DNA from: Candidatus Azambacteria bacterium
GTDB lineage: Bacteria > Patescibacteriota > Minisyncoccia > GWC2-36-17 > WO2-46-25
Reading direction: 5' to 3'
Length of the DNA stretch: 64,000 bases
Assembly (NCBI GenBank): GCA_016234725.1
Contig: JACRAK010000025.1
Location: forward strand, 5,713 to 69,712
Shown here: positions 1 through 64,000 of the stretch, piece after piece
Layout: each line of letters opens with the position of its first letter
How positions within the stretch are numbered: position 1 is the first letter of the stretch
Program-made: the position numbers and the translations under genes
Notes under the pieces: generated by a model
Seen by the model: the letters and a program-made list of their open reading frames with translations, nothing else
The model's database searches: none
Told to the model about the DNA's origin: nothing

Positions 1-1
1 T

Positions 2-1192
2 ATGACCGACGAAGTGCTTGCGCGGCTGAACGTGCCGGTCACCGATTTTTCTGCGGCACATATACAGGGAAGTGATGCGGTCGTGCACTCAAACGCGTAC
101 AACGCGGAAAATAACGAAGAAATGAAAGCCGCTCAGGATGCGCACATGCCTATCTTTTCATATCCTGAAGTGGTTGCGGAATTTTTTAACGCGCATCACG
201 GCATCGCGGTCGCGGGAAGCCACGGCAAGACGACCACGACGGCAATGCTTTCGCATCTTTTACAATACGCAGAGCGCAATGTGATATCGATCGTCGGCTC
301 GAAGGTGGTCAATTGGGGGTGCGGTGCCATCGCGGGCGATCTGAAAAAGCAGGATGCGCTTTTCGTGCTTGAAGCGGATGAGTACAAAGAAGCATTTCTG
401 AATTATCACCCTAAAGGCGCGATCATCACCAATATCGATTACGACCACCCCGATTATTACCGGCGGCCCGAAGATTACCAGGCAGCATTTGTGAAATTCG
501 CCGCATCTATTGCGCCTACCGGCTTTTTGGTGATCGGCGACAGCGACGCGGCGCTTGCAGAGATCGCGCGGAGTGCGGCGTGCAAGGTTATCGTGATGCG
601 CAAAGACGACATGGCGGCATTCGCGCTTCAAACGCCCGGCGAGCATAATCAACAGAACGCGAATCTTGCGTATCGCGTCGCGCTTGAACTCGGCGTTCCG
701 GCGCACATCGCGCGCGCGGGGCTTGAGGATTTCAAAGGTACTTCGCGGCGGCTTGAATACATCGGCGAGTCGCATGCGGCGCCGGTGTTCGATGATTATG
801 CGCACCACCCGACCGAGATCAGGGCGACACTGGGAGCGCTCAAGGCGAAATACCCTAAGAAACGCATTGTTGCGATCTTTCAACCGCATACGTATTCGCG
901 GACAAAAGCGTTATTTAATGATTTCGCGGCCGCATTTTCAGATGCGGAAACCGTCGTGCTTGCCGGCGTGTATGCTTCCGCGCGGGAAAAAAAGGAAGGG
1001 AGCGGGAATGGGGTAGATATGGAAGCAATGACCGCAATGATCAATAAAAAGAAGAAAAAAGCGGTATTTATCGAGGATATCGCGCAGATCCCCGCGTATA
1101 TAGCTAAGCGCCTTGGCGCGGATGCGGTCGCGGTGACGCTTGGCGCGGGCGATATATGGCAGGTCGGGAAAGCACTCGTGGGGTGTACGTGA
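2..1192 (+). CDS. murC: UDP-N-acetylmuramate--L-alanine ligase (Mur ligase family), 5' end truncated by the window edge
   Basis: Mur ligase ATP-binding motif GSHGKTTTTAMLSHLL and a C-terminal Mur ligase domain ending ...LGAGDIWQ. The ORF opens at the window start. Confidence 0.6.
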   Translation: MTDEVLARLNVPVTDFSAAHIQGSDAVVHSNAYNAENNEEMKAAQDAHMPIFSYPEVVAEFFNAHHGIAVAGSHGKTTTTAMLSHLLQYAERNVISIVGSKVVNWGCGAIAGDLKKQDALFVLEADEYKEAFLNYHPKGAIITNIDYDHPDYYRRPEDYQAAFVKFAASIAPTGFLVIGDSDAALAEIARSAACKVIVMRKDDMAAFALQTPGEHNQQNANLAYRVALELGVPAHIARAGLEDFKGTSRRLEYIGESHAAPVFDDYAHHPTEIRATLGALKAKYPKKRIVAIFQPHTYSRTKALFNDFAAAFSDAETVVLAGVYASAREKKEGSGNGVDMEAMTAMINKKKKKAVFIEDIAQIPAYIAKRLGADAVAVTLGAGDIWQVGKALVGCT

Positions 1193-1273
1193 CTTCAAGC
1201 GGAGAGCAGGTGTTGCCCTGATGCTTGGCACAGCGCAAAGGTCGTTTTATCGATCACTAAAGACCAAAAATCC

Positions 1274-1468
1274 ATGAAAACAATACGATGCAATGATTTC
1301 GGTTTTACCTGTCCGTTCGTCGCCAGGGACGAAACGGAGGAAGGGGTTATCGAAAAGATAACCGCGCACGGGCAGGCCGTGCATAAAAAAGAGGTGGGCA
1401 AGATGATGGAAGGGGTGTCTGAAGAGGAAGCGATGTATATGATGAAGTCAAAAATACAAGAGGAGTGA
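1274..1468 (+). CDS. DUF1059 family small metal-binding protein
   Basis: 64-aa protein with the MKxIxCxDxGFxCxFVARxETEEGV...HG pattern typical of DUF1059. Confidence 0.5.
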   Translation: MKTIRCNDFGFTCPFVARDETEEGVIEKITAHGQAVHKKEVGKMMEGVSEEEAMYMMKSKIQEE

Positions 1469-1543
1469 CAATCGAATGTCGTTCATAGCATCATATTGCC
1501 CGGGGCTCTCTATCCCAGGTTTTGCCATATAACCGCGTTTTTT

Positions 1544-1690
1544 AGCGGGTATTGCCCTCCTAAATTTTTACACCGCGCTTTTCAGGACATCGCTTCCTTT
1601 TTTCTCTTTGTTTTGGAGCTCCTTTCTGATTTTATTGTGTTTTGAGGACACTATAGTGTAAAAACTTAGGCGGGTATTGCAATATGTTTT
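1544..1690. promoter_or_regulatory. rpsB 5' leader region flanked by imperfect inverted repeats (CC(T/G)CCTAA(A/G)TTTTTACAC / GTGTAAAAA(C/T)TTAGG(C/A)GG)
   Basis: Inverted repeat 1555-1577 and 1661-1683 seen directly. Direct 11-mer GCGGGTATTGC at 1545 and 1680. Lies in the 266-nt untranslated region upstream of rpsB. Confidence 0.35.
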
Positions 1691-1734
1691 ATTTATGGTA
1701 CCATTGGTTACGTTGTTTTTAAGCAGCATAAATT

Positions 1735-2454
1735 ATGGAGCAAACGGAGAAAACAAATACCGCATCTATGGAAACGCTTCAAAAAATGGTTGAGGCGGGC
1801 GTTCATATCGGGCATAAGAAAGAAAAAGGACATCCGAAGATGAAGCCGTATCTTTTCACGACCAGGCAGGGCATTCAGATCATCAATGTTGAAAAAACGC
1901 TTGAAAAGCTTGAAGAAGCAGCAGCGTTTTTAAAGAGTATCGCGGCAAAGAACGGCGTTATCGTATTTGTCGCAACACGAGTGCCGGGCAAATTATTGAT
2001 CCAAAATGCCGCGACAGAAGCGGGGATGCCGTACGTGGTGGAGCGGTGGCTTGGCGGCACGCTGACGAACTTTTCCAATCTTTCAAAACGGCTGACCTAT
2101 TTCATCGACCAGGAAACGAAGAAGAGCAAAGGAGAGCTCGCGAAGTATTCGAAAAAAGAACAGTTGCTTATGAGTCGGGAGATCGAGAAGCTTGAAAAGA
2201 AAATGGGAGGCATCAAGACGCTCAAGAAGAAACCGGATGCGCTGGTGCTCATCGACATCGACGAGCATATCTCGGCGGTACGCGAAGCGAAGAAAATGGG
2301 GGTTCCCGTGGTGGCCATCACCGACACGAATACTAACCCGTCGCTGGTCGCCTATCCTATTCCCGCAAACGACAAATCAACAAAGTCATTGGCTGTGATC
2401 CTTGACCGCTTGGTTGCCGCGGTGAAAGAAGGCAAGGCGGCGGTCATTAAATAA
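1735..2454 (+). CDS. rpsB: 30S ribosomal protein S2
   Basis: Canonical S2 N-terminus (VHIGHKKEKGHPKMKPYLF...) and 239 aa length. Followed by tsf, the conserved rpsB-tsf arrangement. Confidence 0.92.
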   Translation: MEQTEKTNTASMETLQKMVEAGVHIGHKKEKGHPKMKPYLFTTRQGIQIINVEKTLEKLEEAAAFLKSIAAKNGVIVFVATRVPGKLLIQNAATEAGMPYVVERWLGGTLTNFSNLSKRLTYFIDQETKKSKGELAKYSKKEQLLMSREIEKLEKKMGGIKTLKKKPDALVLIDIDEHISAVREAKKMGVPVVAITDTNTNPSLVAYPIPANDKSTKSLAVILDRLVAAVKEGKAAVIK

Positions 2455-2524
2455 ACAGGATCTAGAAGAAAATGAATCGCATGATCTTAGTTTCTAGTTT
2501 CTAAATTCTAGTTTCTACCCACAT

Positions 2525-3112
2525 ATGGCAATCGCACTCGAAAAGATCCAAAAATTACGCGAGCAGACGATGGCGTCTCTCAACGATGTGAAAAAAGCGC
2601 TTGATGAAGCAGAGGGCGATGAAGAAAAAGCCCTTTTTATTTTAAAGAAAAAAGGAAAGATCATCGCGGATAAAAAATCCTCGCGCGAAACGAAGGCGGG
2701 CATCATCACCTCCTACATGCATGGCGAGGGGAGGATCGGCGTACTTTTGGAGCTGAAATGCGAAACGGATTTTGTCGCAAGGAACGAAGAGTTCAAGGAA
2801 CTTGCGCATGACATCGCGCTCCATATCGCGGCGATGGCTCCTCAGTATGCGAAGCCCGAAGACGTGCCTGAGCATGCGCTTGCCGTAGAAATGAAAATGT
2901 TCGAGGAGCAGACAAGCGAACTCAAAAAACCCGCGGAGATCGTGAAGCAGATCATCGAAGGCAAGGTGAAGAAATATTATGACGAGGTGTGTTTGTTGAA
3001 TCAGCCATTCGTGAAAAATGACACTATGACCGTGAAAGACCGCATCGCGGAAAGCGTCTCGAAACTCGGGGAAAACATTGAAGTGGGTAGGTTCGCGCGG
3101 TTCGCGATGTAA
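2525..3112 (+). CDS. tsf: Elongation factor Ts (short form)
   Basis: N-terminal UBA-like motif (LREQTMASLNDVKKALDEAEGDEEKALFILKKKG) and EF-Ts dimerisation core, 195 aa. Confidence 0.88.
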   Translation: MAIALEKIQKLREQTMASLNDVKKALDEAEGDEEKALFILKKKGKIIADKKSSRETKAGIITSYMHGEGRIGVLLELKCETDFVARNEEFKELAHDIALHIAAMAPQYAKPEDVPEHALAVEMKMFEEQTSELKKPAEIVKQIIEGKVKKYYDEVCLLNQPFVKNDTMTVKDRIAESVSKLGENIEVGRFARFAM

Positions 3113-3131
3113 TATTGAAGCGGGTTCCACT

Positions 3132-3533
3132 ATGGTCTCTCTTTCTCTCGTTTTTGCAATTCTCTTTTTCGCTTCACTCGGTGGCGCGATATTCATGGCG
3201 GTGAGAAAGGCGCCTGTGCTTGCGCGGATACCCGCAGAGTCGCTTCCCAACCAAGAAACATTCTTTGCTTGGGCGGCGCGAATAGCGAGGATACTGTTCA
3301 CCGCGCTGCATCCTCACCAGATAAAGATGTATGCGGTCGCGCAGACCGCGAAAACATTGCACATGTTTCGTGTTCTTTCTTTTAAAATACATCGGTTCGT
3401 TGATGCCATGGCGCACACCGCAAAGAAGAAATCGCAGGAAATGGAACGAGAGCATCGATCGGCGGCTCCTTCCGATGCGCAGGAGGGAGAAGCGGGGCGG
3501 GACGCAGGGAACGATGCGCATCGGAAAGAATAA
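3132..3533 (+). CDS. Hypothetical small membrane protein (single predicted TM helix)
   Basis: ORF with a hydrophobic N-terminus (VSLSLVFAILFFASLGGAIFMAV) and no recognisable domain. The start is uncertain; the longer ORF from 3078 overlaps the end of tsf. Confidence 0.25.
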   Translation: MVSLSLVFAILFFASLGGAIFMAVRKAPVLARIPAESLPNQETFFAWAARIARILFTALHPHQIKMYAVAQTAKTLHMFRVLSFKIHRFVDAMAHTAKKKSQEMEREHRSAAPSDAQEGEAGRDAGNDAHRKE

Positions 3534-3550
3534 GGTGTTGTTGCGCGTGC

Positions 3551-3836
3551 GCCACCTTAGCTCAGTTCACCCTCCTAAATTTTGTGGAGCAAAACTTTGG
3601 AGGGTAAAGAGCAACTGTTTCTTGCCCGCCCATCTTTTTATGCCGATGTAGCTCAGTGGTAGAGCAACTGTTTTGTAAACAGTAGGTCGTCGGTCCGATC
3701 CCGACCATCGGCTCCCGTTTTGTCTGAAGCGTAGCGAAGTTACAAAACGCAGTCCAGCGAAGTCGTGGCTCACGGAGCATAAAAGATAGGCGGGTGAATA
3801 AACAGTAGGTCTTCGGTTCAAATCCGAAAGGTGGCT
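3551..3836 (+). pseudogene. Split/interrupted tRNA-like gene: 5' piece 3551-3566, D-stem and anticodon 5' strand 3609-3618, 3' piece 3802-3836, enclosing an intact tRNA-Thr
   Basis: Acceptor halves GCCACCT (3551-3557) and AGGTGGC (3829-3835) are perfectly complementary. The 3' piece has an anticodon stem, V-loop and canonical T-arm (TTCGG-TTCAAAT-CCGAA). The D-loop carries a 35-nt hairpin (3570-3604), and the anticodon-loop position is filled by about 185 nt that include tRNA-Thr. Confidence 0.4.
3642..3713 (+). tRNA. tRNA-Thr (anticodon UGU)
   Basis: Cloverleaf read by hand: acceptor GCCGATG/CATCGGC, D-arm GCTC-AGTGGTA-GAGC, anticodon stem ACTGT/ACAGT with loop TTTGTAA, and T-arm GTCGG-TCCGATC-CCGAC. 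The T-loop has an unusual C at position 55. Flanked by 18-bp inverted repeats at 3624-3641 and 3777-3794. Confidence 0.8.
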
Positions 3837-3853
3837 CAGTTACATAACAACAT

Positions 3854-3938
3854 GCGCAGATGGCGGAGCGGCCAATCGCACTTGACTGTAAATCAAGCGC
3901 CCGAACGGGCTACGCAGGTTCAAATCCTGCTCTGCGCA
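3854..3938 (+). tRNA. tRNA-Tyr (anticodon GUA), long variable arm
   Basis: Acceptor GCGCAGA/TCTGCGC, anticodon stem CTTGA/TCAAG with loop CTGTAAA, and a long variable arm CGCCCGAACGGGCTAC, giving 85 nt. Confidence 0.85.
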
Positions 3939-4103
3939 CAACAGCAAAAAGGAGGCAAGGATTTTTCTTTGGCGTCTTTTTGCTGTCGATTCAGGAGGAT
4001 TTGAACCGCGGGCCGCAACCCACAAAGAGTGGGTGTAGGTTTCGAGCACAGCAGTGCGAGAGGCAAATCCTGCTCTGCGCACCAATTTTATTAAGAGAAT
4101 CAT

Positions 4104-4670
4104 ATGTTGACATACAACGAATTACGGAGAGGAACTTTTCTTTTATTGGACGACGAACCGTGGGTCGTCGAAGAATTTGAATTTTTGCGCATGCAGCAGC
4201 GCAAGCCCGTTGCAAAAGTGAAGATAAAAAGCCTTATCACCGGCAAAGTGCAGGAACGGACGTTTCACCAGAACGAATCGGTGGAAGAAGCGGTGCTTGA
4301 GAAAATGCCCGCGCGATTCTTGTATGAAAGCCGCGGCGAGTTCTGGTTTGATGAGCCGGGGAATCCGAAGAACCGCTTCTCGTTCACCCGTGAAGAGATC
4401 GCGGATATCGCGGAGTTCTTAAAACCGAACCTCGAAGTGATCGCGCTGAAGTTCGATGAGAAGATCATCAACATCGAGCCGCCGGTGAAGGTGGATTACA
4501 AGGTGGTGATGGCGCCGCCAGCTATTCGCGGCAACACCGCGCAGGGAGGCAATAAGACGGTGACGCTTGAGAACGGGCTTGAGATACAGGTGCCGCTGTT
4601 CGTGAACGAAGGCGACATCATCCGCGTGAACACCCAGCTGAAAACATACGTTGAAAGGGTGGGAAAATAA
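4104..4670 (+). CDS. efp: Elongation factor P
   Basis: 188 aa with an EF-P N-terminal KOW-like region and C-terminal OB domains (..GKVQERTFHQ.., ..IEPPVKVDYKV.., ..GDIIRVNTQ..). Confidence 0.88.
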   Translation: MLTYNELRRGTFLLLDDEPWVVEEFEFLRMQQRKPVAKVKIKSLITGKVQERTFHQNESVEEAVLEKMPARFLYESRGEFWFDEPGNPKNRFSFTREEIADIAEFLKPNLEVIALKFDEKIINIEPPVKVDYKVVMAPPAIRGNTAQGGNKTVTLENGLEIQVPLFVNEGDIIRVNTQLKTYVERVGK

Positions 4671-4778
4671 TATTGACGAAATCGGTATACATGCTACTAT
4701 CGCTGCAAAAGCGATAGTTTGCTTTTATACGGCATTATATCGATATCACGTACGTTAACAATACAAGGAGGTGGAGAG

Positions 4779-5087
4779 ATGAGAACCACATGCAGGAAGC
4801 ATGAAGCAGGGATCCATCAGTGCATTGAGAAGATCATAAACACATGTAAGCAGAAAATGATCCAGGTGCCGTTTAAGGATAAGCCGGCGCATATTATGCT
4901 GAACTGCAAGCAGGTAGACGACATTCTTGCGTATGCGGCCGAGGAAGCATATCACCCGAAGGAGGAATGTGCGCTGAAGTGGGAACCCGTGATGTGTTGC
5001 CATGAGCCCGATCTCATGTGTGAAAACTGCGGCAGATCTTTTAGGGATAGAGTGATAGAGAGGGCGCGAGGGAGTGGCGTGCTGTAG
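4779..5087 (+). CDS. Small Cys/His-rich protein, paralog 1 of a tandem triplet (unknown family)
   Basis: GGAGG ribosome-binding site 8 nt upstream of the ATG at 4779. Shares the motifs HxxIxECIEKIIN, LxCKQVDDIL and a C-terminal CxxC with the ORFs at 5463 and 5795. Confidence 0.5.
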   Translation: MRTTCRKHEAGIHQCIEKIINTCKQKMIQVPFKDKPAHIMLNCKQVDDILAYAAEEAYHPKEECALKWEPVMCCHEPDLMCENCGRSFRDRVIERARGSGVL

Positions 5088-5117
5088 CGATCTTTGATAC
5101 ACTGAAAGGAAAAAGAT

Positions 5118-5423
5118 ATGAGAACAATGGAACAACTGAACTTTCTTGATGAACCCGGAGAGAATAATGAGGACGAAGGAAATGAACCCGAGGTAGAGGA
5201 GGATGAGATGAAGGAAGAGAATGATGAGAATGATCTTGCAGATAAGGAGTTAGAAAAGAGAGTAAAGAAAACGGAGGCAACAACGATAGAAGGCGTAAAA
5301 AAAGATTTAGGGTATAATCCGGCGATTCCAACAGGACAAAAGAAGCCGCTGGGTCCGGGAAGAGCAGCAGCGCTTGAGCTTTTGAAGAAGTTCAGTGAGG
5401 AAAAGGAAAAAGGAGGCAAGTAG
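5118..5423 (+). CDS. Highly acidic (D/E-rich) small protein
   Basis: 101 aa with a long acidic run (EDEGNEPEVEEDEMKEENDENDLAD). It lies between paralogs 1 and 2 with tight spacing. Confidence 0.4.
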   Translation: MRTMEQLNFLDEPGENNEDEGNEPEVEEDEMKEENDENDLADKELEKRVKKTEATTIEGVKKDLGYNPAIPTGQKKPLGPGRAAALELLKKFSEEKEKGGK

Positions 5424-5462
5424 TTCTATTCTCGGCATTTTAAAAACGAGGAGGTGAGAAAG

Positions 5463-5771
5463 ATGGGGTGTAGTTCAGACGCACACACGAAAGAGATTCA
5501 CGAATGTGTTGAGAAAATAATCAATGCATATCGCCAGGACATGGATACTCATGCGCCAAAAATACAACGCTCACCGCACATTGCGCTTGTGTGCAGGGAC
5601 GTCAATCGTATTCTTGGTGACGTGATCGATCGAGCGGCACATCATAAAGGCCACACTGTGGTATGGCACTCATCGATTTTTGGCCAGGGACACGCGCTTA
5701 CGTGCGGAACATGCGCAGCTTCTTTCAACAATATGGTGATCGAGATGGCGCGAAAATTAAAAAAACTGTAA
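5463..5771 (+). CDS. Small Cys/His-rich protein, paralog 2
   Basis: GGAGG ribosome-binding site and conserved motifs (KEIHECVEKIINAYRQ, LVCRDVNRILGDVIDRAAHH, CGTC). Confidence 0.5.
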   Translation: MGCSSDAHTKEIHECVEKIINAYRQDMDTHAPKIQRSPHIALVCRDVNRILGDVIDRAAHHKGHTVVWHSSIFGQGHALTCGTCAASFNNMVIEMARKLKKL

Positions 5772-5794
5772 TTATTTTTGAAAGGAAGGTGCAC

Positions 5795-6133
5795 ATGAGA
5801 AAGTGCATGAAGCATGATCAGCAGATGCATCGGCATATCGAGCGCATCATGGAGCAGTATAAGCGCAGCGTAAATGGCAAGTCTGTGACCCTGACTTTGG
5901 TAGTTACGTTAACATGTGAGCAGGTGGACGACATCCTGGAAGACGTTGTTGCGAGAGCGACCGGACACGAACTTGGTCATCACGCAAACCCCCGTTTATG
6001 GGTGCATGTCGACGGAACTCCGCATCTTGCGTGCAGCTATTGCGGATCTCTTCTTACTCTCGAGGCTGAGGATGCATACCGTGAGATCGTCATGGGATAT
6101 CCTCCGCATGAAAAACAAGGCCCCCGGTCATAA
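5795..6133 (+). CDS. Small Cys/His-rich protein, paralog 3
   Basis: Ribosome-binding site GGAAGGTG; conserved motifs (HRHIERIMEQYKR, LTCEQVDDILEDVVARATGH, CSYCG). Confidence 0.5.
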   Translation: MRKCMKHDQQMHRHIERIMEQYKRSVNGKSVTLTLVVTLTCEQVDDILEDVVARATGHELGHHANPRLWVHVDGTPHLACSYCGSLLTLEAEDAYREIVMGYPPHEKQGPRS

Positions 6134-6191
6134 CGACGGGGGCTGTAACTTTTCTATGAATATAGTAGTCTTATAGTATATACTACAGCAT

Positions 6192-9100
6192 ATGAATTTA
6201 TATACAGCAGCCAGATTCTCTTCATTCGTTTCCCTTGCCGTTTTTATCGCGGTTGGTTTATGTGTATCACCGGTATTTTCCCATACCGTTTCTGCCGCTC
6301 CTTATTTTTACTTTGATGCTGAGAGCGGCACTGCGGGCGAGAGCCTTACTAACCCGCCTTTTTGTCAGACCGACTGCGGTGAAAGCTACCAAACAGGAAC
6401 GGTCGAATCTGCCGGAGGCGCTCCGCAAGGAACCAACTATTTTCAGTGGCACATCGCCAACCTTCAGCATTCTGTTTACAACATCGTTCATAACCCAAGC
6501 ACATTTCCTTTTAATCCGCCATTAGGGAGCACCATGTACTTGGCTTATTATTTTAATTATTCACGGGTCAATGGCGTAGATGTCTGGCATGAAGTTGACG
6601 ATAGCGCCGACAAGGGGATCGAACTTACCGGATCGGGCATACGATGGATAACGAGTCCCGGTCATTGGGGTTCGCTTGCAAACAATCAAGACCATCACTA
6701 TACCATCTGGATGGGTAATCCGACCTATCATCTCAATCCGCAATTTGAAGGCAATCCGTATTGGACGGTGGTTCCTCCCAATCAGAGCGGGTATAGCATC
6801 GCCGCCCCGCCCCAACTGGAATATGAACGATGGTATTCGGCCGTTATGGCAGTTAAGCTGGCTACAGATAATACCGGATCGGTTACCTTGTATCTTGATG
6901 GAGTAAAAATACTGGAATGGAACAACATCATCACTGCCGCAAACACCGCGCCAACCATAGAACACATAACAATGGGCGGGACCATTGCCCAGCCCGCCTA
7001 TGACACGCCGGAGCATTACAGAAAATACGACGCGTTAATGCTTACTGATAATTGGCAGGATATCGTTAACGGCGGATATCTTGGAACTTCATCAATCGCC
7101 GATACCCAAGCGCCGACCGTACCCAGCGGCCTTATTGCCATCGCCGCTTCTTCCGCGCAGATCGATCTTTCTTGGACGACTTCTACCGATACCATAGGAG
7201 TCACCGGATACACAATCTACCGAGACGGAACTCAAATTGCCACTTCCCCAACCAACTCATATGCAAACACCGGCCTTTCTGCTTCCACTCTCTACACATA
7301 TACCGTTTCCGCATATGATGCCGCCGGAAACAATTCCGCTCGATCCGCGATCGTATCAGCGACGACGCAGGCGGTACCGGTTGTCGCAACACCTTTCGGC
7401 ACTCCCGTCCTCAATTTCTCCGATCTCACTTCCGGCCCTAAGACCGGTTGGGAGGGATCGACTACTCAAGGATCGGCCGTCTCTATTTGGGGCAGCGGCT
7501 TTGGCTCATCAAGAGGTTCTAGTTATGTCACGGTCAATGGAGCCCAGCTTACTGCCGCCAGCGATTACGCAGAGTGGGGGGTGACAACGAACAACGCCAG
7601 GGGGCTAGAGAGAATTACATTTTGGTTAAATAATTTTTCCATCGACGGACCCGGCGGTATTACCGTTACCGTAAATGGCGAGACATCAAACACGCTCCCA
7701 TTTACCGTGCGGGCAGGAAATATCTATTTTATTGATGGCACAAACGGAAGCGATTCTTTTAATGGGGAAAAGGCGGTGAGCGGGGCAAGCGGAGGGCCAT
7801 GGAAACATTTCTATATGGCATCTCCCACGTACAATAGCGCTTTTCATGCCGGTGATATCGTTTATGTCAGGGGGGGTATTTATAATGAGATACACCCCAA
7901 CTCCGGGTCTGACCCTCTTATTATGTTTAATAACGTTCAGGGCACATCGGATAGTCCTTACATGATAGCCGCATTCCCTGGTGAATTTCCTCAGCTTGGC
8001 GATCAAGGGCATACCAAGGGAATATACAATCGCCAACAGGACGGCGGCGGTATACCATCACATGGCATAACTTTTTCAAAATTTCTATGGTCTCCCGGGT
8101 GCGAGGCGATCAACATTTGGGGAAATTATTGGCGCATTGTCGGCAACACGTTAAAAGATAATATCTGCGCAAGCCAGTCCGCCGCCCTTTCATCGACTAA
8201 TTCTGCCTATACCGAGGTATTGGGGAATGTTTTTGATCACAATGGAAACCCGGAATCCCAACTCCAGCATCATCTTTATTTCACTTCAGTATGTTTGGAT
8301 TACGGATATCAAAATTGTGCCGAATCCCATCATAATACGCTTGCATGGAATGAAACGATGAATGGACCAGGCTCGGCGGGGAACGGATCAGAATCCTGGG
8401 CCATTAAAACATGGATAGCAGGCACCGCGCTGACCTCCCACGATTTTTATATCCATGATAATTATTGGCACGATGAGCCGGGAGAAGCGATTTGGCTGTA
8501 TGCAAAAGTCAAAGATATTTACATTTACAACAATATCTTTGAGAAGGTAAATTTTTACAACAAGAAAGGAGGGATACGTTCTCAGGCTTTGGCCGGAAAT
8601 GCGCCCGCAGCAAACGGAAATTTATATTTATACAACAATACGTTTTACGACTGGAGCAACGGTGTTGATCAGGGGGCAATTGTCGCTTTTGGCGTGAATG
8701 ACCATTGGATCACAAAAAACAACATTTTTTATTCATCAAACCCGGCAGGATGGGTTTTGAGCGCGACGAATGGAGGCAGCGTTATATCCGATCACGACCT
8801 ATTCTATAATCACGGACAAATCAAATATAGCGGTGGAAATGTTACCACTACCAATGCGATTGTATCTGTAAACCCGCAATTTAGAAATAGTGCGACGCAC
8901 GATTTTTATTTAAACACCTCAAGTCCGGCAAAAGATGTCGGTGTCATGATAGATATTTTTAATAAAGACTATGACGGTATCTCCCGCCCTCAAGGCTCAG
9001 CATATGACATCGGCGCATACGAATATTATGAAGGCTCTGTTTCTGCCCCAGCTCCCATTGTCACTCCTCCGGCAAGCACACCAATAACCACACCTACCAC

Positions 9101-9638
9101 ACCGCCAACATCTTCCAGCGGCTCATCTTTTACCACCCCATCAGGGAATTCATCTTCGCAGACAACACCCTCTCCGGCTGCGAGCAACTCATCTCCTGCA
9201 ACTCCCTCAGGCATGAGCACATCCCCGGCAACTCACCCTTTAACCCAATCAACCGCATCACCATCTATCACAGAGGGTTCTCTCATTCGCGGCCCCGACG
9301 GCATTAAGGTGTATATTATCAACGCGCACGGGTACAAGCGCCATATCTTTAACCCCGCGATCTTCAATATGTACGGTCACTTCAAATGGAATGAAATTAA
9401 AAGCGTAGACCAACAAACACTCGATGCATTTAAAACATCCGATCTTTATCGGGCAGATGGGGATACTAAGGTCTTTTCCCTCTCTGAGATCAACGAAGCC
9501 CAAGGGCTTGCCCAAAAGCGCTGGTTTAACACCTCAGCCACAAAATTCCAACAACTCGGCTATACCTTTAATCAGGTCTTTATCATTAACCCGAGAGAGC
9601 GGGATTATTACCAGGAAGGCGCACCTATTACCAATTGA
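6192..9638 (+). CDS. Large secreted multidomain protein: signal/TM, ConA/LamG-like jelly-roll, fibronectin type III, right-handed beta-helix, Pro/Thr/Ser linker, C-terminal domain
   Basis: N-terminal hydrophobic signal. FN3 signature (APTVPSGL...LSWTTSTD...GYTIYRDG...YTYTVSAYDAAGN). Beta-helix repeats (NYWRIVGNTLKDN, NNIFYSS, ..YDIGAYEY). A PT-rich linker APAPIVTPPASTPITTPTTPPTSSSGSS. Confidence 0.7.
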   Translation: MNLYTAARFSSFVSLAVFIAVGLCVSPVFSHTVSAAPYFYFDAESGTAGESLTNPPFCQTDCGESYQTGTVESAGGAPQGTNYFQWHIANLQHSVYNIVHNPSTFPFNPPLGSTMYLAYYFNYSRVNGVDVWHEVDDSADKGIELTGSGIRWITSPGHWGSLANNQDHHYTIWMGNPTYHLNPQFEGNPYWTVVPPNQSGYSIAAPPQLEYERWYSAVMAVKLATDNTGSVTLYLDGVKILEWNNIITAANTAPTIEHITMGGTIAQPAYDTPEHYRKYDALMLTDNWQDIVNGGYLGTSSIADTQAPTVPSGLIAIAASSAQIDLSWTTSTDTIGVTGYTIYRDGTQIATSPTNSYANTGLSASTLYTYTVSAYDAAGNNSARSAIVSATTQAVPVVATPFGTPVLNFSDLTSGPKTGWEGSTTQGSAVSIWGSGFGSSRGSSYVTVNGAQLTAASDYAEWGVTTNNARGLERITFWLNNFSIDGPGGITVTVNGETSNTLPFTVRAGNIYFIDGTNGSDSFNGEKAVSGASGGPWKHFYMASPTYNSAFHAGDIVYVRGGIYNEIHPNSGSDPLIMFNNVQGTSDSPYMIAAFPGEFPQLGDQGHTKGIYNRQQDGGGIPSHGITFSKFLWSPGCEAINIWGNYWRIVGNTLKDNICASQSAALSSTNSAYTEVLGNVFDHNGNPESQLQHHLYFTSVCLDYGYQNCAESHHNTLAWNETMNGPGSAGNGSESWAIKTWIAGTALTSHDFYIHDNYWHDEPGEAIWLYAKVKDIYIYNNIFEKVNFYNKKGGIRSQALAGNAPAANGNLYLYNNTFYDWSNGVDQGAIVAFGVNDHWITKNNIFYSSNPAGWVLSATNGGSVISDHDLFYNHGQIKYSGGNVTTTNAIVSVNPQFRNSATHDFYLNTSSPAKDVGVMIDIFNKDYDGISRPQGSAYDIGAYEYYEGSVSAPAPIVTPPASTPITTPTTPPTSSSGSSFTTPSGNSSSQTTPSPAASNSSPATPSGMSTSPATHPLTQSTASPSITEGSLIRGPDGIKVYIINAHGYKRHIFNPAIFNMYGHFKWNEIKSVDQQTLDAFKTSDLYRADGDTKVFSLSEINEAQGLAQKRWFNTSATKFQQLGYTFNQVFIINPRERDYYQEGAPITN

Positions 9639-9771
9639 ACCGGTGCGGGCGAGCGCGTGTAGGAGGTGCGTGATAGAATGTTTTCTTATGTGCTGGTAGA
9701 CTAATATTCTCCACAGTAGTCGCTTTGCTTTATGAGAAAAATAGCATATAATCGCATAATAAGCTATTTTT

Positions 9772-10365
9772 ATGGATCTTTCACGTTCTTTACTTGAGAA
9801 GTTTTACATAAAAAAGAACAGATCTGTTTCCGATATTGCGAAGGCACTTCGCTGTTCTGAGCATAAGATAAACTATTGGCTCGCGAAATTCACTATTCCA
9901 AAACGATCGATCAGTGAAGCGATCTATGTAAAAAACCACCCTCGCGGTGATCCTTTCAAAGTAAAAAAACAATTAACGAGCCGTGAGGTAAAACTTCTTG
10001 GGCTTGGGCTTGGGCTTTATTGGGGCGAAGGGAACAAGAAGAATAAGGTGTCGCTGCGATTAGGGAATACGGATCCGAGGCTGATAAAGATGTTCATGGA
10101 TTTTCTAGAAGAGATTTGCGGAGTGGCGCGAAACGCTATTACATTCAATCTCCTTATTTTTAATGATATCAGCGTATCTGCGGCAAAGCGATTTTGGGTT
10201 GCGGCATTGGGTATTCGCCCGGAACAGATACGAGGCAAAGTTATTGTGCTGAAGTCGGGGCGCATCGGCACATATAGACAGAAATCAAAATATGGAGTAT
10301 TAATATTACAGTATCACAATCGAAAACTCCGTGATATACTATGCGGGATGATTGAAAAATTATAA
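9772..10365 (+). CDS. HTH protein with a degenerate LAGLIDADG-like motif (possible free-standing homing-endonuclease relic)
   Basis: N-terminal HTH (SVSDIAKALRCSEHKINYWLAKF) and the motif KLLGLGLGLYWGEGNKKN resembling LAGLIDADG. The catalytic acidic positions are not clearly conserved. A TATAAT -10 box sits at about 9748. Confidence 0.3.
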   Translation: MDLSRSLLEKFYIKKNRSVSDIAKALRCSEHKINYWLAKFTIPKRSISEAIYVKNHPRGDPFKVKKQLTSREVKLLGLGLGLYWGEGNKKNKVSLRLGNTDPRLIKMFMDFLEEICGVARNAITFNLLIFNDISVSAAKRFWVAALGIRPEQIRGKVIVLKSGRIGTYRQKSKYGVLILQYHNRKLRDILCGMIEKL

Positions 10366-10458
10366 GCGATGTCATAAGAGGTGAATCGCTTGAAATTCCG
10401 TCGCTCGCCCGTCGCGAAAATTCATTTTCGTGCGGACTCGCTAGGAATTATAAAATAT

Positions 10459-10743
10459 GCCGTTGTAGCTCAGTTGGTAGAGCAACTCCATGGTAGAGCG
10501 TTTTTTCTGCCCGTAGCGAGGGAAACTTCGCTGATGAATCCGAATAACGGTTAAAAACTTAGCACAAAGTTAAGACCGTGGCGTTATCCTTTAGTGTTTT
10601 CTGGAGAATAAAGCCCGAACGACTGACAAGGAGGGCTGAATCAAAGTATGCCCAAGATACAGTCTAGCCCTCTCTATACGTGCATTAAAAAAGAGAGGTG
10701 TAAGCGAAGGAGTAGGTCGCCGGTTCAACTCCGGCCAACGGCT
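10459..10743 (+). tRNA. tRNA (probably Thr-GGU, anticodon assignment tentative) interrupted in the anticodon loop by a group-I-like intron of about 215 nt
   Basis: 5' exon GCCGTTG-TA-GCTC-AGTTGGTA-GAGC-A-ACTCC; 3' exon GGAGT-AGGTC-GCCGG-TTCAACT-CCGGC-CAACGGC, giving a perfect cloverleaf. The intron carries group I core-like elements: GCGAGGGAAACTTCGC, GAATCCGAAT, a P7-like GACTG...AAGATACAGTCTAG, and ends in G before the 3' exon. Confidence 0.6.
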
Positions 10744-10846
10744 CAGGTATGATTAATAACCCATAACCTACAACTAATAACCGCCGCATAACTTATAATT
10801 TTTGTTATCAGTTATGTGTTAAAAGCTGGTAGTTTGTTAAAATAAT

Positions 10847-11005
10847 ATGGCACAAGAAAATATCGTCAAGATGCAGTGTCCGTCGTGCAAGAACACGAAC
10901 TATTGGACGCACAAGAATAAAAAGACCATGACCACGAAGCTTGCGCTTGCGAAGTTCTGCAAAGCGTGCCGCAAGCACGTGACACACAAAGAAGCGAAGA
11001 AATAG
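10847..11005 (+). CDS. rpmG: 50S ribosomal protein L33 (zinc-ribbon form)
   Basis: 52-aa ORF MAQENIVKMQCPSCKNTNYWTHKNKKTMTTKLALAKFCKACRKHVTHKEAKK with two CxxC pairs and the L33 KNK..T motif. Absent from the ORF track because it is under 60 aa. Confidence 0.8.
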   Translation: MAQENIVKMQCPSCKNTNYWTHKNKKTMTTKLALAKFCKACRKHVTHKEAKK

Positions 11006-11088
11006 CGGCCTGAGGGCCGCGTCGTGGGAGCTTAGGTAAGTGGTATACCTGCTGTCTCCAACCCGCCTAAGTTTTTGCGGAGGAGAAT

Positions 11089-11160
11089 GGGGGCATAGTT
11101 CAATGGTTAGAACGACGGTCTCCAAAACCGTTAATCGGGGTTCGACTCCTCGTGCCCCCG
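11089..11160 (+). tRNA. tRNA-Trp (anticodon CCA)
   Basis: Acceptor GGGGGCA/TGCCCCC, D-arm GTTC-AATGGTT-AGAAC, and anticodon stem ACGGT/ACCGT with loop CTCCAAA. Flanked by 16-bp inverted repeats CCCGCCTAAGTTTTTG (11062-11077) and CAAAAATTTAGGCGGG (11161-11176). Confidence 0.85.
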
Positions 11161-11219
11161 CAAAAATTTAGGCGGGCGATTCCCCTGGCTCCCGCATTAG
11201 TATTGGGGGGAGAAAAAAG

Positions 11220-12704
11220 ATGGCAACGAATCTGAGCAAAATAAAAAAAGTTAAAGCAGAGAAAGTTGCCGCATTGCGGGCAGCCGGTGTCGAGCCGTAT
11301 CCGGAAACGAAAGAAACGATCACGCCGATCGCAGTGATCCTCAAGCAATTCGATGAATTTGCGGTGAGCCAGAAAAAAGGGCGCATCGCCGGCCGCGTCA
11401 TCGCCAAGCGCGAGCATGGCGGCGCGACATTCGTCGATATCTTTGACGGCACGGCGAAGATGCAGGCGCATTACAAGCAGGACCTGCTTGGGCCCGATAC
11501 ATACCGTTTTTTGATCGACTATATCGATATCGGTGATTTCGTTGAATCATCCGGACCATTTTTTATCACGCGCCGCGGCGAGCAAACGCAAGAGGTGGTT
11601 TCTTTTTCTGTGATCGCAAAGGCACTGATGCCGCTGCCGGAAAAATGGCACGGGCTTGCCGATGTCGATGAACGGTTCCGGAAACGATATCTCGATATAT
11701 TGATGAACGAAGATGCGCGAAAGATCTTCGTGAAGCGCGCGGTCATCATGAAAGCGCTCCGTGATTTTTTGGACGAAGAAGGGTACATGGAAGTGGAAAC
11801 GCCGGTTTTGCAGACCGTCGCGGGCGGTGCCATCGCACTGCCGTTCAAAACGCGATTGAATGCGCTGAAAATGGATCTCTTTTTGCGCGTGGCGCCCGAG
11901 CTGTATCTTAAACGGCTGCTTGTGGGCGGGTATCCGAAGGTGTATGAGATCGGCAGATGTTTCCGCAACGAAGGGATGGACGCGACGCATAATCCCGATT
12001 TCACGATGATGGAGTGCTACGCCGCATACCAGAACTACAAAGACGGCATGGCGTTCACCGAGCGGATGATACGCGCGATCTTCGCCGCGGCCCTGCCTGA
12101 AAGCCATTTACAGCTTGAGCGCGACGGGAAGATGATCGATCTTCAATCGCCGTTTGCGGTGGTGAAATTCAACGACCTTCTCAAAAAGTATGCGGGGATC
12201 GATTACGATACGACAAGCGCCGTGGAAATGGCGAAAAAAGCGAAACAGCTTGGCGTGGCATTCCCCAAAGGCGCAGGGAAGGGGAAGATCGCCGATGAGC
12301 TGTACAAAGAGCTCGCGCGCCCGCACTTGGTCCACCCGACGTTCATGACGCATCATCCGCTCGAACTCTCGCCGCTTGCCAAGCGCGCGGCAGACGATCA
12401 GGAAAAAGCGGCGCGCTTCCAGCTTGTTGTCGCGGGGATAGAGATGGTGAACGGCTATTCCGAGCTTAACGACCCGGCGGAGCAGCTGGCGCGCTTCAAG
12501 GCGCAAGACAAGCTGCGCAAGAAAGGAGACGCGGAAGCGCAGCCGATGGACCATGATTTTATCGATGCGCTTGAATACGGCATGCCGCCCGCAGTGGGCG
12601 TGGGCGTGGGCATCGAGCGGCTGGTCGCACTGGTGACCGGCGTGCATTCGGTGCGCGAGGTCATGCTGTTTCCTACGATGCGGCCGAAGAAGGGTAGAAA
12701 GTAG
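11220..12704 (+). CDS. lysS: Lysyl-tRNA synthetase (class II)
   Basis: 494 aa with an N-terminal OB anticodon-binding domain and class II motifs (..FRNEG..., GGIGIDR-like GVGIERL). Confidence 0.9.
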   Translation: MATNLSKIKKVKAEKVAALRAAGVEPYPETKETITPIAVILKQFDEFAVSQKKGRIAGRVIAKREHGGATFVDIFDGTAKMQAHYKQDLLGPDTYRFLIDYIDIGDFVESSGPFFITRRGEQTQEVVSFSVIAKALMPLPEKWHGLADVDERFRKRYLDILMNEDARKIFVKRAVIMKALRDFLDEEGYMEVETPVLQTVAGGAIALPFKTRLNALKMDLFLRVAPELYLKRLLVGGYPKVYEIGRCFRNEGMDATHNPDFTMMECYAAYQNYKDGMAFTERMIRAIFAAALPESHLQLERDGKMIDLQSPFAVVKFNDLLKKYAGIDYDTTSAVEMAKKAKQLGVAFPKGAGKGKIADELYKELARPHLVHPTFMTHHPLELSPLAKRAADDQEKAARFQLVVAGIEMVNGYSELNDPAEQLARFKAQDKLRKKGDAEAQPMDHDFIDALEYGMPPAVGVGVGIERLVALVTGVHSVREVMLFPTMRPKKGRK

Positions 12705-12756
12705 CGAGTAGCGAGTAGCACGTAGAAATTTGTAAGCAGAAGCAGGAAGAATAAAT

Positions 12757-14010
12757 ATGCTCGATATTAATAGTATTCGTCAAAATCCTGAAGAAATAAA
12801 AAAAGGCATCGCGGCAAAAAACGGCGACGCATTGCTTGTTGATGCGTTTCTTGCGGAGGATGCGCAATGGCGCGAACTTACCGCGGAGGTTGACGAGCTG
12901 CGTGCACGGCAGAAAAAAGCGGGGAATGAGCGTAATGTAAAGGAGGCGAAGAAATTAAAAGAAGAGATCAAGGTTAAAGAAGAGGGACTGACGAGCGCAG
13001 AGCAGAAGCGCGCGGAGTTGCTGCGCAAAATGCCGAATCCGCCGCTTCCGGAAGTGCCCCTAGGGAAGTCGGATAAAGAGAACGTGGTGCTTCGCGAAGT
13101 GGGCGCAAAACCGGTGTTTGATTTCACGCCGAAAGATTATTTCGCGCTTGCAGAACAATGTGACATTATCGATACGGAGCGTGCGGCGAAGGTGAGCGGC
13201 GCGCGATTCGGGTATTTGAAAGGAGAAGCGGCGATGCTTGAATTCGCACTGGTGCAGTTCGCGTTCGATACCGCGCGCAAGGAGGGGTTCGTACCGGTGG
13301 TGCCGCCGGTGATGGTGAAAGAAGAAATGATGCGCGGCATGGGGTATGTCGACCGGAGCGAGGACAGGGACGAAACGTATCTGCTTGAAAAAGACAATTT
13401 GTATCTGGTGGGTACGTCGGAGCAGTCGGTGGGGCCGATGCTTGCAGACGAGATCATTGACGCAGAAAAACTCCCGCTTCGGTTTGTCGCGTTTTCCACG
13501 TGTTTTCGGCGGGAGGCGGGTTCATACGGCAAAGATACGAAAGGGATCTTACGCGTGCATCAATTTGATAAAGTAGAAATGTTCAGTTTCTGCCACCCTG
13601 ACCGTTCAAAAGAAGAGCACAAGCTGTTGCTTGCGCTTGAGGAGCGCATGATGCAGGCGCTCAGGCTTCCGTATCATGTGCTTGATATCTGCACGGCTGA
13701 TCTCGGCATGCCTGCCGCGGCGAAGTTCGATATCGAAGCATGGATGCCGGGGCAGAACGACGGGAAGGGTGAATATCGTGAAACGCATTCCACATCGAAC
13801 ACGACCGATTTCCAGGCGCGGCGGTTGAATGTGCGCTTCAGGAGCGGCCAGCAGAAACCGGAATATGTGCATATGCTCAACGGCACGGCATTCGCCATCG
13901 GCAGGATGCTTATTGCGATCATGGAAAATTATCAACAGGCGGACGGAAGCATTCTCGTTCCGGATGCGCTCGTGCCGTATATGGGCGGCATCACGGAAAT
14001 TAAGCGATAA
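12757..14010 (+). CDS. serS: Seryl-tRNA synthetase
   Basis: 417 aa with an N-terminal coiled-coil arm and a class II core (..FRREAGSYGKDTKGILRVHQF.., ..GTAFAIGRMLIAIMENYQ). Confidence 0.9.
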   Translation: MLDINSIRQNPEEIKKGIAAKNGDALLVDAFLAEDAQWRELTAEVDELRARQKKAGNERNVKEAKKLKEEIKVKEEGLTSAEQKRAELLRKMPNPPLPEVPLGKSDKENVVLREVGAKPVFDFTPKDYFALAEQCDIIDTERAAKVSGARFGYLKGEAAMLEFALVQFAFDTARKEGFVPVVPPVMVKEEMMRGMGYVDRSEDRDETYLLEKDNLYLVGTSEQSVGPMLADEIIDAEKLPLRFVAFSTCFRREAGSYGKDTKGILRVHQFDKVEMFSFCHPDRSKEEHKLLLALEERMMQALRLPYHVLDICTADLGMPAAAKFDIEAWMPGQNDGKGEYRETHSTSNTTDFQARRLNVRFRSGQQKPEYVHMLNGTAFAIGRMLIAIMENYQQADGSILVPDALVPYMGGITEIKR

Positions 14011-14019
14011 TATTGCGGT

Positions 14020-14838
14020 ATGACGCATCATGTAAGCGTCCACGATCATCTCAGGCAAAAAAGGGCCCACAAGCAAAAAAGGAGGCTGATACTGTACAGC
14101 TCTTTTTTTATTTCCGTTCTCATCGGTATTTTTTATTTTCTTTTTTTTAGCGGGTATTGCGATATCCGCGGCATCACTGTTTCGGGGGCGGAGACGATCC
14201 GGGCGGATGACGTAAGCGCGGTCGTTGCGGGCGTGTTCAATGAGCGTTCACTGTTTCTTTTCAGCAATAAAAATTTTCTTGTATTTCCCGCGCACGAGGC
14301 GGCGCGCGCGGTCAAAGAGAAATTCCCCGCTATCGACAGCATAGACGTCTCCAGAAAAATATGGGGGGCGAACGTTGCGGTTGCTATCGCGGAACGCGAA
14401 CCCGTAGGCATTGTGTGCGGGAAAATGGAACAGGACGCATGCATGTATCTTGATAAGGGTGGTGTGGTATTTGCGGTGGCGCCCCGGATCGTCGGCGCGT
14501 CGGTGCTGCGCATCGAAGAAGGATCGCTCGGCGAAATTACCGGTTTCCCCGCGCAAAAATATGCCGGTGACGCCATCAATTTCATTATGCTTACAAAACG
14601 GCATGTGCGCGAGAAGGCGGGCATCACTATTAAAACGTTTGCATTTTTGAATGAATACGGTGATGTGGAAGCGCGCACGCAAGAAGGGTTCACGATATGG
14701 TTCAGCATGAATCAGGACGCGGAATATCAGGCGCAGGTGCTCAAAAATCTTCTTGCCGCAGAGATCAAAGATCAAGCGCCCGATCTTGAATACATCGACC
14801 TGCGGGTGGAGAACAGGGCGTATTATAAGCTTAAATAA
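14020..14838 (+). CDS. ftsQ: Cell division protein FtsQ/DivIB-like (POTRA domain)
   Basis: Basic cytoplasmic N-terminus, single TM helix, then a POTRA-like region (IRGITVSGAETIRADDV...FPAIDSIDVSRKIWGANVAVAIAEREP). Confidence 0.55.
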   Translation: MTHHVSVHDHLRQKRAHKQKRRLILYSSFFISVLIGIFYFLFFSGYCDIRGITVSGAETIRADDVSAVVAGVFNERSLFLFSNKNFLVFPAHEAARAVKEKFPAIDSIDVSRKIWGANVAVAIAEREPVGIVCGKMEQDACMYLDKGGVVFAVAPRIVGASVLRIEEGSLGEITGFPAQKYAGDAINFIMLTKRHVREKAGITIKTFAFLNEYGDVEARTQEGFTIWFSMNQDAEYQAQVLKNLLAAEIKDQAPDLEYIDLRVENRAYYKLK

Positions 14839-14846
14839 AGAGGATT

Positions 14847-14892
14847 CCAATTACCTGTATAATATGCTATAGCATATTATACAGGTAATTGG
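14847..14892. repeat. 46-nt perfect palindrome containing TGTATAAT on both strands
   Basis: CCAATTACCTGTATAATATGCTATAGCATATTATACAGGTAATTGG read directly. It shares the 13-mer TATACAGGTAATT with 54766-54778. Confidence 0.6.
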
Positions 14893-15013
14893 TGATGAAC
14901 TTGCTTCAGAAAAGACCGATTTTATGTTTTGTGCGTTTCGCTTTTAATTTTTGACTTTTTTTGTATTTACGGTATTGTAGTGGGAAAATCGCTGTTCATT
15001 CAAAAGGGAGGTA

Positions 15014-15361
15014 ATGCCAATGAAAAAGAAGGTGTTGGTCGTGTCTCAAAAGGGAACGCTTGTAGATCTTGCGGTCATACGAAAAGATGCGGAGATAATA
15101 GAGACAACGCATCTTGGGGCACTGGAATCCTTCAAGGAGAAAGTGCCCAGTATAATCATTGTCGATGATTATACTGAAAGCGGAAGTCTTGCGCTGGGGT
15201 TTCAGACCTACCATGAGATACGGGAGCGTCTTCTGCCGTGGCAGACGCTTGTGCGCATGGGGCGGGAAGATTATCCGTATGCCGATTACATCAAGCACCC
15301 TAACGCGGGAGACAAAGCGAATCAGTTTTTCACGATAGTTGAGTCGCTCATCGCGGCGTAA
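15014..15361 (+). CDS. Hypothetical protein (weak receiver-domain-like features)
   Basis: 115-aa ORF (KKVLVVSQ...IIIVDD...). Followed by a bidirectional rho-independent terminator. Confidence 0.3.
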   Translation: MPMKKKVLVVSQKGTLVDLAVIRKDAEIIETTHLGALESFKEKVPSIIIVDDYTESGSLALGFQTYHEIRERLLPWQTLVRMGREDYPYADYIKHPNAGDKANQFFTIVESLIAA

Positions 15362-15380
15362 CGCCGCACAAAACACAAAC

Positions 15381-15411
15381 GGCGGCCTCATACGAGGTCC
15401 GCCGTTTTTTT
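15381..15411. terminator. Bidirectional rho-independent terminator
   Basis: GGCGGCCTCATACGAGGTCCGCC hairpin followed by TTTTTTT. It sits between the convergent genes at 15014(+) and 15424(-). Confidence 0.7.
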
Positions 15412-15423
15412 ATTTGCTTGAGA

Positions 15424-17397
15424 TCAATCTATTTTATACACGAATATCGAGTTGCCAATGACGGTGACGGGTGTTTTGCCGCGTAGCCAGAGATATGAAT
15501 CCTGTTCGGTGCGCGTGTATCTGCCCACCGGCGTGCCGAATGCTTCGGCAAGGAACGTGGCGGAGATCGCGTACCAGCCGCTTTCCGGCCCGCGGGAAGA
15601 CCACCACGGGATGAATTTATCGCCTAAATAATACTTTGGCGACCCGCCCCCGAAATAGTGCACGCGGATCTTGTCGATGTTGTTGGTTTCTACGAATTGC
15701 GCAAGCCGCTTGAGGTCCTGCCCCCAGTCAAGATTTGAATCAACGACATATTTGTACCCATTCGCAGGACCACCGGCAAGCTCGTTGAAATACGCGATGT
15801 AGAAAGGATAATGCGCGAGCACGGAAATCACATACCACATAACGATGGCAAAAAGAATGCCGTATTTCCACGCTTTGCGCGTGTAGAACGATATCAGCCG
15901 CTTCATCATGCTGGGTTCAAGCGTGAATGCGAAATCAGGTTTTTTGCGCAGGTGGCCGAGAATGATGCGCGACACCAGAAGGAACATGAACGGGAATGTC
16001 GGAATGACGTGCCTGATGCCGATGTTAAGGTTTGCCGCGATGCTTGAGGCCCAATAGAACGCGATGAATATCGCAAGGACTATTTCTATGAAATACGTGC
16101 GGGTGAATGCCGCAAGCCGTTCGCGCCAGGTGCGCCAGCCGGCAAACATCTTTTTGCGTATGTGTGTGCGAAGCGCGCCGAGCATAATAAGCAACGCCGC
16201 AAGGGAAAGCACGTGCATCGCAAGCGGTTCTTTAAGAAGGTATACGACAGGGAAATAATACCACCACGCGTCGCGCGCGACCTTGCCTAAGAAAAAGGTC
16301 GTGTTGCCTCCCACCGCGCGCTGACCGACCATGAGCACGCCAAGCGCATATTGCGCGAACGGGTGCACAATCGGCTTGTCCGACATCCAGATGAATGTTT
16401 CCGCGATCACGCGCGGGCGGAACGTTTTGAGGTTGCACACGGTGTCCCGATACTGGCTTACGGGTATTTTTATGGTATCGAGGTCTCTGCAAAGCGACAA
16501 TGCAGATGCCACGATCTCGTCCCGTTCCGCTTGGGTTGCGGGCGCGACGGGATAGTTCCATACGTGGATCTGATACAGCGGCCAGATGATGGCAACGTAG
16601 CCGATGATGAAAATAAGAAATGTGCGCGTCGCGAGCCGCCAGAGCGGCTTAAACATTTCTTTCCATGAGCGTCCGGCGTGGTGGGCGAATGCCCACAGAA
16701 TGATGAAACCGATGAATAACGGCACCAGAAGCACGAGCGAGAATTTCAGCGCCTGCGCAACGCCGAACGCAAGCCCGGCGGCGATAAGATTATGCCGGTT
16801 TTGCGCGTAGAGGTAACGGATGAAATAGGCGATCGCAAGAAAAAAGCCGAATGCCGCCGCGACATCGGTGGTGACGTATTTGCCGTGTGCGAGCAGGGCG
16901 GGGGAAAGCGCGAACAGCGCAAGCGCAAGCAAGGCAACGCGCGCGCCGAACCATTCTTTTCCGAACCGGAACAGCAAAAAGCCGAAAAGCACAGTGAGCA
17001 GCATCGGGCCGAGCCGCGCCCAAAAAAGGATACGGTCGGGGTCGTTGCCGCTCTCATATAAGAACAGTTCGCCCAGCTTCCATTGGCCGTTCAGGTCTGT
17101 TTGCCACGAGGCGGCGGTTTCAGGGAAATTGAGGTTTAAAAATGCAAGCGGAAGGCCGGCAAGGTCTTTGAGCAGCGGCGGATGCTCGGGGTTGATGCGC
17201 ATATCCTGATATGCGACATACGAATAGCCGGCGGGAATGTGCGCGATCTCGTCCATGATGGCCGCCTCCTGCGGCGCGGTCACGTACATCAGCAAAAACA
17301 TCCCGAACAACAAAAGCAGCGCGGCGGCGCGCGCTATCTTCCACGAAAATGCTTTATACAGGGCAGCTCCCTTTGCGACATGATCGATGAATTGCAT
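15424..17397 (-). CDS. GT-C family membrane glycosyltransferase (ArnT/PMT-like, GT39/GT83-like)
   Basis: Polytopic membrane protein with the N-terminal motif DEIAHIPAGYSYV...INPEHPPLLKDL typical of ArnT/PMT_2 glycosyltransferases. The start is placed at the internal Met (MQFIDHV) to avoid overlapping the ORF at 17453. Confidence 0.55.
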   Translation of the reverse strand: MQFIDHVAKGAALYKAFSWKIARAAALLLLFGMFLLMYVTAPQEAAIMDEIAHIPAGYSYVAYQDMRINPEHPPLLKDLAGLPLAFLNLNFPETAASWQTDLNGQWKLGELFLYESGNDPDRILFWARLGPMLLTVLFGFLLFRFGKEWFGARVALLALALFALSPALLAHGKYVTTDVAAAFGFFLAIAYFIRYLYAQNRHNLIAAGLAFGVAQALKFSLVLLVPLFIGFIILWAFAHHAGRSWKEMFKPLWRLATRTFLIFIIGYVAIIWPLYQIHVWNYPVAPATQAERDEIVASALSLCRDLDTIKIPVSQYRDTVCNLKTFRPRVIAETFIWMSDKPIVHPFAQYALGVLMVGQRAVGGNTTFFLGKVARDAWWYYFPVVYLLKEPLAMHVLSLAALLIMLGALRTHIRKKMFAGWRTWRERLAAFTRTYFIEIVLAIFIAFYWASSIAANLNIGIRHVIPTFPFMFLLVSRIILGHLRKKPDFAFTLEPSMMKRLISFYTRKAWKYGILFAIVMWYVISVLAHYPFYIAYFNELAGGPANGYKYVVDSNLDWGQDLKRLAQFVETNNIDKIRVHYFGGGSPKYYLGDKFIPWWSSRGPESGWYAISATFLAEAFGTPVGRYTRTEQDSYLWLRGKTPVTVIGNSIFVYKID

Positions 17398-17452
17398 ATA
17401 TGTATACGATAGGTCCAGTATATCATAGTGTACGAGCGTTGCAGAGGAGTCC

Positions 17453-17686
17453 ATGAGGCCGTATAATGAAGCAATGGGAAATAACCCGGTGCTCCAATCC
17501 CAATTCACCGCCCAGCCGCAAAAGGCGAGCGATGATGCGTCGCCGAAAATAAAAGCCGCATACGAGCGGTTTTTCGACGATGTCGCGAAAGCGAAGAAGG
17601 CGCATCGCGAGAAGATTAATGTTATTTTGCGCACGATCGATGAGCGGAAGATCAAAGATCTGAAAGAGAAATTAAAGGAGATGTGA
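17453..17686 (+). CDS. Hypothetical small helical protein (first gene of the operon)
   Basis: AGGAG ribosome-binding site upstream; 77 aa. Confidence 0.4.
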   Translation: MRPYNEAMGNNPVLQSQFTAQPQKASDDASPKIKAAYERFFDDVAKAKKAHREKINVILRTIDERKIKDLKEKLKEM

Positions 17687-17687
17687 T

Positions 17688-17933
17688 ATGGAAATAGACG
17701 CATTAAATCTGCTCGCAAACAAAACAAAAGAACTCATTAAGAACGAGAGCGCAAAATCGCTTATCGATATTGATAACTACACGGGGATGGCGACGGGGCG
17801 CTCATACGCGGCACATGACGACATTCAGCAGGCGATCGAAGCGTCGCGAAGCGCAAAGGACGCTATCAGCGAGCTTAAAAGCGCAGTGATCATTGAAATA
17901 GATAACATCGTAAAAGACGCAACCGCGCAATAA
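17688..17933 (+). CDS. Hypothetical small helical protein
   Basis: Translationally coupled to the upstream gene (TGA then ATG); AGGAG ribosome-binding site; 81 aa. Confidence 0.4.
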   Translation: MEIDALNLLANKTKELIKNESAKSLIDIDNYTGMATGRSYAAHDDIQQAIEASRSAKDAISELKSAVIIEIDNIVKDATAQ

Positions 17934-17936
17934 TAT

Positions 17937-20909
17937 ATGAAAGGATCATCAGAACAATCAGGATATTCAGGAGAAAAGGCATCCGAAGGTGCGGCAGAAG
18001 AAAAAGAATTCGATATCACACCGGCGGGAACGGCTGACGAAAAGAAAGATGAAAAGGAATGGGATATAAGCGTTGCAGAAGAAACTGAATCACCGGAGGA
18101 ATCGGCGTCAGAAGGAGCGGCACAGGAAGAAGACCCTCTTTCCGTCCAGCCCGAATGGTATGACAATGTTCGCAGGGGCTTGCCTTCTACGCCGACTCCG
18201 GAAGCAGAAAACGAACCGGAGCCGCAGGGAGAGCTCGAGCGCGGGGAAACGGAGAACAAGAACGAAGGCGCGGGGTATATGCGCATACCGGAGAATTATT
18301 TAAAAAGCGAATACGATGCGCCGGAACAGGTGCGCGAAGAAGCGGAAAATGCTGTTGCCGAAATGCCGGAAAAAGACCGCGAGTCGATTATAAGAGGATT
18401 TTTGGGGCTCGGATATGATGTGCAGAAGTTCAAAGGGAAAACTCTTTCGAAGGTGTTCACGGGGGTAGCAGAGAAGATCGGAGAAAGAAAGGCGGAAGGC
18501 AAGCTTGAAAAAAAACCGTTCGTGAAACGGCTGTTTGAAGCATATGGTAAAAACTACAGCGATCTTGCCGAGCGAGCGCAGAATGATCGCGAGAAATTTA
18601 ATAAAGAAGGCGGGGCGAAAGGTATAACAAAGAGCGCGATAAGCGCCACAGGTACATTATTAACGTGGGGAAGAGCTATCGGCGGGTTTGGCACCCCATT
18701 GGGGACGTTCGCTGCCGCAGCGATCGCTTTCGGGAAGGGAGGTGAGATGGTGAAAGAAGCGCATCTGAGATCGGAAGATGTCATTGAAGAAGGGCGTGTC
18801 CACGATATAGATGCGGCGGAAGACGAAGCACGGAAGTTGTATGCGGAAGCAAAAGAAAAATCAGAAGACGGAGCGGTGACGAAAGAACAGCTTATGCAGA
18901 CGTATAAAGAGCGATTGCCGCAGGACCTTATCGACCGCTTGGCGCGGGATGCGGGGACCGAAGGATTTATTGCAAAATGCGCGCAGATGATCGTGCGCAA
19001 AGATATCGAGCTTTCTGCGAAAAGGATACAGGGAAAACTGAGCGAGATCGAAAAAGATAGCGCCCTTTCAAAAGAGCAGAAAGAAAAAAGAGTAGCGGGC
19101 ACTATCAAGAAGTACGAGCGCTTTTTGAAAGACATGGACCGGATAGTGGGGAATGGCGGCGCGGTCGATGCGATCGCATATGGGAGTCGGCTTGTAGAAA
19201 AAGGAGGTAAGGCCGCCGCGACCCTCGTAGCGCTTGAAACGCTCGGGGAACTGGCATGGCGCGGAACAGCGGCGCTTGAGGCGCTTACGGAACAGAACAG
19301 CGAGGAGATGTCCATTCCCGAGACGGCTCCTTCCATTGAGAGTGCGCATACCCAGCCGCCCGCAGGAGAGATCCTTTTGGGTGAAGAGGCGGAGACCATG
19401 CTGCGTGAAAGCAAAGAACGGCTTATCGATTTCGCTCTCAAAGAAAAATTGGGCGCTTTCGATCTGACAATGGATGATCTTGCCGAGTCGGAGCTTGATA
19501 CGGTGGAGCTGGAATTGCTGGTCAACGGCGTGGAGGCGGGAGGATTTGGGGGAAATACGCGGGACATCATCATGTTCCTCGCGCATACTCCGGAAGCCGC
19601 GGAAAAGCTTGATGATGATGCCGTACGTTCTCTTTTGTCCAATGAAACGATGAGCGCTGAACGGGTCGAAGAGATATTGGGCGCAGATAAAACAGCGGTC
19701 ATAGGAAAAGGAGAAAGCATCAGTGAGGTGCTCGGCGCTTCGATGCCGCCTGATGCGAAAGTGACGGTGGTGAATCCTGACGGGACGGAGCTTGAAGATT
19801 TTGATGCGAATCTGGTGCATGAGGGAGATACGGTCGCGCAAAATGCCGATGGCACGATAACGGTGTTTAAGACATCAGATAGTGCGGTGAATCCCGAGCA
19901 TAGCTTGCAGGGTGTGTATGATTCGATCAAGCAGGGGCTTGATGAAAAAGGAGTTCCTTCCGAATTTCAGAATGCGCTGAATAAAGGCGAAGGGCATTGG
20001 GAAGGGCAAGTTTCGCGCGCGGAGGCAAGCGAAATAGAAGAAACATGGAATTCGCTGAAAGCTGATTTTGATGCATTGGATGAAGAAGGGAAAAAGATGT
20101 TTCTTGGCAAGCTTTCCAAGGGGATGACGGGAGAAGAGATTTCAGCGGTGCTTCGTGAACAGCTTGGCTCAGAGCAAGAACTTGCCACGGAAGAAGTTCC
20201 TCAGGACATACGGGAACAGTTTGTTTCGGCTGAGGGGCGCAAGGCGGCGGCGGAGGCGCTGGAAAAAGCATATGCGCCGGAGGAAATTGAGCGCGCAAAG
20301 ATCCCCGGCGAAACGGATTGGCCGCCGATAGACGGAAAAACACCCGAGGAGCGTATCGCTCCCGACGCGTGGAGCGAGGATATACGAAAAGGAGAGCGCT
20401 TTACGATACACGATGATGCGCTTGATGATGTTGATGCGCGCGAGCAAGTAAAAGCTCCTGCGCACGAGATATCGCCGCCGGAGCGTTTGCCGGAGGTGGC
20501 CGCGCATGCCGAAAGCGATGTTCCCGAGATCGTTTTAAAAACCGGGGAGAACGAATACATTTATAATGGTCCGGCGGGCGACTTTAAAGGAAAATTCTCG
20601 TATAATGAGAATAATGAGATCACAGGGTTTCGGCACGAAGGGGGTACAAAACTTGGGGGAGCCGATGAGCTAAGGAATTCCGTGCTCAAGGAAGGGTGGA
20701 GAGAAAAGATCCTCGGAAGGAAAGGGGGATCATATCTTATCGAGCAGAAGATAAAGATGACCGCTGATGATCTGGGGATCAGACAGCGCATACTTACTGC
20801 GATGGAAAGGGCGGGAGACAAAGACACGAAAGAATATCAATTCCTCAAGAAAACCATCGCCACGAGGATCGGATTACTTGAAAAAACATACGGAGACATT
20901 TTTAAATAA
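17937..20909 (+). CDS. Large (990 aa) highly acidic, coiled-coil-rich protein of unknown function
   Basis: Long ORF in an E/K/D-rich low-complexity context with one hydrophobic patch (GTLLTWGRAIGGFGTPLGTFAAAAIAFG) and no recognisable catalytic motifs. Confidence 0.55.
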   Translation: MKGSSEQSGYSGEKASEGAAEEKEFDITPAGTADEKKDEKEWDISVAEETESPEESASEGAAQEEDPLSVQPEWYDNVRRGLPSTPTPEAENEPEPQGELERGETENKNEGAGYMRIPENYLKSEYDAPEQVREEAENAVAEMPEKDRESIIRGFLGLGYDVQKFKGKTLSKVFTGVAEKIGERKAEGKLEKKPFVKRLFEAYGKNYSDLAERAQNDREKFNKEGGAKGITKSAISATGTLLTWGRAIGGFGTPLGTFAAAAIAFGKGGEMVKEAHLRSEDVIEEGRVHDIDAAEDEARKLYAEAKEKSEDGAVTKEQLMQTYKERLPQDLIDRLARDAGTEGFIAKCAQMIVRKDIELSAKRIQGKLSEIEKDSALSKEQKEKRVAGTIKKYERFLKDMDRIVGNGGAVDAIAYGSRLVEKGGKAAATLVALETLGELAWRGTAALEALTEQNSEEMSIPETAPSIESAHTQPPAGEILLGEEAETMLRESKERLIDFALKEKLGAFDLTMDDLAESELDTVELELLVNGVEAGGFGGNTRDIIMFLAHTPEAAEKLDDDAVRSLLSNETMSAERVEEILGADKTAVIGKGESISEVLGASMPPDAKVTVVNPDGTELEDFDANLVHEGDTVAQNADGTITVFKTSDSAVNPEHSLQGVYDSIKQGLDEKGVPSEFQNALNKGEGHWEGQVSRAEASEIEETWNSLKADFDALDEEGKKMFLGKLSKGMTGEEISAVLREQLGSEQELATEEVPQDIREQFVSAEGRKAAAEALEKAYAPEEIERAKIPGETDWPPIDGKTPEERIAPDAWSEDIRKGERFTIHDDALDDVDAREQVKAPAHEISPPERLPEVAAHAESDVPEIVLKTGENEYIYNGPAGDFKGKFSYNENNEITGFRHEGGTKLGGADELRNSVLKEGWREKILGRKGGSYLIEQKIKMTADDLGIRQRILTAMERAGDKDTKEYQFLKKTIATRIGLLEKTYGDIFK

Positions 20910-20914
20910 CACAT

Positions 20915-21130
20915 ATGCCGCAACAACCATTATCTGAAGACGCACAGAAAGCAATGCAGGAAAAACTCCAGCATCTGGTGGATCTCGCATTCGAGCAGGG
21001 GCTTCTCACGGCCATCGATCAGGCGCGGAAAGCGAACGACCCGTATCTGCTCGATGCGTTCCATGACGTGCTCACCGATAAGCTGTACCAGGAACTTATC
21101 GCGCAGCATAAATTAGAAGAACTGAAATGA
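20915..21130 (+). CDS. Hypothetical small protein (71 aa)
   Basis: ORF whose stop overlaps the downstream start (ATGA at 21127). Confidence 0.4.
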   Translation: MPQQPLSEDAQKAMQEKLQHLVDLAFEQGLLTAIDQARKANDPYLLDAFHDVLTDKLYQELIAQHKLEELK

Positions 21131-23607
21131 TCGTCGGCGCTTCGCTTTATTTTTTCATTATAGTGACGGTCATCGCCCTCGGGGCCGTTCTTTTTGTTGT
21201 GCCGTATCTGCTGCGGGTCCGCAGGAAACAGGAGATCGACTACTCGCTGAATCTCGCGCTGCTGCTCATTTCCTTGCCGCTCCATAAAGCGAAGCAGGCG
21301 AACGTGGAAGAGATCAGGAAGCTCATCGCAGTGATGGAGCAGTTTTACGCGGGCATCGTGCGCGTAGAGGAGGGGTGGCTCAAGGGGATGTTCTCCGGGT
21401 CATCGGCGCTGTCGTACGAGATCGTCCTGCCGGCGATCGGTGAGGAGATCCATTTTTACATCGGCGTACCGCGCAAATACGTTGAAACGGCGGAAAAGCA
21501 GATCACCGGTTTTTTGAACGAGGCAAAAGTGGAACGGGTGGACGACTACAATATTTTCAATCCGGTCGGCGTCAGCGCAGGATCCTCGCTCACGCTTTCG
21601 CACAGTTTCTATCTTCCCGTGAAGACGTACCAACAGCTTGAGATCGACCCGCTTAACTTCATCACCAACGCGATGTCGAAACTCGAGTTCCGGGGCGAAG
21701 GGTGCGCCCTGCAGGTGCTTGTGAAGCCCAATAGATCATGGCAGGAGGAAGCGCACAAAATAATATGGGAGATGAAAAGCGGTAAGACATTCAAGCAGGC
21801 GTACGCGCATGTGACAAAAGGCGCGGTGCAGGCGCTTGTTGAATCATTGCAGACAAAAGCGAAAGAAGAGATAAGCAAAGCACAGCAGGAAAAGGAAAAA
21901 GCGCAGGAGCGATTCCGCACCGTGGATGATGCGACCATCAAGGCGCTTGAGCAGAAAGCGTCCAAAGTCGGGTTTGACATCAATGTCCGCATGGTGGTGT
22001 CGACGCTGACGCAGACGCGCGCAGACGCGATCCTCTCGAGCATCGAAAGCTCATTCTCCCAATTTGAAAACCCGAACCTCAACGGGTTTATCGTCAAACG
22101 CGCCACGGGCAGGCAACTTGCAAAACTTATCTATGATTTTTCATTCCGCAATTTCAACACCGGCCAGCGGATGATCCTCAACACCGAAGAGCTTACGAGC
22201 GTTTTCCATTTCCCGACGCCGTATCTGGAAACCAAAAAGATCAAAGCACTCAAGAGCCGTGTGGCGCCATTGCCGACGAACATGCCTCTAGAGGGGCTGG
22301 TGATCGGCATGAACGTGTATCGCGGGGAGGAGCGGGAAGCGAAGCTGTCTACAGAAGACCGCCGCCGTCATATGTATATTGTAGGCCAGACTGGCACCGG
22401 TAAATCCGTGTCGCTCCAAAACATGATCCAGCAGGATATCGAAAACGGCGAAGGGGTGTGCTTCATAGACCCGCACGGCGAAACGGTGGAAGCGGTGCTC
22501 GCGAAAGTCCCGAAACATCGCGCCGACGATGTGGTGGTGTTCGACCCGGCAGATCTTGAACGTCCTATCGGCTTAAACATGCTTGAATACGATCCTGCAA
22601 GGCCGGAGCAAAAAACATTCATTGTGAATGAGCTCATCAGTATTTTTGACAAGCTGTACGATCTGAAAGCAACGGGAGGGCCGATGTTCGAACAATATAC
22701 GCGCAATGCACTCTTGCTCATCATGGCCGATCCGGAGAGCGGCTCCACGCTGCTCGAAGTGCCGCGCGTTTTTTCCGATCCGACATTCCGCAAAATGAAG
22801 CTCGCGAAAGTGCAGGATGTAGTGGTGAAGAATTTCTGGGAAAAAGAAGCGGAGAAAGCAGGGGGTGATGCGTCGCTTGCCAATATGACCCCGTATATCA
22901 CCAGCAAGTTCAATACGTTTATCGCAAACGAATTCGTGCGCCCGATCATCGCGCAGCAGCACAGCACCATCAAGTTCCGCGACATCATGGATAACAAAAA
23001 GATCCTACTCGTCACGCTTGCGAAAGGCAAGATCGGCGAGATCAACAGCAACTTGCTCGGCATGATCGTCATCGGCAAACTGCTCATGGCGGCGCTGTCG
23101 CGCGCCGATGTGGCGGAAACGGAGCGCAAAGATTTTTATCTCTACATCGACGAGTTCCAGAATTTTGCGACCGATTCTATTTCCGTGATATTATCAGAGG
23201 CGAGAAAGTACCGGCTTGCGCTCACCATGGCGCATCAGTTCATCGGCCAGCTGAAGGAAAATATCAAGCAGGCGGTGTTTGGCAATGTCGGCTCGATGAT
23301 GGTGTTTCGCGTGGGCACGGAAGACGCGGAATTCCTCCAAAAGCAGTTCGCGCCGGAATTTGAAGCAAACGACATCGCCAACCTGGATAATCTCAATGCG
23401 TATGTGAAAGCGCTGGTGAACGGGCAGGCGGTGAAGCCGTTCAATATCATCATGCCGCTCCCCAAGCAGGGGAATCCGGAAGTCGGGGCTATCCTCAAAG
23501 AACTCTCGCGGCTCAAATACGGGCGCGACCACAAGCAGGTGGAGCTTGAGATCCAAGAACGGTTCAGGACGCTTGCGCCTTCTCCGCTTCCTCCGCCTAC
23601 TAAATAA
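21127..23607 (+). CDS. VirD4/TraG/TraD-like type IV coupling protein ATPase with an N-terminal TM segment
   Basis: N-terminal TM (LYFFIIVTVIALGAVLFVVPYLL), Walker A YIVGQTGTGKSV, and Walker B FYLYIDEFQNF followed by ..ILSEARKYRLALTMAHQFIGQL.., the TraG-D_C/T4CP pattern. Confidence 0.65.
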   Translation: MIVGASLYFFIIVTVIALGAVLFVVPYLLRVRRKQEIDYSLNLALLLISLPLHKAKQANVEEIRKLIAVMEQFYAGIVRVEEGWLKGMFSGSSALSYEIVLPAIGEEIHFYIGVPRKYVETAEKQITGFLNEAKVERVDDYNIFNPVGVSAGSSLTLSHSFYLPVKTYQQLEIDPLNFITNAMSKLEFRGEGCALQVLVKPNRSWQEEAHKIIWEMKSGKTFKQAYAHVTKGAVQALVESLQTKAKEEISKAQQEKEKAQERFRTVDDATIKALEQKASKVGFDINVRMVVSTLTQTRADAILSSIESSFSQFENPNLNGFIVKRATGRQLAKLIYDFSFRNFNTGQRMILNTEELTSVFHFPTPYLETKKIKALKSRVAPLPTNMPLEGLVIGMNVYRGEEREAKLSTEDRRRHMYIVGQTGTGKSVSLQNMIQQDIENGEGVCFIDPHGETVEAVLAKVPKHRADDVVVFDPADLERPIGLNMLEYDPARPEQKTFIVNELISIFDKLYDLKATGGPMFEQYTRNALLLIMADPESGSTLLEVPRVFSDPTFRKMKLAKVQDVVVKNFWEKEAEKAGGDASLANMTPYITSKFNTFIANEFVRPIIAQQHSTIKFRDIMDNKKILLVTLAKGKIGEINSNLLGMIVIGKLLMAALSRADVAETERKDFYLYIDEFQNFATDSISVILSEARKYRLALTMAHQFIGQLKENIKQAVFGNVGSMMVFRVGTEDAEFLQKQFAPEFEANDIANLDNLNAYVKALVNGQAVKPFNIIMPLPKQGNPEVGAILKELSRLKYGRDHKQVELEIQERFRTLAPSPLPPPTK

Positions 23608-23640
23608 TTCACCCTGTTAAATGATTTTAAATTCCATGCT

Positions 23641-23898
23641 ATGTTTTATTACGCCTATGTCTTACAATCTTTAAAGGATAGTAAATTTTACACGGGGTAT
23701 ACTAAGAATTTAAAATCACGATTTGAGCAACATAATAAAGGACTTAGCGAATCAACCAAGGATAGAAGACCGCTTAAGTTAATTTACTACGAAGCATGTT
23801 TGAACCAACAAGATGCCACGCATAGAGAAAAATATCTGAAAACGTACCATGGGAAAATGTTTATAAAAAATAGGCTCAAATCGTATTTAACAGGGTAA
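23641..23898 (+). CDS. GIY-YIG nuclease family small protein (UPF0213/YhbQ-like) in an AT-rich cassette
   Basis: Motif YAYVLQSLKDSKFYTGYTKNLKSRFEQHN. Markedly lower GC than the flanks. Flanked by inverted repeats CACCCTGTTAA (23610-23620) and TTAACAGGGTA (23887-23898 and 23910-23920). Confidence 0.6.
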   Translation: MFYYAYVLQSLKDSKFYTGYTKNLKSRFEQHNKGLSESTKDRRPLKLIYYEACLNQQDATHREKYLKTYHGKMFIKNRLKSYLTG

Positions 23899-23923
23899 AC
23901 TCTTCGCACTTAACAGGGTACAT

Positions 23924-24586
23924 ATGGAACAACAAATCGCAGTGCCGGGAAAAAAAGCTATCGCATTCACCAGGACCGACGCCATCGCAAGCGTCGCGCT
24001 CGGGCTTATCATGGGCGTGCTCATCCCATTCATTTTAGGCAGGATAGGAAAAAGCGTCCCGATGCAGAACTATCTTATCATTGCGTTTCCTCTCGCGTCG
24101 CTTGTGGGGCTTTATATCGCGTCGCTCTTAAGCAAAGTGGTGCTGGTGCTGTATCAGGTAGGGAAGTTCGGCATCGTGGGGTTCACCAATTTCGTGGTTG
24201 ATACGGGCGTGTTTCATGTCATCATCGCGCTCTCGGGCTCGGCGCAGTCACAGCATCTTTTTTCCGTATTCTCTATCCCGCTCACGACGTGGACGTTCTT
24301 CAAAATACTGTCATTCATCGGCGCGAATGCGCATAGCTTTTTTTGGAATAAATTCTGGACATTCGGTCAGAAAGAGGTGAAAACCGCAAAGAAAGAATAT
24401 GTCGGGTTTTTCGTGATCAGCGTGGGCGGCCTGCTTATCAATAGCGGTGCGTTCTCCGTGGCATTCGCCTTACGGCCTGAAGGCGCTTCCGAGGCGCTGT
24501 GGGGCACGATAGGCGTCGCGGTGGGGTCCGTCATCGGCCTATTATGGAATTTTGTGGGGTATAAATTCTTTGTATTTAAGAAATAG
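23924..24586 (+). CDS. GtrA-like polytopic membrane protein
   Basis: GtrA family signature FGIVGFTNFVVDTGVF and multiple TM helices. Confidence 0.5.
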   Translation: MEQQIAVPGKKAIAFTRTDAIASVALGLIMGVLIPFILGRIGKSVPMQNYLIIAFPLASLVGLYIASLLSKVVLVLYQVGKFGIVGFTNFVVDTGVFHVIIALSGSAQSQHLFSVFSIPLTTWTFFKILSFIGANAHSFFWNKFWTFGQKEVKTAKKEYVGFFVISVGGLLINSGAFSVAFALRPEGASEALWGTIGVAVGSVIGLLWNFVGYKFFVFKK

Positions 24587-24615
24587 AATCTAGCATTTAG
24601 AATCTAGTATCTAGA

Positions 24616-24966
24616 ATGGGAGAAAAAACAAAATCATTCAGAAACCTGATCGTATGGCAAAAGTCACGTGATCTGGCGGTTGGGATATATCACTTAACAG
24701 ATGGTTTTCCGAGGTCTGAGATGTACGGCTTAACGAATCAGATGAGAAGAGCTGCTGTTTCCATTTCTTCCAATATCGCCGAGGGCTATCATCGATTTCA
24801 TGTAAAGGAAAAACGACAATTTCATGCGATCGCCTATGGTTCCGGCTCCGAGCTTGAGAGCCAAATAGAGATTGCCAAAGCGCTGTTCCCCGACTTACAC
24901 TATAAGGATGTTGAGGGGTTATTGTCAGAAGTGTTGAGAATTTTAAATACGTTTCTTAATAAGTAA
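24616..24966 (+). CDS. Four-helix-bundle protein ('23S rRNA intervening-sequence protein' family)
   Basis: Signature NLIVWQKSRDLAVGIYHLTDGFPRSEMYGLTNQMRRAAVSISSNIAEG. Bounded by TTCTAG-type short tandem repeats on both sides. Confidence 0.7.
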   Translation: MGEKTKSFRNLIVWQKSRDLAVGIYHLTDGFPRSEMYGLTNQMRRAAVSISSNIAEGYHRFHVKEKRQFHAIAYGSGSELESQIEIAKALFPDLHYKDVEGLLSEVLRILNTFLNK

Positions 24967-25022
24967 TACCCTGGTTTCTGGATTTTTCTAGATTCTAGCT
25001 TCTAACTTTTAGTTTCTATCTT

Positions 25023-26117
25023 ATGGGAGAAGTGTTGTATAGGAAATATCGCCCCACCGGCTTCGATGAGGTCATCGGGCAGGAGCACATCGTGCAAACG
25101 CTCAAAAACGCCATTACACAGGGCGCGGTAGCGCATGCGTATCTGTTCGTAGGGCCGCGGGGGACCGGCAAGACCACGCTTGCGCGTATCCTCGCTAAGG
25201 CGGTCAATTGCCCGAATGCGGCAAAGCATAAAGGCGAGCCGTGCAATGCGTGCCAGAATTGCGAAGATATCGCATCGGGCAGGGCGCTTGATATCATCGA
25301 GATAGACGCGGCATCAAACAGAGGCATTGATGAAATACGCGAGTTGCGCGAAGGCGCGCGCCTGTCGCCGACGCAGATGAGATACAAGGTATATATCATC
25401 GACGAAGCGCATCAGCTCACCAAAGAAGCGTTCAACGCATTGCTGAAAACGCTTGAAGAACCGCCCGCGCATGTGATATTCATTCTTGCCACTACGGCGG
25501 CCGACAAAATGCCTCCGACCATTCTTTCGCGCGTTCAGCGGTTCGATTTCAAGAAATTCTCCGTGGCGCAGATCGAGGCAAAGCTCGCAAAGATCCTCGC
25601 GCAGGAAAAAGTGAAAGCGGAAGCGGGCGCGGTGCGCATGATAGCGCACGCGGCGGAAGGCGGTCTGCGCGACGCAGAATCAATGCTTACTCAAGTGCTT
25701 TCGCACACGCAAGGAACGCTCACTGAAAAAACAGTGCAAAGCGTGCTTGGCGTGGCGAGTTTCAAGCAGGTCGGCGATCTTATCGATCTTATCGCGAAAG
25801 GGGACTTAAAAGAGATGCTCGTGTATATCAACACATTCCACAACGAAGGCGGAAGCGCGGAGGAGTTCTTGAAATCGCTTGCACAATACACGCGCAAAAT
25901 GACCTTGCTTAAGATAGACGCAGACATGCGCGAAAGCGTGGTTCCCGAATTGACCGAGGAGCAATTTTCCGCTATGGTGGCGCAAGCCAAGCGGTTTGAA
26001 CTCGCCGCTCTGCGCCGCATGTGCGAGGCGCTCATCGAAGCGCAGGAGAACGCAAAAAGGACATCTCTGCCTCTTCTCCCGCTTGAGCTCGCGCTGATGA
26101 AGATAAGCGAGAAATAG
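25023..26117 (+). CDS. dnaX: DNA polymerase III subunit gamma/tau (short form)
   Basis: YRPTGFDEVIGQEHIV..., Walker A GPRGTGKTT, and the Zn module CPNAAKHKGEPCNACQNC. Confidence 0.88.
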   Translation: MGEVLYRKYRPTGFDEVIGQEHIVQTLKNAITQGAVAHAYLFVGPRGTGKTTLARILAKAVNCPNAAKHKGEPCNACQNCEDIASGRALDIIEIDAASNRGIDEIRELREGARLSPTQMRYKVYIIDEAHQLTKEAFNALLKTLEEPPAHVIFILATTAADKMPPTILSRVQRFDFKKFSVAQIEAKLAKILAQEKVKAEAGAVRMIAHAAEGGLRDAESMLTQVLSHTQGTLTEKTVQSVLGVASFKQVGDLIDLIAKGDLKEMLVYINTFHNEGGSAEEFLKSLAQYTRKMTLLKIDADMRESVVPELTEEQFSAMVAQAKRFELAALRRMCEALIEAQENAKRTSLPLLPLELALMKISEK

Positions 26118-26127
26118 GCTTATATTG

Positions 26128-26195
26128 CCGGGTCGTCTAACGGTAGGACAGCGCCCTTTGAAGGCGTTTATCGGGGTCCGAATCCCTGCCCGGCA
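26128..26195 (+). tRNA. tRNA-Gln (anticodon UUG)
   Basis: Acceptor GCCGGGT/GCCCGGC, anticodon stem GCGCC/GGCGT with loop CTTTGAA, and T-arm GGGGT-CCGAATC-CCTGC. Confidence 0.75.
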
Positions 26196-26199
26196 ACAA

Positions 26200-26505
26200 A
26201 TGAAACTTAAGCACGATAAATATAAAAAAGCGCGAGGAGGATATTCTCGGCTGTTAAGTATTTCTTGTCAAAAGTGTGATTCTTCAATTTGTCTGTATCA
26301 GAAAGATGGCTCAGGAAATTTACGGAGAATGTACATAGATCGAATTATCGAATCAAAAGTCTCTCTCGTAAGAAAAGATTTAACGTGTCCGAAAGGTCAT
26401 TTAGTAGGAGTTAAGACAATCTACGAAAAAGAAAACAGACCCGCATTTAGGCTTTTTGTTGATTCAATTGTAAAAAAGATTATTAAGGCTCGAGTAAAGC
26501 TTTAA
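26200..26505 (+). CDS. Hypothetical Cys-containing small protein (AT-rich islet)
   Basis: ATG at 26200 immediately after tRNA-Gln; the longer ORF from 26125 would overlap the tRNA. Low GC. Contains a CQKCDSSIC motif. Confidence 0.35.
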   Translation: MKLKHDKYKKARGGYSRLLSISCQKCDSSICLYQKDGSGNLRRMYIDRIIESKVSLVRKDLTCPKGHLVGVKTIYEKENRPAFRLFVDSIVKKIIKARVKL

Positions 26506-26566
26506 TATCGCGCATAGCCTCTAATTCTCGGTAAGAGCATCGCAACAAACTTGACATATATCATAT

Positions 26567-26941
26567 ATGATATATACTAAAAACAACGAATATTCTGTAA
26601 GGTTTTACAAAGATGCCGACGGTAATATTCCTGTCTTAGAATATATTGATGATCTTTCTACTAAGGAAAGGGCGAAGGTTTTAAAATATATTGAATTTTT
26701 AAGGGAACATGAAGGAGTGCTGGATGAGCCATATGCAAAGCACATTACAGGAAAGATAAGAGAATTAAGGGTGGATTTTGCGAAAAGCAGGCACAGGATC
26801 TTTTATTTTACGTTCATCGGGAAAACGATTATCTTATTACACGCTTTTTTAAAGAAAACCGCGAAAACACCGGTGAGTGAAATAAGACGCGCCGAAGAAA
26901 ATTATAATGATGCGATACATAATAAAAACATCTATGCATAA
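26567..26941 (+). CDS. higB: Type II toxin, HigB/Gp49-like (RelE/ParE superfamily)
   Basis: Pattern ..ITGKIRELRVDFAKSRHRIFYFTF..KTIILLHAFLKKTAKTPVSEIRRAEENY typical of the Gp49/HigB killer protein. Immediately upstream of an XRE-HTH gene. Confidence 0.55.
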   Translation: MIYTKNNEYSVRFYKDADGNIPVLEYIDDLSTKERAKVLKYIEFLREHEGVLDEPYAKHITGKIRELRVDFAKSRHRIFYFTFIGKTIILLHAFLKKTAKTPVSEIRRAEENYNDAIHNKNIYA

Positions 26942-27239
26942 GAAAAAACAATCAAAAAAAACTATAGATTTTCAGGAATATCTTTCAGGGCAATTAAAAA
27001 ACGCAACAGTAAAAAAGCATTACCATGAATACGGCAAGCAGCTTGAAATTGCCTATGAGATTGTGCAACTGCGGAAGAAAGAAAAGATGTCTCAATCGGA
27101 GCTTGCCAAGAGAATCGGTACCAGCCAGAGCAATATTGCGCGTATGGAGGCAGGGGAACAGAATTTTACGACAGACACCCTGCAAAAAATAGCAGTTGCT
27201 TTTAAACGCGATCTCAAAGTGGAATTTGTCGGGAGATAG
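26907..27239 (+). CDS. higA: XRE-family HTH antitoxin (HigA-like)
   Basis: HTH MSQSELAKRIGTSQSNIARMEAGEQNFTTDTLQKIAVAF. Overlaps the toxin stop. The start may be an internal Met near 26934. Confidence 0.55.
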   Translation: MMRYIIKTSMHKKKQSKKTIDFQEYLSGQLKNATVKKHYHEYGKQLEIAYEIVQLRKKEKMSQSELAKRIGTSQSNIARMEAGEQNFTTDTLQKIAVAFKRDLKVEFVGR

Positions 27240-27294
27240 ATTAAGGTATTTATCAGAGCTCGAATCCATCCTGCCCTGCAACATTAGTATTTTC

Positions 27295-27762
27295 ATGCCA
27301 CATATTCACGAAAAAATTGATTTTGTCGCAGATGTCTTTGTGGTCTACAAAGACAAGGTTTTGATCCGGAAACATGACAAACATAATATGTGGCTTGCAG
27401 TGGGCGGACATATCGAGTTTGATGAAGATCCTAACCAAGCCGCCATCAGAGAGGTAAAAGAAGAGGTTGGTCTTGATGTGGTATTGGCGGGAGCGCCGAT
27501 AGAGCATAAAGCAGAATGGGGTTCCGGAAAAGAATTGACTCCGCCGCGGTTCATGAATATTCATGCGATAACGCCGACCCATCAGCATATATCGCTGGTA
27601 TATTTTGCCAGATCACATTCAGACGCGATCGTCGATGAGGGGAGAGAAAAGAGCAACGGATGCAAATGGTTCAACAAAGAAGATCTTGAAAAGAACGAAG
27701 AGGGAATATCCGAGCAGATCAGATCATACGCGCATGCCGCGCTTGAAGAATTGGGAGAGTAA
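27295..27762 (+). CDS. NUDIX hydrolase
   Basis: Nudix box [26 protein letters not shown]. The start is placed at the internal Met (MPHIHEK) to avoid overlap with higA. Confidence 0.65.
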
Positions 27763-27777
27763 ATTGCCGATAACATC

Positions 27778-29599
27778 TATGAAACGATCACCAGCTTCAC
27801 AATTTCTCAATCGGTTGAATACGGAGTATTTTGCGTTGCATAAAGAATACGAGAAGTATTTTTGGATCTCGTATATGGGCGATCAGTCGGTAAATGCGAA
27901 AAAAGACCGCGCGCTTGCACAGCGCGATGCGTTCCGCGCAGAGCAAAAAAACGTCAAAAAAATAAAAGCGCTTTTCCCTGATGCCACTGCTCAGGAAAAA
28001 AAGCGTCTGGTGCTGTGGTTGAAATTTTTCGATTGCTATCAAGCTCCTAAAGACGCATTGCCGCTGAAAAATAAAATAAGCGCGCGCGAATCCGCACTGC
28101 TGAAAAAACAGGCAAAGCGAAAGGAAGGGTATATCGATCCGTATACCAAAAAATTCGTCCCCGCATCGGCCGTGAAAATGGCTATGATCATTGCGACACA
28201 CAGCGATGAAAAGATGCGCAAAGCGTGTTTTATGGCGCGCGAGAAGCTCGCCACCGATTTTATTCTCGAGTACATCGAGCTTGTGAATTTACGCAATGCA
28301 TACGCCCAGAAGCTCGGATATCAGGATTTTTATGATTATAAGGTTCAGCGGGAAGACGGCATGACAAAAAAAGAGCTCTTTGCGATCTTTACCGCCATTT
28401 ACGAAAAAACAAAATACGCAAAAAAGAATATCAGGGCATTGGAAAAGACCATGCCCGGTCTGCGCAAACCATGGAACTTCGGCTATATGATGGCGGGCGA
28501 TTTTACGAAAGAAGAAGATCCGTTTTTTCAATTTGATGAGGCGCTGACCCGCTGGGGTCGGTCGTTTGCCGCGCTCGGCGTTGATTTCAAAGGAGGAAAA
28601 CTGCAACTCGACCTTTTAGATAGAAAAGGGAAGTGGAACAATGGTTTTTGCCATTGGCCCGATATGGTGTCGTTTAAAAACGGAAAACGTATGCCGGGAA
28701 GCTCGAATTTCACCTGCAATGTCGTGTTCGGGCAGGTTGGCTCGGGGTTTAATGGCATTCATACGCTGTTTCACGAAGGCGGACATGCGGCGCATATGCT
28801 CAACAGCGAACAGGAAGATGTATGCGTGAATCATGAATACGCGCCCATGTCGATGGCGTGGGCGGAAACGCAAAGCATGTTCATGGATGCAATGTTTGGC
28901 AGTATCGAGTGGCGGAATCGCTATGCGGTAAACGCCGCAGGCGAGCCATATCCGTTTGAACTGTTTCAGCGAAAAACAAAAAAACTGCATCCGCTTCGCC
29001 CGCTTGGCATCAATGGCATTATGTTCGTGTCCAATTTCGAACGGGAAATATATGAAACAAAAGATCTGAATGCGGAGAAGGTAAAGACGATCGCGAAGAA
29101 AAACTTCAAGAAATATTTCGATCGGTCGGAAGATTCGCTATATGCTCTTACTGTGCCGCATGTTTATGCATGGGAAAGTTCCGGATCGTATCACGGTTAC
29201 GGGCTTGCAGAGATCGCCGTGAAGCAGTGGCGAGAGTATTTTTACAAAAAGTACGGCTACATTGTAGATAATCCAAGGGTGGGTGCAGAAATGGCGCGCG
29301 TGTGGGCGCTTGGCTCGGCACAGACATTCAATGAATTCGTCCAGTTCGCAATAGGCAAAAAGTTGAGCGCAGATGCGCTGTTAAAAAATATGACCGCTTC
29401 CATCGGCGAGATCGTCCGCACGGGTAAGCAAAGGATTGCCCGGCTTCAGAAAGTGAAGCCGTATGCAAAGAAGGTGCAGTTGGGTGCGGATATAAAAATG
29501 GTCAGCGGGAAAAAGACGATCGCCACGAATAAAAAAAGTTTCGAAGATATGGCGGGGAAATACAAGCAATGGCTGAAAACACAACGACATGATGCATAA
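27778..29599 (+). CDS. M3 family oligoendopeptidase (PepF-like)
   Basis: Zinc site HEGGHAAH plus a downstream Glu, about 600 aa. The start is placed at Met 27778; the ORF-track start at 27605 overlaps the Nudix gene. Confidence 0.6.
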
Positions 29600-29777
29600 A
29601 AAAGGCGGCGAAAGCCGCTTTATGTTTGGTTGTAAAATGATGGGAAATGAGGCATGATGGGAATGTAATCGTCGGTTTAAATATTGTCCTTGTCCCCATT
29701 TTCCCCCGCAACTTCACTGGCCAGTGGATGGCTTGTGGGGGCAACGGAGAAGTTGCGCAAGAAGGCAGTTGGGATAA

Positions 29778-30383
29778 TTGGAAACAACTACAACTTTGAA
29801 TATGGAAAATGAAAATGTAAAAAATACCGTCTTTGTCTTTATAGACGCATCAAATTTATGGGAGGCCTTTAAGGCAAAAGGAAGGTTTATTGATTATGAG
29901 AGCACAATAAAACATATCAATCAAGAATTTGGCGCAAGCACTATCAAAACTTTTTATTACACTGCATATCCCGCAGACGGAACAAGAACATACAATTTAG
30001 ATGAGAAGCATAAATTTTTTACATATCTGAAAAAAGGATTAGGATTTGCTGTGATTAAGAAAGAGCTCAAAAGAATTAAGGTTGTGAATAAAGATGGAGA
30101 AAGAATAGAGGAAAAAGGGAATATGGATGTGGAAATAACAATTGATGTCCTTCACCACTTCAAAAAATATAACACCGCGGTGTTTTTTACTGGTGATTCT
30201 GATTTCCTTGCCCTTGTAACTTATTTAAGAAATCACGGGAAAAAGGTATTTATTTTTTCCTCAAAGAATAATATATCTCAAGAATTAAGGACTGGAGCAG
30301 ATGGATATACCGATATTTTGGGTATTGATGGTATATGGGGTAGAGAGCTAAAACACAGAGGGGAACTGGAAAAAGGGATATAA
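29778..30383 (+). CDS. NYN domain (LabA-like) putative ribonuclease
   Basis: VFVFIDASNLW...VITIDVLHH...FFTGDSDFLALVTYLRNHGKKVFIF pattern of PF01936. Confidence 0.55.
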   Translation: METTTTLNMENENVKNTVFVFIDASNLWEAFKAKGRFIDYESTIKHINQEFGASTIKTFYYTAYPADGTRTYNLDEKHKFFTYLKKGLGFAVIKKELKRIKVVNKDGERIEEKGNMDVEITIDVLHHFKKYNTAVFFTGDSDFLALVTYLRNHGKKVFIFSSKNNISQELRTGADGYTDILGIDGIWGRELKHRGELEKGI

Positions 30384-30387
30384 AAAA

Positions 30388-30417
30388 GTCACCCTCCGCG
30401 AGGAGGGTGACTCTTGG
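30388..30417 (+). terminator. Hairpin terminator-like structure after the NYN gene
   Basis: GTCACCCTCC-GCGA-GGAGGGTGAC, a perfect 10-bp stem. The downstream T-run is weak. Confidence 0.4.
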
Positions 30418-30604
30418 ATGTAATACCCTTTCAGTTATGAGTAAACCGAAAGACATCATCAGTATATACAAATTAAAATTAAGAGTCAATGGTTTATGCA
30501 CAGTATGGTAATCTCAATGTTATTCTGTAAAACAGCGCAAAAGAGTCGATTTCCTTTATAATAAAAGGGTTTTAACGTTTCAGTTGAGAAATTGATAAAT
30601 AAAT

Positions 30605-33600
30605 ATGAGCAATTTGTTTATAACTTACATCCAATCAATCTCAAGCAAGTTTTCTCATAAAGAGACAAGCGAGATGGGTTATCGCGCCGATTTTGAAATA
30701 CTCCTTAAAGGTGTTTTTGAGTCAATTAATGTCAAGCGCATTGATCACGATGCCCGGGCAAAGCAAGGAAACAAACCGGATTTTGTTGTTCTAAAAGGCG
30801 ATATTCCAATTCTTTATATTGAAGCAAAAGACATTGGCGTTTCTCTGGATAAAATAGAAAAATCAGAGCAGATGGTTCGTTATTTTGGATATTCAAACCT
30901 CGTACTTACTGATTATCTTGAGTTTCGTTTTTATAGGAACGGTCTATCTTACGGAGAGCCAATCAAAATCGGAGAATACAACCTTAAAGAAAGAACTTTA
31001 AAAGCCATCCCTGAAAATTATGAGCTAGTTGCAAAAACTCTGATTGATTTCGCGCAATCTCACAAAGAGCCGATAAAATCCGGCGCTCACCTTGCTAAAA
31101 TAATGGGCGGCAAAGCGCAAAGAATCAGAGATAATGTTAGCCAATTTCTTGCTATTGATTCAGACCAAAACAAGGAGCTCGCGCGAGTGTACGATGCGAT
31201 TAAGAAAATGCTCGTACACGACTTAACGCTTCCGACATTTGCAGATATGTACGCGCAGACGCTTGTTTATGGATTATTTGTTGCTCGTTATTATGACGAT
31301 TCTTCCGATACTTTTTCTCGCCAAGAAGCACGTGAGCTTGTTCCGGCTTCAAATCCGTTTTTGCAGCACTTTTTTGACCATATTGCGGGACCAAATTTTG
31401 ATAAGCGTTTGAGTTATATCGTTGACGAATTATGTGAGGTTTTTCAGCACGCCGATACAAAAAAACTCGTTGAAGAATATATGGATGATGCCGACCCCAT
31501 CATTCACTTCTACGAAGATTTCCTAAAAGAATATGACCCCGAGTTGCGCAAACGAATGGGGGCTTATTACACGCCGCTTCCGGTCGTGAATTTTATCGTC
31601 CGTTCGGTTGATCAGATTTTGCGAAAGGATTTCGGGCTTGCGCAAGGACTCGCAGATACTTCTAAATTAGCCGATGGAAAACACAAGGTGCAAATTCTTG
31701 ATCCGGCGGTCGGCACAGGAACATTCATTAGCGCCACGATCCGAATAATTTACGAACGCTTACTTGCGCAGAAACAGGAGGGGCGTTGGCCGGCATATGT
31801 TCACAACGAGCTTCTCCCGCGACTGCACGGCTTTGAGCTGATGATGGCTCCCTATACTATCGCTCACTTGAAATTAAGCTTGGCCTTCAAACAAACCGGC
31901 TTTTGGAAATTCCATCGTCGCTTGGGTATCTACCTCACCAACTCTCTTGAACAGTCAGCAAATCAGCAAAATCTTTTATCATTTGGATTTGCCGAAAGCA
32001 TCGCGGAGGAAGCAAAGCAAGCGGCGGTCATCAAGAATGATACACCGATCATGGTTGTGCTCGGCAATCCACCATACTCCGGAGAATCAAGCAATGCATT
32101 TTACTCAGGACACGATGTCTACAAGACAGAGCCAATGGGCGGTAAACTCAAGGAAAAAAATAGTAAGTGGCTGAATGATGACTATGTAAAGTTTATTCGT
32201 CTCGCCGAGACTTACATTGAAAAAAATGACGAAGGCATCGCGGCTATGATTACAGCTCACGGCTATCTAGATAACCCAACATTTAGAGGCATGCGTTGGC
32301 ATTTAATGCAAACTTTTGATGATATTTATTTACTCGACTTGCATGGAAACGCGAACAAAAAGGAGAAAGCGCCTGACGGCGGTGAAGATAAGAATGTATT
32401 TGATATCAAAACTGGGGTGGCGATTCTGATTGGTGTTAAGCGCCGAAAAGTGTCGAATGAAAAACTTGCTAAAATTTTTCGTGCCGAGTGTTTCGGCTCG
32501 CGAAAAGCAAAATTCAACTTTTTGGACTCTAGCTCTTTCGGTAGTGTTTCTTGGCAGGAAATTATACCAACGGCGCCGAAATACGCATGGATAGAACAAG
32601 ATGAAAAAGTTCGAGCGGAATATGAGAGGGGATTTTCGTTGAACGAACTCTTTCAGTTGAAAAATACGGGCGTTGTAACGAAGCGAGATAAACTTTGCAT
32701 CCAAGAATCACCCGAAGCTGTATGGCAGTCGGTTCAAGATTTTCTCGATCTTCCAGAGTCAGAAGTTAGAAGCAAATACAAAATACCCGCTGATGTTCGC
32801 GATTGGAAATACGACTGGGCGAAGCAGGATTTACTGAAAAGTGGCCCTTCTGAAAAAAACATCGTGCCGATTAGTTACCGTCCGTTTGATACTCGGTTTA
32901 TATACTATACAGGACGTGCGCGTGGTTTTGTGGGGTGGCCGGTCGAGAGGATAGGCCGACATTACGTGACTAGAGAGAACGTCGGGTTTCTCATTACCAA
33001 AGCACTCCGAGACGCGGATTACCATCACGTTTTCGCAACCCGCACAATCTCTGAGGTCATCTTTTTGTCCGGCATCACGGCGTCCAATGCAATAAATATG
33101 CCGCTTTACCTGTATATGGATGACGGCTCTCGTGCGCCGAATCTCAAGAAAGAAATTGTTGCTGAAATAGAAAAAACTGTTGGCAAAGTCACGCCTGAGG
33201 ATATTTTTGATTATATTTACGCAGTTTTGCACTCGCCGATATACAGAGAAAAATATAAAGAATTTCTCAAAATAGATTTTCCGCGCGTGCCGTATCCGAA
33301 AGATAAAAAACAATTTGACGCGCTAGTCGCGCTAGGGCGCGAGCTCCGGGAAATTCATTTGCTTGAATCTCCAAAAGTTGGCCAATTCATCACAACCTAT
33401 CCAGTTTCCGGTTCCGATACTGTTGAAAAAATCTCATATGAAGATGGCAAGGTATTTATCAACTTAGAGCAATATTTTGGTGATGTTCCGGAGATAGCAT
33501 GGAATTTCTTTATCGGCGGCTACCAGCCTGCCCAAAAATGGCTCAAAGACCGCAAAGGCCGCACGCTTTCAAATTCCGATATTGAGCACTATCAGAAAAT

Positions 33601-33655
33601 TATCGTTGCCCTTATCGAAACTAATAGAATTATGAAAGAAATAGACAAAGTATGA
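30605..33655 (+). CDS. Type IIL/IIG single-chain restriction-modification enzyme (MmeI-like: PD-ExK nuclease, N6-adenine methyltransferase, target-recognition domain)
   Basis: N-terminal PD-(D/E)xK (PDFVVLKGDIPILYIEAKD). Methyltransferase motif I ILDPAVGTGTFI and motif IV LGNPPYSGES. 1016 aa. Confidence 0.7.
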   Translation: MSNLFITYIQSISSKFSHKETSEMGYRADFEILLKGVFESINVKRIDHDARAKQGNKPDFVVLKGDIPILYIEAKDIGVSLDKIEKSEQMVRYFGYSNLVLTDYLEFRFYRNGLSYGEPIKIGEYNLKERTLKAIPENYELVAKTLIDFAQSHKEPIKSGAHLAKIMGGKAQRIRDNVSQFLAIDSDQNKELARVYDAIKKMLVHDLTLPTFADMYAQTLVYGLFVARYYDDSSDTFSRQEARELVPASNPFLQHFFDHIAGPNFDKRLSYIVDELCEVFQHADTKKLVEEYMDDADPIIHFYEDFLKEYDPELRKRMGAYYTPLPVVNFIVRSVDQILRKDFGLAQGLADTSKLADGKHKVQILDPAVGTGTFISATIRIIYERLLAQKQEGRWPAYVHNELLPRLHGFELMMAPYTIAHLKLSLAFKQTGFWKFHRRLGIYLTNSLEQSANQQNLLSFGFAESIAEEAKQAAVIKNDTPIMVVLGNPPYSGESSNAFYSGHDVYKTEPMGGKLKEKNSKWLNDDYVKFIRLAETYIEKNDEGIAAMITAHGYLDNPTFRGMRWHLMQTFDDIYLLDLHGNANKKEKAPDGGEDKNVFDIKTGVAILIGVKRRKVSNEKLAKIFRAECFGSRKAKFNFLDSSSFGSVSWQEIIPTAPKYAWIEQDEKVRAEYERGFSLNELFQLKNTGVVTKRDKLCIQESPEAVWQSVQDFLDLPESEVRSKYKIPADVRDWKYDWAKQDLLKSGPSEKNIVPISYRPFDTRFIYYTGRARGFVGWPVERIGRHYVTRENVGFLITKALRDADYHHVFATRTISEVIFLSGITASNAINMPLYLYMDDGSRAPNLKKEIVAEIEKTVGKVTPEDIFDYIYAVLHSPIYREKYKEFLKIDFPRVPYPKDKKQFDALVALGRELREIHLLESPKVGQFITTYPVSGSDTVEKISYEDGKVFINLEQYFGDVPEIAWNFFIGGYQPAQKWLKDRKGRTLSNSDIEHYQKIIVALIETNRIMKEIDKV

Positions 33656-34173
33656 ATTTTCTAGGATATTTTTTACAATACACTGCTGATTATTTCTTAA
33701 AAATAGATGGGGTGGTTGCCCTCGTTGTTGGCTATTTATTTGCACGATGGAAATTTAAATTTGAGTCAATACATGAAAGGAGATTAGAAGTAATAGAGGA
33801 GGCGTATTCTAAATTAAAATTGGTAAACCGTTCTTTCCGATCGCTGACCGCTCCATTGCAAGAAGTTGGTGATTTGAGCGAGAGCGAGAAGGAAAAAGAT
33901 TTTGTCAGCAAAGCAAATGACATGTTTATTTATCTTGACACAAAGAAACTGTTTTTTAGTAGCGAGGAGCAAAAGAATATAGATATAATAACGAATAAGT
34001 TTTTTGAAACATGGAATAGTTACCGTTATAAAAATGATATTAAAAACGACCCAGGTTCACAAAAAGAAATAACGCGCTTATATAAAGAAATTTGGGACTC
34101 CACAAGTAAGGAAATGCCCGGGCTGATTTTATCGTTAGAAAAAATATTTAAGAAAGCGCTTGGACTGAAATAA
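33652..34173 (+). CDS. Hypothetical protein with an N-terminal TM helix, translationally coupled to the restriction-modification gene
   Basis: ATGA overlap with the restriction-modification stop. Very AT-rich. No recognisable domain. Confidence 0.4.
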   Translation: MNFLGYFLQYTADYFLKIDGVVALVVGYLFARWKFKFESIHERRLEVIEEAYSKLKLVNRSFRSLTAPLQEVGDLSESEKEKDFVSKANDMFIYLDTKKLFFSSEEQKNIDIITNKFFETWNSYRYKNDIKNDPGSQKEITRLYKEIWDSTSKEMPGLILSLEKIFKKALGLK

Positions 34174-34186
34174 CTAAAAACACAAT

Positions 34187-34408
34187 ATGAAGGTAATGTT
34201 TTTAGATGAATCAGGTGGTCATAGTTTGATCAAAATCGACGAGCAATTTAAAGTATCACTCAATACACTCGGCATTCCCAATGAAATATATATCTATCCA
34301 GGCGTGGGGCATGCATTTGCCAACCCCTCCGGCGCAAACTATGCTCCGAAAGAAACGATGGACGCATGGGAAAAAACGCTTACATTCCTAAAAACGCATT
34401 TGCGATAG
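34187..34408 (+). pseudogene. C-terminal fragment of a dienelactone hydrolase family protein
   Basis: Only the last 73 aa or so of a dienelactone-hydrolase fold (..IYIYPGVGHAFANPSG...DAWEKTLTFLKTHL). No upstream catalytic domain in frame. Confidence 0.5.
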
Positions 34409-34529
34409 GGTACCGCGATTGCTCATTTATATCCTCATAACCGTGAAAACAGGTACTTTTTTAGCGTTTTTCACGGTTATGTTGACTTTACGGATATTAT
34501 TGTATATAATCATATATATCTGAAAATAT

Positions 34530-35594
34530 ATGTTAGAGAATAGATTGAACAAAAGAATAAAACTTTCCAATAAGATCCTTTTGAAAATCGCAGAGATAGA
34601 CGAGCTGAAAGGAAAGTGGAGTGGTTCACTTGCTTTAAATCCGCGCATTTTGGGGCAGTTAAAGCGTTCTGTGATCATCACAAGCACGGGTTCTTCAACG
34701 CGTATTGAGGGCGCGCGAATGACCGATAAAGATGTTGATCGGTTTTTGCGAGGATTAAATCAGAATGCTCCAAAAGGGCGAGACGAAGAAGAGGTTGCGG
34801 GATACGCCGATATTCTCGGAAGAATTTTTGATCATTATGATTCACTGAAAATAACAGAGGGCGGAATACTGCACCTGCATGATCTTATGCTGAAGTTTTC
34901 TAAAAAAGACGAGCGCCATAGGGGAAAGTATAAGATACAGGACAATACGGTAGCGATCGTGGAAAAAGGAGAGGTCAAGAAGATCCTTTTTAATCCAACG
35001 CCGCCATGGCTTGTAAAAAAAGAAATGGACGATGTGCTGTCGTGGGTGAAGGAAAATACAGAGAAAAAAGATATTCATCCGCTTGTTGTCATTTCAAATT
35101 TTATTTTTGAATTTCTTGCGATACATCCGTTTGAAGATGGAAACGGGCGTCTTTCGCGCGCATTAATAAATCTTATGCTCTTACAGCAAGGATATGCATT
35201 TGTCCCGTATGTATCACTGGAAGAGATCATTGAAAGCAGACAGTCGGAATATTATATCTCATTGAGAGAAACGCAAAAAAATCATAAAACCGATAATGAA
35301 AATATAGAACCATGGCTGTTGTTTTTTTTGGATTGCGTGCTTACACAAACAAAACAAGCATTAAAGCTTCTTTTAGGGAATGATCCTGTTAAACTTCTTT
35401 CTGAAATGCAAAAGCAAATTTATGATCAGTTTATTTCAGATAGCGAATTAAGCGCATCAGAGATACAGCGGGTAACGCATATTTCACTTGCAACAGTAAA
35501 ACAAGCATTATCGCGATTAGTGGAGCATGGGCTCATTGAGCGGCTAGGACAGGGTCGCTCTACACGATATAAGCGTCATCATAGTGTTTTATAG
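34530..35594 (+). CDS. Fic/DOC family protein with a C-terminal winged-HTH
   Basis: Fic motif HPFEDGNGRLSRA and a C-terminal wHTH (..RLVEHGLIERLGQGRSTRY). Confidence 0.75.
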   Translation: MLENRLNKRIKLSNKILLKIAEIDELKGKWSGSLALNPRILGQLKRSVIITSTGSSTRIEGARMTDKDVDRFLRGLNQNAPKGRDEEEVAGYADILGRIFDHYDSLKITEGGILHLHDLMLKFSKKDERHRGKYKIQDNTVAIVEKGEVKKILFNPTPPWLVKKEMDDVLSWVKENTEKKDIHPLVVISNFIFEFLAIHPFEDGNGRLSRALINLMLLQQGYAFVPYVSLEEIIESRQSEYYISLRETQKNHKTDNENIEPWLLFFLDCVLTQTKQALKLLLGNDPVKLLSEMQKQIYDQFISDSELSASEIQRVTHISLATVKQALSRLVEHGLIERLGQGRSTRYKRHHSVL

Positions 35595-35790
35595 TATTAT
35601 CCGTTTATTTTTGAGGTGATGATTTTCCTCGGGAGGTTTGATGTGGGATGAGCTGTATAACTGTTTTAGACGGTAAGTATGTGCAAAAAATACACATAGT
35701 AAATTTAATAAGGCACTTGTTTGAGGCCCACAGTGCTCCCATAGTGCGACGGGAAAGCGCGCACTAGAAATATGTCTTAGGAATCTTTCA

Positions 35791-36384
35791 ATGTTGCTGT
35801 ATAATGGCGGGTATATGCAGCGGTACATTATATTGCACGATAAAAAAGTTGATTATACCCTGCGCACAAGCAGGCGGGCGCGGAGGATGCGCCTTTCGGT
35901 GGGCTGCGACGGGTCCGTCGTGGTGACGACGCCGTTTGGGTTTGCGGAGTCTGTTGCGGAACGGTTCATCCGCGAAAAGGCGCGATGGCTTTTTGCCAAG
36001 ATCTCTTTTTTTAAACAATTTGAGGGGCGGGTTATCGTGCGCCATACCAAAGCCGATTATGCGAAATACAAAAAAGACGCGCATGCGTTTGCCTGTGCAC
36101 GCGTGGACCATTTCAATGCGATGTATGGGTTTCGGTTTAACCGGATAACTATTAGAAATCAGAAGACGCGCTGGGGGAGTTGTTCACGGAACAGGAATCT
36201 GAATTTTAATTATAAGATAGCATTGTTACCCCAGCGACTCACCGACTATATCATCGTGCATGAATTGTGCCATCTCGGAGAATTCAATCATTCAAGAAAG
36301 TTTTGGGCACTTGTAGCGCAGGCAATGCCCGACCATGCCGAGCTGAGAAAGGAATTAAAAAGGAACAGGATCATGTTTCAATAA
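35791..36384 (+). CDS. YgjP-like (DUF45) zinc metallohydrolase
   Basis: HExxH in VHELCHLGEFNHSRKFW, matching the PF01863 pattern. Confidence 0.6.
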   Translation: MLLYNGGYMQRYIILHDKKVDYTLRTSRRARRMRLSVGCDGSVVVTTPFGFAESVAERFIREKARWLFAKISFFKQFEGRVIVRHTKADYAKYKKDAHAFACARVDHFNAMYGFRFNRITIRNQKTRWGSCSRNRNLNFNYKIALLPQRLTDYIIVHELCHLGEFNHSRKFWALVAQAMPDHAELRKELKRNRIMFQ

Positions 36385-36412
36385 AAAATTGGCCGTTTGA
36401 TCAGATTGTTTA

Positions 36413-38407
36413 TTGATGCCTTATGTTGCTATACTAAAGTCATCTCAGAAAAGCTATTTAAAAGAAACAATGAGGGGAAAGCAGAAGAAAATTGTTAACA
36501 CAGGGATCATCGGTATCGCTTCGACGGGTACGGGGTATGTGACCTCTGCCGGGTTCGATGCGGATATCCTTATCGAACCGCATTTTCTCAACACCGCGCT
36601 GAACGGCGACGAGGTGGAATTTGCCGTGTTTCCCCAAACGAGCAAAGAAAAGATGACCGGTGAGATAACACGGGTGTTGCGGAGGGCAAAAGCGGAATTC
36701 GTGGGAACCGTGGACAAAGGAAAAGAAGGAACTTTGTGTTTTGTCGTCCCCGATGACAAGAAAATGTATACGGACATTCTCATTTTACCCGCCGAGTCAA
36801 AACGCATACACGACAACGTGAAGGTGCTGGTGCGGATCGTGCGGTGGAATGACCCGCGAAAAAACCCGGAAGGCAAAATTGTGAAAGTGCTCGGAAAAAA
36901 AGGAGACAATAACGTGGAGATGGAATCCATTGTGCTTGAAAAAGGGTTTCAGATGGGCTTCCCGCACAGGGTTGAGCGTGAGGCTGAGGCGCTCGAAAAA
37001 AGCTCAAAACCGATACCGCACAAAGATGTCGAACAGAGGCGAGATTTTAGGGAGGCCACCACATTTACCATTGACCCAGCCGATGCGAAAGATTTTGACG
37101 ACGCGCTTTCGCTTCACGCCGTTGGCGAGAATATGTTTGAGATAGGCGTGCATATCGCCGATGTGTCGCATTATGTCAGAGAGGGAAGCGAGCTTGATGC
37201 GGAGGCGATACGTCGTGGCGTCTCCATGTATCTTGTGGACAGGACCATTCCGATGTTGCCGGAGGTTTTGTCGAACGATATGTGCAGTTTGAATCCTCGC
37301 GAGGATAAATTGACGTTTTCGGCCGTGATGACGATGTCTGGGGACGGACATATCAAAAAAGTGTGGCTGGGGAGGACTATCATCAATTCAAACAAACGAT
37401 TTACATACGAAGAAGCGCAAAAAACGCTGGATGCAAAGACCGGCGAATATTATCTTGAATTGCATCGGCTGAATACGCTGGCGAAGCTATTGAGAAAAAA
37501 GAGAATGGAGGGGGGCGCGGTGGATTTTGAAAAAGAGGAAGTGAAATTCAAGCTCGATGCGAAGGGGAAGCCCGTGAGCATCGAGGAAAAGCCGATACTC
37601 GATGCGCACAAGCTCGTGGAGGAGTTTATGATCTTGGCCAATAAGGAAGTGGCAACGTATTTAAGCAGGGAAATAAAGCGGATAAATAGGGGGGCTTCGA
37701 TCTACCGTACGCACGATGTGCCGAAAAAAGAAGCCGTACAAGAGCTTTTGTTTTTCTTGCGGATGATGGGGCATGAGATAATGACCGAAGGAAAAAGCAT
37801 TTCATCGAAAGAATTGAACGAGATATTCAAAAAGATAAAAGGCATGCCGGAGGAGTCGCTGGTGAAGACTGTCGCGATGCGGTCTATGGCAAAAGCGGTG
37901 TATTCCATTAAAAATATCGGGCATTACGGGCTTGCCCTCGAACATTACACGCATTTCACGTCGCCCATCAGGCGATATGCCGATATCTTGGTGCACCGCA
38001 TATTGCAAAAGCACTTGCATGGCGGGCATCTTGGCAAGCAGGAGGCCGCGCGATACCACAGCGTTGCGGAGGCGTTATCGCAGAGGGAGGTTGACGCCGC
38101 CGACGCAGAACGATCGTCCATCGCATACAAGCAGGTGGAATATATGCTTGAGAGAGTCGGGGGCGTGTACGAGGGGGTAATTTCCGGCATCACGAATTGG
38201 GGAGTGTATGTGGAGGAGTCGCGCACGAAGGCAAGCGGCATGGTGAAATTCAAAGATATGAAAGACGATATGTATATTTTCAATAAAGAAACATATTCTC
38301 TTGTGGGAAAAAGAACCAAGAAGAAATATTCCATCGGAGACGAAGTGAAAATAAAAGTCGTCGGCGGCGACCTGGAAAGAAAAACCTTGGATTATATATT
38401 TGCGTAA
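36413..38407 (+). CDS. rnr: Ribonuclease R / RNB-family 3'-5' exoribonuclease
   Basis: RNB catalytic motif HYGLALEHYTHFTSPIRRYADILVHR, N-terminal OB/cold-shock region, C-terminal S1-like region (..YEGVISGITNWGVYVEE..). Confidence 0.8.
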   Translation: MMPYVAILKSSQKSYLKETMRGKQKKIVNTGIIGIASTGTGYVTSAGFDADILIEPHFLNTALNGDEVEFAVFPQTSKEKMTGEITRVLRRAKAEFVGTVDKGKEGTLCFVVPDDKKMYTDILILPAESKRIHDNVKVLVRIVRWNDPRKNPEGKIVKVLGKKGDNNVEMESIVLEKGFQMGFPHRVEREAEALEKSSKPIPHKDVEQRRDFREATTFTIDPADAKDFDDALSLHAVGENMFEIGVHIADVSHYVREGSELDAEAIRRGVSMYLVDRTIPMLPEVLSNDMCSLNPREDKLTFSAVMTMSGDGHIKKVWLGRTIINSNKRFTYEEAQKTLDAKTGEYYLELHRLNTLAKLLRKKRMEGGAVDFEKEEVKFKLDAKGKPVSIEEKPILDAHKLVEEFMILANKEVATYLSREIKRINRGASIYRTHDVPKKEAVQELLFFLRMMGHEIMTEGKSISSKELNEIFKKIKGMPEESLVKTVAMRSMAKAVYSIKNIGHYGLALEHYTHFTSPIRRYADILVHRILQKHLHGGHLGKQEAARYHSVAEALSQREVDAADAERSSIAYKQVEYMLERVGGVYEGVISGITNWGVYVEESRTKASGMVKFKDMKDDMYIFNKETYSLVGKRTKKKYSIGDEVKIKVVGGDLERKTLDYIFA

Positions 38408-38739
38408 TGGATGCTATGCCGGAAATCATAGTGTGCTCTTCGTGCCAGGCGGTTGCTCCTGCTGAAGCGAACTTTTGCGCGCAGTGCGGGAAAAAGTTAA
38501 AAAATGCTCCGCTTTCAACGTCGGTCGGAAAGCAGATATTTATTTATCTGGTGAGTTTTTTTCTTGCGCCATTTGGGCTCGGATACGCATTCATATATCT
38601 GAAACAGCCCGATGCAAAAGCGCGGACGATCGGGGCCGTTTCGTTGGCGCTGACAGCGTGTGCGATCGTCGCGGTGATCTGGATCGCGACGGCATTCATG
38701 AAGTCGCTGTACGGACAATTCAACACCCTTAATTTTTGA
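38407..38739 (+). CDS. Zinc-ribbon plus two-TM small membrane protein
   Basis: CSSCQ...CAQCG zinc ribbon followed by two hydrophobic helices. Start overlaps the rnr stop. Confidence 0.4.
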   Translation: MDAMPEIIVCSSCQAVAPAEANFCAQCGKKLKNAPLSTSVGKQIFIYLVSFFLAPFGLGYAFIYLKQPDAKARTIGAVSLALTACAIVAVIWIATAFMKSLYGQFNTLNF

Positions 38740-38786
38740 GCGTAGCGCGCTGTATCGGCATGCATCTCGGTTTCTGAAAAAGAAAA

Positions 38787-38818
38787 ACAGGGCGGCGAAA
38801 ATGCCACCCTGTTTTTTA
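38787..38818. terminator. Bidirectional rho-independent terminator
   Basis: ACAGGGCGGCGAAAATGCCACCCTGT hairpin with an A-run before and a T-run after. Sits between convergent genes. Confidence 0.65.
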
Positions 38819-39697
38819 TCGGGAAAGAACCGGGAACGGACCAAAGGAGAGGTATTTGTCGACGCAGGAAATGAATTTTTTCATAGCGCGCTGTGCGGCG
38901 GCCTGCTCTTGCTCCTTCACTTCTATTTCAATGGCGAAGTTGTAGGTGTGGTTGCCGGTGTGAACGGAGTGGATCTGAATAAGATTCAGTCCTTCCCTTT
39001 CAAATGGCTGAAGTGATCTTACCAATGCGCCCGGCGTGTGCGGCACCTTGTAGGTGATGAGCATGCGATTTTGTTTTCCGGGCGATATCGGGTGCGTCGA
39101 GGGCGCGATGAGGAAAAACGTCGTTATTGCCTCTCGGTCTTCGAATGCGCCGTGTACAATGGATAGGCCATACTTCTTTGCGGCCGAGCGCGGACCGAGC
39201 GCGGCGCAGCCGGCGTAATCGTTATTTTCAGCGATACGCCTGGTAGCTTCGCCGTTACTTTCCGCATTTGCTGTTGTCGCTCCCAGCAGGGCGATCCTTT
39301 TTGCGCATGCGCCGAGTGCCTTGGGATGCGCAATGATCGTGGTGATGTTGCCCGGAGAAACTCCGGGACGAACCATGAGGCAGAAATGAAGCCGCAGGCG
39401 GATCGCTCCGACTATGCGAAACGGACAATCATCCGTTTTTGCATATGCTTTGAGCAGATCAATGAAAGATTCGAGCGGCTCTGCCACCCTGCCTTCCGCC
39501 AATGTTTCCATGGCGATGGTGCCGTATCCGCCGTGATGCGCGATAAGCGCCAGGACATCTCCGTTTGACGATGCCGGTATATATCGCACGCGCCTTTGAT
39601 CGGTGATCGGCGGCGCATCGAATATTTTCGCAAGGATGCGGTATGCATTATGCGAGAATGTTGCCCCACAAGGGCCAAGAAATGTGACGGTGTACAT
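38816..39697 (-). CDS. pheA: Prephenate dehydratase
   Basis: PDT domain (YTVTFLGPCGATFSH..) and C-terminal ACT domain (..ITYKVPHTPGALVRSLQPFEREGLNLIQIHS..). Confidence 0.75.
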   Translation of the reverse strand: MYTVTFLGPCGATFSHNAYRILAKIFDAPPITDQRRVRYIPASSNGDVLALIAHHGGYGTIAMETLAEGRVAEPLESFIDLLKAYAKTDDCPFRIVGAIRLRLHFCLMVRPGVSPGNITTIIAHPKALGACAKRIALLGATTANAESNGEATRRIAENNDYAGCAALGPRSAAKKYGLSIVHGAFEDREAITTFFLIAPSTHPISPGKQNRMLITYKVPHTPGALVRSLQPFEREGLNLIQIHSVHTGNHTYNFAIEIEVKEQEQAAAQRAMKKFISCVDKYLSFGPFPVLSR

Positions 39698-39749
39698 GTT
39701 CCCCCTCCTTTTTATAGTGTGTTGTCAATGTGCCGTATATCAAACAAAA

Positions 39750-39782
39750 AAGCCGCTTCCCGAAGGGGGAGAGCGGCTTTTG
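39750..39782 (-). terminator. Orphan rho-independent terminator, strongest on the minus strand
   Basis: AGCCGCTTCCCGAAGGGGGAGAGCGGCT hairpin; the minus-strand read-out is followed by TTTTTTGTTTG. No minus-strand CDS lies upstream of it. Confidence 0.4.
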
Positions 39783-39967
39783 TGAAAAATATGTGTGCGC
39801 TACACCACCCTTCGGTTTTCCGAGGCAAAAGGAATAAACCAGAAAAATGATGATGTGTGCTGTTACTCTATACTATGCGGTATATTTTTGCAATAGCCGT
39901 TTGCGCAATGCGCAGGCGCCGATATGGTTGATTTTTCCGTGAAAAAGCGGTATAATTTGCGGCTAGT

Positions 39968-41755
39968 ATGAAGCGAGGTCAAAACATTTCATCACGTGCT
40001 GTATTTACCGCATTTTGGCGGGGCATTTCGCCGTATAAATGGCCGTTTTTTGTCAGTATTTTCGGTTTTATCGTGGGAATGACGGTGAATGTGTTCGTGC
40101 CGATCTTATACAAGGAATTTTTCGATGTATTAAGCACAAGCATTGATAAAGGCATTGCGGTTCCATCGCTCGTGCGCATCGTGGTGTATGTTGCGGCGCT
40201 GCACGGGTTGAGTTTTGTGTTATATCGGGGAGGCCTGTTTTTGTATAACACGTCCACCTCAAAGATCATGGCGCGCCTGCGGCAAGACGCATTCAATTAT
40301 ATGATGCTCCATTCGTATGGGTTTTTCGCGAGCAATTTTACCGGGAGTTTGGTGCAAAGGGTGAACCGGTTCAGCCGGTCGTTTGAGCGCATTGCCGATA
40401 CGATAGCATTCAATGTTATTTCGCTTGTTATTGCGGTTGTCGGTGCTATTGCGGTGACGCTGGTGGTGGTGCCGGCCATTGCGCTGATCATCGTGCTCTG
40501 GATCGCCATTTTCGTGCCGTTTCATATTTTGTTTGCCCGGTGGAAGCAAAAATATGATGTGCTTGTCGCGGCGGCGGATTCAAAAACGACCGGCGTGCTC
40601 GCCGACAGCATCACCAATCAGAACGCGATAACGCTGTTTACCGGGTATCAGCACGAGGTGGATTATTTTAAAACGGTAACGGAGGACCAAGCAAAAAGGG
40701 CGCGTTTTTCATGGAACCTGGGCGCCGGGGTGGAAATGGTGCAGATGCTTTTGGTGTATGCGGTGGAGTTCGCGGTGTTTTATTATGCTATTTTCTTTTG
40801 GCAAAAAGGAGAGATCACGATCGGTGTGTTCGTGCTTGCACAGGCGTATATCATCGGCTTGTCACAGCAGTTGTGGGGCATCAGCAGGGTCATGCGCGAT
40901 TTTTATGAAGGTATGGCGGATTCGCGGGAAATGGTAGATATTTTTTCATTGCCCTATGAGGTGAAGGATACGCCGCATGCGGCGCCGCTCGTTGTCTCAT
41001 CCGGCGCGATCGCGTTTAAGAACGTATCGTTCAATTTCAACGAAACGCGGACGGTGCTTCATGATATCACTACGGATATTCAGGCGGGCGAGAAGATCGC
41101 GCTCGTGGGGCCGTCGGGCGCGGGGAAGACGACGTTCATCCGGCTCATTTTGCGCATGTATGATCCTACGAAAGGCGCGATATCTATCGACGGGCAGGAT
41201 ATAAAAACAGTGACGCAGGAAAGCTTGCACGCGCATGTGAGTTTGGTGCCGCAGGATCCGGTGCTGTTTCACCGAACGCTGATGGAAAATATCCGCTACG
41301 GCAGGCGCGATGCGACAGATGAAGAAGTGATGCGCGCGGCGAAGCTTGCGCACTGCGACGAGTTCATCGACCAATTGCCGGAAAAATACGGAACGTTCGT
41401 GGGCGAGCGCGGCATTAAATTGTCGGGCGGGGAGCGCCAGCGCGTTGCCATTGCCCGCGCTATTTTGAAGAACGCGCCGATCCTTATTTTGGATGAAGCG
41501 ACATCGTCACTTGATTCTCATTCAGAATCTCTTATTCAAGACGCACTCGATACGCTTATGCGCAGATGCACGACCATTGTCATCGCGCACCGGCTTTCGA
41601 CGATCAGAAAGATGGACCGTATTGTGGTCATGGAGCACGGCACGATCCGTGAAGAGGGAACGCATGACGAGCTCATAAAGAAAGAAGGAAGCTTGTATCA
41701 GAAACTCTGGCAGCTCCAAGTAAGCGGTTTCATGCAGGAAGAAGGCGAGGAATAG
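39968..41755 (+). CDS. ABC exporter, fused permease/ATPase (MsbA-like)
   Basis: Six-TM N-terminal domain; Walker A GPSGAGKTT, signature LSGGERQR, Walker B ILILDEATS. Confidence 0.85.
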   Translation: MKRGQNISSRAVFTAFWRGISPYKWPFFVSIFGFIVGMTVNVFVPILYKEFFDVLSTSIDKGIAVPSLVRIVVYVAALHGLSFVLYRGGLFLYNTSTSKIMARLRQDAFNYMMLHSYGFFASNFTGSLVQRVNRFSRSFERIADTIAFNVISLVIAVVGAIAVTLVVVPAIALIIVLWIAIFVPFHILFARWKQKYDVLVAAADSKTTGVLADSITNQNAITLFTGYQHEVDYFKTVTEDQAKRARFSWNLGAGVEMVQMLLVYAVEFAVFYYAIFFWQKGEITIGVFVLAQAYIIGLSQQLWGISRVMRDFYEGMADSREMVDIFSLPYEVKDTPHAAPLVVSSGAIAFKNVSFNFNETRTVLHDITTDIQAGEKIALVGPSGAGKTTFIRLILRMYDPTKGAISIDGQDIKTVTQESLHAHVSLVPQDPVLFHRTLMENIRYGRRDATDEEVMRAAKLAHCDEFIDQLPEKYGTFVGERGIKLSGGERQRVAIARAILKNAPILILDEATSSLDSHSESLIQDALDTLMRRCTTIVIAHRLSTIRKMDRIVVMEHGTIREEGTHDELIKKEGSLYQKLWQLQVSGFMQEEGEE

Positions 41756-41792
41756 TTTTATTTTTATGGCGGCGGTGTAGTATGCTATTACT

Positions 41793-42134
41793 ATGATAAA
41801 ACTGTTTCACGAGATGGCAGGGTCAAAAAAGATCGTGGTGTATGTGCCGCTTCCGCATGCGGATGCGGTGCGCGCGGCGATCGGCGAAGCGGGCGGCGGA
41901 AAATTGGGTAATTATTCGCTGTGCAGTTTTTCGGTGCGCGGTATGGGGCGGTTCCGGCCTGATGCGGGAGCGAACCCGCACATCGGAGAGGTCGGAAGGA
42001 TCAAACAGGTGGAAGAAGAACGCATCGAAGTGACATGCGCACCTGACGTGATAGGGAAGGTGATCGCCGCTATTAAAGCAGCGCACCCCTACGAAGAGAT
42101 AGCGATGGATGTGTACGCGCTTGAAAATTGGTAA
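41793..42134 (+). CDS. Small PII/CutA-like fold protein (uncharacterised)
   Basis: 113 aa with [24 protein letters not shown]...[16 protein letters not shown]. The family assignment is tentative. Confidence 0.3.
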
Positions 42135-42400
42135 TGCGAAAGAGTAAGCCAGATCATTTCGTCTATATCCTTACATGCGCCGATGACACGCTGTATGTCG
42201 GTTCGACCAATGATCTGGCAAAGCGGGTTCTCCAGCACAACACCGCAAAGGCGGGTGCGCATTATACGAAGATCCGGCGGCCGGTGACGCTCGCGTATTC
42301 TGAAACGGTGAAAACGCTTTTGCAAGCGCGCCGGCGAGAAGCTGAGATTAAACGCTGGCCCAGAGAAAAGAAAATTGCGCTGATAAAGTCCGGCGCATAA
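42134..42400 (+). CDS. GIY-YIG nuclease family small protein (UPF0213/YhbQ-like), second paralog
   Basis: [28 protein letters not shown]. Start overlaps the upstream stop (TAATG). Confidence 0.6.
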
Positions 42401-42500
42401 CCCTTTCTTTTTTGAGAGAAAGTGTGTTAGTATGTGGGCTTACTAGATACATATGTACTGAAAATCCCGCTTTTTTGCGGGATTGTAACTCTGCTTCGTT

Positions 42501-43955
42501 ATGGCTCAAAATGAAATCATTATCAGATTTGACGAGGTGTCCTTTGAATACGGACACACCAAGCCCATTTTACATGAGGTGAGTTTTTCGGTGCGCCGGG
42601 GGATGAAGATCGCGCTTATGGGGCAGAATGGCGCGGGTAAAAGCACCCTCTTTTCTTTGATAACAAGGGAGGCGAGGCCGGAATCGGGGAAGGTGAGCAT
42701 TGATGCGGGACTTTCCATCGCGACCGCGCGCCAGGTCATTCCGCGCGACCAATTGGATCTGACGGTGCGGGAATTCTTTGAAAAATGCTTTCCAAAGAAA
42801 GTATATGACATCGATCCGCGGATCGATGCGGTGCTCGAGGTGGTGCATCTTTCCGCGCCTCACGAGAGGACTATCAAGTCATTTTCGGGCGGCCAGCAGG
42901 CGCGCTTGTTACTTGCGTCCGCGCTCATTCAGGATCCTGATATTTTACTGCTCGATGAGCCGACCAATAACTTGGACAAGGCGGGCATCGCGCATCTCAC
43001 GGATTTTCTTAAAAAATATCAAAAGACGGTCATCGTCATTTCGCATGATGCCGGATTTTTAAATGCATTTACCGACGGCGTTTTGTATCTCGATGTGTTC
43101 ACCAAAAAGATCGAGTATTATGCGGGGAATTATCTTGATGTGGTGAAAGATATATCCGCGCGCATAGAAAAAGAGAACAGTAAGAACGCCCAGCTTGCAA
43201 AAGAGATCCAGGAGAATAAGGATAAGGCGAATTTTTTCGCGCAAAAAGGAGGAGGGATGCGCATGGTGGCAAAGCGCATGCGTGAAAAAGCGGATGCGCT
43301 CGAAGAAGAGAAAGTGGACGTGCGAAGAGAAGATAAAACGATCCGTCCGTTTCACATACCCATGCAGCAGGACTTGATGGGAGAGATCATTCGCATCACC
43401 TCGTTCACCACGTTAAAAAATCATAAACCCATAACGCATAAGGCAAAAATCTCATTGAAGAAAAATGAGCATTTGTTGCTTTCCGGCCCCAACGGTATCG
43501 GCAAAAGCACACTGCTTGAGGTTATCGCGAAAGGCACGTCTCCAAGGGTGACCGTGGCGCCCGATGTAAAGATCGGGTATTACCGGCAGGATTTTTCCAC
43601 GCTTAATTTTGACGATACGGTGTACGATTCGCTTTTATCTGTAATGCAAAAGCAGGACGAGCATGAAATGCGCTCGGTTGCCGCCGGTTTTCTTATCACG
43701 GCAGACGCTATGCGTACGAAGATCGGAAGCTTATCGGAGGGGCAGAAAGGACTGGTCGCGTTTGCGCGGCTCGTGCTGCAAAAGCCGGGACTTCTCATTT
43801 TTGATGAGCCGACCAATCATATCAATTTCCGCCATATCCCACTCATCGCCGAGGCGCTTAATACGTATCAGGGCGCAATGATCCTCGTGAGCCATGTGCC
43901 GTCATTCGTAAAAAAGATCCGCATCGACGAAACACTTGATCTGGAGGCGCTATAG
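42501..43955 (+). CDS. ABC-F family ATPase (tandem ABC domains, EttA/Uup-like)
   Basis: Two nucleotide-binding domains (GQNGAGKST...LSGGQQARL...LLLDEPTN and GPNGIGKST...LSEGQKGL...LIFDEPTNH) with no TM domain. Confidence 0.8.
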   Translation: MAQNEIIIRFDEVSFEYGHTKPILHEVSFSVRRGMKIALMGQNGAGKSTLFSLITREARPESGKVSIDAGLSIATARQVIPRDQLDLTVREFFEKCFPKKVYDIDPRIDAVLEVVHLSAPHERTIKSFSGGQQARLLLASALIQDPDILLLDEPTNNLDKAGIAHLTDFLKKYQKTVIVISHDAGFLNAFTDGVLYLDVFTKKIEYYAGNYLDVVKDISARIEKENSKNAQLAKEIQENKDKANFFAQKGGGMRMVAKRMREKADALEEEKVDVRREDKTIRPFHIPMQQDLMGEIIRITSFTTLKNHKPITHKAKISLKKNEHLLLSGPNGIGKSTLLEVIAKGTSPRVTVAPDVKIGYYRQDFSTLNFDDTVYDSLLSVMQKQDEHEMRSVAAGFLITADAMRTKIGSLSEGQKGLVAFARLVLQKPGLLIFDEPTNHINFRHIPLIAEALNTYQGAMILVSHVPSFVKKIRIDETLDLEAL

Positions 43956-44006
43956 GATAATCGTCATAATCATACAAAAACCCCGCTGATCGAGCGGAGT
44001 TTTTTG

Positions 44007-45413
44007 TTAGTCCTTTTTTATCGTCAGGCCGAGTTCTTTGAGTTGTTTTTGGTCAATTTCTGCCGGGGCGTTCATCATCGGGTCTTTTCCTTCGCCGGTC
44101 TTGGCAAATGCAATGACCTCGCGGATGTTTGGTTCGTTCTGTAAGATCATCACAAGCCGGTCGATGCCGGGCGCGAACCCGCCGTGCGGCGGCGTGCCGT
44201 ATTTGAACGCTTCGATCATGTGGCCGAATTTTTTCTCCTGATCTTCTTTGCTGATATTGAGCAGTTCAAACACCTTTTGCTGGATATTCGCCTTATGGAT
44301 GCGGATACTGCCCGAGCTTAATTCATATCCGTTGAGCACGAGGTCGTATGAATTTGCGCGAATGGAGTAGAGGTCTTCGCCTTTCATGAGTTTAGGCATG
44401 TCTTCTTCTTTCGCTGAACAGAATGGATGATGCGCGGCGACGATATTCCCTTCTTTGTCTTTTTCAAACATCGGGAAATCAAGCACCCATGCGAATGCAA
44501 GCTCATGAGGGTCTTCCTTGTTCGTTCTCATATCCGGCTTGTCGGAGCCGTATCGTTTCATCGATTCCGCGTATGTGAGCCGCGGGAAAGGGGTCTGCGA
44601 AATTTTCTTTTCAGGAAAAAGCATCGTCACAAGCTCAATGAACATTGTTTCGGTGTACGCGAGAATATCTTCCTGCGTGACGAAAGACATTTCGTAATCA
44701 AGCTGGGTGAATTCGGGCTGACGGTCGCCGCGAGTGTCTTCATCGCGGAAACATCGCGCGATCTGGAAATATTTTTCAAACCCCGCGACCATGCACAGTT
44801 GTTTGAATTGTTGGGGCGATTGGGGGAGTACGTAAAATTTCCCTTTTTCCAGCCGCGATGGCACGACATATTCTCGAGAACCCTCGGGCGTACCTTTCAT
44901 CATGATCGGCGTTTCTATTTCCACGAACCCGTTTTTATGCATGTAGTCCCTGAAAAACGAGATGATTGTGTCTCTCGTTCTGATATTGTTTTGCATTCGC
45001 GGCCGCCGGAGGTCGAGGTAGCGGTACTTAAGCCGTGTTTCTTCATTGATATCTCTGCCGTCTGACTGGATATCGAATGGCGGGGTCTGCGCTTCATTGA
45101 GTACGACGACAGAAAGGAGCTCCAGCTCTATGGTGCCATTCTGCTCGTCTTTATTGACCATCCTTTCGGGCCGGGCATTCACTGTTCCCGTTACCTCGAT
45201 GACCCATTCCGGGCGGATGGTGCCGGCGATACGGTGTGCGTCAGTATGGTTTGGCAGAGCAACCATTTGCACCATACCGGTCGCGTCGCGCAGGTCGATG
45301 AAGATAAGCTTGCCGTGGTCGCGGCGGATATTGACCCAGCCGTCAAGCCGTACGACCTCGCCGATCTTTTCTTTGAGGTCTTTGATATATGTCCGTTCCA
45401 TGCGGGAAATCAT
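44007..45413 (-). CDS. aspS: Aspartyl-tRNA synthetase (GAD-domain-less form)
   Basis: OB anticodon-binding domain, class II motifs (QSPQQFKQLCMVAGFEKYFQIARCFRDEDTRGDRQPEFTQLD; GGFAPGIDRLVMIL). 468 aa. Confidence 0.8.
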   Translation of the reverse strand: MISRMERTYIKDLKEKIGEVVRLDGWVNIRRDHGKLIFIDLRDATGMVQMVALPNHTDAHRIAGTIRPEWVIEVTGTVNARPERMVNKDEQNGTIELELLSVVVLNEAQTPPFDIQSDGRDINEETRLKYRYLDLRRPRMQNNIRTRDTIISFFRDYMHKNGFVEIETPIMMKGTPEGSREYVVPSRLEKGKFYVLPQSPQQFKQLCMVAGFEKYFQIARCFRDEDTRGDRQPEFTQLDYEMSFVTQEDILAYTETMFIELVTMLFPEKKISQTPFPRLTYAESMKRYGSDKPDMRTNKEDPHELAFAWVLDFPMFEKDKEGNIVAAHHPFCSAKEEDMPKLMKGEDLYSIRANSYDLVLNGYELSSGSIRIHKANIQQKVFELLNISKEDQEKKFGHMIEAFKYGTPPHGGFAPGIDRLVMILQNEPNIREVIAFAKTGEGKDPMMNAPAEIDQKQLKELGLTIKKD

Positions 45414-48400
45414 AGCATAGAATCCGTCACGTGAATAGCTCCTGCTTCGCGTAAAAGATCATCCTCAAATGCGATGATGCCGTTCACATCTTTTGAGTAT
45501 TTCGAGACGTCGGGGAAATCAAGCGCTACGATCTTTTTGTAGACGGCGTTGATGAGTGCGCGCGTACGCTCGACCTCTTTTTGCGTGATAACGAGCGGGA
45601 GGTCTATCATTTTCCCGCGATACGGTTCGAGGAATTCCACTACACCCTTGTTGACGGTGTATTTCCCGCCGAAATCGCGCGAATGTTCCACGAGTAATTT
45701 ATAAAACACAAGCTGGCGTTTATATCCGTATAGTTTTTTCTTTTCGTATACGCCTTCGCCCTCCCATTCATCTGCGGGGTTGCCAGTTTTGAAATCATGC
45801 ACTTCGATCTCGCGGGTATTTTCCAGAAAGACCATTTTATCGAGCTTGCCGGTAAGATGCGCGTCACCCACTAGCACGCCTTGATTCTTGAAATTCATTT
45901 CGATCATATCGCTTTCCCTCCACTGTTCTTTTTTTGCCGCGTAGAATTTCGCGAGTGCATCGGTGCCCTTTTCGCTGTACATCGTAAAGTCCTCCGGCGC
46001 GAGCCGTTCTTTTTCAAGCGCATAGGTGAACCACAGGATGAGCTGCTCGGTGGATGGAAGCGTTTTTTCGTGCTTAAAATGCGCGTAGAGGAGTTCTATC
46101 GCCTTGTGCATTGCCGAGCCGTAGGAGCCGGAAGGGGATTTTGCGTGCGGGAAACGGAGAAGATTTTGTTCCAGAAACATTTGCGGGCCTCCGCCTACGA
46201 CATCAAGGAAGTTGTTTATATGCGTGACGCTCATTTGGTAATTTTCCACGAGCGTGCCCAGAAGCGCTTTTTCGTCAGTAAGAAACGGCGCGCGATTGTA
46301 CTGTTCCCAATGCGCAGAAAGTATCGCGGTCGGTTCGGGCAGTTCATCGTCGTGAACGGATTCGGCCATGAGCGCGGCGCGTACGCTCTCCTTTATTTCT
46401 CCGTCCGCTTCGGGAGTGAGAAAACGCAAACGCAACGAGTCCTTTCCGGTATCGGTCTTTTCATATGAGGTGAGATAAAGACCGTGCTTTGCGCGCGTCA
46501 GCGCGACGTAGAACAACCGAAGCTGGTCGTCGAGCGTGTCCCCGGCAGGCGCGATAGGAAGATTTGCCGGAAAGGGAAGCATCGAGCCCCGCGGCGACCC
46601 CGCCCACACACTGTCCTGGCAGCTCATCACGAACACCGTATCGAATTCGAGCCCCTTTGCCTTATGCGCGCTTAAACAGTGCACTGCGTTTTGCGCCGCC
46701 ATGAACGCGCTCTGGTCGGTGATAGGGATGTTGTTCTTTGCATGCATATCAACGAACGCGACGAGGTCGTCGATCTTGATGTACCGTCCATGTTTGTATT
46801 CGCGGAGCGCGCTCACAAAAACCTGAAGCGCCGAAAGAAAGGCAAGATATTCCGCTTTGTGATGCTCGAATTTCTCCGCGTTGAAATAGTAGGCGCGGAA
46901 AGGGCTCACAAAGGATGGGTGTGCGCTCGGCTCATGTGAGCCGATGATCGCATCAAGCACGTATTCCGCCGGTTCGTGCTGCGCGCGCGTTGCGAGGTCG
47001 AGAAAAAAGCAGGCGATCGTGCGAAAGCGCGCATCAGTGTGATTCAGCATGACCCCGAGCCATGGGGTTTTCGCCGTAGCCGCCGCTGAAAGCTCCCATA
47101 TCGTTTTTCGGTCGAGCCCCCAGAATGGGAAGCTTAATATCTCGGGGAGATATTCATCCGCTTCGCTTTTGTTTTTGCGCGAAAGTGTGCAGATAAATCG
47201 CGCGATCTGGATGAGCTGGTAAATGTGCGGCTCAAGCAGTACGTTGCGCTGGCGCTCATACGCGACGGGGATGCCAAGCGCGCTTAAGTGCGAGAGGATC
47301 GATTGGAGGTCTTTGTGCTGGCGCGCGATGATGGCGATGTCGTCGGGGTTTTTGCCGCCCGCTATAAGCTTTTTTATCTCTTGCGCGATCCAGTGGCATT
47401 CGTGCGCGTGGGAGGGGAATGAGCGGCTTGTTATTTTTCCTTCTTCCATATCTTTTCCGGCCGCGACGAGGTCTTTGCGAAGCCCTTCGACGAGCCGTTC
47501 GAGCCGCTCGGTACCTTTCAGTATGACATGGCGGGCAAGATCGAGAATATCCTGACGCGAACGGTAGTTGTGCGTAAGCGTGATGATCGCCGGATTTTCA
47601 AAACGGCCGCGAAACTCAAGAATATTGGAGATCTCCGCGCCCTGGAATTTGTAGACCGCCTGATCGTCATCTCCCACCACCATGATGTTCGGCTTTCCTT
47701 CGTGCGCTTCCGCGTCGGTCAGGAATTCAAGCAGGCGCATCTGCGCGTCGTTGGTGTCTTGGAATTCATCGACAAGGATGTATTGGTAACGTTCCTGAAG
47801 CTCGTAGCGGAGCGCGTTGTTGTGTTTGAGCGCTGAAAGCACATCAAGGAGCATGTCGTCGAAATCGTAGTAGCCGCGCGCGTGCATGCGCGCGATATAC
47901 TCCTGATACACGCCCGCAAGCGCCAGGAGCTTGTCTTGATACAGCGTATTTTTAAACACGCGAGCGCCGTTTTCGTCCTTTTTCACCCATTCCGTTTTCC
48001 ATGCGGATATCGGCGCGGTCTTATCTTCGTTTTCGGCGCGGTTAAGCGCATCGGTCAGCGATCGCACAAGCGCGTGTCCGAGCGGTACATATCCTTTTAT
48101 CGGAAGCTCCTGCGTGAGTGATGCGCACCACACCGCGAATTCGCGGAGCGAGGGAAGCTGTTTCATGCTCAAACGCGCCTCAAATATCCCGATGCGTTCA
48201 TTAATAGCCGCAAGCACCGCCGAATTTGACCGTATGATCGCGGTAAAGTCATCGGGAGTGATACCTGCTTTTTTGAGTTGGCCGATCGCGCGCTGTGCGG
48301 AGTCAAGGTAGGTGAATCCTTGTTCGGGATGCTCTTTGCGCAGCGGGTTGTCGTGAGGGAGCTCTTTGAATATCGTTTCGAGTATCTCGATCTGCGTGAG

Positions 48401-48832
48401 TTCGTCGGCAGGGGAGAATGAAGCGCCTTCATAGAAATATTCAGGGTAGCGGCCGATGATATCCGCGCTGAAACTATGGAACGTATTGATAACGACGCGG
48501 TATGCATCGCGGCCGATGAGTCCCGCAAGCCGGGTGCGCATATTCACCGCCGCAGAATCGGTGAATGTAAGGCACAGTATGCTTGAGGGGTGCGTGTCTG
48601 TCTTTTTGAGTATATTTGCCACCCGCAAGCTTAGGATCTCGGTCTTGCCGCTTCCCGGGCCGGCGATGACAAGGACCGGCCCATCGATCGCTTCGACGGC
48701 CTGCTTTTGCTGTGCATTCAGTTTTTTGAATCGCTCTTCAAAATGAGGCATGGCAATGTGTAAATGTTCGCACAAACTACAGCGCTTGTCTATTCGTGTT
48801 GTATCTGGTACTTTGGTATCCCAGTAATACAA
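45410..48832 (-). CDS. UvrD/PcrA-family helicase fused to a C-terminal PD-(D/E)xK (RecB/AddA-like) nuclease
   Basis: UvrD N-terminal Walker A (LVIAGPGSGKTEIL), helicase motifs through roughly aa 700, and a C-terminal DFKTG...YxxQLxxY nuclease motif. 1140 aa. Stop/start overlap with aspS. Confidence 0.7.
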   Translation of the reverse strand: MYYWDTKVPDTTRIDKRCSLCEHLHIAMPHFEERFKKLNAQQKQAVEAIDGPVLVIAGPGSGKTEILSLRVANILKKTDTHPSSILCLTFTDSAAVNMRTRLAGLIGRDAYRVVINTFHSFSADIIGRYPEYFYEGASFSPADELTQIEILETIFKELPHDNPLRKEHPEQGFTYLDSAQRAIGQLKKAGITPDDFTAIIRSNSAVLAAINERIGIFEARLSMKQLPSLREFAVWCASLTQELPIKGYVPLGHALVRSLTDALNRAENEDKTAPISAWKTEWVKKDENGARVFKNTLYQDKLLALAGVYQEYIARMHARGYYDFDDMLLDVLSALKHNNALRYELQERYQYILVDEFQDTNDAQMRLLEFLTDAEAHEGKPNIMVVGDDDQAVYKFQGAEISNILEFRGRFENPAIITLTHNYRSRQDILDLARHVILKGTERLERLVEGLRKDLVAAGKDMEEGKITSRSFPSHAHECHWIAQEIKKLIAGGKNPDDIAIIARQHKDLQSILSHLSALGIPVAYERQRNVLLEPHIYQLIQIARFICTLSRKNKSEADEYLPEILSFPFWGLDRKTIWELSAAATAKTPWLGVMLNHTDARFRTIACFFLDLATRAQHEPAEYVLDAIIGSHEPSAHPSFVSPFRAYYFNAEKFEHHKAEYLAFLSALQVFVSALREYKHGRYIKIDDLVAFVDMHAKNNIPITDQSAFMAAQNAVHCLSAHKAKGLEFDTVFVMSCQDSVWAGSPRGSMLPFPANLPIAPAGDTLDDQLRLFYVALTRAKHGLYLTSYEKTDTGKDSLRLRFLTPEADGEIKESVRAALMAESVHDDELPEPTAILSAHWEQYNRAPFLTDEKALLGTLVENYQMSVTHINNFLDVVGGGPQMFLEQNLLRFPHAKSPSGSYGSAMHKAIELLYAHFKHEKTLPSTEQLILWFTYALEKERLAPEDFTMYSEKGTDALAKFYAAKKEQWRESDMIEMNFKNQGVLVGDAHLTGKLDKMVFLENTREIEVHDFKTGNPADEWEGEGVYEKKKLYGYKRQLVFYKLLVEHSRDFGGKYTVNKGVVEFLEPYRGKMIDLPLVITQKEVERTRALINAVYKKIVALDFPDVSKYSKDVNGIIAFEDDLLREAGAIHVTDSML

Positions 48833-48977
48833 CTTCGATTGCCCAAAGGGCAGAAAACGTTTATTATTTCACGATAGAAACAGTGAGTCAGGAGGTGCCA
48901 GTATTTCAGAAGATGACCCACTTCATTATCGAAGTTGATATACTGGGTATACTTACTATGTATATTTTTAGTTGAAA

Positions 48978-49086
48978 GGCTGTCACTCGTAATTCCTTCT
49001 TTTATCTTAACGGAAGAGCAGCCCTTCATTAATTATTTATATACATGGGCGTGAGCGGATTAAAGAAGGAATTACGAGTGACAGCC
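48978..49086. repeat. Copy 1 of a repeated structured element (25-bp perfect terminal inverted repeat closing a conserved core)
   Basis: GGCTGTCACTCGTAATTCCTTCTTT ... AAAGAAGGAATTACGAGTGACAGCC. The core (TTTTATCTTAAC...GCAGCCCTTCATT...GGGCGTGAGCGGATTAAAGAA) is shared with 59201-59334. Confidence 0.7.
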
Positions 49087-49118
49087 AAGCAAAACAATTT
49101 TATTATCACATTTCACAT

Positions 49119-50081
49119 ATGCTTATCGATGATGTCACCATTAAAATAAAAGCGGGGGACGGCGGGCGAGGGTCCGTATCGTTCAACAAAAATCTCATGG
49201 CGCTCGGGCCTGCCGGGGGTGATGGCGGCAACGGCGGCAGTGTGTATTTTGAAGGCATTTCCGATCTCAATGGGCTCGCGCAATTCAGGCACAAGAAAGA
49301 ATTCTTCATGAAGCACGGCGAGCACGGGAGGGGGCAGTTCAAAGACGGCGCTGATGGAGAAGATCTCATTCTCAAGGTGCCGGTGGGAACGGTTATGTAT
49401 ACTGTCGAGACGGGGGAGGCGCGCGAGATCATGCATACGCGCGAGAGGATCCTGGCGGCAAGGGGCGGGCTTGGCGGACGGGGAAATTTTAAATTCCGGT
49501 CGCCGACCAACACAAGTCCGCGGCAGTTTCAGACAGGTACGCCGGGCGAGGCATTTACGATCCGGCTTGAGCTTAAACTTATCGCTGATGTGGGGCTCAT
49601 CGGCATGCCCAACGCGGGCAAATCAAGTTTGCTCAACGAGCTTACCGGCGCAAAGAGTAAAGTGGCGAATTACCCGTTCACGACGCTTGAGCCGAGTTTA
49701 GGCGTATATTACGAGCTTATTTTGGCTGATATTCCCGGGCTCATTGAAGGCGCATCGGGCGGCAAGGGACTTGGGGTGAAATTCCTCCAGCACATCGAAC
49801 GGACAAAGACCTTGTTTCATCTTATCTCTGCAGAATCGGAAGACCCCGCGAAGGATTATGCGGTCATCAGGAAAGAGCTTGAAACATACAGCAAGGAGCT
49901 TGCGTCGAAACCCGAGTATGTTTTTTTGAGCAAAAGCGATATGGCCGCTCCCGCAGAAATAAAAACAAAAATTGCAGCGCTCAAAAAACTCAACAAAAAC
50001 ACCATTGCGATATCCATCCATGACGAAGAAGCGCTTGAGAACGTCACCGTGATCCTCAATAAAATAAAGAAGGAGAAATAA
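49119..50081 (+). CDS. obg: GTPase Obg (short form lacking the C-terminal extension)
   Basis: Obg N-terminal glycine-rich fold (MLIDDVTIKIKAGDGGRGSVSF..GGDGGNGGSVYF) and a G domain (GMPNAGKSSLL, DIPG). Confidence 0.85.
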   Translation: MLIDDVTIKIKAGDGGRGSVSFNKNLMALGPAGGDGGNGGSVYFEGISDLNGLAQFRHKKEFFMKHGEHGRGQFKDGADGEDLILKVPVGTVMYTVETGEAREIMHTRERILAARGGLGGRGNFKFRSPTNTSPRQFQTGTPGEAFTIRLELKLIADVGLIGMPNAGKSSLLNELTGAKSKVANYPFTTLEPSLGVYYELILADIPGLIEGASGGKGLGVKFLQHIERTKTLFHLISAESEDPAKDYAVIRKELETYSKELASKPEYVFLSKSDMAAPAEIKTKIAALKKLNKNTIAISIHDEEALENVTVILNKIKKEK

Positions 50082-50084
50082 AAT

Positions 50085-50776
50085 ATGGGGGTTATCCTCG
50101 ATTTTATCAAGCACAGAAAAACAGCCTCGGCGGCGGTTCTTGCTCTCGCGGTCGTCGTGTTCTGGTTTTCCGTAACGCTGCAGGATGTTTTTTATGCCGC
50201 GGTTTTTTTGCCGAGGCGTACGCGGGGGAACACCCGACGCTGGGCATTTTCGTGTTCATGGCGCTTGCCGGGGTGTCGGCAATGCTTTCACCGTTTAGCA
50301 GTGTGCCGTTTGTCCCTGTGGCGATCATGCTGTGGGGAAGCGCATGGACGATCGTGTTTCTCGCAGCGGGGTGGCTCGGCGGGCATGTTATTACGTACGC
50401 GCTGGGGTATTTTGCGGGGTACCCTGTCGCAAAAAAATTTGTTGCATTTGAAAAGATAGAGCAATATTCGCACAAATTCTCTAAAAAATCGGAATTTCTT
50501 CTGGTGCTGTTGTTCCGCCTTGCGATGCCCGCCGAAGTGCCCGGGTATGTGCTTGGCACGGTGCGATACGGCTTTGCGAAGTATTTCCTCGCTACATTCA
50601 TTGCGGAGTTCCCGTTTGCGATCGTTACGGTGTATGCGAGCGAAGCGCTTATCGACAGAAAACCGTTGATCTTGGTTGGCGCGGTCACGAGCGGCATCGC
50701 GTTCATTTCAGTCGCGCTTTATTTTTTCAAAAAGCAGATCGGCAAAAAAGAGGTCAACCCCCGCACTCATGCATAA
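50085..50776 (+). pseudogene. DedA/TVP38 family membrane protein with an apparent frameshift at a T7 run (50203-50209)
   Basis: The N-terminus reads in frame 0 (50085-about 50205) and the DedA core continues in frame 2 (..FAEAYAGEHPTLGIFVFMALAGV...RLAMPAEVPGYVLGTVRYGFAKYF). The two frames meet at the homopolymer. Confidence 0.5.
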
Positions 50777-50856
50777 GCGTGGGGGTTGACGCCGCACAGT
50801 GGGAGCAGTAGCATGAAATCATACATTTCCTACTTGTAGGATTTAGCCACAGCATC

Positions 50857-51117
50857 ATGAAGACCAGTCAAACCAAAAAGAAGCATTTCTTCGGGACCTC
50901 TACGATCGGCGAGAAAGGGCAGGTGGTAGTACCCGCCGAAGCGCGCGATGCGAGGAAGCTTAAAAAAGGGGATAAGCTCTTGGTATTTGGCGTGGGAGAC
51001 GATACGGTGACGTTTACCAAGCTCGCACGCCTTGAGAAGTTCGCGTCGCATCTCGAAGGACGCCTTACGACGATACGGCGCATCATCAAAAAGACGGACT
51101 CAAAAAAGAGCAGTTAG
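50857..51117 (+). CDS. AbrB/MazE/SpoVT-like looped-hinge-helix DNA-binding protein
   Basis: GQVVVPAEARDARKLKKGDKLLVFGVGDDTVTF pattern. Confidence 0.5.
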   Translation: MKTSQTKKKHFFGTSTIGEKGQVVVPAEARDARKLKKGDKLLVFGVGDDTVTFTKLARLEKFASHLEGRLTTIRRIIKKTDSKKSS

Positions 51118-51626
51118 AAGAAAAGAGAATAGATGATCGTTACTAGCGGATCGGCATCGGGGCCGTAGACGATAGCGGCGCCAAGCCCGCCGGTGATCGT
51201 GATAGCCATAAGGCCGATCAGCGCAAGAATGACCGCAGCCCAGCGCATCATAATGATATCGGCGATCGTCCTGAGGAAGGAAAGAGGACGTAGACGTCCT
51301 TCGAATATCCTGTGATGCTCGGAGATCCATCGGACGAAGTAAGCATACGCAAGCGCGCCGAAGATAAGCGTTGCCATTGTCGCAAATTTTTTATGCACCT
51401 CGATGAGTTCTTCCGCGCCTTCATTTGCCAGAAGTTTTTCCGCAATTTCTCCTGTCCCGGAGGCAGCGACCGCTCCAGCCGCTCCAAAGATCAAGAGAAC
51501 TGTTTTTACCGCGCCCCATGGCGCTTGAGGATACCACCTCGTAAGCGGCAGTATTTCAAGTACGGCGTACAGTACGAGAAGACCGATAGGAAAATGCACA
51601 AAAAGAGGGTGAATATTCATGCGCAT
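51114..51626 (-). CDS. DUF2231-like membrane protein
   Basis: HPLFVHFPIGLLV motif and multiple TM helices. The start is placed at the internal Met (MRMNIHPLF). Confidence 0.4.
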   Translation of the reverse strand: MRMNIHPLFVHFPIGLLVLYAVLEILPLTRWYPQAPWGAVKTVLLIFGAAGAVAASGTGEIAEKLLANEGAEELIEVHKKFATMATLIFGALAYAYFVRWISEHHRIFEGRLRPLSFLRTIADIIMMRWAAVILALIGLMAITITGGLGAAIVYGPDADPLVTIIYSLFF

Positions 51627-51691
51627 TATCGTACCATTTTCAGGCCTTCTCCTCAAGACGAAACAGCATGAAGCTGGTATACTAGGCCTAT

Positions 51692-53245
51692 ATGGTCTCT
51701 CCGCAATTTAGGCGTGTATTGGAAAAATTGCATGCACAGCAGGAAGCGCGCAGCGATGAGGAACTCGATAATCCTCGTATTTCGGTGAATCAATTCACGA
51801 AACGCGTAGGCGCGTTCTACGAAAAAGTACGCTATCTCATCGATTATAAAGAAGATCATGCTATCAAACGGAGCGCGATCGGGCGTGTGTTGAAAAGGAA
51901 GATACTCAACGGCCAGCGCGAGGACATCGGACTTTCTTTACTGCAGGAGCTGGTGAGCGGAGGATATTTGCCGAACGATAACGTATCCGAGCATACTGCG
52001 AAAAAGATCCAGGCGATCGCGGCGAAGTATCTTTTTTTGGAAGCGAAAGGAGCATTGTCATATGCGCGCGCGATAAGCGCGGCGGCCAACGAGATAGAAC
52101 GGTTCTTGTATCCGCAATTGTTGAGCGATCTCATGGCGGAGTGTTTTTATGAGACCGTTTCAAAGCACATGCACTACGCGGGCGCGATCGATGATGCGTA
52201 TTTCCGGATCCAGACGTATATCGGGTGCAGGAGGAGTTTGCTGGACGACGACCAGGATGTTTTGTTCTATATCCTGCTCACGAAATATTTTCCGGAACTG
52301 CCGCAGTATGGCGGCACCGAGCAGGAGCTTACGCATCTCCTTCCGAGTTTTTCGCGCACCGCAGCGCTGATCGAACGGGAGCTTGAAGATCATCTGGGAT
52401 GGCGCATTTCCTATAAATTGAGGAATCACGCGATATATTTTTCGATGGCGCAGGAGATCATCGCGCAATACGGGGTCATGGCGGAAGCGACGCTTGCCGA
52501 CCCTGCGCGGCTGAAAACGCAGATAGAAGAGGTGTTGAATGAAAAATACGCACAGCAAAAAGCCATCGTGCGCAAAAGCGGAACCCGCACGATCGCCTAT
52601 ATTTTTCTTACCAAGATCATTTTAGCGTTCGTGCTTGAGCTGCCGTATGAGAAATTCGTCCTCGGGTCCGTCAATTATTTTTCGCTCGGCACCAACATCG
52701 TCTTTCATCCGCTCGTGCTGTTTCTCATGGTGAGATCCGCGCGCATGCCGGGGGAGAAGAACAAAAACCAGATCATCGCCGGCGTTGTGAGCATGGTGAG
52801 CGATGAGAACATCAAAACCATCCATATCAAGCCAAAAAGCAACGACAGCGTGTTGCAAACCATATTCGGACTCTTTTATTTCGCGCTGTTCGTGTTCAGT
52901 TTCGGGGCTATTTTAGGGGTATTGAAGGCCCTTCAATTCAACATCGTCAGCGTTCTGCTCTTTCTTTTTTTCCTAACTCTGGTAAGCTACTTCGGCATCA
53001 GAATACGGCACAAAGCGAAGAAATGGAGTGTTACGCCTGAAGACGAGGGGGCGCTCGGCATCGTGTGGCATTTTGTAACGATCCCTATCATACGCGCGGG
53101 CGGGTGGCTGAGCAAGAAATTCTCTTCTATCAATCTCTTCGTGCTTATCATGGATCTCATCATCGAGACCCCGTTCAAGTTCGTGCTCGGGGTATTTGAT
53201 TCCTTTATCGTGTATCTGAAGGAGAAACGAGAGTCCCGTTATTAA
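51692..53245 (+). CDS. Hypothetical protein with a cytoplasmic N-domain and C-terminal polytopic membrane domain
   Basis: 517-aa ORF; hydrophobic helices from about aa 300 onward; no recognisable motifs. Confidence 0.45.
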   Translation: MVSPQFRRVLEKLHAQQEARSDEELDNPRISVNQFTKRVGAFYEKVRYLIDYKEDHAIKRSAIGRVLKRKILNGQREDIGLSLLQELVSGGYLPNDNVSEHTAKKIQAIAAKYLFLEAKGALSYARAISAAANEIERFLYPQLLSDLMAECFYETVSKHMHYAGAIDDAYFRIQTYIGCRRSLLDDDQDVLFYILLTKYFPELPQYGGTEQELTHLLPSFSRTAALIERELEDHLGWRISYKLRNHAIYFSMAQEIIAQYGVMAEATLADPARLKTQIEEVLNEKYAQQKAIVRKSGTRTIAYIFLTKIILAFVLELPYEKFVLGSVNYFSLGTNIVFHPLVLFLMVRSARMPGEKNKNQIIAGVVSMVSDENIKTIHIKPKSNDSVLQTIFGLFYFALFVFSFGAILGVLKALQFNIVSVLLFLFFLTLVSYFGIRIRHKAKKWSVTPEDEGALGIVWHFVTIPIIRAGGWLSKKFSSINLFVLIMDLIIETPFKFVLGVFDSFIVYLKEKRESRY

Positions 53246-53262
53246 TTTTTTAACTGACATCT

Positions 53263-64000: not shown

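Follow-up and report, generated by a model that had tools for sequence, protein, structure and literature searches.

A complete tRNA-Thr(UGU) gene nested in a disrupted tRNA-Thr(UGU) gene: a probable replacement cassette in a Candidatus Azambacteria-like bacterium

Integrative elements that insert into tRNA genes leave fragments of these genes at attL and attR (Reiter 1989, Williams 2002, as cited in PMC9897764). Such elements often land at the anticodon loop or the T-loop, and the classic ones are kilobases long, encode an integrase, carry the 3' part of the tRNA alone, produce a hybrid working gene and leave behind a single 3' fragment, at their distal end. The locus described here is similar in that a tRNA gene has received an insertion, tRNA function appears to be kept and a partial copy is left as a scar. 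It differs in that the inserted unit is 178 nt long, contains no protein gene and holds a complete tRNA, acceptor stem included; its repeats are inverted and not direct, and relics are found both 5' and 3' of it.

SegB, a free-standing GIY-YIG homing endonuclease encoded within the tRNA gene cluster of phage T4, recognises the T-arm sequence of tRNA and promotes inheritance of the tRNA region to which it belongs: the tRNA region of the rival genome is replaced by gene conversion, and an insertion that disrupts the target confers immunity (PMC2330249). As with SegB, small GIY-YIG open reading frames (ORFs) in our survey contigs abut tRNA genes and tRNA relics, and the comparison extends to the "collaborative homing" of introns that lack an endonuclease. 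The proteins found here are, unlike SegB, putative nucleases of about 85 aa with no recognisable DNA-binding domain, and none is encoded at the Thr locus; moreover, SegB acts during phage co-infection and leaves a clean replacement, whereas here nested relics lie on a cellular chromosome.

A model of tRNA-Thr gene disruption has been given for the archaeon Caldiarchaeum subterraneum, in which populations differ at tRNA-Thr, a 5' fragment of one allele precedes a second, complete one and a mobile element was held responsible; the insert is 1.8 kb long, encodes a recombinase and occurs together with spliceable introns in the genes (PMC3293823). The present locus is bacterial, with a 178-nt insert, no recombinase and no sign of splicing. 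In bacterial tRNA genes, group I introns are found in the anticodon loop (reviewed in PMC3984707); they resemble our insert in their site, their sporadic presence among close relatives and the homing logic by which it, too, would spread, but our insert has no RF00028 ribozyme core, its removal does not restore the loop and its cargo tRNA would be what compensates for the damage. Like the intervening sequences (IVS) of 23S rRNA and the MITE and REP repeats, it is a small, non-coding, inverted-repeat insert, present in several copies and scattered among strains, that replaces a hairpin loop in a structural RNA gene. However, rRNA bearing an IVS works as fragments, which a tRNA split in the anticodon loop cannot do, and MITEs have target-site duplications and no tRNA that replaces their target. 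No published description of such a nested arrangement was found in the CPR/Patescibacteria literature on tRNA genes, MITEs and GIY-YIG proteins.

The analysis was performed on a 64-kb stretch of DNA (the window, W) from a groundwater CPR bacterium resembling Candidatus Azambacteria. Every sequence compared was a metagenome assembly, and the survey contigs were taken without taxonomic assignment. tRNA genes were called with ARAGORN and Rfam (tRNA gathering threshold, 29 bits). The relatives L002, L003, L004 and L203, together with the further contigs L204 and L205, were used for comparison of the locus, which in the window and in the relatives has the order tsf-orfX-[tRNA]-efp and holds a tRNA-Thr(UGU).

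Inspection of the sequence at 3551-3836 revealed the pieces of one tRNA-Thr gene placed around a second, complete tRNA-Thr(UGU) gene (Table 1). The nested arrangement is far beyond chance, because the outer pieces are 100% identical to an intact gene of L003 and the predicted fold of the whole 287-nt stretch reproduces the nested architecture with z = -6.4. Each junction was recovered within one unitig of an independent assembly (Logan, SRR12113407): L202 reads outer 5' half, hairpin, left repeat, inner 5' half, and L001 reads inner 3' half, trailer, right repeat, outer 3' half.

Table 1. Features of the nested tRNA-Thr locus and of related elements in the window.
Feature	Position	Strand	Remarks
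Inverted pair of the same repeat family upstream of rpsB, 82 nt between arms, no tRNA	1555..1674
Outer 5' piece: acceptor 5' strand, positions 8-9, D-stem 5' strand, D-loop start	3551..3565	+	identical to L003 2745-2759
42-nt palindrome without cargo, TTCA-CCCTCCTAAATTTTG-TGGAG-CAAAACTTTGGAGGG-TAA, in place of D-loop CGGC	3566..3607	+
Outer middle piece: D-loop end, D-stem 3' strand, A26, anticodon-stem 5' strand, T32, T33	3608..3620	+	identical to L003
178-nt cassette with inverted-repeat ends, in place of T34-G35 of the outer anticodon loop	3621..3798	+
Inner tRNA-Thr(UGU), presumed functional	3642..3713	+	ARAGORN; Rfam 72 bits
57-nt hairpin "trailer", flanked by GGCT direct repeats	3714..3770	+
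Outer 3' piece: T36-A38, anticodon-stem 3' strand, V-loop, T-arm, acceptor 3' strand, discriminator U	3799..3836	+
Nested tRNA-Trp, same design as the Thr locus	11026..11194	+	repeats, relic halves
Element TTCA-CCCTGTTAAAT ... ATTTAACAGGG-TAAA, ends of the same design, around a GIY-YIG ORF	23604..23898	+

The outer gene is interrupted at two sites, the D-loop and the anticodon loop. Its acceptor stem (GCCACCT, 3551-3557, with AGGTGGC, 3829-3835), D-stem (GCTC, 3560-3563, with GAGC, 3609-3612), anticodon stem (ACTGT, 3614-3618, with ACAGT, 3802-3806) and T-arm (TTCGG-TTCAAAT-CCGAA, 3812-3828) were all found where a preliminary description of this DNA had placed them, as was the 35-nt hairpin in the D-loop; the acceptor stem is perfect over its full 7 bp. 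The three pieces (15, 13 and 38 nt) are identical throughout to the tRNA-Thr(UGU) of L003, the last of them in 38/38 nt (L003 2779-2816). Because they equal this intact gene, at the same tsf-orfX-[tRNA]-efp locus, the outer gene can be identified as the resident tRNA-Thr(UGU) of the lineage, hereafter type A.

The contiguous cloverleaf is lost, and the outer gene was called by neither ARAGORN nor Rfam. Its D-loop has no G18/G19, the CGGC at that place being replaced by the palindrome, and T34-G35 are missing from its anticodon loop, where the flanks read TT/CTTG and TGAA/TAA. Cutting out 3625-3798 leaves an anticodon loop of 9 nt (TTCTTGTAA) and cutting out 3621-3798 one of 5 nt; no excision points in the outer gene give the 7-nt loop TTTGTAA. 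Since no excision restores this loop, G18/G19 are gone and relatives have lost the outer halves (see below), the outer gene appears to be dead, a scar and not a spliced gene.

The inner tRNA, hereafter type B, has a canonical cloverleaf, a UGU anticodon and an Rfam score far above the threshold. Its T-loop, TCCGATC, has an unusual C55 that recurs in Thr(UGU) genes of the survey contigs. In L002, L004 and L203 the locus has a single Thr(UGU) gene, to which the inner tRNA is 100% identical; being the sole such gene there, it is presumed to be the working one. The inner and outer genes differ in acceptor stem and T-arm and share the UGU anticodon; they represent a single tRNA, in the form of alternative alleles or xenologues. 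They are thus not different isoacceptors, as had been proposed, and local duplication is discounted because of these differences and because the inner gene is the resident allele in other lineages. In function the locus fits the suggested scar of recombination or duplication, outer halves having been lost in L203 and L002. Exact searches of viral contigs for the inner Thr and the inner Trp genes gave nothing, and a phage origin of the inner tRNAs was not retained.

The cassette consists of CTTG, the left repeat (3625-3642), the inner tRNA, the trailer, CACGGAG, the right repeat (3778-3794) and TGAA, and contains no ORF. The 18-bp inverted repeats reported earlier are present; they are not perfect, with 16/18 positions paired, one C.A mismatch and one bulged T. 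They are MITE-like terminal inverted repeats with an end design, CCC...GGG flanked by CTTG or TTCA and by TGAA or TAAA, that is also seen at 3566-3607, at 23604-23898 and in contigs L158 and L092, the last two having the very ends CTTG-CCC...GGG-TGAA. L203 and L002 share the left junction and the left repeat without a difference, and the right junction reads TGAATAA in W vs CAAGAA in L203. No clean target-site duplication was seen at the Thr cassette, where a TG..TG duplication is possible, as it is in L158 and L092; TATTG is possible at 1555/1674, and none was seen at the D-loop and Trp copies.

The D-loop palindrome, with its hairpin at 3570-3604, belongs to the same repeat family as the arms at 1555/1674 and 11062/11176, and is missing from the outer gene of L203, where AGCGGTA is kept. 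The trailer is missing at the Thr(UGU) site of L203 and was found after the Thr(GGU) gene of L203 and the Thr(UGU) gene of L004, with one compensatory stem change among the copies. A partial Pfam scan of the window revealed no transposase, integrase or nuclease gene at the Thr locus, and the intervening pieces of eight nested loci matched no Rfam family. No plus-strand promoter-like or terminator-like site was detected within 3300-4200, and such a role for the repeats was rejected.

In the nested tRNA-Trp of the window a resident 5' half (11026-11061, through A37) is followed by a left repeat (11062-11077), the inner tRNA-Trp (11089-11160), a right repeat (11161-11176) and a 3' remnant (11177-11194); the resident-type tRNA-Trp is intact in L203 (4710-4781). 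At the pair upstream of rpsB the arms are fully conserved at the orthologous site in L203 and L002 and the interior has diverged; owing to this conservation the repeat may also be a host motif. Altogether, four inverted pairs of one repeat family lie within 1.5-11.2 kb, with none convincing elsewhere in the window. The element copies in the window comprise one type with a tRNA, one with a GIY-YIG ORF and one that is empty. The bracketed ORF (23641-23898) encodes a predicted nuclease of 85 aa and is a candidate for the autonomous partner of the small elements, no transposase having been found for them; it is also the GIY-YIG gene nearest to the Thr locus, from which it lies 20 kb away and not adjacent. 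The window further holds a 19-nt copy of the 3' end of tRNA-Tyr (4064-4082), which looks like a classic integrative-element scar.

Comparison with the relatives, which the preliminary description had recommended, showed that the Thr insertion is present in W, L203 and L002 and absent from L003, which has intact type A at the locus; L004 has the type B tRNA-Thr with neither repeat nor any other trace of insertion. L203 has kept the outer 5' half and lost the 3' half (AGGTGGC occurs nowhere in its locus), and L002 has lost both halves, the junction and left repeat remaining. Outer halves are likewise lost or decayed in L122, L155 and the tRNA-Trp of W. A tRNA-Tyr is nested in the same way in L002 and L003, with the insertion absent from W and L203; its outer gene is perfect in L003 and has 11 changes in L002, where acceptor and V-arm pairs are broken. 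The character states of the Thr and Tyr insertions conflict with the genome tree.

Non-coding parts of the cassette are 100% identical although fourfold-degenerate sites differ by 33-41%. Between W and L203, no differences were found in about 78 nt (relic 5' half, junction and both repeats), against 41% at fourfold sites and diverged spacers next to the relic region. The same left junction was recovered from other samples in the independent assemblies L203, L204 and L002, and the right repeat and right junction of L205 are those of L203. Contigs L098 and L112 are about 93% identical in their nested region outside the inner tRNA and 77-87% identical in three of four other aligned segments, with one compensatory change in the repeat stem.

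The survey of metagenome contigs demonstrated that replacement scars are common at tRNA genes of similar contigs. Among 294 tRNAs, 23 had a 5'-half relic upstream (wrong-side control, 1) and 29 a 3'-half relic downstream (wrong-side control, 2). At Thr(UGU) loci relics were on the correct side in 21/117 (~18%) and on the wrong side in 1, and viral contigs with the same tRNA-Thr core, analysed as negative control, had relics in 0/24 and no brackets. tRNAs flanked by inverted repeats were about tenfold enriched over shuffled pairings. Among the further cases listed, 11/11 bracketed tRNAs lay between relic halves, as did those of L122, L155 and L173. Most nested-locus junctions fall at G35/T36, with at least 12 different repeat sequences, and in most cases the brackets abut the inner tRNA at +1. 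Many relics are just duplications of a 3' end starting at the T-loop, e.g. the tRNA-Tyr copy of the window and those of L184, L194 and L178, and the relic layers of L173 and L082 are heterogeneous. In the survey contigs, 11/11 small GIY-YIG ORFs lay within 150 nt of a tRNA (p = 2e-11), and relics occurred at 8/9 loci with such an ORF vs 26/111 without (p = 1.5e-4). The encoded proteins, of about 85 aa, consist of the catalytic domain alone.

These findings are best accounted for, probably, by a cassette carrying the type B tRNA that inserted into the resident type A gene and destroyed it, a selfish insertion that compensates for its own damage; type B would be a foreign allele of the same tRNA, brought in by the cassette. 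It seems unlikely that the locus instead encodes a functional composite RNA, in which an old, vertically inherited insertion would persist because selection keeps the relic halves and the repeat stem. Such an RNA could be a folding insulator, the relic halves pairing together and the leader with the trailer so that mispairing with the near-identical inner tRNA is avoided, or a scaffold on which RNase P/Z or RNase III would process the transcript. The conservation between W and L203, and that between L098 and L112 with its compensatory repeat-stem change, could indeed come from selection that constrains a composite RNA and not from recent spread, and the conserved repeat arms upstream of rpsB and the strongly stabilised predicted fold point the same way. 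However, the same inner tRNA occurs in L004 with neither repeat and in L002 with the left one alone; therefore the repeats are not needed for its expression. In addition, the conserved 5' half of L203 has no partner, pairs are broken in the outer tRNA-Tyr of L002, and template switching can correct palindromes in the absence of selection. We consider equally improbable a repair scar formed without a dedicated mobile element, in which a broken resident tRNA gene was mended from taken-up foreign DNA by short-homology recombination. The break might be due to a nuclease such as a small GIY-YIG protein, and the inverted repeats would be incidental flanks of the donor. GIY-YIG genes embedded among tRNA relics, the many 3'-end duplications and the heterogeneous layers agree with it; the repeats, however, form a dispersed family with defined ends, with varied cargo or none, in different tRNA loops across contigs, and the brackets mostly abut the inner tRNA at +1.

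The preliminary description had also raised an intron-like insertion carrying its own tRNA. The anatomy was borne out, the insert being a discrete inverted-repeat unit, and splicing was not. A true intron, in which the 178-nt insert, perhaps along with the D-loop hairpin, would be spliced out and two tRNA-Thr would result, one of them encoded in the intron, appears very improbable even though the insert sits in the place of bacterial group I and archaeal tRNA introns, the repeat stem brings the exon ends together in the predicted fold and the outer stems are perfect in W. The absence of a group I core, already noted in the preliminary description, was confirmed: RF00028 hit nothing within 3000-5000 even at E <= 10, nor did the whole window give a hit at the gathering threshold, and the exon ends do not rejoin to a normal loop. 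Nor were the two 3-nt bulges 4 bp apart of a bulge-helix-bulge intron present at the junctions, on inspection or in the predicted fold, where the junction is a near-continuous helix. The missing G18/G19 and the decay of outer halves in relatives likewise speak against splicing. That the locus is an assembly chimera of co-occurring type A and type B strains, joined through their shared 28-nt core, is scarcely credible: this core is common to many organisms and the Logan unitigs do break within it, at 3669/3670, but each junction lies inside a single unitig, the same left junction comes from other samples and dozens of unrelated contigs show comparable nesting. Other candidates were rejected. 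ARAGORN, which called the inner tRNA and left the outer gene uncalled, detected no tmRNA or permuted tRNA, and the acceptor stem has no G3:U70. A classic integrase att site is contradicted by the insert, which has no ORF, and by the window, which has no homologue of the L207 tyrosine recombinase; an integrase-type element is contradicted by relics on both sides and by an inner tRNA that has its own 5' half and is not a hybrid. GCCTAAG/CTTAGGC in the repeat resembles the core and inverse core of an integron attC, but other subfamilies have the opposite order, and the likeness was considered a coincidence.

Under the favoured cassette insertion, read-through transcription would enter the locus from the rpsB-tsf side, and the inner tRNA would be freed by RNase P and RNase Z-type processing with the outer halves as by-products. 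A second, cargo-less copy of the palindromic repeat family would have entered the dead gene later, at its D-loop. The nested allele may spread across lineages by gene conversion, the conserved tRNA halves serving as homology arms, which would follow the logic of intron homing with a replacement tRNA in place of splicing; the process would most likely be driven by small GIY-YIG nucleases. The essential tRNA genes of small CPR genomes appear, we assume, to be single-copy. The nested pair would then always share its anticodon because an insertion into a single-copy gene survives only when the insert supplies the same decoding.

A wider proposal is advanced tentatively, as a serious possibility: CPR bacteria may harbour a previously undescribed class of miniature selfish elements, inverted-repeat cassettes of 100-200 bp whose sole cargo is a whole tRNA gene. 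These would home into a loop of the cognate resident tRNA gene, mostly at G35/T36, kill and replace it, driven in trans by small single-domain GIY-YIG nucleases, and horizontal transfer would keep overwriting the tRNA complement, with relics left behind in nested layers. If this is true, tiny selfish cassettes overwrite the essential single-copy tRNA genes of the smallest bacterial genomes time and again, and full replacement is a third route to a tolerated insertion, beside splicing and the partial gene copy. The small GIY-YIG proteins that recur in the survey contigs would have a job, and these loci would offer a natural model for the origin of split and intron-bearing tRNA genes and for "collaborative homing".

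For annotation, tRNA finders miss or miscount nested loci, and tRNA phylogenies of these lineages may follow the cassettes and not the organisms. The tRNA-Thr(GGU) gene of the window, split by a 212-nt insert in which RF00028 found no match at E <= 10, was not called by the tRNA finders, and neither were the relics. The 23S_rRNA_IVP gene of the window is bracketed by repeats of its own.

The window is a chromosome segment from the CPR/Patescibacteria, near Candidatus Azambacteria. Its EF-P is 88-89% identical to those of the Azambacteria-group MAGs L002 and L003, 74% identical to that of a third such MAG, L004, and 93% identical to that of a nearer relative, L203/L204, which was found by protein look-ups. 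Differences from the window at fourfold-degenerate sites were 0.41 for L203, 0.33 for L002, 0.55 for L003 and 0.60 for L004.

Sequence analysis of the nested tRNA-Thr(UGU) locus confirmed all positions in the preliminary description for the stems, the 35-nt hairpin, the inverted repeats and the inner tRNA. ARAGORN, which had been proposed as a check, recovered the inner tRNA-Thr(UGU) and not the outer gene: the only calls at the locus by ARAGORN and Rfam were the inner tRNA (3642-3713; 72 bits) and a tRNA-Tyr (3854-3939). The predicted fold of the 287-nt stretch is nested (MFE -107.8 kcal/mol, z = -6.4), with the outer acceptor stem, the D-stem with its hairpin, the anticodon stem running into the repeat stem, and the T-arm. 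An independent Logan assembly contained two unitigs, each with one junction of the nested locus. The Thr locus is real, non-artefactual and unusual.

At the same locus L003 carries an intact tRNA-Thr(UGU), GCCACCTTAGCTCAGCGGCAGAGCAACTGTTTTGTAAACAGTAGGTCTTCGGTTCAAATCCGAAAGGTGGCT. The outer pieces of the window (3551-3565, 3608-3620 and 3799-3836) match this gene at every position, with the D-loop CGGC exchanged for 42 nt (3566-3607) and anticodon positions T34-G35 exchanged for 178 nt (3621-3798). This identifies the outer gene as the resident orthologue (type A), interrupted at two points. The inner tRNA (type B; GCCGATG...CATCGGCT, T-loop TCCGATC) matches, with 100% identity, the one tRNA-Thr(UGU) that L002, L004 and L203 each have at this locus. 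Inner and outer tRNAs share the anticodon UGU and a 28-nt core from D-stem to V-loop, and differ in the acceptor stem and T-arm. In the inner T-loop (3694-3700) position 55 is C, not U, a substitution shared with about a dozen of the approximately 120 surveyed Thr(UGU) genes, some of them also carried on cassettes (L155, L139).

The outer tRNA-Thr gene is dead. Excision between any two cut points leaves a loop of 13, 9 or 5 nt and never the TTTGTAA anticodon loop, and the outer D-loop has no G18/G19 even after notional removal of the hairpin. Neither a group I core nor a bulge-helix-bulge motif was found, and the nested locus failed the defining tests of an intron and of an integrase att site. 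With MITEs it shares terminal inverted repeats, but no clear-cut target-site duplication was seen, a TG..TG pair being a possible one. The left junction of the window, ACTGTTTCTTG joined to CCCGCCC, also occurs in L203, in which the D-loop of the outer gene is unbroken but all sequence 3' of ACAGTA is gone; AGGTGGC occurs nowhere in the L203 locus. Since L203 has no D-loop palindrome, the palindrome entered after the gene was already broken. In L002 the remnant consists of TTCTTG and the left repeat, nothing more. The outer gene is a pseudogene of the resident tRNA-Thr(UGU), formed very recently, and encloses a replacement that was probably acquired horizontally.

The same construction was found for tRNA-Trp in the window (see table), the resident type being intact in L203. 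The tRNA-Tyr of L003 and L002 has a nested arrangement as well: its outer halves correspond to the intact tRNA-Tyr of the window, and a different inner tRNA-Tyr is bracketed by CCAAAGT/ACTTTGG and CCCGAT/ATCGGG. The outer tRNA-Tyr is perfect in L003 and has 11 changes in L002, including broken acceptor and V-arm pairs.

Within the window, the motif CCCKCCTAARTTTT was found exclusively as inverted pairs. The empty copy has the loop TGGAG, which matches CGGAG, the spacer at the start of the Trp cassette. L203 and L002 have the pair upstream of rpsB at the same position, with 100% conserved arms and a diverged interior, which does not fit a purely parasitic repeat; L003 lacks the pair. This pair lies immediately upstream of a conserved promoter-like TTGCAA...TATGGT preceding rpsB.

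Positions in the window of local genes, tRNA-Trp pieces and inverted repeat pairs
Feature	Position	Remarks
rpsB	1735-2454	first in local order
tsf	2525-3112	after rpsB; followed by a small conserved ORF, then the tRNA region
efp	4104-4670	after the tRNA region
Resident tRNA-Trp 5' half	11026-11061	through A37
Inner tRNA-Trp	11089-11160	very different from resident type; preceded by one arm of a 16-bp repeat stem and followed by the second arm
tRNA-Trp 3' remnant	11177-11194	begins in T-loop
Repeat pair	3570/3604	empty; in dead D-loop
Repeat pair	11062/11176	flanks tRNA-Trp
Repeat pair	1555/1674	upstream of rpsB
Repeat pair	3625/3794	variant; flanks tRNA-Thr

The Thr insertion is present in the window, L203 and L002 and absent from L003; L004 has type B with its trailer, the 57-nt hairpin after the inner tRNA, but no trace of the insertion itself. 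The Tyr insertion is present in L002 and L003 and absent from the window and L203. One tree is insufficient for both distributions without transfer or precise loss. The window and L203 do not differ in the junction, the two repeats or the relic 5' half, while the adjacent spacers have diverged; the trailer is 95% identical to that of L004. We read this combination of distribution and identity as recent horizontal spread, the main alternative being selective constraint on a composite RNA. Recombination using the conserved tRNA halves as anchors is the probable route.

Hairpin trailers of 57-69 nt with flanking GGCT(C) direct repeats (window 3714-3770; L203 about 4343-4420; L004 3376-3433) vary between genomes in the tRNA-Thr gene they are attached to, and their stem shows one compensatory change (CGTTTTGT/ACAAAACG vs CGCTTTGT/ACAAAGCG).

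When metagenomes were scanned with the 28-nt core common to both genes, 120 contigs with 294 tRNAs were retrieved. Relics were defined as fragments resembling a tRNA's own 5' half <=400 nt upstream, or its 3' half downstream. They were found for 23 (5' half) and 29 (3' half) of the 294 tRNAs, against 1 and 2, respectively, in wrong-side controls; 21 of 117 Thr(UGU) loci had relics, as did 0 of 24 viral contigs with the same core. The relics ranged from nearly intact to heavily decayed, often with extra small hairpins. Inverted repeats bracketing a tRNA were approximately 10 times commoner than in shuffled pairings. Among the loci listed, the bracketed L122, L155 and L173 lay between relic halves of the same tRNA, as did 11 of 11 further bracketed cases (L158, L153, L112, L098, L151, L106, L092-Val, L187-GGU, L101-Ala, L200 and L139). 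The left repeat arm starts with CCC(C/G/T) and has its T-rich end at tRNA position +1; junctions were mostly at G35/T36. At least 12 different repeat sequences indicate many independent events. The ends CTTG-CCC...GGG-TGAA are common to the window, L158 and L092; in L092 the target was the D-loop of a tRNA-Val. Palindromes ending in TTCA/TTTA-CCC...GGG-TGAA/TAAA are common across the survey contigs. The Thr locus exemplifies a widespread and apparently undescribed form of tRNA gene turnover; the literature searched contained no account of tRNA-in-tRNA cassettes from CPR bacteria.

A pair with TTCA/TTTA-CCC...GGG-type ends at 23604-23898 (TTCA-CCCTGTTAAAT / ATTTAACAGGG-TAAA) encloses an 85-aa GIY-YIG nuclease ORF (Pfam E = 3.6e-15). 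A jackhmmer search of 1.69 Mb seeded with this ORF yielded 14 small GIY-YIG ORFs, encoding the catalytic domain only. All 11 on metagenome contigs lay <=150 nt from a tRNA gene, a zone making up 10.8% of the sequence (p = 2e-11), and relics occurred at 8/9 loci with such an ORF vs 26/111 without (p = 1.5e-4). Several lay between successive relic layers (L082, L101, L195); none was found at the window's Thr locus. These proteins may have a role in tRNA replacement. The GIY-YIG enzyme SegB of T4, located in a tRNA cluster, recognizes the T-arm and promotes the inheritance of its own tRNA region (PMC2330249). The right end of the 23604-23898 element recurs as a partial second copy after a further 17 nt, and the window has another small GIY-YIG ORF at 42125-42397.

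The sequences show the anatomy, orthology, recurrence, decay and GIY-YIG association; for insertion chemistry, homing and RNA processing we infer the following course, which is our preferred mechanism. A cassette with inverted-repeat ends and a whole tRNA as cargo would insert into a loop of a tRNA gene. Where tRNA genes are single-copy, an insertion would survive only in the cognate gene, whose lost function is made good by the cargo. Once disrupted, the target would be immune to renewed cutting, and the nested allele could convert intact alleles with the tRNA halves as homology arms. Relics later decay or are deleted and would attract further small palindromes. The closest known systems are integrase-type tRNA integration scars (PMC9897764), SegB-type tRNA homing (PMC2330249), the archaeal Caldiarchaeum tRNA-Thr disruption (PMC3293823), bacterial tRNA group I introns (PMC3984707) and rRNA intervening sequences.

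Other split or duplicated tRNA sequences were observed. In a tRNA-Thr(GGU) (10459-10743) that is uninterrupted in L203, A37 is followed by a 212-nt insert (10496-10707) with the degraded remains of another 3' half. The acceptor stem (GCCGTTG/CAACGGC), D-arm, anticodon stem and T-arm of the split gene are perfect; the gene had no ARAGORN call, only a weak 21-bit partial Rfam match and no group I match. Downstream of the tRNA-Tyr (3940-4083) lie, in order, a terminator-like hairpin (3941-3986) in which L203 has compensatory changes, a 77-nt element with an antisense T-arm copy (3993-4007), and a 19-nt copy of the tRNA-Tyr 3' end from the T-loop on (4064-4082). L203 matches the element at approximately 97% identity, although neutral divergence is 41%. 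Similar 3'-end duplications occur in L004, L184, L194 and L178. A minus-strand tRNA at 54669-54740 (Rfam, 41 bits) was missed by ARAGORN.

A low-GC stretch (0.40-0.47; 26200-38000) starts right after tRNA-Gln (26126-26197) and encodes a HigB/Gp49-HTH pair, an NYN-domain protein, a Type ISP restriction enzyme, Fic and YgjP; neither an integrase nor a repeat of the tRNA-Gln 3' end was found within the window. Between efp and the Thr(GGU)/Trp genes, 6192-10365 encodes a 1148-aa fn3/polysaccharide-lyase-like protein with adjoining ORFs, and the efp-lysS interval of L203 does not contain this gene. At 24581-25014 a 27-nt imperfect inverted repeat surrounds a gene for a 116-aa 23S rRNA intervening-sequence protein (PF05635, E = 1e-31), which looks like an IVS-type cassette in intergenic DNA. 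Two related structured elements without Rfam match (48978-49086 and 59201-59334) share the core CTTTTATCTTAAC...GCAGCCCTTCATT...GGGCGTGAGYGGATTAAAG; their 29-bp outer stems are wholly different in sequence, yet paired in both. The latter element has an additional CCTGCCTGCCGGTAGGCAGG hairpin, of a kind also found inside the tRNA relics of L112, L098 and L151.

Follow-up and report, generated by a model that had tools for sequence, protein, structure and literature searches.

An efp-linked operon of Azambacteria-like CPR bacteria encodes two subfamilies of Cys/His-rich small proteins and, usually, an acidic protein

We describe a lineage-restricted operon of ultra-small, Azambacteria-like CPR bacteria that lies immediately 3' of efp and encodes a previously undescribed protein family with two subfamilies, T1 and T2, usually accompanied by an acidic protein, D. 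CPR bacteria have many unannotated small proteins, and for few of them have the limits of the family, its signature and its genomic logic been worked out. The present family is now delimited by its two subfamilies, a nine-ligand signature, the pairing of T1 with T2, the partner D, a promoter and terminator, and a strict clade boundary. As to what the proteins do, our tentative reading, to which we give a little less than an even chance, is that T1 and T2 would form a metal-stabilised complex with D as its tether, encoded by a clade-specific operon after efp.

The Module and Its Genes

The locus was analysed in a stretch of 64,000 nucleotides from a Candidatus Azambacteria genome (GenBank assembly GCA_016234725.1, contig JACRAK010000025.1, positions 5,713 to 69,712 of the forward strand), referred to below as the window. 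Its relevant features are:

4104..4670, + strand: efp (EF-P), the upstream anchor; Pfam EFP_N and Elong-fact-P_C on identical or orthologous genes
4673..4728, + strand: putative overlapping efp terminator and module promoter, from a consensus scan
4673-4678, + strand: -35 element TTGACG; the extended -10 element TGnTACTAT ends at 4700
4696-4718, + strand: hairpin ACTATCGC...GCGATAGT, then TTGCTTTT
4748..4771, + strand: 5'-UTR box ACGYACRTTAACAATA, then AAGGAGG, the ribosome-binding site of A; columns invariant in alignment A7
4779..5087, + strand: A (T1a), 102 aa, Cys/His protein of subfamily T1, alpha-cassette type
5118..5423, + strand: D, 101 aa, beta-type partner protein, acidic and probably disordered, free of Cys and His
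5463..5771, + strand: B (T1b), 102 aa, member of subfamily T1, beta-cassette type
5795..6133, + strand: C (T2), 112 aa, T2-subfamily protein with a LTLEAEDAYREIV helix and a K-Q-G-P-R-S tail
6119..6155, + strand: predicted intrinsic module terminator, its 5' arm GCCCCCGGTC within the last T2 codons

The positions that the first-pass annotation had given for the four open reading frames were borne out, and so was its statement that A, B and C each have their own ribosome-binding site (GGAGG-type, 6-9 nt upstream, in A, B, C and D alike). All four are real genes under purifying selection, with dN/dS values of 0.24 for A, 0.10 for B, 0.16 for C and 0.11-0.45 for D (0.10-0.45 overall). By sequence inspection, signal peptides are absent from T1, T2 and D.

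A, B and C are true paralogs whose similarity is beyond chance (BLASTP within the window: A/B 3e-16, A/C 4e-6, B/C 1e-5). The same annotation had called them a tandem triplication, and the three paralogs stand, but they fall into two old subfamilies, T1 (A and B) and T2 (C). The two are still mutually recognizable, as an HMM built from T1 only matches T2 proteins at about 1e-12 and one built from T2 only matches T1 proteins at up to about 1e-12. Seventeen T2 clusters were found, and the two T1 proteins of the window have their own counterparts elsewhere, A being 60% identical in amino acids to the T1 of locus L007 and B 68% identical to that of L006. A word-index search with A as the single query recovered only A itself. 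The acidic protein, described as interleaved, does lie between A and B, but it belongs to the module as one of its conserved proteins.

The Cys/His Signature and a Predicted Fold

Two of the motifs proposed earlier, the central L-x-C-[KRE]-[QD]-V-[DN]-[DR]-I-L and the C-terminal CxxC, proved exact, while the N-terminal one was slightly mis-registered and reads, when corrected, C-x2-H-x4-H-x-[CH]-[IV]-E-[KR]-I-[IM]-[NE]. Altogether nine Cys/His positions are conserved in the pattern C-x2-H-x4-H-x-[HC] ... C ... H-x3-[HC] ... C-x2-C, with putative ligands at C4, H7, H12, H/C14, C41, H58, H/C62, C80 and C83. H7, H12, C80, C83 and H/C62 are each kept in all 26 sequences, C41 in 25/26, C4 in 25/26 (counted within two columns), and H/C14 and H58 in 22/26 each; P0008 lacks both C4 and C41. 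Cys and His together make up 11.6-13.7% of A, B and C vs. 2.9% in the background of neighbouring genes (12.6 kaa), a 4-5-fold enrichment. Ligand conservation and Cys/His richness, both read from sequence, point to one or two zinc sites per T protein. A structural zinc-binding protein is defined in general by four conserved Cys/His ligands so placed that they chelate one metal ion; of putative ligand positions, 8-9 are conserved in the T proteins.

With a 22-sequence alignment as input, AF2 gave a model of T2 (pLDDT 82, pTM 0.75) with the topology helix-helix-beta hairpin-helix, in which C80/C83 are placed at the knuckle between the beta hairpin and the following helix, and H7/H12 where helix 1 begins. 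The good model rests on a shallow alignment, since AF2 on the three paralogs alone performed poorly (pLDDT 49). T1 and T2 are paralogous cytoplasmic proteins of ca. 100 aa, usually with D encoded alongside. In the mechanism that we favour, each would fold as helix, helix, beta-hairpin and C-terminal helix and be held by one or two tetrahedral metal sites, most likely zinc, formed from the nine conserved ligands. They would probably act as a hetero-oligomer, because both are retained together in every complete module, and D would probably link this complex to some other component of the cell. The bound metal, the hetero-oligomer and the contact with D are each something that we infer, and the cellular role, be it regulatory, adaptor or metal-related, is a guess, since a functional homolog is absent.

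The same richness in Cys and His (12-14%) might suggest metal homeostasis instead, T1/T2 acting as a zinc/nickel/copper buffer, chaperone or sensor in which a His-rich loop binds exchangeable metal. The loop at residues 58-77, variable in sequence but His-rich throughout the family, would fit such a role, as would the near-consensus promoter and ribosome-binding sites, suggestive of high expression. However, the best-conserved ligands look structural, linked genes for a transporter, regulator or metalloenzyme are absent, and similarity to known metallochaperones or metallothioneins was not found, so that we regard this role as rather unlikely.

Comparison with Known Families

The suspicion that these proteins belong to a novel Cys/His family, probably metal-binding but not assignable, was upheld by the lack of any Pfam, NCBIfam, PHROG, PADLOC or PDB family match. 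Searches of Pfam, NCBIfam, PHROGs and PADLOC with single proteins and with all 26 members gave nothing above noise; the best PADLOC match (E = 0.0055) covers a 43-residue stretch of one paralog only, and PHROG matches have E-values of at least 0.016. Foldseek found no fold match in PDB or BFVD (best E 0.26-0.43, TM < 0.35), and in sequence-profile searches of PDB the resemblance was local, confined to the CxxCG of C2H2 fingers and Fur. No relatives were found by tblastn against phage and plasmid records or by a scan of IMG/VR, and a search of the literature on Azambacteria and on EF-P in Patescibacteria yielded nothing relevant.

A C2H2 zinc finger has the pattern C-x2-4-C-x12-H-x3-5-H within about 28 residues and scores above the gathering threshold of Pfam. 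The T proteins resemble it in their beta-hairpin with a C-x2-C-G knuckle followed by a helix and in a helix His pair, H-x4-H, and it is just the knuckle stretch that matches PRDM9 and ZBTB fingers in local profile alignments. However, their His pair lies ca. 70 residues before the CxxC, and not 12 after it as in C2H2, His is lacking from the helix behind the CxxC, the domain is of ca. 100 aa with further conserved ligands, profile matches in PDB reach E = 0.005 at best and Pfam matches are far below threshold. We rejected membership: zf-C2H2 gave no match, and zf-C2HE, zf-CHCC and CCHC matched single members at 13-15 bits vs. cut-offs of about 27. The metal site of the Fur family is HHxHxxCxxCG, to which the P-H-L-x-C-x2-C-G of the T proteins, on a beta-strand, bears some local likeness, with weak FurB and Fur profile matches (E = 0.05-0.12). 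These matches are not significant, and the T proteins have another topology, without the winged-helix DNA-binding domain.

ZAS anti-sigma factors carry an invariant H-x3-C-x2-C and have an adjacent ECF sigma gene. The T proteins are likewise small, helical and His/Cys-rich, and some T1 members do have H-x3-C-x2-C at the C-terminal knuckle, but the His register is not conserved (H-x2-C in T2, H-x5-C in A and in the L007 protein). The anti-sigma-like role once suggested for them did not survive, there being no adjacent sigma gene in the window or L007 and an NCBIfam match of only E = 0.19 (11.6 bits vs. a cut-off of 50). RiPP precursors are short leader-core peptides with a hypervariable core, encoded next to modification or export genes; the idea of precursor-like peptides fails as well, as the T proteins are conserved and predicted to be folded over their full length, and no maturation or transport genes occur in any locus. 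Zincin metalloproteases have an invariant HExxH on an alpha-helix. The C protein of the window does contain H58-E-L-G-H62, but E59 is D, A, G or K in homologs, H58 is P or Y in 4/26 and the motif lies in a predicted loop, and we discarded this candidate.

YabA has an N-terminal helix, a C-terminal zinc site H-x-C-x11-C-x2-C and a leucine-zipper tetramer, and is a protein-interaction hub (PMC4705661). T proteins are also small and cytoplasmic, with an N-terminal helix and a Cys/His site ending in C-x2-C, but the ligand patterns are unlike, YabA has neither a paralogous pair nor an acidic partner gene, and the absence of any Pfam YabA match at E<=1 in all 26 members led us to reject membership.

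Genomic Context and Transcription Signals

All loci with the module have efp directly before it, within the order rpsB-tsf-efp-[module]-tRNA-Thr-rpmG-tRNA-Trp-lysS-serS. This conserved neighbour had been overlooked in the first-pass annotation. The boundary of the clade is sharp: the module was present in 6/6 metagenome loci with efp of at least 74% identity and in 0/74 of those at 65% or less, and among 185,579 GTDB species genomes a single one carries it, a Candidatus Azambacteria MAG. Only ca. 25 protein clusters were found among 1.84 and 5.8 billion proteins. The metagenome contigs come from groundwater or sediment samples, for example ERZ4903072 and the Hainich ERZ1292xxx sets.

Two arrangements are found outside the window, efp-promoter-T1-D-T2 (alpha) and efp-D-T1-T2 (beta). 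Across five diverged alpha-type loci, the putative promoter and terminator elements 5' of A either do not vary or show compensated changes, despite the saturation of efp synonymous sites. The 5'-UTR box ACGYACRTTAACAATA could be an operator or leader element. At the other end of the module, a terminator hairpin is predicted in 8/8 loci, its 3' arm GACGGGGGC being followed by a T-rich run, and shows compensatory changes (C-G to T-A, G-C to A-T, and G-U wobbles). The overlap of its 5' arm with the last T2 codons explains why the disordered K-Q-S-P-R-S tail of T2 is conserved. From these signals we infer that the module is a separate transcription unit with its own terminator and, in the window and other alpha-type loci, its own promoter; in the window, transcription is predicted to begin near 4707 and to end near 6155. 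The beta-type module begins 9-36 nt after efp with no terminator between them, and for that reason is probably co-transcribed with efp.

The constant position directly 3' of efp, within the gene order given above, and the probable co-transcription of beta-type modules would fit a translation-linked factor acting together with the ribosome or EF-P, such as an accessory ribosomal protein or an EF-P partner peculiar to this lineage. Against this, alpha-type loci, the window included, have a terminator and a separate promoter after efp, the unusual EF-P loop (RMQQRKPVA) is common to many CPR relatives without the module, and the proteins resemble neither ribosomal proteins nor EF-P-modifying enzymes. 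We consider this unlikely.

The first-pass annotation had also linked the small proteins to the 1148-aa surface protein whose gene starts 58 nt after C (Pfam fn3, E = 1.6e-7; polysaccharide-lyase-like and DUF5123 matches are weak and below cut-offs). On that reading they would be chaperones, partners or regulators of this giant secreted protein. A large secreted-protein gene does lie 3' of T2 in the window and in L005, with a homologous intergenic region and start common to both, and in L002 T2 is followed by an ORF with a signal-peptide-like start (the contig ends after 26 codons). However, the gene is missing at this site in 5/8 lineages, and the neighbourhood association fails in L004, L006, L007/L014 and L011: there, tRNA-Thr (with a promoter) and rpmG come straight after T2. 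Moreover, the conserved terminator separates T2 from the giant gene, the secreted proteins have no more in common than an 88-aa segment (E = 1e-7) and a weak match at the N-terminus, and T1, T2 and D have no signal peptides. A role as surface-protein partner is highly improbable and largely refuted; the module is independent of the downstream gene, and a misleading link between the two is removed.

The Acidic Protein D

D is of low complexity, has a pI of 4.55 and contains neither Cys nor His. Its family comprises 12 clusters, all inside T1/T2 modules, and is unrelated to T2 by hhalign. A conserved short N-terminal hydrophobic motif (QLNFL in the window) is joined by an acidic linker to an amphipathic C-terminal helix, which has a GPGRAAALELLKKF motif. 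The locus L011 has T1-T2 without D, which is the reason to consider D a conserved yet dispensable partner, or else one that in L011 is encoded elsewhere.

In orthologs the N-terminal motif is QFDLF, QIDLF, QQFDLF, QMDFF, QLNFL, QLPLGG or QVPLGG, within the first ca. 10 residues (positions 5-13 from the homology-supported MEK/MEQ start); P0037 has E in place of Q (EVPLGG among the variants) and P0035 lacks the motif. Such Q-x-x-L-F-like motifs recall the clamp-binding consensus QL[S/D]LF or QxxLF and the N-terminal QLSLPL of Hda (PMC12309361), and YabA, which has 119 aa and one zinc in each chain and binds both DnaA and DnaN, is a precedent for a small zinc protein in this kind of role (PMC4705661). 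Beta-clamp-binding proteins are marked by an accessible QL[S/D]LF, QxxLF or QLxLxL motif through which they bind DnaN. D might then bind the beta sliding clamp and recruit the zinc-binding T1/T2, the whole being a regulator of replication or DNA transactions analogous to Hda/YabA. We hold this to be quite unlikely: the motif was recognised post hoc, its strict form QxxLF occurs in only 3 of ca. 12 D variants, the proteins are not homologous to YabA or Hda, and replication genes are absent nearby. In its most specific form, a CPR-specific replication or cell-cycle regulator in which D docks on the beta clamp and so recruits to the replisome a T1/T2 heterodimer with two zincs, the proposal is more doubtful still. 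If true, it would mean a lineage-specific regulator, a non-homologous functional analogue of Hda/YabA in a lineage without a described counterpart; if D has been misread, a well-delimited clade-specific module remains.

Probable Cassette Exchange between Lineages

Both cassette forms are present in both efp subclades. This disfavours, rather than excludes, a single ancestral four-gene locus followed by repeated reciprocal loss; we take this as evidence of probable cassette exchange between lineages. The mosaic cassettes at odds with the efp phylogeny, a T2 dS of 0.52 that is lower than the efp dS of 1.28 in the same genome pair, and a variable flank with the inserted giant gene and an interrupted tRNA-Thr could also indicate that the module was once a mobile or conflict element, be it toxin-antitoxin, anti-phage or phage-derived, and became domesticated in a recombination hotspot. 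However, the module occurs in every clade member sampled and is not patchy, the PADLOC, PHROGs, phage, plasmid and IMG/VR collections hold no match, and selection is purifying, not diversifying, which makes such an origin very unlikely. Membership of a known anti-phage defence or toxin-antitoxin system was itself rejected, with insignificant PADLOC and PHROG matches and a module that is universal within the clade.

The window has the order T1-D-T1-T2, with T1 present twice (A and B), and is a hybrid of the T1-D-T2 and D-T1-T2 cassettes. From 4000 to 5072 it runs collinear with L007 (79.8% nucleotide identity), 5072-5782 is unmatched in L007, and 5110-6179 is collinear with L093 at 78.3%; the D protein of the window is 88% identical to P0034 of the same L093 locus.

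The Cys/His Genes and Their Family

The first-pass annotation had placed four small genes in this part of the window, the three Cys/His genes each with its own ribosome-binding site, and both points were confirmed:

4779-5087, +: A, Cys/His gene, 102 aa; GGAGG-type ribosome-binding site upstream
5118-5423, +: D, acidic gene, 101 aa; GGAGG-type site upstream
5463-5771, +: B, Cys/His gene, 102 aa; GGAGG-type site upstream
5795-6133, +: C, Cys/His gene, 112 aa; GGAGG-type site upstream

A, B and C are significantly alike (BLASTP 3e-16, 4e-6 and 1e-5) and were the only three copies found by the family HMM in the 64-kb window. Cys and His make up 11.6-13.7% of their residues versus 2.9% in neighbouring proteins (12.6 kaa); D, with a pI of 4.55, contains neither residue. 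Both the central L-x-C-x-Q-V-D-D-I-L motif and the C-terminal CxxC match the earlier description, and the N-terminal motif is present too, although in a corrected register, C-x2-H-x4-H-x-[CH]-[IV]-E-[KR]-I-[IM]-[NE]. The claim that these proteins belong to no assignable family was borne out: neither they nor any of the 26 members gave more than sub-threshold noise in Pfam, NCBIfam, PHROGs and PADLOC, and against PDB sequence profiles only the hairpin-CxxCG stretch showed a local resemblance, to C2H2 fingers (E at least 0.005) and Fur proteins (E ~0.05-0.1). An exhaustive HMMER search against 1.84 billion representatives retrieved about ten true relatives, three other matches near E=1e-3 being eukaryotic or repeat zinc fingers, and further T2 members came from 5.8 billion clusters searched by profile. 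This is a real, undescribed family with two subfamilies: T1, to which A, B and their relatives belong, ends in ...VIE-x-AR-x-L-x-x-L, T2, which includes C and its relatives, ends in ...LTLEAEDAYREIV...K-Q-S-P-R-S, and the two profiles match each other at ~1e-12. The dN/dS values (T1, 0.10-0.24; T2, 0.16-0.41; D, 0.11-0.45; efp, 0.03-0.07) show that T1, T2 and D are real protein-coding genes that evolve faster than their housekeeping neighbours, without diversifying selection.

Over the 26 family sequences H7, H12, C80 and C83 are invariant, position 62 is His or Cys in 26/26, C41 is kept in 25/26, C4 in 25/26 (within two columns), and H/C14 and H58 in 22/26 each. These eight or nine conserved ligand positions would be enough for two tetrahedral sites. 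AF2 gave an unusable model with three sequences (pLDDT 49), but with 22 sequences C was modelled at pLDDT 82 and pTM 0.75, with helices at 9-26 and 41-57, a beta-hairpin (66-70/76-80), a helix at 88-99 and a disordered tail. In this model C80/C83 sit at the hairpin-to-helix knuckle and H7/H12 where helix 1 starts, and the T1/T2 folds are probably zinc-stabilised. The HExxH of C (H58-H62) was considered as a zincin motif and rejected, since homologs have D, A, G or K in place of its Glu and the model puts the motif in a loop.

The homologs of D form 12 clusters, 12/12 of them inside modules (the T1/T2 operons after efp, with or without D). At the N-terminus they share the motif [Q/E]-phi-[D/N/P]-[L/F]-[F/L/G] and at the C-terminus an amphipathic, basic helix (R-x-x-W-L-A-L or G-P-G-R-x-A-x-L-E); an acidic linker and a G-[FY] motif are also common to them. 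D itself, for which no known family was matched, is a linked, likely disordered partner. Since one lineage (L011) carries T1-T2 at the locus without D, the obligate T1+T2 pair is the invariant core of the module. T1 and T2 may form a hetero-oligomer, with D as a putative tether; among six candidate roles we rank a generic regulatory or adaptor complex first and metal homeostasis second. A regulator linked to the beta-clamp comes fourth. The D N-termini QFDLF, QIDLF, QMDFF, QLNFL and QLPLGG resemble the published clamp-binding motifs QL[S/D]LF / QxxLF and the QLSLPL of Hda (PMC12309361), and there is a precedent in YabA, a small (119-aa) one-zinc protein that binds both DnaA and DnaN (PMC4705661), but the match was noticed post hoc and is only partial.

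Genomic Position and Clade Boundary

The family lies directly 3' of efp in every locus carrying it, and a link to translation or EF-P was ranked third of the six roles. On a 126-kb contig the order is murC-rpsB-tsf-(131-aa membrane protein)-tRNAs-efp-[T1, D, T2]-tRNA-Thr-rpmG-tRNA-Trp-lysS-serS. Among GTDB species genomes only one, the Candidatus Azambacteria MAG JANLHQ010000019, has the family. When 80 metagenome loci chosen by efp similarity were scanned with the family HMMs, the module appeared in 6/6 with efp identity of at least 74% and in 0/74 with at most 65%, unrelated genes following efp in the module-free loci, and searches of the phage, plasmid and IMG/VR collections found no relatives. 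This distribution makes the module a synapomorphy of a single narrow clade with a strict boundary. Genes for clade-specific small proteins are plentiful in this group. A conflict element is placed fifth.

The interval between tsf and the tRNA-Thr/Tyr-efp block holds a ~133-aa protein (window 3132-3533, +) that has a membrane helix at its N-terminus, lacks Pfam matches and is kept in all long relatives (L005, L007, L011, L013, L015). The EF-P of this clade (window efp 4104-4670) has the loop F-L-R-M-Q-Q-R-K-P-V-A, as does that of every more distant CPR relative retrieved (L020-L030). The E. coli loop reads K-P-G-K-G-Q-A, and manual alignment puts a Gln opposite its modified Lys34, which suggests an EF-P subtype. 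In view of this unusual loop it is of interest that the clade-II relative L011 has a 478-aa gene with a deoxyhypusine-synthase domain (PF01916) at 1968-3404, seven genes upstream of efp.

Cassette Forms and Expression Signals

The module occurs in two forms. The alpha cassette (L003, L004, L005, L007-10, L014, L017, L018) has a ~110-nt conserved intergenic region after efp and then T1-D(alpha)-T2; the beta cassette (L002, L006, L093, L094) has only 9-36 nt and then D(beta)-T1-T2. Both efp subclades contain both forms. Window 4000-5072, which spans efp, the intergenic region and A, runs collinear with L007 of the alpha type (79.8% nucleotide identity), 5072-5782 has no match in L007, and 5110-6179, from D through B and C to the terminator, runs collinear with L093 of the beta type (78.3%), so that the window locus reads as a hybrid of the two. 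The window D has 88% identity to its L093 counterpart and only 18% to the L007 one, even though the window and L007 share 93% efp identity. Between these two loci the dS of T2 (5795-6133 vs. L007 10001-10333) is 0.52, less than half the 1.28 of adjacent efp, as would fit either a recent recombination event here or additional constraint at the nucleotide level. Hence, of the tandem triplication proposed earlier, the three paralogs stand, but collinearity, D identities and dS together point to recombined cassette forms rather than to simple triplication in place.

Three elements of the spacer between efp and T1 in alpha-type loci are retained among lineages with saturated efp synonymous sites:

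promoter, predicted: invariant TTGAC[GA]-16 nt-TGnTAC[TC]AT
efp terminator hairpin, predicted: overlaps the -10 element
ACGYACRTTAACAATA box: 5' of the ribosome-binding site

A GC-rich hairpin with a T-run and compensatory substitutions is predicted downstream of T2 in 8/8 loci examined. Thus the operon has its own expression signals, bounded on both sides by predicted promoter (in alpha-type loci) and terminator. The final five codons of T2 make up the 5' arm of this downstream hairpin, which accounts for the conservation of the disordered K-Q-S-P-R-S tail. Within window 4673-4728 one set of bases (TACTAT / ACTATCGC) serves both the -10 of the next operon's promoter and the efp terminator hairpin, an arrangement kept in five diverged loci; a transcript from this promoter would be devoid of the 5' arm of the efp terminator.

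Downstream Region

A role as partners of the giant (1148-aa) surface protein encoded downstream of C, proposed in the first-pass annotation, ranked last of the six. A gene for a large secreted protein does come after the terminator in the window and in L005, and in L002 the same place has an ORF with a signal-peptide-like opening, cut short by the end of the contig. The intergenic region and the first codons of this gene are common to the window and L005; beyond them a single 88-aa segment is alike (E=1e-7) and the rest is unalignable. Against partnership, the neighbourhood link is missing, as the first-pass annotation had itself set out for a refutation, in L004, L006, L007/L014 and L011, where a TTGAAA-17-TATACT promoter and tRNA-Thr come straight after the terminator, and the predicted terminator would separate transcription. 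This neighbour is recurrent but dispensable and transcriptionally separate. In L007 tRNA-Thr comes ~120 nt after T2, and the 1148-aa gene and a 197-aa ORF (together window 6192-10365, +) are absent. Two further features lie in this part of the window:

9772-10365, +: 197-aa ORF, 93 nt upstream of the interrupted tRNA-Thr
10459-10744, +: tRNA-Thr(GGU), interrupted by a 212-nt insert (10496-10707) right after the anticodon, position 36/37

The ORF had no Pfam or PDB match, and its LGLGLYWGEGNK stretch is reminiscent of LAGLIDADG endonucleases. The interrupted tRNA was missed by default tRNA scans; its L007 ortholog (10457-10531) is uninterrupted. U ends the 5' exon and G ends the insert, in which Rfam gave no group I match even at E<=10; a AAGAUACAGUCUAG stretch resembles the group I J8/7-P7 region. 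The insert has a GAAA-tetraloop hairpin and folds stably (z = -3.4, equalled by 0/200 shuffles).

Follow-up and report, generated by a model that had tools for sequence, protein, structure and literature searches.

Four settings are classically recognized for the group I introns that bacterial tRNA genes carry, namely tRNA-Leu(UAA), tRNA-fMet, tRNA-Arg(CCU) and tRNA-Ile(CAU), and all of them hold introns of the IC3 type. Examples are the introns in cyanobacterial and plastid tRNA-Leu(UAA), in tRNA-fMet, in Agrobacterium tRNA-Arg(CCU) and in Azoarcus tRNA-Ile(CAU). These introns measure roughly 200–250 nt, mostly lack an ORF, sit in the anticodon loop and have a GNRA-capped P2, and self-splicing is expected of them. 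A 2025 preprint by Nakagawa et al. is said to treat tRNA group I introns in Patescibacteria.

Williams (2020, bioRxiv 10.1101/2020.01.27.920355) extended the bacterial tRNA settings to 21; our comparison covers the seed alignment of that work. One of its classes, Thr.5Ug, is represented by the seed Rba53.Thr.5Ug, which lies after the GGU of tRNA-Thr. Introns in tRNAs of CPR bacteria are also mentioned in PMC8172020, and Lui et al. (2021) noted that CPR tRNAs are hard to detect because of group I introns.

We found a tRNA-Thr(GGU) gene that is very probably interrupted between U36 and A37 by a group I intron of 212 nt that has no ORF. The gene belongs to an uncultured groundwater bacterium (CPR/Patescibacteria; Parcubacteria, Candidatus Azambacteria) and lies in a stretch of 64,000 nt, which we call the window. 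The features of the locus are listed in Table 1. Neither this kind of intron nor the tRNA-Thr site is new. The initial annotation, which considered an intron at this site in this lineage notable, overstated the novelty, since Williams (2020) already has a Thr.5Ug class there and PMC8172020 mentions CPR tRNA introns.

Table 1. Features of the split tRNA-Thr(GGU) gene, its predicted intron and the upstream ORF (positions in the window)
Feature	Positions	Strand	Description
197-aa ORF	9772-10365	+	stop 93 nt before the tRNA; HTH and C-terminal alpha/beta domain
tRNA-Thr(GGU) 5' exon	10459-10494	+	acceptor, D arm, anticodon stem 5' strand ACUCC, loop A32 U33 G34 G35 U36
Predicted group I intron	10495-10706	+	212 nt, no ORF; first nucleotide A, last nucleotide G10706
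P1	10492-10511	+	exon GGU and intron AG(AG) (10492-10496/98) with guide (UU)CUGCC (10505/07-10511)
P2 hairpin	10512-10535	+	GAAA tetraloop 10522-10525; changes on both sides in 9/9 pairs
P3 5' strand UCC	10539-10541	+	pairs with GGA 10630-10632; pseudoknot with P7
P4 and enclosed P5	10547-10579	+	P4 ACGGUU 10547-52 / GACCGU 10574-79; P5 10557-60 / 10567-70
P6 (GGC.../...GCC)	10580-10615	+	extension ~10583-10612; 5/5 pairs covary (GG/CC to CC/GG and AG/CU)
P7 5' strand A(C)GACUG	10619-10625	+	bulged C10620; preceded by J6/7 CGA; partner CAGUCU 10660-10665
P3 3' strand GGA	10630-10632	+	pairs with UCC 10539-10541
P8 hairpin GGGC/GCCC	10633-10653	+	4/4 pairs covary; 64, 66, 50 and 14 double changes
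J8/7 AAGAUA and P7 3' strand CAGUCU	10654-10665	+	classical S element; RF00028 consensus GAAGAUAUAGUC
P9 hairpin CCUCUC/GAGAGG	10669-10698	+	6/6 pairs covary
tRNA-Thr(GGU) 3' exon	10707-10743	+	A37 A38, anticodon stem 3' strand GGAGU, variable loop, T arm, acceptor

The setting of the window intron is that of the Thr.5Ug seed as given in the Williams alignment. Both interrupt a tRNA-Thr with GGU after the third anticodon nucleotide, which is loop position 5 (36/37), and both have U at position −1 and a terminal G. They also share a P1 formed by exon GGU and intron GCC, and a P2 capped by GAAA. The cores, by contrast, differ. That of the seed is of the IC3 type, with GUAGAGACCA at J6/7-P7, AAGGGAUGGUCC at J8/7-P7' and P4 strands UUCGGGGAAA/CAAUCCCGA, whereas the window has CGAACGACUGACA, AAGAUACAGUCU and AACGGUUAAA/AAGACCGU at these places. 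When the consensus of the intron family described below is compared with the Williams seed alignment, the IC3 core (GUAGAGACUA; AAGGGAUAGUCC; UUCGGGGAAA/AAUCCCGA; a P3 of 6–7 bp) is absent. As judged from its sequence, the core of the window intron is not of the IC3 type.

The classical IC3 tRNA introns nevertheless resemble it in length, in mostly lacking an ORF, in lying in the anticodon loop, in the GNRA-capped P2 and in the self-splicing that is expected, and the Arg and Ile introns share its 36/37 position. It differs from them in its core sequence, in its P3 of 3 bp instead of 6–7 bp, in the phylum and in the tRNA. Its nearest relatives outside tRNA-Thr, by core sequence, are introns in phage protein genes (L081 and L079/L080, from IMG/VR), which have an identical J6/7-P7-J7/3 and J8/7-P7' core. 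These phage introns differ in residing in protein genes and in their P1 guide sequences. At least two group I cores use the tRNA-Thr site in CPR bacteria: the IC3-type core of the Williams seed and the phage-intron-like core of the window family.

The boundaries of the insert follow from uninterrupted tRNA-Thr(GGT) alleles in two relatives (L001 4416-4490 and L002 2316-2390). Both alleles align colinearly with the exon pair and thereby place the insertion exactly, between T36 and A37. The 5' exon ends in ACTCC-ATGGT and the 3' exon starts with AA-GGAGT; its discriminator is T at 10743 (U in the RNA), and CCA is not encoded. The insert is preceded by U, ends in G and is placed after anticodon nucleotide 36. 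It was initially put at about 215 nt; the insert itself stands, and its length is exactly 212 nt. The joined exons form a perfect cloverleaf whose anticodon, GGU, sits in the loop AUGGUAA (−31.3 kcal/mol, z = −3.9; none of 200 shuffles matches this energy). This confirms the cloverleaf and, with the junction taken from the intronless alleles, the threonine identity that had been proposed tentatively.

The first of these relatives (L001) is the closest one, with 89% identity in lysyl-tRNA synthetase, the gene for which lies just downstream of the split tRNA. The assignment of the window to Candidatus Azambacteria comes from the relatives of this synthetase. Another member of Azambacteria (L009) carries a homologous insert at the same point, with ~70% identity and compensatory changes in several hairpins. 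The split gene keeps its syntenic position ahead of rpmG and tRNA-Trp. Neither default ARAGORN nor the Rfam tRNA model called the tRNA-Thr(GGU) gene. When introns were allowed, a check that the initial annotation had suggested, ARAGORN reported tRNA-Thr(ggt) and placed its intron, of length 212, at position 37, in agreement with the alleles.

To find further copies, we combined the pair of blocks with the highest conservation into a pattern, AACGACTGACA followed by AAGATACAGTC with a gap of 14–44 between them. Its matches comprise 3 viral contigs and at least 120 stretches of metagenome sequence, and nearly all of the latter are tRNAs split in the anticodon loop. A strict parser, which needed intact anticodon and acceptor stems, TGGT before the intron and G at its end, accepted 109 loci including the window. 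The in silico spliced product is tRNA-Thr(GGT) in 108 of these 109, so the GCG anticodon that the initial annotation had kept as an alternative is a splice-point ambiguity of ARAGORN. The labels Arg(GCG), Pro(GGG) and His(GUG) that ARAGORN gave to relatives were rejected on the same grounds of splice-point ambiguity. Introns of the family are 169–254 nt long. Given the copy in L009 and at least 108 metagenome contigs with a homologous insert at the same site, the occurrence of the insert is far beyond chance, and the family is spread through the tRNA-Thr(GGU) genes of CPR/Patescibacteria. Since P7 and J8/7 are fixed in the search pattern, these loci are a biased sample, and the family is in reality more diverse than they show.

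We aligned 101 distinct copies, each with 7 + 6 exon nucleotides attached (alignment A2). The helices in this alignment follow the order P1-P2-P3-P4-P5-P6-P7-P3'-P8-P7'-P9, including the P3/P7 pseudoknot. RNAalifold, unaided, predicted P1, P2, P4, P5, P6, P7, P8 and P9, with double-sided changes in 32 of 46 pairs. With P3 added, compensatory double changes occur in 35 of 49 pairs in the 101 copies, and 96.2% of cells pair, as against 78.4% in column shuffles and 32–47% in controls in which the partners were slid by 1–3 columns. None of 500 shuffles reaches any of the observed pairing measures. The P1-P9 fold, which the initial annotation had made a point to be checked, can thus be formed across the family.

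All pairs in P2, P3, P5, P6, P8 and P9 covary. P4 and P7 are uninformative for covariation because neither ever varies; the invariance of P7 is partly imposed by the search pattern, which left P4 free. In P1, U10494.G10509 is a wobble at the 5' splice site. This U.G and its two flanking G-C pairs are invariant in all 101 copies, and both inner pairs covary (GU/AU/GC/UA). All across the family, L2 has the form of a GNRA tetraloop. P3 is just 3 bp long, with 99.3% of cells paired and C-G to U-A double changes in 3, 1 and 3 sequences. In P5, 4/4 pairs covary, and J4/5 and J5/4 are A-rich. A terminal G precedes every 3' exon. Since the parser required this G, the support for G10706 comes from the junction seen in the intronless alleles together with the invariant G in the alignment.

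The core sequences resemble the RF00028 consensus in an R-like J6/7-P7 with a bulge and an S-like J8/7-P7' (AAGAUAUAGUC). A U-to-C change in P7' compensates an A-to-G change in the 5' strand of P7 (A-U to G-C). The geometry of P7, which is one pair, a bulge and five pairs, is that of the P7 annotation in the Williams seed alignment. Part of the core had been assigned differently at the outset. The hairpin GCGAGG-GAAA-CUUCGC, taken for a P element, is P2 with its GNRA tetraloop, and GAATCCGAAT, taken for Q, is the 5' strand of P3 (UCC) plus J3/4. The original calls for P7 (GACUG/CAGUC), J8/7 (AAGAUA) and the terminal G were right. Two other pairings, AUAACG/CGUUAU as P4 and UCCUU (10588-) with AAGGA as P3, were dropped after comparison with L009 and the 101-sequence alignment.

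The P6 extension of the window intron comprises ~30 nt, compared with ~10 nt in L009, and is among the longest in the alignment. P6 inserts of comparable length occur in L105, L181 and L185. Elsewhere in the family, there are inserts in P1 (L177) and in P5 (L105, L141 and L181).

Taken together, the intronless alleles, the 101 homologs, the covariation in every variable helix, and the invariant U.G and terminal G support the assignment of the insert to group I, as the initial annotation had proposed. By analogy with established group I chemistry and from the predicted fold, we infer that the tRNA matures by two-step, guanosine-initiated transesterification. The precursor would be transcribed, and the intron would fold into its P1-P9 core with the P3/P7 pseudoknot and the GNRA-capped P2. 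An external guanosine bound in P7 would attack the phosphate after U36, which P1 (exon GGU with intron GCC) would present as a U.G wobble. The terminal G10706 would then take the place of the external guanosine in the binding site, and ligation of the exons would yield the anticodon loop AUGGUAA and a mature tRNA-Thr(GGU).

Searches with existing models did not find this intron. RF00028 gave no match in the window at its gathering threshold, nor at E <= 10 on a 441-nt slice (10380-10820). The initial annotation had named the absence of such a match as a finding against a group I intron, and formally this is what was obtained. We do not regard it as decisive, because the model has no bacterial sequence among its seeds, according to Williams (2020, bioRxiv 10.1101/2020.01.27.920355), because none of 20 other family members was matched by it, and because a model of the new family matches introns that RF00028 itself certifies. 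We take the failure as a sign that RF00028 is insensitive and not as a refutation. The window was likewise unmatched by a sequence-only nhmmer profile drawn from half (13 of 26) of the Williams seed introns, which included the Rba53.Thr.5Ug seed, and by a 6-sequence subset of non-IC3 introns.

The covariance model of the family (R1) was built from A2. It scores the window intron at 167.8 bits, the window copy being in the training set, and copies outside the training set at 168–186 bits. No second copy of the intron was found with R1 in the 64,000-nt window. Phage introns match over the full model length, with 92 bits for L081 and 34 bits for L079/L080. R1 also matches, over its full length, two introns in L079, at 2953-3137 (26.1 bits, E 4e-7) and 2739-2917 (25 bits, E 8e-7), which RF00028 scores at 50.1 and 58.4 bits, respectively. 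These matches link the family to certified group I introns.

The phage contigs have features of their own. The region 2515-5990 (−) of L079, an IMG/VR contig of which L080 carries the same element, has the same J6/7-P7 and J8/7-P7' core. At least 6 group I introns occur there in ~3.5 kb; four are called by RF00028, and two more by R1 only. The intron in L081 (5919-6125, +) interrupts a protein gene whose exon translation resembles a transglycosylase by eye.

Two readings would deny that the locus holds a working tRNA gene with a group I intron, and both appear very improbable. One is that the insertion is dead, that tRNA-Thr(GGU) is a pseudogene and that other tRNAs decode in its place. Standard tRNA finders do miss the gene, and there is a tRNA-Thr(UGU) at 3642. 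However, 108 independent loci retain exons with perfect tRNA features, the anticodon stem shows compensatory changes, covariation maintains the intron helices, and the syntenic place before rpmG and tRNA-Trp is retained. An equally remote reading takes the group I likeness to be superficial and assigns the insert to another class (for instance, a protein-cut intron like the archaeal bulge-helix-bulge introns) or to a new ribozyme. What favors it is that neither RF00028 nor the sequence profile built from known group I introns of bacterial tRNAs matches. Yet the insert has the full group I helix order with the P3/P7 pseudoknot, keeps the U.G wobble and the terminal G, and shows both the J8/7 consensus and a bulge in P7; R1 cross-matches introns certified by RF00028, and the junctions have no bulge-helix-bulge motif.

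Just upstream of the split tRNA is a gene for a 197-aa protein, identical to NCBI protein HY839_03650 from a metagenome-assembled Azambacteria genome. Neither the protein nor its C-terminal domain has a Pfam family. Its N-terminal 50 residues match the HTH module of two PHROG families annotated "HNH endonuclease" (40 of 40 homologs, best E 1e-9), and Pfam HTH_23 matches 22 of the 40 homologs. In the AlphaFold model, which is confident (pLDDT 88.5), the N-terminal domain is helical and the C-terminal domain is of the alpha/beta type. An invariant motif, G77-x-G79-x-G81-x-Y83-W84-G85-E86-G87, lies at the end of helix 70-82, which is the first of the C-terminal domain. In the model, this helix ending in YWGEG recalls the LAGLIDADG helix. 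Pfam LAGLIDADG_3 matches 2 of the 40 homologs weakly (E 0.018), and matches in BFVD include LAGLIDADG and other DNA endonucleases at a non-significant E of 0.007–0.06. A Foldseek search of the model against the PDB found no significant match, and hhalign against an approximate I-CreI sequence gave a probability of 0.2%. The sequence and model comparisons are thus only faintly suggestive of a LAGLIDADG fold.

The family of this protein has more than 1,400 members. We searched with tblastn for the ORF at the 90 intron loci with enough upstream sequence. At 34 of the 90, a full-length homolog immediately precedes the split tRNA and shares its strand; the gap is −7 to 134 nt in all of these save one (384 nt), with a median of ~35 nt. 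Another 11 loci have only a remnant, such as L009, which keeps the last 96 nt, and tblastn found no upstream homolog at the remaining 45. The gene is absent from the intronless relatives L001 and L002. Homologs upstream of tRNA-Thr(GGU) occur in L202-L212 and in ~45 of L082-L201.

We also looked in reverse, from the ORF to its surroundings. In each of the nine distinct contexts of ORF homologs that we sampled, tRNA-Thr(GGU) starts −22 to +36 nt from the stop codon. Six of these tRNAs have the intron and three do not, so the ORF is tied to tRNA-Thr(GGU), and often, though not always, to the intron. In the three intronless cases (L205 2577-2651, L209 1598-1672 and L211 1562-1636), the ORF stops inside the 5' end of the tRNA. 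The anticodon stems of two of them are atypical (CCGCU/AGCGG in L205 and UCUGC/GCAGG in L211); the anticodon arm of the third, L209, is identical to that of intron-bearing alleles.

Free-standing endonucleases next to tRNA genes have a precedent in SegB of phage T4, which belongs to the T4 tRNA gene region. Collaborative homing, in which an ORF-less intron is paired with a free-standing endonuclease, is represented by F-CphI and the psbA intron of cyanophage S-PM2 and by mobE and I-TevIII in T4 (PMC3984707). The locus in the window resembles these systems in its ORF-less intron and in the separate candidate endonuclease gene, which lies within a few tens of nucleotides of the split tRNA gene, and full, decayed and absent copies of that gene resemble the life cycle of a homing endonuclease. 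It differs in that the tRNA is intronless in three of the nine ORF contexts and in that the host is a cellular CPR genome and not a phage.

By this analogy, the most economical reading is that a candidate free-standing homing endonuclease may target the tRNA gene and drag the nearby intron along. We put forward only tentatively that the intron spreads by DNA-level homing with the help of the neighboring 197-aa HTH protein; the evidence leaves this somewhat short of an even chance. Slightly more speculative is the proposal that the 197-aa family could be a new free-standing homing endonuclease on the tRNA-Thr(GGU) of CPR bacteria, forming a two-part mobile unit with the intron 36 nt inside the gene. 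The three intronless contexts out of nine, one with an identical anticodon arm, argue against strict collaborative homing. If the reading were true, collaborative homing would occur in the genome of a cell and not of a phage, and at a tRNA gene, and it would explain how a non-IC3, phage-related intron lineage spread through Patescibacteria. In any event, the recurrent adjacency of the intron and an endonuclease-like gene offers a testable case for the mobility of ORF-less tRNA introns.

The same adjacency could also arise if the group I fold splices poorly by itself and the 197-aa protein acts as a maturase, as some LAGLIDADG proteins do, the ORF being kept beside the tRNA for co-expression. 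The ORF is indeed on the same strand and ends between 22 nt inside and 134 nt before the tRNA, across the 34 intron loci and all nine homolog contexts; the family is strongly conserved (50–70% identity), and a P3 of 3 bp might need stabilization. Most intron copies nonetheless function without an ORF in cis, since 45 of 90 intron loci have none upstream and 11 only remnants. Moreover, three of the nine ORF contexts have an intronless tRNA, and the N-terminal domain is a DNA-binding HTH that is shared with phage endonucleases. A maturase role therefore seems unlikely, and judging from these sequence data it is a weaker alternative to the free-standing homing endonuclease.

Genomes of this lineage appear to lack a tRNA reading ACC and ACU, because default ARAGORN, the Rfam tRNA model and RF00028 all miss the split tRNA-Thr(GGU) gene. 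More than 100 genes of this sort can be recovered with R1 or with the simple pattern of the core.

Elsewhere in the window, a tRNA at 54669-54740 (−) is called by Rfam (41 bits) and is uncalled by ARAGORN. By eye, the anticodon stem CCCCG/CGGGG encloses 8 nt (ACUAUAAU), one more than the usual 7, and the acceptor strands do not pair perfectly. This may be a tRNA of unusual form (perhaps with a UAU anticodon) or a tRNA-like element.

Upstream of the split gene, the distance from tRNA-Tyr to tRNA-Thr(GGU) is ~6.5 kb (3940-10458), compared with ~210 nt in L009. By sequence comparison, this locus is rearranged relative to its relatives. In addition to the 197-aa ORF, the region contains efp (4104-4670), three tandem small Cys/His-rich paralogous ORFs (4719-5087, 5454-5771 and 5663-6133) and a gene for a 1148-aa protein (6192-9638) that has an FN3 domain and weak, below-threshold lyase-like matches.

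Follow-up and report, generated by a model that had tools for sequence, protein, structure and literature searches.

The window analysed here, a 64-kb stretch of a Candidatus Azambacteria (Patescibacteria/CPR) chromosome, contains an operon of five co-directional open reading frames (ORFs) located on the + strand between positions 17453 and 23607. The ORF listing bears out the earlier description of five tightly spaced or overlapping genes of the same strand, the first four being separated by 1, 3 and 5 nt and the last two sharing 4 nt (ATGA). The first gene (17453..17686, + strand) encodes small protein 1, a basic protein (pI 9.6) of 77 residues as called, which probably starts at M8 (17474) and would then comprise 70 residues, because its relatives start there in an alignment with three of them. 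Its C-terminus, IDERKIKDLKEKLK, is conserved, and its HMM matches are confined to Azambacteria loci, as are those of the acidic small protein 2 (81 residues; 17688..17933, + strand). For both proteins, hhalign gave no tie to other upstream families and no match was found in Pfam, NCBIfam or PHROG; small protein 2 had no match in PADLOC either, and small protein 1 gave the sole PADLOC match among the four partner proteins of the operon (HamA, 14.2 bits, E 0.005). These two 5' small proteins are additions specific to Azambacteria. They are followed by a 990-residue acidic protein (17937..20909, + strand), by sp3, an acidic helical protein of 71 residues containing the motif NDPYLLDAFHD (20915..21130, + strand), and by a membrane-anchored ATPase of 826 residues (21127..23607, + strand).

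The ATPase consists of a transmembrane (TM) helix (residues ~1-33), a DUF8128 domain (~40-360), to which the precomputed Pfam assignment PF26449 refers, and a nucleotide-binding domain of the type IV coupling protein (T4CP) type (~395-815). The N-terminal helix (Kyte-Doolittle 2.92 over residues 1-33), which is followed by RVRRK, is the only TM helix of the protein and provides the N-terminal membrane anchor of T4CPs, the remainder of the chain being predicted to be cytoplasmic. The Walker A motif GQTGTGKS occupies residues 420-427, and G420 to K426 are invariant in 81 homologs, the final Ser not being invariant; in the Walker B motif FYLYIDEF (670-677), F670, Y673, D675, E676 and F677 are invariant in the same 81 homologs, with Y671 and L672 conserved in at least 90% of them. 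A helical insert (~494-622), located between both motifs in the AF2 model (pLDDT 82.4), corresponds to the all-alpha domain of T4CPs, and the hhalign alignment to TrwB spans it.

Judged from its profile matches, the 826-residue protein is a motor of the T4CP type (VirD4/TraG/TrwB), distinct from FtsK and HerA. The Pfam model T4SS-DNA_transf (PF02534) aligns to 332 residues (397-728) with 41.6 bits, the cut-off being 20.1, and TrwB_AAD_bind scores 31.4 bits. The N-terminal TM helix, the Walker motifs and the TraG-D_C-type C-terminus that the earlier note had recognized are all present, the latter with a score (21.7 bits) marginally below the cut-off of 22. Similarly, the NCBIfam list is topped by TraD/VirD4 models, all far under their equivalog cut-offs, and the NCBI annotation makes the protein a member of the VirD4-like T4CP kind. 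A profile built from 81 ATPase sequences and searched against the PDB retrieved TrwB (E 6e-7) and DotL (E 1.7e-4), both above HerA, and matched no FtsK or VirB4 chain. The comparison with R388 TrwB in hhalign (95.9%, E 6e-9) covers 265 columns, from Walker A to past Walker B, and in Foldseek the predicted model superimposes on TrwB with TM-scores of 0.60-0.65 at 5.0-7.0 A. A full-length homolog that heads a Bacillus conjugation operon, described below, speaks for the same family.

The profile comparison with T4CP, FtsK and HerA that the earlier note had recommended came out in favour of the T4CPs. For FtsK/SpoIIIE, PF01580 reaches 21.7, short of its cut-off of 24 and over residues 386-435 only, and the single TM helix and the PDB search also speak against this family. 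For HerA, the DUF87 match (39.8 bits) covers residues 399-486 only, HerA_C scores 17.9 against 22, and the NCBIfam HerA models reach ~17 where 850-970 are demanded. A C-terminal ATPase of the VirB4 type was similarly rejected: AAA_10 scores 15.2 against 27.5, TraC 18 against 567 and VirB4_plasma 17 against 590, and the hhalign comparison with TrwK (9.4%) concerns the P-loop only. The N-terminal domain, taken in isolation as a model, retrieved 13 TrwK/VirB4 chains from the PDB with Foldseek as its only significant matches (E 2.6e-5 to 1.3e-3, TM 0.40-0.42), the next match having an E-value of 0.016. The DUF8128 domain (~320 residues) is accordingly predicted to adopt a fold resembling that of the VirB4 N-terminal domain, a prediction drawn from a modelled structure and effectively one solved protein, the hhalign similarity to TrwK being limited to the P-loop.

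More than 7,400 homologs of the ATPase were found, and relatives were confirmed in at least 599 species-representative genomes. Identity amounts to 44-62% in the best 80 of these relatives (44-55% for relatives at large), which come from Sung-, Moran-, Nomura-, Uhr-, Falkow-, Komeili- and Taylorbacteria, among others. The gene order is preserved in relatives, including distant Parcubacteria: a PMT_2-type glycosyltransferase on the opposite strand, small proteins, the ATPase, a GtrA-family membrane protein and dnaX. In the window, the divergent PMT_2 gene (15424..17390, - strand, identified with Pfam) is a conserved upstream neighbour; the ORF as listed uses an upstream TTG that takes it to 17727, whereas the relatives measure ~650 residues, so that the true start is near 17390. 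It holds the same position in the related loci L001, L003, L006, L087, L088 and L089, PMT_2 clusters occur near the ATPase in 13+12 loci, and it serves here as a synteny marker for the operon, no functional tie being implied. The GtrA gene (23924..24586, + strand, identified with Pfam), another synteny marker, lies directly 3' of the ATPase in the Azambacteria relatives. Other recurrent neighbours are ndk, map, dnaX, an RNase J-like gene and secY. The ATPase gene is a chromosomal, vertically inherited core gene across the Parcubacteria-type ultra-small bacteria, and annotators should not count it as the sign of a conjugative element.

The sp3 protein is the conserved partner of this ATPase. 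Its mean column identity reaches 84% within Azambacteria and, with an iterated HMM, among 87 ATPase loci it was detected either adjoining the ATPase upstream (36/87) or fused in frame to its N-terminus (30/87). Because the stop codon of sp3 and the start codon of the ATPase overlap (ATGA), both proteins would be produced in step. The fusions sit at the N-terminus of the ATPase, its membrane-proximal end, and sp3 most likely binds there rather than to the all-alpha domain and would act as an adaptor or a regulator. A TM helix occurs in 54 of the 57 unfused ATPases and in none of the 30 fused ones, and in many other Parcubacteria the sp3 fusion takes the place of the membrane helix.

The 990-residue protein (pI 4.66, 20.9% D+E) is acidic, as was first described, and shows a single weakly hydrophobic stretch, rich in Gly and Ala, around residue 247. 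Its description as a low-complexity protein holds for part of the chain, the acidic N-terminus (~1-120), but not for residues ~120-445, which form a conserved domain common to hundreds of proteins. This core of ~300 residues, with two hydrophobic Gly/Ala-rich segments, is followed by lineage-specific middle and C-terminal domains, the last ~90 residues being net-positive. The protein has five close homologs, and an exhaustive HMM search assembled a family of 388 representative clusters sharing the core; no match was found in Pfam, the PDB, PHROG or PADLOC. The idea that the 990-residue protein is a fixed partner of the ATPase does not withstand comparison with close relatives: the gene occurs in L087 but is missing, exactly at its position in the operon, in L088, L005, L006 and L001, where the ATPases are 90%, 87%, 74% and 71% identical, respectively. 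It is, in other words, a strain-variable insertion between small protein 2 and sp3.

The family nevertheless returns to the same surroundings: it adjoins sp3 and the ATPase in both Azambacteria and Portnoybacteria, and it was found beside them in 3 of 28 loci chosen independently via the core. Its association with the ATPase is lineage-restricted and concerns 2 of 85 ATPase loci, which counts against the explanation favoured below. At least five other loci carry a member of the family ~6 genes from a VirB6/TrbL-like protein with 8-10 TM helices; this link runs through the housekeeping genes UvrD and KsgA and could be plain synteny. Both recurrences would be compatible with the substrate-delivery module suggested in the earlier note.

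With respect to secretion genes, a Pfam scan of 40 ORFs of 85-1148 residues, which represent most of the non-nested window ORFs of at least 120 residues outside the operon, detected neither VirB4 or VirB-like genes nor a relaxase, in agreement with the earlier note, and the relaxase and mating-pair-formation genes that accompany T4CPs are missing alongside the ATPase. Across the 87 ATPase loci, no T4SS channel gene, relaxase or mating-pair-formation gene occurs within 8 kb, an observation that counts against a role in type IV secretion. The term "orphan" is nevertheless appropriate only within the window. According to the published Table S1, 13 of the 15 Azambacteria genomes looked up are VirB4-positive; the rows for GCA_000999325.1 also place TrsD, VirB3 and VirB2 at other chromosomal positions, and in one Azambacteria example of the published tables the T4CP is gene 203 and VirB4/TrsD/VirB3 are genes 392-394.

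That T4CP homologs are ubiquitous in Patescibacteria and lie far from virB4 has already been published. In the survey of Quinonero-Coronel et al. 2025 (PMC12102498), 5,713 T4CP homologs are reported in 2,918 of 3,035 Patescibacteria genomes, only 148 of these homologs lying near virB4, against VirB4 in 2,417 genomes. In Southlakia epibionticum the T4CP homolog is not essential, whereas the T4SS genes are, and together with the larger number of T4CP-bearing genomes this leaves room for a T4SS-independent role. The same survey reports that no relaxase was found, considers a changed T4CP function possible and raises exaptation (PMC12102498).

The core of the operon would be a two-protein unit, made of sp3 and a membrane-anchored ATPase of the hexameric type, which may trace back to coupling proteins that conjugative elements of single-membrane bacteria encode, and which would since have become a core gene. 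The explanation we favour, with evenly balanced confidence, is that this vertically inherited chromosomal unit serves as the recruiting motor of a T4SS encoded elsewhere, the 990-residue gene being an accessory. The ATPase would most likely act as the cytoplasmic recruiting and energising component of a non-conjugative chromosomal T4SS. The 30 fused relatives, devoid of any membrane anchor, count against this explanation.

Another reading, clearly less probable and still deserving serious attention, assumes that sp3 and the domesticated T4CP-type ATPase have been re-used for a membrane-associated housekeeping translocation, for example of DNA during division or uptake or of another polymer at the envelope, and not for type IV secretion. 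It agrees with the strict housekeeping synteny with dnaX, ndk, map and secY, the envelope genes PMT_2 and GtrA lying on either side, and with an ATPase identity across classes (44-55%) comparable to that of core genes. The survey data point in the same direction, through the excess of T4CP-bearing over VirB4-bearing genomes, the rarity of T4CP genes near virB4, the dispensability of the T4CP where the T4SS is essential and the exaptation raised by its authors (PMC12102498), as does the presence of ATPase homologs in Bacillus phages, where they occupy early/replication regions remote from any secretion genes. However, no alternative substrate is directly evidenced, the closest of the annotated homologs that possess both domains belongs to a conjugation operon, the 990-residue family also occurs near VirB6-like genes, and some of the VirB4-negative genomes are explicable by genome incompleteness.

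A role in anti-phage defence appears improbable. The ATPase would be a HerA/FtsK-superfamily component of a MADS mad8-like or HerA-type system, with the other four proteins as effectors or sensors, a proposal consistent with the PADLOC mad8 match (61 bits, E 3e-17, residues 401-770), weaker HerA matches on the P-loop, the DUF87 score, the variable gene content inside the operon, and a type ISP restriction enzyme and toxin-like genes within 10 kb. The mad8 match, however, concerns the motor domain only and none of the four partners matches any mad model in PADLOC, nor any defence model convincingly, HamA included; HerA matches span only ~50 residues around Walker A, much less than the T4CP alignment, and a near-universal, syntenic and vertical distribution is unlike that of defence islands. 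The weakest reading, suggested in the earlier note, sees in the operon what decay has left of an integrated conjugative element. It could account for a T4CP-type ATPase lacking other transfer genes in 64 kb, for the presence or absence of the 990-residue gene among close relatives and for the selfish-looking small genes (GIY-YIG, 23S rRNA IVP) inserted just downstream of the operon, but is contradicted by the conserved housekeeping position and neighbours across orders and distant Parcubacteria, by catalytic motifs that are intact and invariant in 81 homologs, by the occurrence of the gene in hundreds of species, by the lack of integrase, relaxase or repeat boundaries in the window, and by an operon GC content (0.50-0.53, within a window range of 0.39-0.55) not distinct from the flanks, and is hardly credible.

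Patescibacteria account for a large share of bacterial diversity, and their studied members depend on host bacteria. The cultivated member Southlakia epibionticum requires its type IV secretion system (PMC12102498). The widespread "orphan" coupling-protein homolog turns out to be a fixed core gene that has a small partner of its own, joined to it as a fusion throughout some lineages, and an N-domain with a predicted likeness to that of VirB4. Under the recruiting-motor explanation favoured here, the locus offers testable candidates for an adaptor, a motor and possibly a cargo. To our knowledge, nobody knows the cargo of the Southlakia T4SS or the route by which substrates reach it. In this respect, the 990-residue protein might be a client (substrate or adaptor) or a scaffold of the T4SS machinery. 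The more specific proposal that its family comprises T4SS clients, effectors or surface factors recruited via the sp3 adaptor and the coupling ATPase, is doubtful; if true, it would provide the first candidate cargo of the secretion system essential in cultivated Patescibacteria, and adaptation to different hosts would account for a gene that varies in presence between strains and diverges fast.

Compared with known systems, the nearest by phylum are the Patescibacteria T4CP homologs of PMC12102498, found in nearly all genomes and almost never beside virB4, the comparison being made at the level of T4CP homologs and not row by row; the sections of that survey consulted here are silent on the DUF8128 N-domain, on the small partner with its fusion, on the fixed housekeeping synteny and on the 990-residue family. 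The same DUF8128-like N-domain linked to a T4CP motor occurs in a DUF87/T4CP-like protein of Bacillus subtilis plasmids (for example WP_345805471.1 on NZ_CP154917.1; HMM E 6e-61, profile positions 88-216 and 261-780, 23% identity). This protein, which is devoid of an N-terminal TM helix and of an sp3-like partner, heads a conjugation operon continued by a replication-relaxation protein, conjugal transfer proteins and an ATP-binding protein of 847 residues (VirB4-sized), whereas no transfer genes lie near the window ATPase.

TrwB (R388), VirD4, DotL and Cag-beta share with the window ATPase the motor domain and the N-terminal membrane anchoring. TrwB, however, is only 15-16% identical, lacks the ~320-residue domain between membrane segment and motor, and is encoded beside a relaxase on a conjugative plasmid, unlike the window ATPase. 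TrwK/VirB4 of R388 (~820 residues) displays the same succession of an N-domain and a C-terminal ATPase, and the predicted N-domain fold may match it (E down to 2.6e-5, TM 0.40-0.42), but there is no profile similarity past the P-loop, the VirB4 models of Pfam and NCBIfam remain far under threshold, and the window motor is of the T4CP type. Finally, the Cag-beta/CagZ structure 8dol figures among the Foldseek matches of the ATPase. In Cag-beta with CagZ (Helicobacter) and in TraJ/TraI of pIP501, a coupling ATPase is accompanied by a small dedicated protein encoded alongside. The likeness of these pairs to sp3 and its ATPase concerns the arrangement only, not the sequence or fold of sp3, and sp3 would bind at the N-terminal end of its ATPase instead of the all-alpha domain.

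The locus consists of five co-directional genes on the + strand, located exactly where the earlier note had placed them, which encode the small proteins 1 (17453-17686) and 2 (17688-17933), a 990-aa protein (17937-20909), a 71-aa protein (20915-21130) and an 826-aa ATPase (21127-23607). The intergenic gaps measure 1, 3 and 5 nt, the last pair of genes overlaps by ATGA, and the ATPase is the only product of the five that matches known families. Its assignment to the type IV coupling proteins (T4CPs), proposed from the sequence alone, is borne out by profile comparison: the Pfam family T4SS-DNA_transf scores 41.6 bits over residues 397-728 (cut-off 20.1), DUF87 and TrwB_AAD_bind also match, TraG-D_C falls slightly below threshold, and TraD/VirD4-type models head the NCBIfam ranking. 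Against the PDB sequence set, a profile of 81 homologs retrieves TrwB (E 6e-7) and DotL (E 1.7e-4), both above HerA, and retrieves neither FtsK nor VirB4. With hhalign, R388 TrwB aligns over 265 columns that extend from Walker A to beyond Walker B (probability 95.9%, E 6e-9), as against 9.4%, over the P-loop only, for the VirB4 protein TrwK of R388. These profile scores and alignments exclude an FtsK, HerA or VirB4 identity of the motor. The AF2 model of the ATPase (pLDDT 82.4) superposes on TrwB with a TM-score of 0.60-0.65 and displays, between the Walker motifs, a helical insert at residues 494-622; the catalytic motifs show no variation across the 81 homologs. The N-terminus contains one strong hydrophobic helix followed by RVRRK.

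Ahead of the motor, the N-terminal ~350 residues correspond to DUF8128 (PF26449) of the newer Pfam releases, a domain for which the literature search returned no mention. When residues 1-395 were modelled separately (pLDDT 81.5, pTM 0.81), the significant PDB matches consisted exclusively of 13 TrwK/VirB4 chains (E 2.6e-5 to 1.3e-3, TM 0.40-0.42, ~410-430 columns), the next match being at E 0.016, and TrwK is also the top match of the full-length model, over ~900 columns. This comparison, which pairs a modelled structure with what is in effect a single solved protein and goes without sequence support, makes it quite probable that DUF8128 adopts the fold of the VirB4 N-domain, in which case the ATPase would be a VirB4-shaped T4CP.

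Of the small proteins of the operon, the 71-aa one is the most strongly conserved (84% mean column identity) and, rather than the 990-aa protein favoured in the earlier note, is the real conserved partner of the ATPase. According to an iterated HMM, its domain, characterized by the motif NDPYLLDxFHD, is encoded immediately ahead of the ATPase gene in 36 loci, usually as the C-terminal part of a 112-157-aa protein (extremes 58-186 aa) with an acidic, low-complexity N-terminus, and is fused in frame to the N-terminus of the ATPase in 30 others; the same HMM failed to detect it in 16 loci, and 5 more offered no upstream sequence. A TM helix occurs in 54 of the 57 unfused ATPases as against none of the 30 fused ones. 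The fusion places the 71-aa domain immediately ahead of the first DUF8128 strand, which argues for a physical complex of both proteins at the membrane-proximal end of the ATPase. In 10 of the 16 loci devoid of a detectable domain, among them Uhr-, Falkow- and Komeilibacteria, a different small family ending in WLKIIPGVNKFFLEQEAKIKTDKIL occupies the upstream position and may represent an analogous partner. Members of this family (comparison loci L029, L032, L037, L046, L049, L053, L058, L060, L064 and L069) are proteins of 150-194 aa at position -1, with a Pro/Glu-rich N-terminus and a conserved C-terminus.

The 990-aa gene is a variable element of the locus. Among the Azambacteria relatives, it is absent from the same position in L088, L005, L006 and L001, the ATPases of which share 90%, 87%, 74% and 71% identity with the present one, and present in L087 (78%). 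The junctions are clean, reading TAA-TTATAAACAT-ATG in a relative versus TAA-TAT-[ORF]-TAA-CACAT-ATG in the window, and the protein diverges faster than the ATPase (51-64% versus 78-90% identity). Its acidic character was correctly recognized (pI 4.66, D+E 20.9%, one weak Gly/Ala-rich hydrophobic patch), but it is not of low complexity throughout, since a conserved core of ~300 aa (query ~120-445) is shared by proteins of 325-2,155 aa. A word-index search had suggested five relatives only, a figure overturned by an exhaustive profile search which yielded 388 representative clusters, including 205 with E-values no higher than 1e-30; no convincing Pfam match was found among the clusters, apart from one sub-threshold coiled-coil match. 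A relaxase-like identity, already doubted on account of the missing His-motifs, was rejected: the profile matches nothing in Pfam, NCBIfam or PDB, nor the operon of a Bacillus plasmid. A family member adjoins the 71-aa protein and the ATPase in Portnoybacteria, and the same pair adjoins the core in 3 of 28 metagenome loci picked solely by the core domain with a 5-sequence core alignment, ~13 of which had enough flank, for a chance expectation roughly estimated at ~1% per locus. When ATPase loci are taken as the starting point, such proximity is uncommon (2 of 85). A second recurrent context associates an M23/LysM peptidase, the 990-aa-family protein, UvrD, KsgA, two unknown proteins and an 8-10-TM protein, one member of whose cluster has a precomputed TrbL/VirB6 match; KsgA has been reported as typical of virB4 neighbourhoods, and the block looks like the edge of a Patescibacteria T4SS region. 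On metagenome contigs L101, L105, L106, L113, L116 and L092 it runs from the peptidase (- strand) through the 990-aa-family protein, UvrD, KsgA and a 295-aa unknown to a 535-750-aa single-TM Cys/Thr-rich protein and a ~780-aa 8-10-TM VirB6/TrbL-like protein.

Small proteins 1 and 2 were seen only in Azambacteria, and their homology to the 71-aa domain or to proteins encoded upstream in other lineages was rejected (hhalign probability <=2.5%). The conserved start of small protein 1 is probably 21 nt downstream of its listed ATG (17453-17474), and the mechanical ORF of the PMT glycosyltransferase (15424-17727, - strand), which overlaps this gene, begins at a TTG ~340 nt too far upstream. A scan for promoters and terminators was uninformative, the counts being no different from shuffled expectation. 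The + strand purine excess at 17000-21000 (AT skew up to 0.28, GC skew up to 0.25) results from the Glu/Lys/Gly/Asp-rich coding of the 990-aa gene and yields long spurious antisense ORFs, e.g., 18554-19930 (- strand). Pfam searches of 40 further ORFs (85-1148 aa) agree with the reported absence of VirB4 and relaxase genes from the window, VirB6 likewise not being found; they identify the housekeeping genes for a Mur ligase, rpsB, tsf, efp, LysRS, SerRS, an FtsQ-like protein, dnaX, RNase R, an AddA-like helicase-nuclease, Obg and SUF, together with a type ISP restriction enzyme, Fic and a Gp49-like toxin. A conflict-type cluster downstream of dnaX (26567-26941, 29778-30383, 30605-33655 and 34530-35594) comprises a Gp49/HigB-like toxin, an NYN nuclease, a 1016-aa type ISP restriction-modification enzyme and a Fic protein with HTH, and the GC content is ~0.39-0.42 across 29-35 kb compared to ~0.50 in the surroundings. 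A 1148-aa protein (6192-9638) with fibronectin type III and weak polysaccharide-lyase-like matches is possibly a surface or host-interaction protein. Rfam detected only tRNAs in the window, including a fifth one (54669-54740, - strand; 41 bits) uncalled by ARAGORN.

With respect to function, the ATPase would assemble at the membrane into a ring resembling that of TrwB, the 71-aa protein would act as an adaptor or regulator bound to its N-terminal end, and the pair would feed or power a chromosomal T4SS encoded elsewhere, a model to which we give an even chance. The 990-aa protein could be a client or scaffold, a role weakly hinted at by its last ~90 residues, net positive in an otherwise acidic protein. 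Quinonero-Coronel et al. 2025 (PMC12102498) surveyed 3,035 Patescibacteria genomes and count 5,713 VirD4-type homologs in 2,918 of these, just 148 of the homologs near virB4; VirB4 was present in 2,417 genomes, whereas relaxases were almost absent. Of 15 Azambacteria genomes examined in their tables, 13 are listed with VirB4, and one example has its T4CP as gene 203 and VirB4/TrsD/VirB3 as genes 392-394. The essential T4SS cluster of Southlakia lacks a recognisable coupling protein or relaxase (Wang et al. 2023). The main rival, a housekeeping role of the ATPase independent of any T4SS, is less likely; Quinonero-Coronel et al. hold exaptation of the T4CP possible because it was not essential in Southlakia.

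A remnant of a conjugative element, the other origin suggested in the earlier note, is contradicted by neighbours conserved across lineages and keeps a very small probability. Candidatus Azambacteria (Parcubacteria, Patescibacteria) has a protein identical to the ATPase (100%); homologs number more than 7,400, and the best 120 all reach at least 52% identity. A scan of one genome per species gave at least 599 relatives, the best 80 of which share 44-62% identity (60% for one Azambacteria locus, 59% for one partial match, 44-55% for the others) and include Sung-, Moran-, Nomura-, Uhr-, Lipton-, Taylor-, Komeili-, Falkow-, Niyogi-, Zambryski- and Staskawiczbacteria. In Azambacteria, a PMT_2 glycosyltransferase on the opposite strand precedes three small proteins, the ATPase, GtrA and dnaX; on a Portnoybacteria-like contig, the upstream side retains SerRS, the FtsQ-like gene and PMT, and the downstream side GtrA and dnaX. 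Over 85 loci, the recurrent neighbours are PMT_2 (25), ndk (20, at +1), methionine aminopeptidase (17), a beta-CASP RNase (17), dnaX (16), secY (12) and GtrA (10), and a search of 87 loci revealed no VirB6-like protein within 8 kb of the ATPase. An 85-aa GIY-YIG nuclease-domain gene (23641-23898) between the ATPase and GtrA, and a 23S-rRNA-intervening-sequence (bAvd-like) gene (24616-24966) between GtrA and dnaX, look like recent small insertions, since both are absent at these positions in relatives L005 and L088. A defence system is just as improbable, the mad8/HerA matches being confined to the motor and the four partners giving a single 14.2-bit HamA match.

The earlier note is confirmed as an observation and partly right as an interpretation. 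The ATPase belongs to a kind of gene already noticed and annotated, while its small partner and the fusions, the predicted VirB4-like N-domain and the 990-aa family appear to be undescribed but incremental. Both-domain homologs occur in Bacillus phage G (gp156, JN638751.1 90952-93006) and in phage 031MP002 (gp52, L124 5902-8058), the latter in an early/recombination-replication region, with 21-24% identity over 79-89% of the query; the phage records concerned comprise 41 from Bacillus, one from Brevibacillus, one from Microcystis and two named 'Deep-sea', and PHROG 5156 (unknown function) covers the whole ATPase (E 2.9e-89). More broadly, tblastn reveals homologs with 21-28% identity on Bacillus, Streptomyces, haloarchaeal and Sulfolobus plasmids and in Bacillus phages, aligned over 79-89% of the query, DUF8128 region included. 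On a 27.5-kb plasmid of B. subtilis, the homolog matches both domains (HMM E 6e-61) and is followed by genes for a replication-relaxation protein, conjugal transfer proteins and an 847-aa ATP-binding protein. Because plasmid homologs possess both domains, one of them in a conjugation context, the family is one class of coupling proteins from the conjugative elements of single-membrane organisms, of which the Patescibacteria copy would be a domesticated member.

Follow-up and report, generated by a model that had tools for sequence, protein, structure and literature searches.

A repeated intergenic palindrome of Candidatus Azambacteria, probably the inner hairpin of a non-autonomous MITE

An earlier, sequence-only reading of a 64-kb stretch of Candidatus Azambacteria DNA (hereafter the window) had singled out a repeated intergenic hairpin with a covarying closing stem and had taken it for a structured RNA, not a MITE. 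We examined the two copies in the window together with a larger collection of related copies, and the evidence points to the opposite assignment: the feature is probably the internal palindrome of a non-autonomous MITE of about 175-210 bp that occupies intergenic sites in Candidatus Azambacteria and close Patescibacteria, and whose stem arms recombine or template-switch with each other. The family displays the hallmarks of a MITE, with transposon-type ends, target duplications and both filled and empty sites; its core is also found inverted in place, and its copies are randomly oriented. Because the stem is the inner palindrome of a mobile element with a flipping centre, DNA recombination explains its paired changes better than an RNA gene does.

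In the architecture that we propose, a full unit would consist, from the outside in, of a 7-bp target duplication, the 15-bp terminal repeat CTTTGAATTACGAAA, a spacer of 13-28 nt, a stem of about 30 bp and an asymmetric conserved core of about 50 nt; beyond the core the stem returns, and after it come another spacer, the terminal repeat TTTCGTAATTCAAAG and the other copy of the target duplication. The stem would be made up of 20 variable base pairs and 10 conserved ones, the latter including a T·T mismatch. The second copy in the window is such a complete unit, inserted between sufBD and sufS.

The two window copies and their family

Copies had been claimed at 48978-49086 (copy 1) and 59201-59334 (copy 2), and we found both of them there; their stems are the two longest inverted repeats that an inverted-repeat finder detects in the window. 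The closing repeat had been described as 25 bp long. An inverted repeat is indeed present in both copies, but its arms measure 29 nt, with 97% complementarity in copy 1 (48978-49006/49058-49086) and 93% in copy 2 (59201-59229/59306-59334). The window contains exactly two occurrences of each core block that had been called conserved (TTCTTTTATCTTAAC, GGAAGNGCAGCCCTTCATT and GGGCGTGAGNGGATTAAAGAA), where chance would give 0.01-0.12. The T·G position reported for the copy 2 stem is present, and the inner stem of both copies contains a conserved T·T mismatch (CTTTTATC/GATTAAAG). The outer arms of the two copies differ, as had been stated, but to call them completely different was an overstatement, since about 8 of 18 positions are shared between the two arms. 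The folding energy of both copies lies about 10-11 standard deviations below that of shuffled sequences, on either strand.

Copy 1 lies where the sequence-only reading had placed it, between divergent genes for a UvrD/PD-(D/E)XK helicase-nuclease (minus strand) and Obg (plus strand). On the plus strand its 5' arm (48978..49006) begins with 19 copy-specific nucleotides and ends with the conserved inner arm TTCTTTTATC (48997-49006), which is kept across the family. The core of 51 nt (49007..49057) comprises TTAAC, GGAAGAGCAGCCCTTCATT (49012-49030), an AT-rich loop and GGGCGTGAGCG (from 49047), and the 3' arm (49058..49086) consists of GATTAAAGAA plus its own copy-specific part. Because no terminal repeats are recognisable around copy 1, it looks like an old relic of which only the palindrome is left. 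The only ORF over it is a mechanical ORF of 79 aa on the minus strand, and we rejected a small peptide gene on either strand, as neither frames nor start codons are preserved across copies.

Two relatives of this locus differ in the placement of their hairpins. In L068, whose Obg is 87% identical, the arms are homologous to those of copy 1 and the element is found on the opposite strand, beside the helicase gene instead of obg. L069, with an Obg of 91% identity, has two hairpin units upstream of obg (L069:1-48 and 164-288); the unit that occupies the site of window copy 1 has arms that are unrelated and pair poorly, and the upstream unit has arms homologous to those of copy 1. A sigma-70-like site is also seen at 49078-49106 (GTGACA, 17 nt, TATTAT; 10/12 matches), with its -35 box contributed by the copy-specific 3' arm of copy 1 and its end 13 nt upstream of the obg start codon. 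This promoter-like site may serve obg, as a single anecdotal case.

Copy 2 is a complete unit of 207 bp between sufBD and sufS, and because both genes are on the minus strand it is antisense to the sufBD-sufS operon. On its left lies the target-site duplication TGTTTAT (59157..59163), 3 nt from the sufS start codon, followed on the plus strand by the left terminal inverted repeat TTTTGCGTTACGAAA (59164..59178; family consensus CTTTGAATTACGAAA), the 5' arm of the closing stem (59201..59229), a core of 76 nt (59230..59305), the 3' arm (59306..59334) and the right terminal inverted repeat TTTCGTAATTCATAG (59356..59370). The right target-site duplication TGGTTAT (59371..59377) is 6/7 identical to the left one and overlaps the sufBD stop codon. 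The core corresponds to that of copy 1 with an additional 9-bp stem-loop (59235-59256) inserted after TTAAC.

An exact-pattern scan of species-representative genomes yielded 25 loci, all of them in Patescibacteria and the majority under the label Candidatus Azambacteria; a single genome contributed as many as 11. The Obg protein of the window itself also carries a Candidatus Azambacteria annotation. A metagenome scan added 42 further loci, most of them in groundwater from Hainich H41. From 20 copies we built a covariance model that retrieved 67 full copies in about 543 kb, 53 of which are distinct; the window holds just two. The units are small and non-coding, 160-210 bp long (287 bp for a double copy described below), and reading frames are broken from copy to copy. 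Scans of viral contigs for phage carriage were negative, and a phage-borne element was rejected on this basis. A full-text literature search found no description of the palindrome family, which is apparently undescribed.

Termini, target duplications and insertion sites

The units are bounded by 15-bp terminal inverted repeats, CTTTGAATTACGAAA on the left and TTTCGTAATTCAAAG on the right. These are conserved among copies and sit 13-28 nt beyond the stem. Terminal repeats conserved in this way, the MITE pattern, had been named beforehand as the refutation of the RNA reading, and this pattern was found, outside the stem. The terminal motif has 66 approximate matches in about 543 kb; 42 of them are found no further than 80 nt from a hairpin, all pointing outward. 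The motif is not enriched in the window, where a few weak matches occur besides those at copy 2 and where the only close matches flanking a hairpin (0 and 2 mismatches) are on the two sides of that copy. We therefore rejected TTTCGTAATTCAAAG as a general promoter motif, as it shows no enrichment in the window and flanks only copy 2 there.

About half of the copies have a terminal repeat at one or both ends; several keep both, and the repeats are perfect in L039 and L045. Exact 7/7 direct repeats flush with the termini were found in L045 (TTTATGA), L036 (TATAATA) and L020/L057 (TGTATTA), and target duplications matching at 6/7 positions in L058 and in window copy 2; other copies, presumably older, gave no clear duplication. 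Conserved terminal repeats together with 7-bp target duplications contradict the claim that the feature is a structured RNA and not a MITE. One locus, L020:1062-1348 (= L057:7640-7926), contains two hairpin units head to head with an overlap of 7 nt. A single pair of terminal repeats plus the exact 7-bp duplication TGTATTA enclose both hairpins, and the double unit has therefore transposed as one piece.

Comparison of related loci revealed five cases in which one locus is filled and its counterpart is empty. The L021/L039 pair is reciprocal, with flanks that are 94-97% identical, and the other pairs are L027/L003, L034/L010 and L037/L063. In every pair the inserted block includes the spacers and at least one terminal repeat; the insert boundaries fall 0-18 nt from the terminal repeats, and one insert is without the right repeat. 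Several insertions split tightly coupled genes, which in the empty allele have a few nucleotides between the stop codon of one and the start codon of the next, and the sufBD-sufS insertion of window copy 2 resembles these gene-splitting insertions of other loci. A search for an autonomous element with the same termini found no convincing pairs of terminal repeats 0.3-4 kb apart in about 560 kb of collected loci.

The Correia elements (CREE) of Neisseria are small and non-coding, carry terminal inverted repeats and target-site duplications, and are present in dozens of intergenic copies. They insert beside or between genes, are consequently co-transcribed as hairpins, and differ in presence or absence between relatives. 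The Azambacteria element resembles these and other bacterial MITEs as a small non-coding intergenic unit with terminal repeats, target duplications and presence/absence polymorphism. Unlike Correia elements, it is most conserved internally and not terminally, its target duplication is 7 bp and not TA, it has a 30-bp internal stem whose outer 20 bp are copy-specific yet complementary, and its core inverts in place. It also differs in its host, a reduced-genome Patescibacterium, and no parent insertion sequence was found in the roughly 560 kb of collected loci. For a MITE it is unusual to find a hyper-conserved asymmetric core together with arms that drift freely and still pair perfectly. This small mobile element family occurs in very small genomes with tight operons, yet it sits within the junctions of essential operons, sufBD-sufS among them.

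Stem pairing, core inversion and the case for an RNA

The covariation that had been claimed is real, and it was upheld in the larger alignment. Among the 53 distinct copies, 98.4% of the stem pair cells are standard, compared with 78% after shuffling and 46-53% with partners slid; of the 30 closing-stem pairs, 23 have changed on both sides, with which RNAalifold agrees, and the number of cells with a both-sided change is 411 as against 96 in shuffles. As claimed, closing stems are not common to the copies: each has its own arms, and identical arms occur in no pair of non-orthologous copies. In the family as a whole the arms represent divergent forms of a single consensus, GCCGCCATCGCCTTCAATT. 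We rejected the possibility that the variable arms are pre-existing target palindromes on account of this shared consensus and of conservation that decays gradually outward.

Covariation of this strength favours a co-opted structured RNA, an alternative in which the inserted hairpin and core would work in transcripts and both pairing and core would be kept by selection at the RNA level. We regard this alternative as unlikely, and the same holds for the roles that such an RNA might have, as a processing site for RNase III or another nuclease, a stability or insulator element, or a site for an RNA-binding protein. The types of base pairs argue against it. Watson-Crick pairs make up 95.2% of the outer 20 pairs, G·T 2.3%, A·C 1.0% and other combinations 1.5%, and 27 of the 53 copies have 20/20 perfect Watson-Crick outer pairs; a wobble fraction of only 2.3% is at odds with a fast-evolving RNA helix, and the spectrum is that of duplex DNA. 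In favour of an RNA, G·T exceeds A·C on the plus strand by 24 to 10, so that plus-strand wobble is more frequent than minus-strand wobble. The bias is weak, a slight hint of a single-stranded plus form, and we rejected it as proof of an RNA because an early ratio of about 10 to 0 fell to 24 to 10 with 53 copies. Also compatible with an RNA are one inner pair that varies between G·U, A-U and G-C, the tolerance of stem-loops of variable length at a fixed junction position, the persistence of the hairpin after the terminal repeats have decayed, a core that is more conserved than the flanks at loci common to relatives, and the location of copies at operon junctions, for example sufBD-sufS, where they must be transcribed.

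The behaviour of the core weighs on the other side. In L047 relative to L025/L046, in L052 relative to L009/L013 and in L041 relative to L018/L067, its asymmetric sequence has flipped in place, the arms being unchanged and the flanks collinear; this amounts to 3 of about 11 same-locus groups. The youngest copies, L039 and L045, have arms that are identical at 17 of 19 positions and cores of opposite orientation relative to the spacers. The core thus inverts between the arms, and the arms therefore interact as DNA inverted repeats. Relative to the flanking genes, 19 copies are antisense to both neighbours, 12 are sense to both and 13 are mixed (6 between divergent and 7 between convergent genes); orientation with respect to neighbouring genes is random. 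Inversion in place between relatives and random orientation both contradict the earlier exclusion of a MITE, and the three inverted groups and the 19 antisense copies likewise speak against a co-opted RNA. A link between orientation and GC skew was not significant (33 to 19, p = 0.07); an early count of 21/27 had become 33 to 19, and we rejected such a bias.

Searches for features of an RNA gene gave negative results. The sequence-only reading had matched the element to no known RNA family and had called for a comparison with Rfam; in agreement with it, neither copy matched any of the 4227 models of Rfam 15 at the gathering score, and permissive scans returned only generic matches to plant and animal miRNA long hairpins, far below the cut-offs. 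Known RNA families were rejected on the basis of the gathering and permissive Rfam scans of both copies and of a second element, D, described below. Neither a sigma-70-type promoter nor an intrinsic terminator was found in the conserved unit, and this result, together with wobble pairs that are rare and only weakly strand-biased, counts against an RNA gene and also against an inserted hairpin that functions as an RNA. The element shares with Rfam structured RNAs a long closing helix with compensatory changes, a multi-part conserved core and a variable stem-loop at a fixed junction, but differs from them in that its orientation is not conserved, wobble is nearly absent, transposon hallmarks are present and no model matches. 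Small self-cleaving ribozymes, SRP-like RNA and Y RNA, considered on the strength of sequence motifs, were rejected because no model matches, and a retron msr/msd was rejected for the same reason and because there is no adjacent reverse transcriptase. An integron attC site was also rejected; R'/R'' boxes are absent, and attC has conserved ends and a variable centre, the opposite of what is seen here.

We favour the reading of the stem as the inner palindrome of a MITE, in which the arms would behave as inverted repeats of DNA and undergo recombination or template switching between themselves. Exchange between the arms would flip the core and would copy a change in one arm onto the other, so that the arms could drift at about the neutral rate and still stay complementary, mimicking RNA covariation without selection on an RNA. 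From established work on the correction of quasipalindromes and on recA-independent inversion between inverted repeats, the events that flip such a core, whether template switching or recombination, also make one arm a copy of its partner, and on this ground we infer homogenisation of the arms by template switching. L035:954-1063 and L040:2175-2284, whose flanks are 99.9% identical, differ in one 3' arm, where two substitutions at a distance of 4 nt disrupt pairing; possibly this arm was caught after a change that its partner arm had yet to receive.

Paired changes in a recombining DNA palindrome are indistinguishable from RNA covariation. The family exposes a trap for covariation-based RNA discovery, as a DNA palindrome whose arms exchange sequence passes shuffle and slide controls like a real RNA helix; here the trap is revealed by transposon ends outside the palindrome, by cores inverted in place and by the spectrum of pair types. 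Shared ends on a second family with an unrelated core (family D) were counted for the transposon reading, and against it we counted the constrained core and pairing, the G·T ratio of 24 to 10, the lack of an autonomous partner in the collected loci and the offset insert boundaries.

Core conservation, related systems and other palindromes

In same-locus pairs the conserved blocks are 95.8% identical, compared with about 77% for the 60-nt flanks and 56% for the outer arms, and copies common to diverged genomes have lost the terminal repeats and kept a perfect stem and core. Because a purely selfish relic should decay uniformly, we concluded that there is some constraint on the core and on pairing. 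The core is probably a cis-acting or protein-binding module, which would be kept uniform by exchange between copies and/or selection at the level of the family. Such exchange would homogenise the core and stop at the heterologous arms, and it could explain part of the conservation pattern. The near-identity of the core across species could reflect family-level selection for mobility, horizontal spread or a host function. At two loci a 16-bp palindromic module replaces CGGAAGCG and the orthologues are canonical, which fits exchange between copies or site-specific insertion.

A further alternative, which we consider possible but improbable, starts from the MITE and adds a host function: the core and inner stem would form a recognition site for a protein, as RNA, ssDNA or cruciform DNA, under purifying selection at dozens of loci of reduced Patescibacteria genomes. 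It is suggested by a core that is far more conserved than the flanks and the terminal repeats, unlike in a purely selfish relic. If it were true, the copies could serve throughout the genome as sites of RNA processing or as insulators where operons meet, or could be invertible elements that switch slowly; should the core turn out to be a binding site, a new cis-acting module could come to light.

It is very unlikely that the family is an inverton at many loci, with a recombinase acting at TTCTTTTATC/GATTAAAGAA to flip a core that carries an orientation-dependent signal. This explanation draws on the conserved inner inverted repeat around a conserved asymmetric segment, on the presence of both orientations at loci common to relatives and on the young, near-identical copies L039 and L045, whose cores differ in orientation relative to the outer frame. 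The element does share with invertons such as fimS and the Bacteroides invertible promoters the inverted repeats around a short segment found in both orientations. However, flips were seen only between lineages that are about 80-90% identical, by comparison of assemblies, and 16 of 16 locus pairs with at least 97% identical flanks, from independent assemblies, agree in orientation. A programmed switch is weakened by this agreement, and we rejected a fast phase-variable switch because there are no flips between near-identical assemblies. In addition, no sigma-70-like promoter was detected in the core, the repeats are mostly copy-specific, and the 20-bp variable outer arms would have no role in such a model and yet are kept perfect.

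Dispersed palindromes of other bacteria offer a partial comparison. Like the RAYT-mobilised REP/REPIN sequences, the element forms dispersed intergenic palindromes with long hairpins in which structure is kept over exact sequence, but REPINs have conserved arms and a variable spacer, the reverse of the Azambacteria element (arms 56% majority frequency, centre 96%), and they have neither the terminal repeats nor the target duplications that are present here. BIME-1/RIP elements of enterobacteria (inverted REPs around an IHF site) are likewise intergenic and multi-copy, with inverted repeats and a conserved AT-rich centre; the Azambacteria element differs in that no IHF consensus WATCAANNNNTTR was seen by eye in its core, its arms are copy-specific and it has transposon ends. 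Least credible of all is an ssDNA hairpin element that moves in the manner of REP/REPIN or IS200/IS605 ends, with its plus strand recognised by an HUH-type enzyme and the outer 15-bp repeats belonging to a separate element that is a frequent nesting host: it would account for a structure kept while the stem sequence varies, the conserved stem mismatch, the weak plus-strand wobble excess, the common nesting of small palindromic modules at fixed positions (module B at the T·T mismatch and the 16-bp palindrome at the junction) and the half or so of copies without terminal repeats, but 5 of 5 recent insertions carry at least one terminal repeat, the target-site duplications indicate DDE-type transposition, and orientation is not biased with respect to GC skew.

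A copy of the second element family, D, of about 123 bp, lies on the plus strand at 55833..55955 (stem 55828-55960) between convergent genes. It is bounded by the terminal-repeat variant CTGCGAATTGCAAAA / TTTTGCAATTCGCAG, both repeats having the same four departures from the 15-bp consensus, and it contains an unrelated core of 95 nt. D copies in L036, L049, L054 and L058 have target duplications of 6-7 bp, and an Rfam scan of the D element found no known RNA.

Two modules are nested within copies of the main family. One, of about 80 nt, interrupts the conserved inner stem precisely where the T·T mismatch lies and consists of GCCCCGTC, an AT-rich loop, GACGGGATTGC, a TGTTTGTGTGCC..GGACAAACAG hairpin and GGAA. 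It was seen at L003:50-241, L034:2026-2224, L054:13140-13341 (= L058:544-745) and L063:11600-11800, either in the 5' arm or reverse-complemented in the 3' arm, and a relative of it follows GGAAGC in L005, L017, L023 and L065. The other is a perfect 16-bp palindrome, TCCGCCAGCTGGCGGA (variant TCCGTCAGCTGACGGA), which takes the place of CGGAAGCG in the cores of L008, L011, L013, L027, L039, L046 and L055; it is also found elsewhere (L012:3731, L030:1900 and L064:6565-6634), once in tandem.

Many other perfect palindromes occur in these genomes, some with a zero-length loop, and because these have no loop they cannot be RNA hairpins. An intergenic stretch of the window (14847-14892) is a perfect palindrome of 46 bp without a spacer (CCAATTACCTGTATAATATGCTA / TAGCATATTATACAGGTAATTGG). 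Another repeated family consists of ATCACAAACTCACGC, a loop of 0-4 nt and GCGTGAGTTTGTGAT; its window copy (62587-62620) is a perfect 34-bp palindrome, and further copies are present at L036:3657 and 4290, L058:1629, L064:7135 and L066:1277. At many loci we also observed intergenic hairpins with perfect stems of 15-21 bp, tiny loops and A/T tracts on both sides (for example L013:412-454, L006:3820-3859 and L011:5249-5282), which resemble unusually long bidirectional terminators.

Two observations in the window concern tRNA-like sequences. Rfam calls a tRNA on the minus strand at 54669-54740 with 41 bits and three non-canonical acceptor pairs, ARAGORN makes no call there, and the site adjoins a 31-nt imperfect inverted repeat at 54559-54630. 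Between the genes for tRNA-Thr and tRNA-Tyr, where neither tRNA tool calls a gene, a segment of 29 nt (3799-3827) is 83% identical to the part of tRNA-Thr that extends from the anticodon to the T arm (3676-3704).
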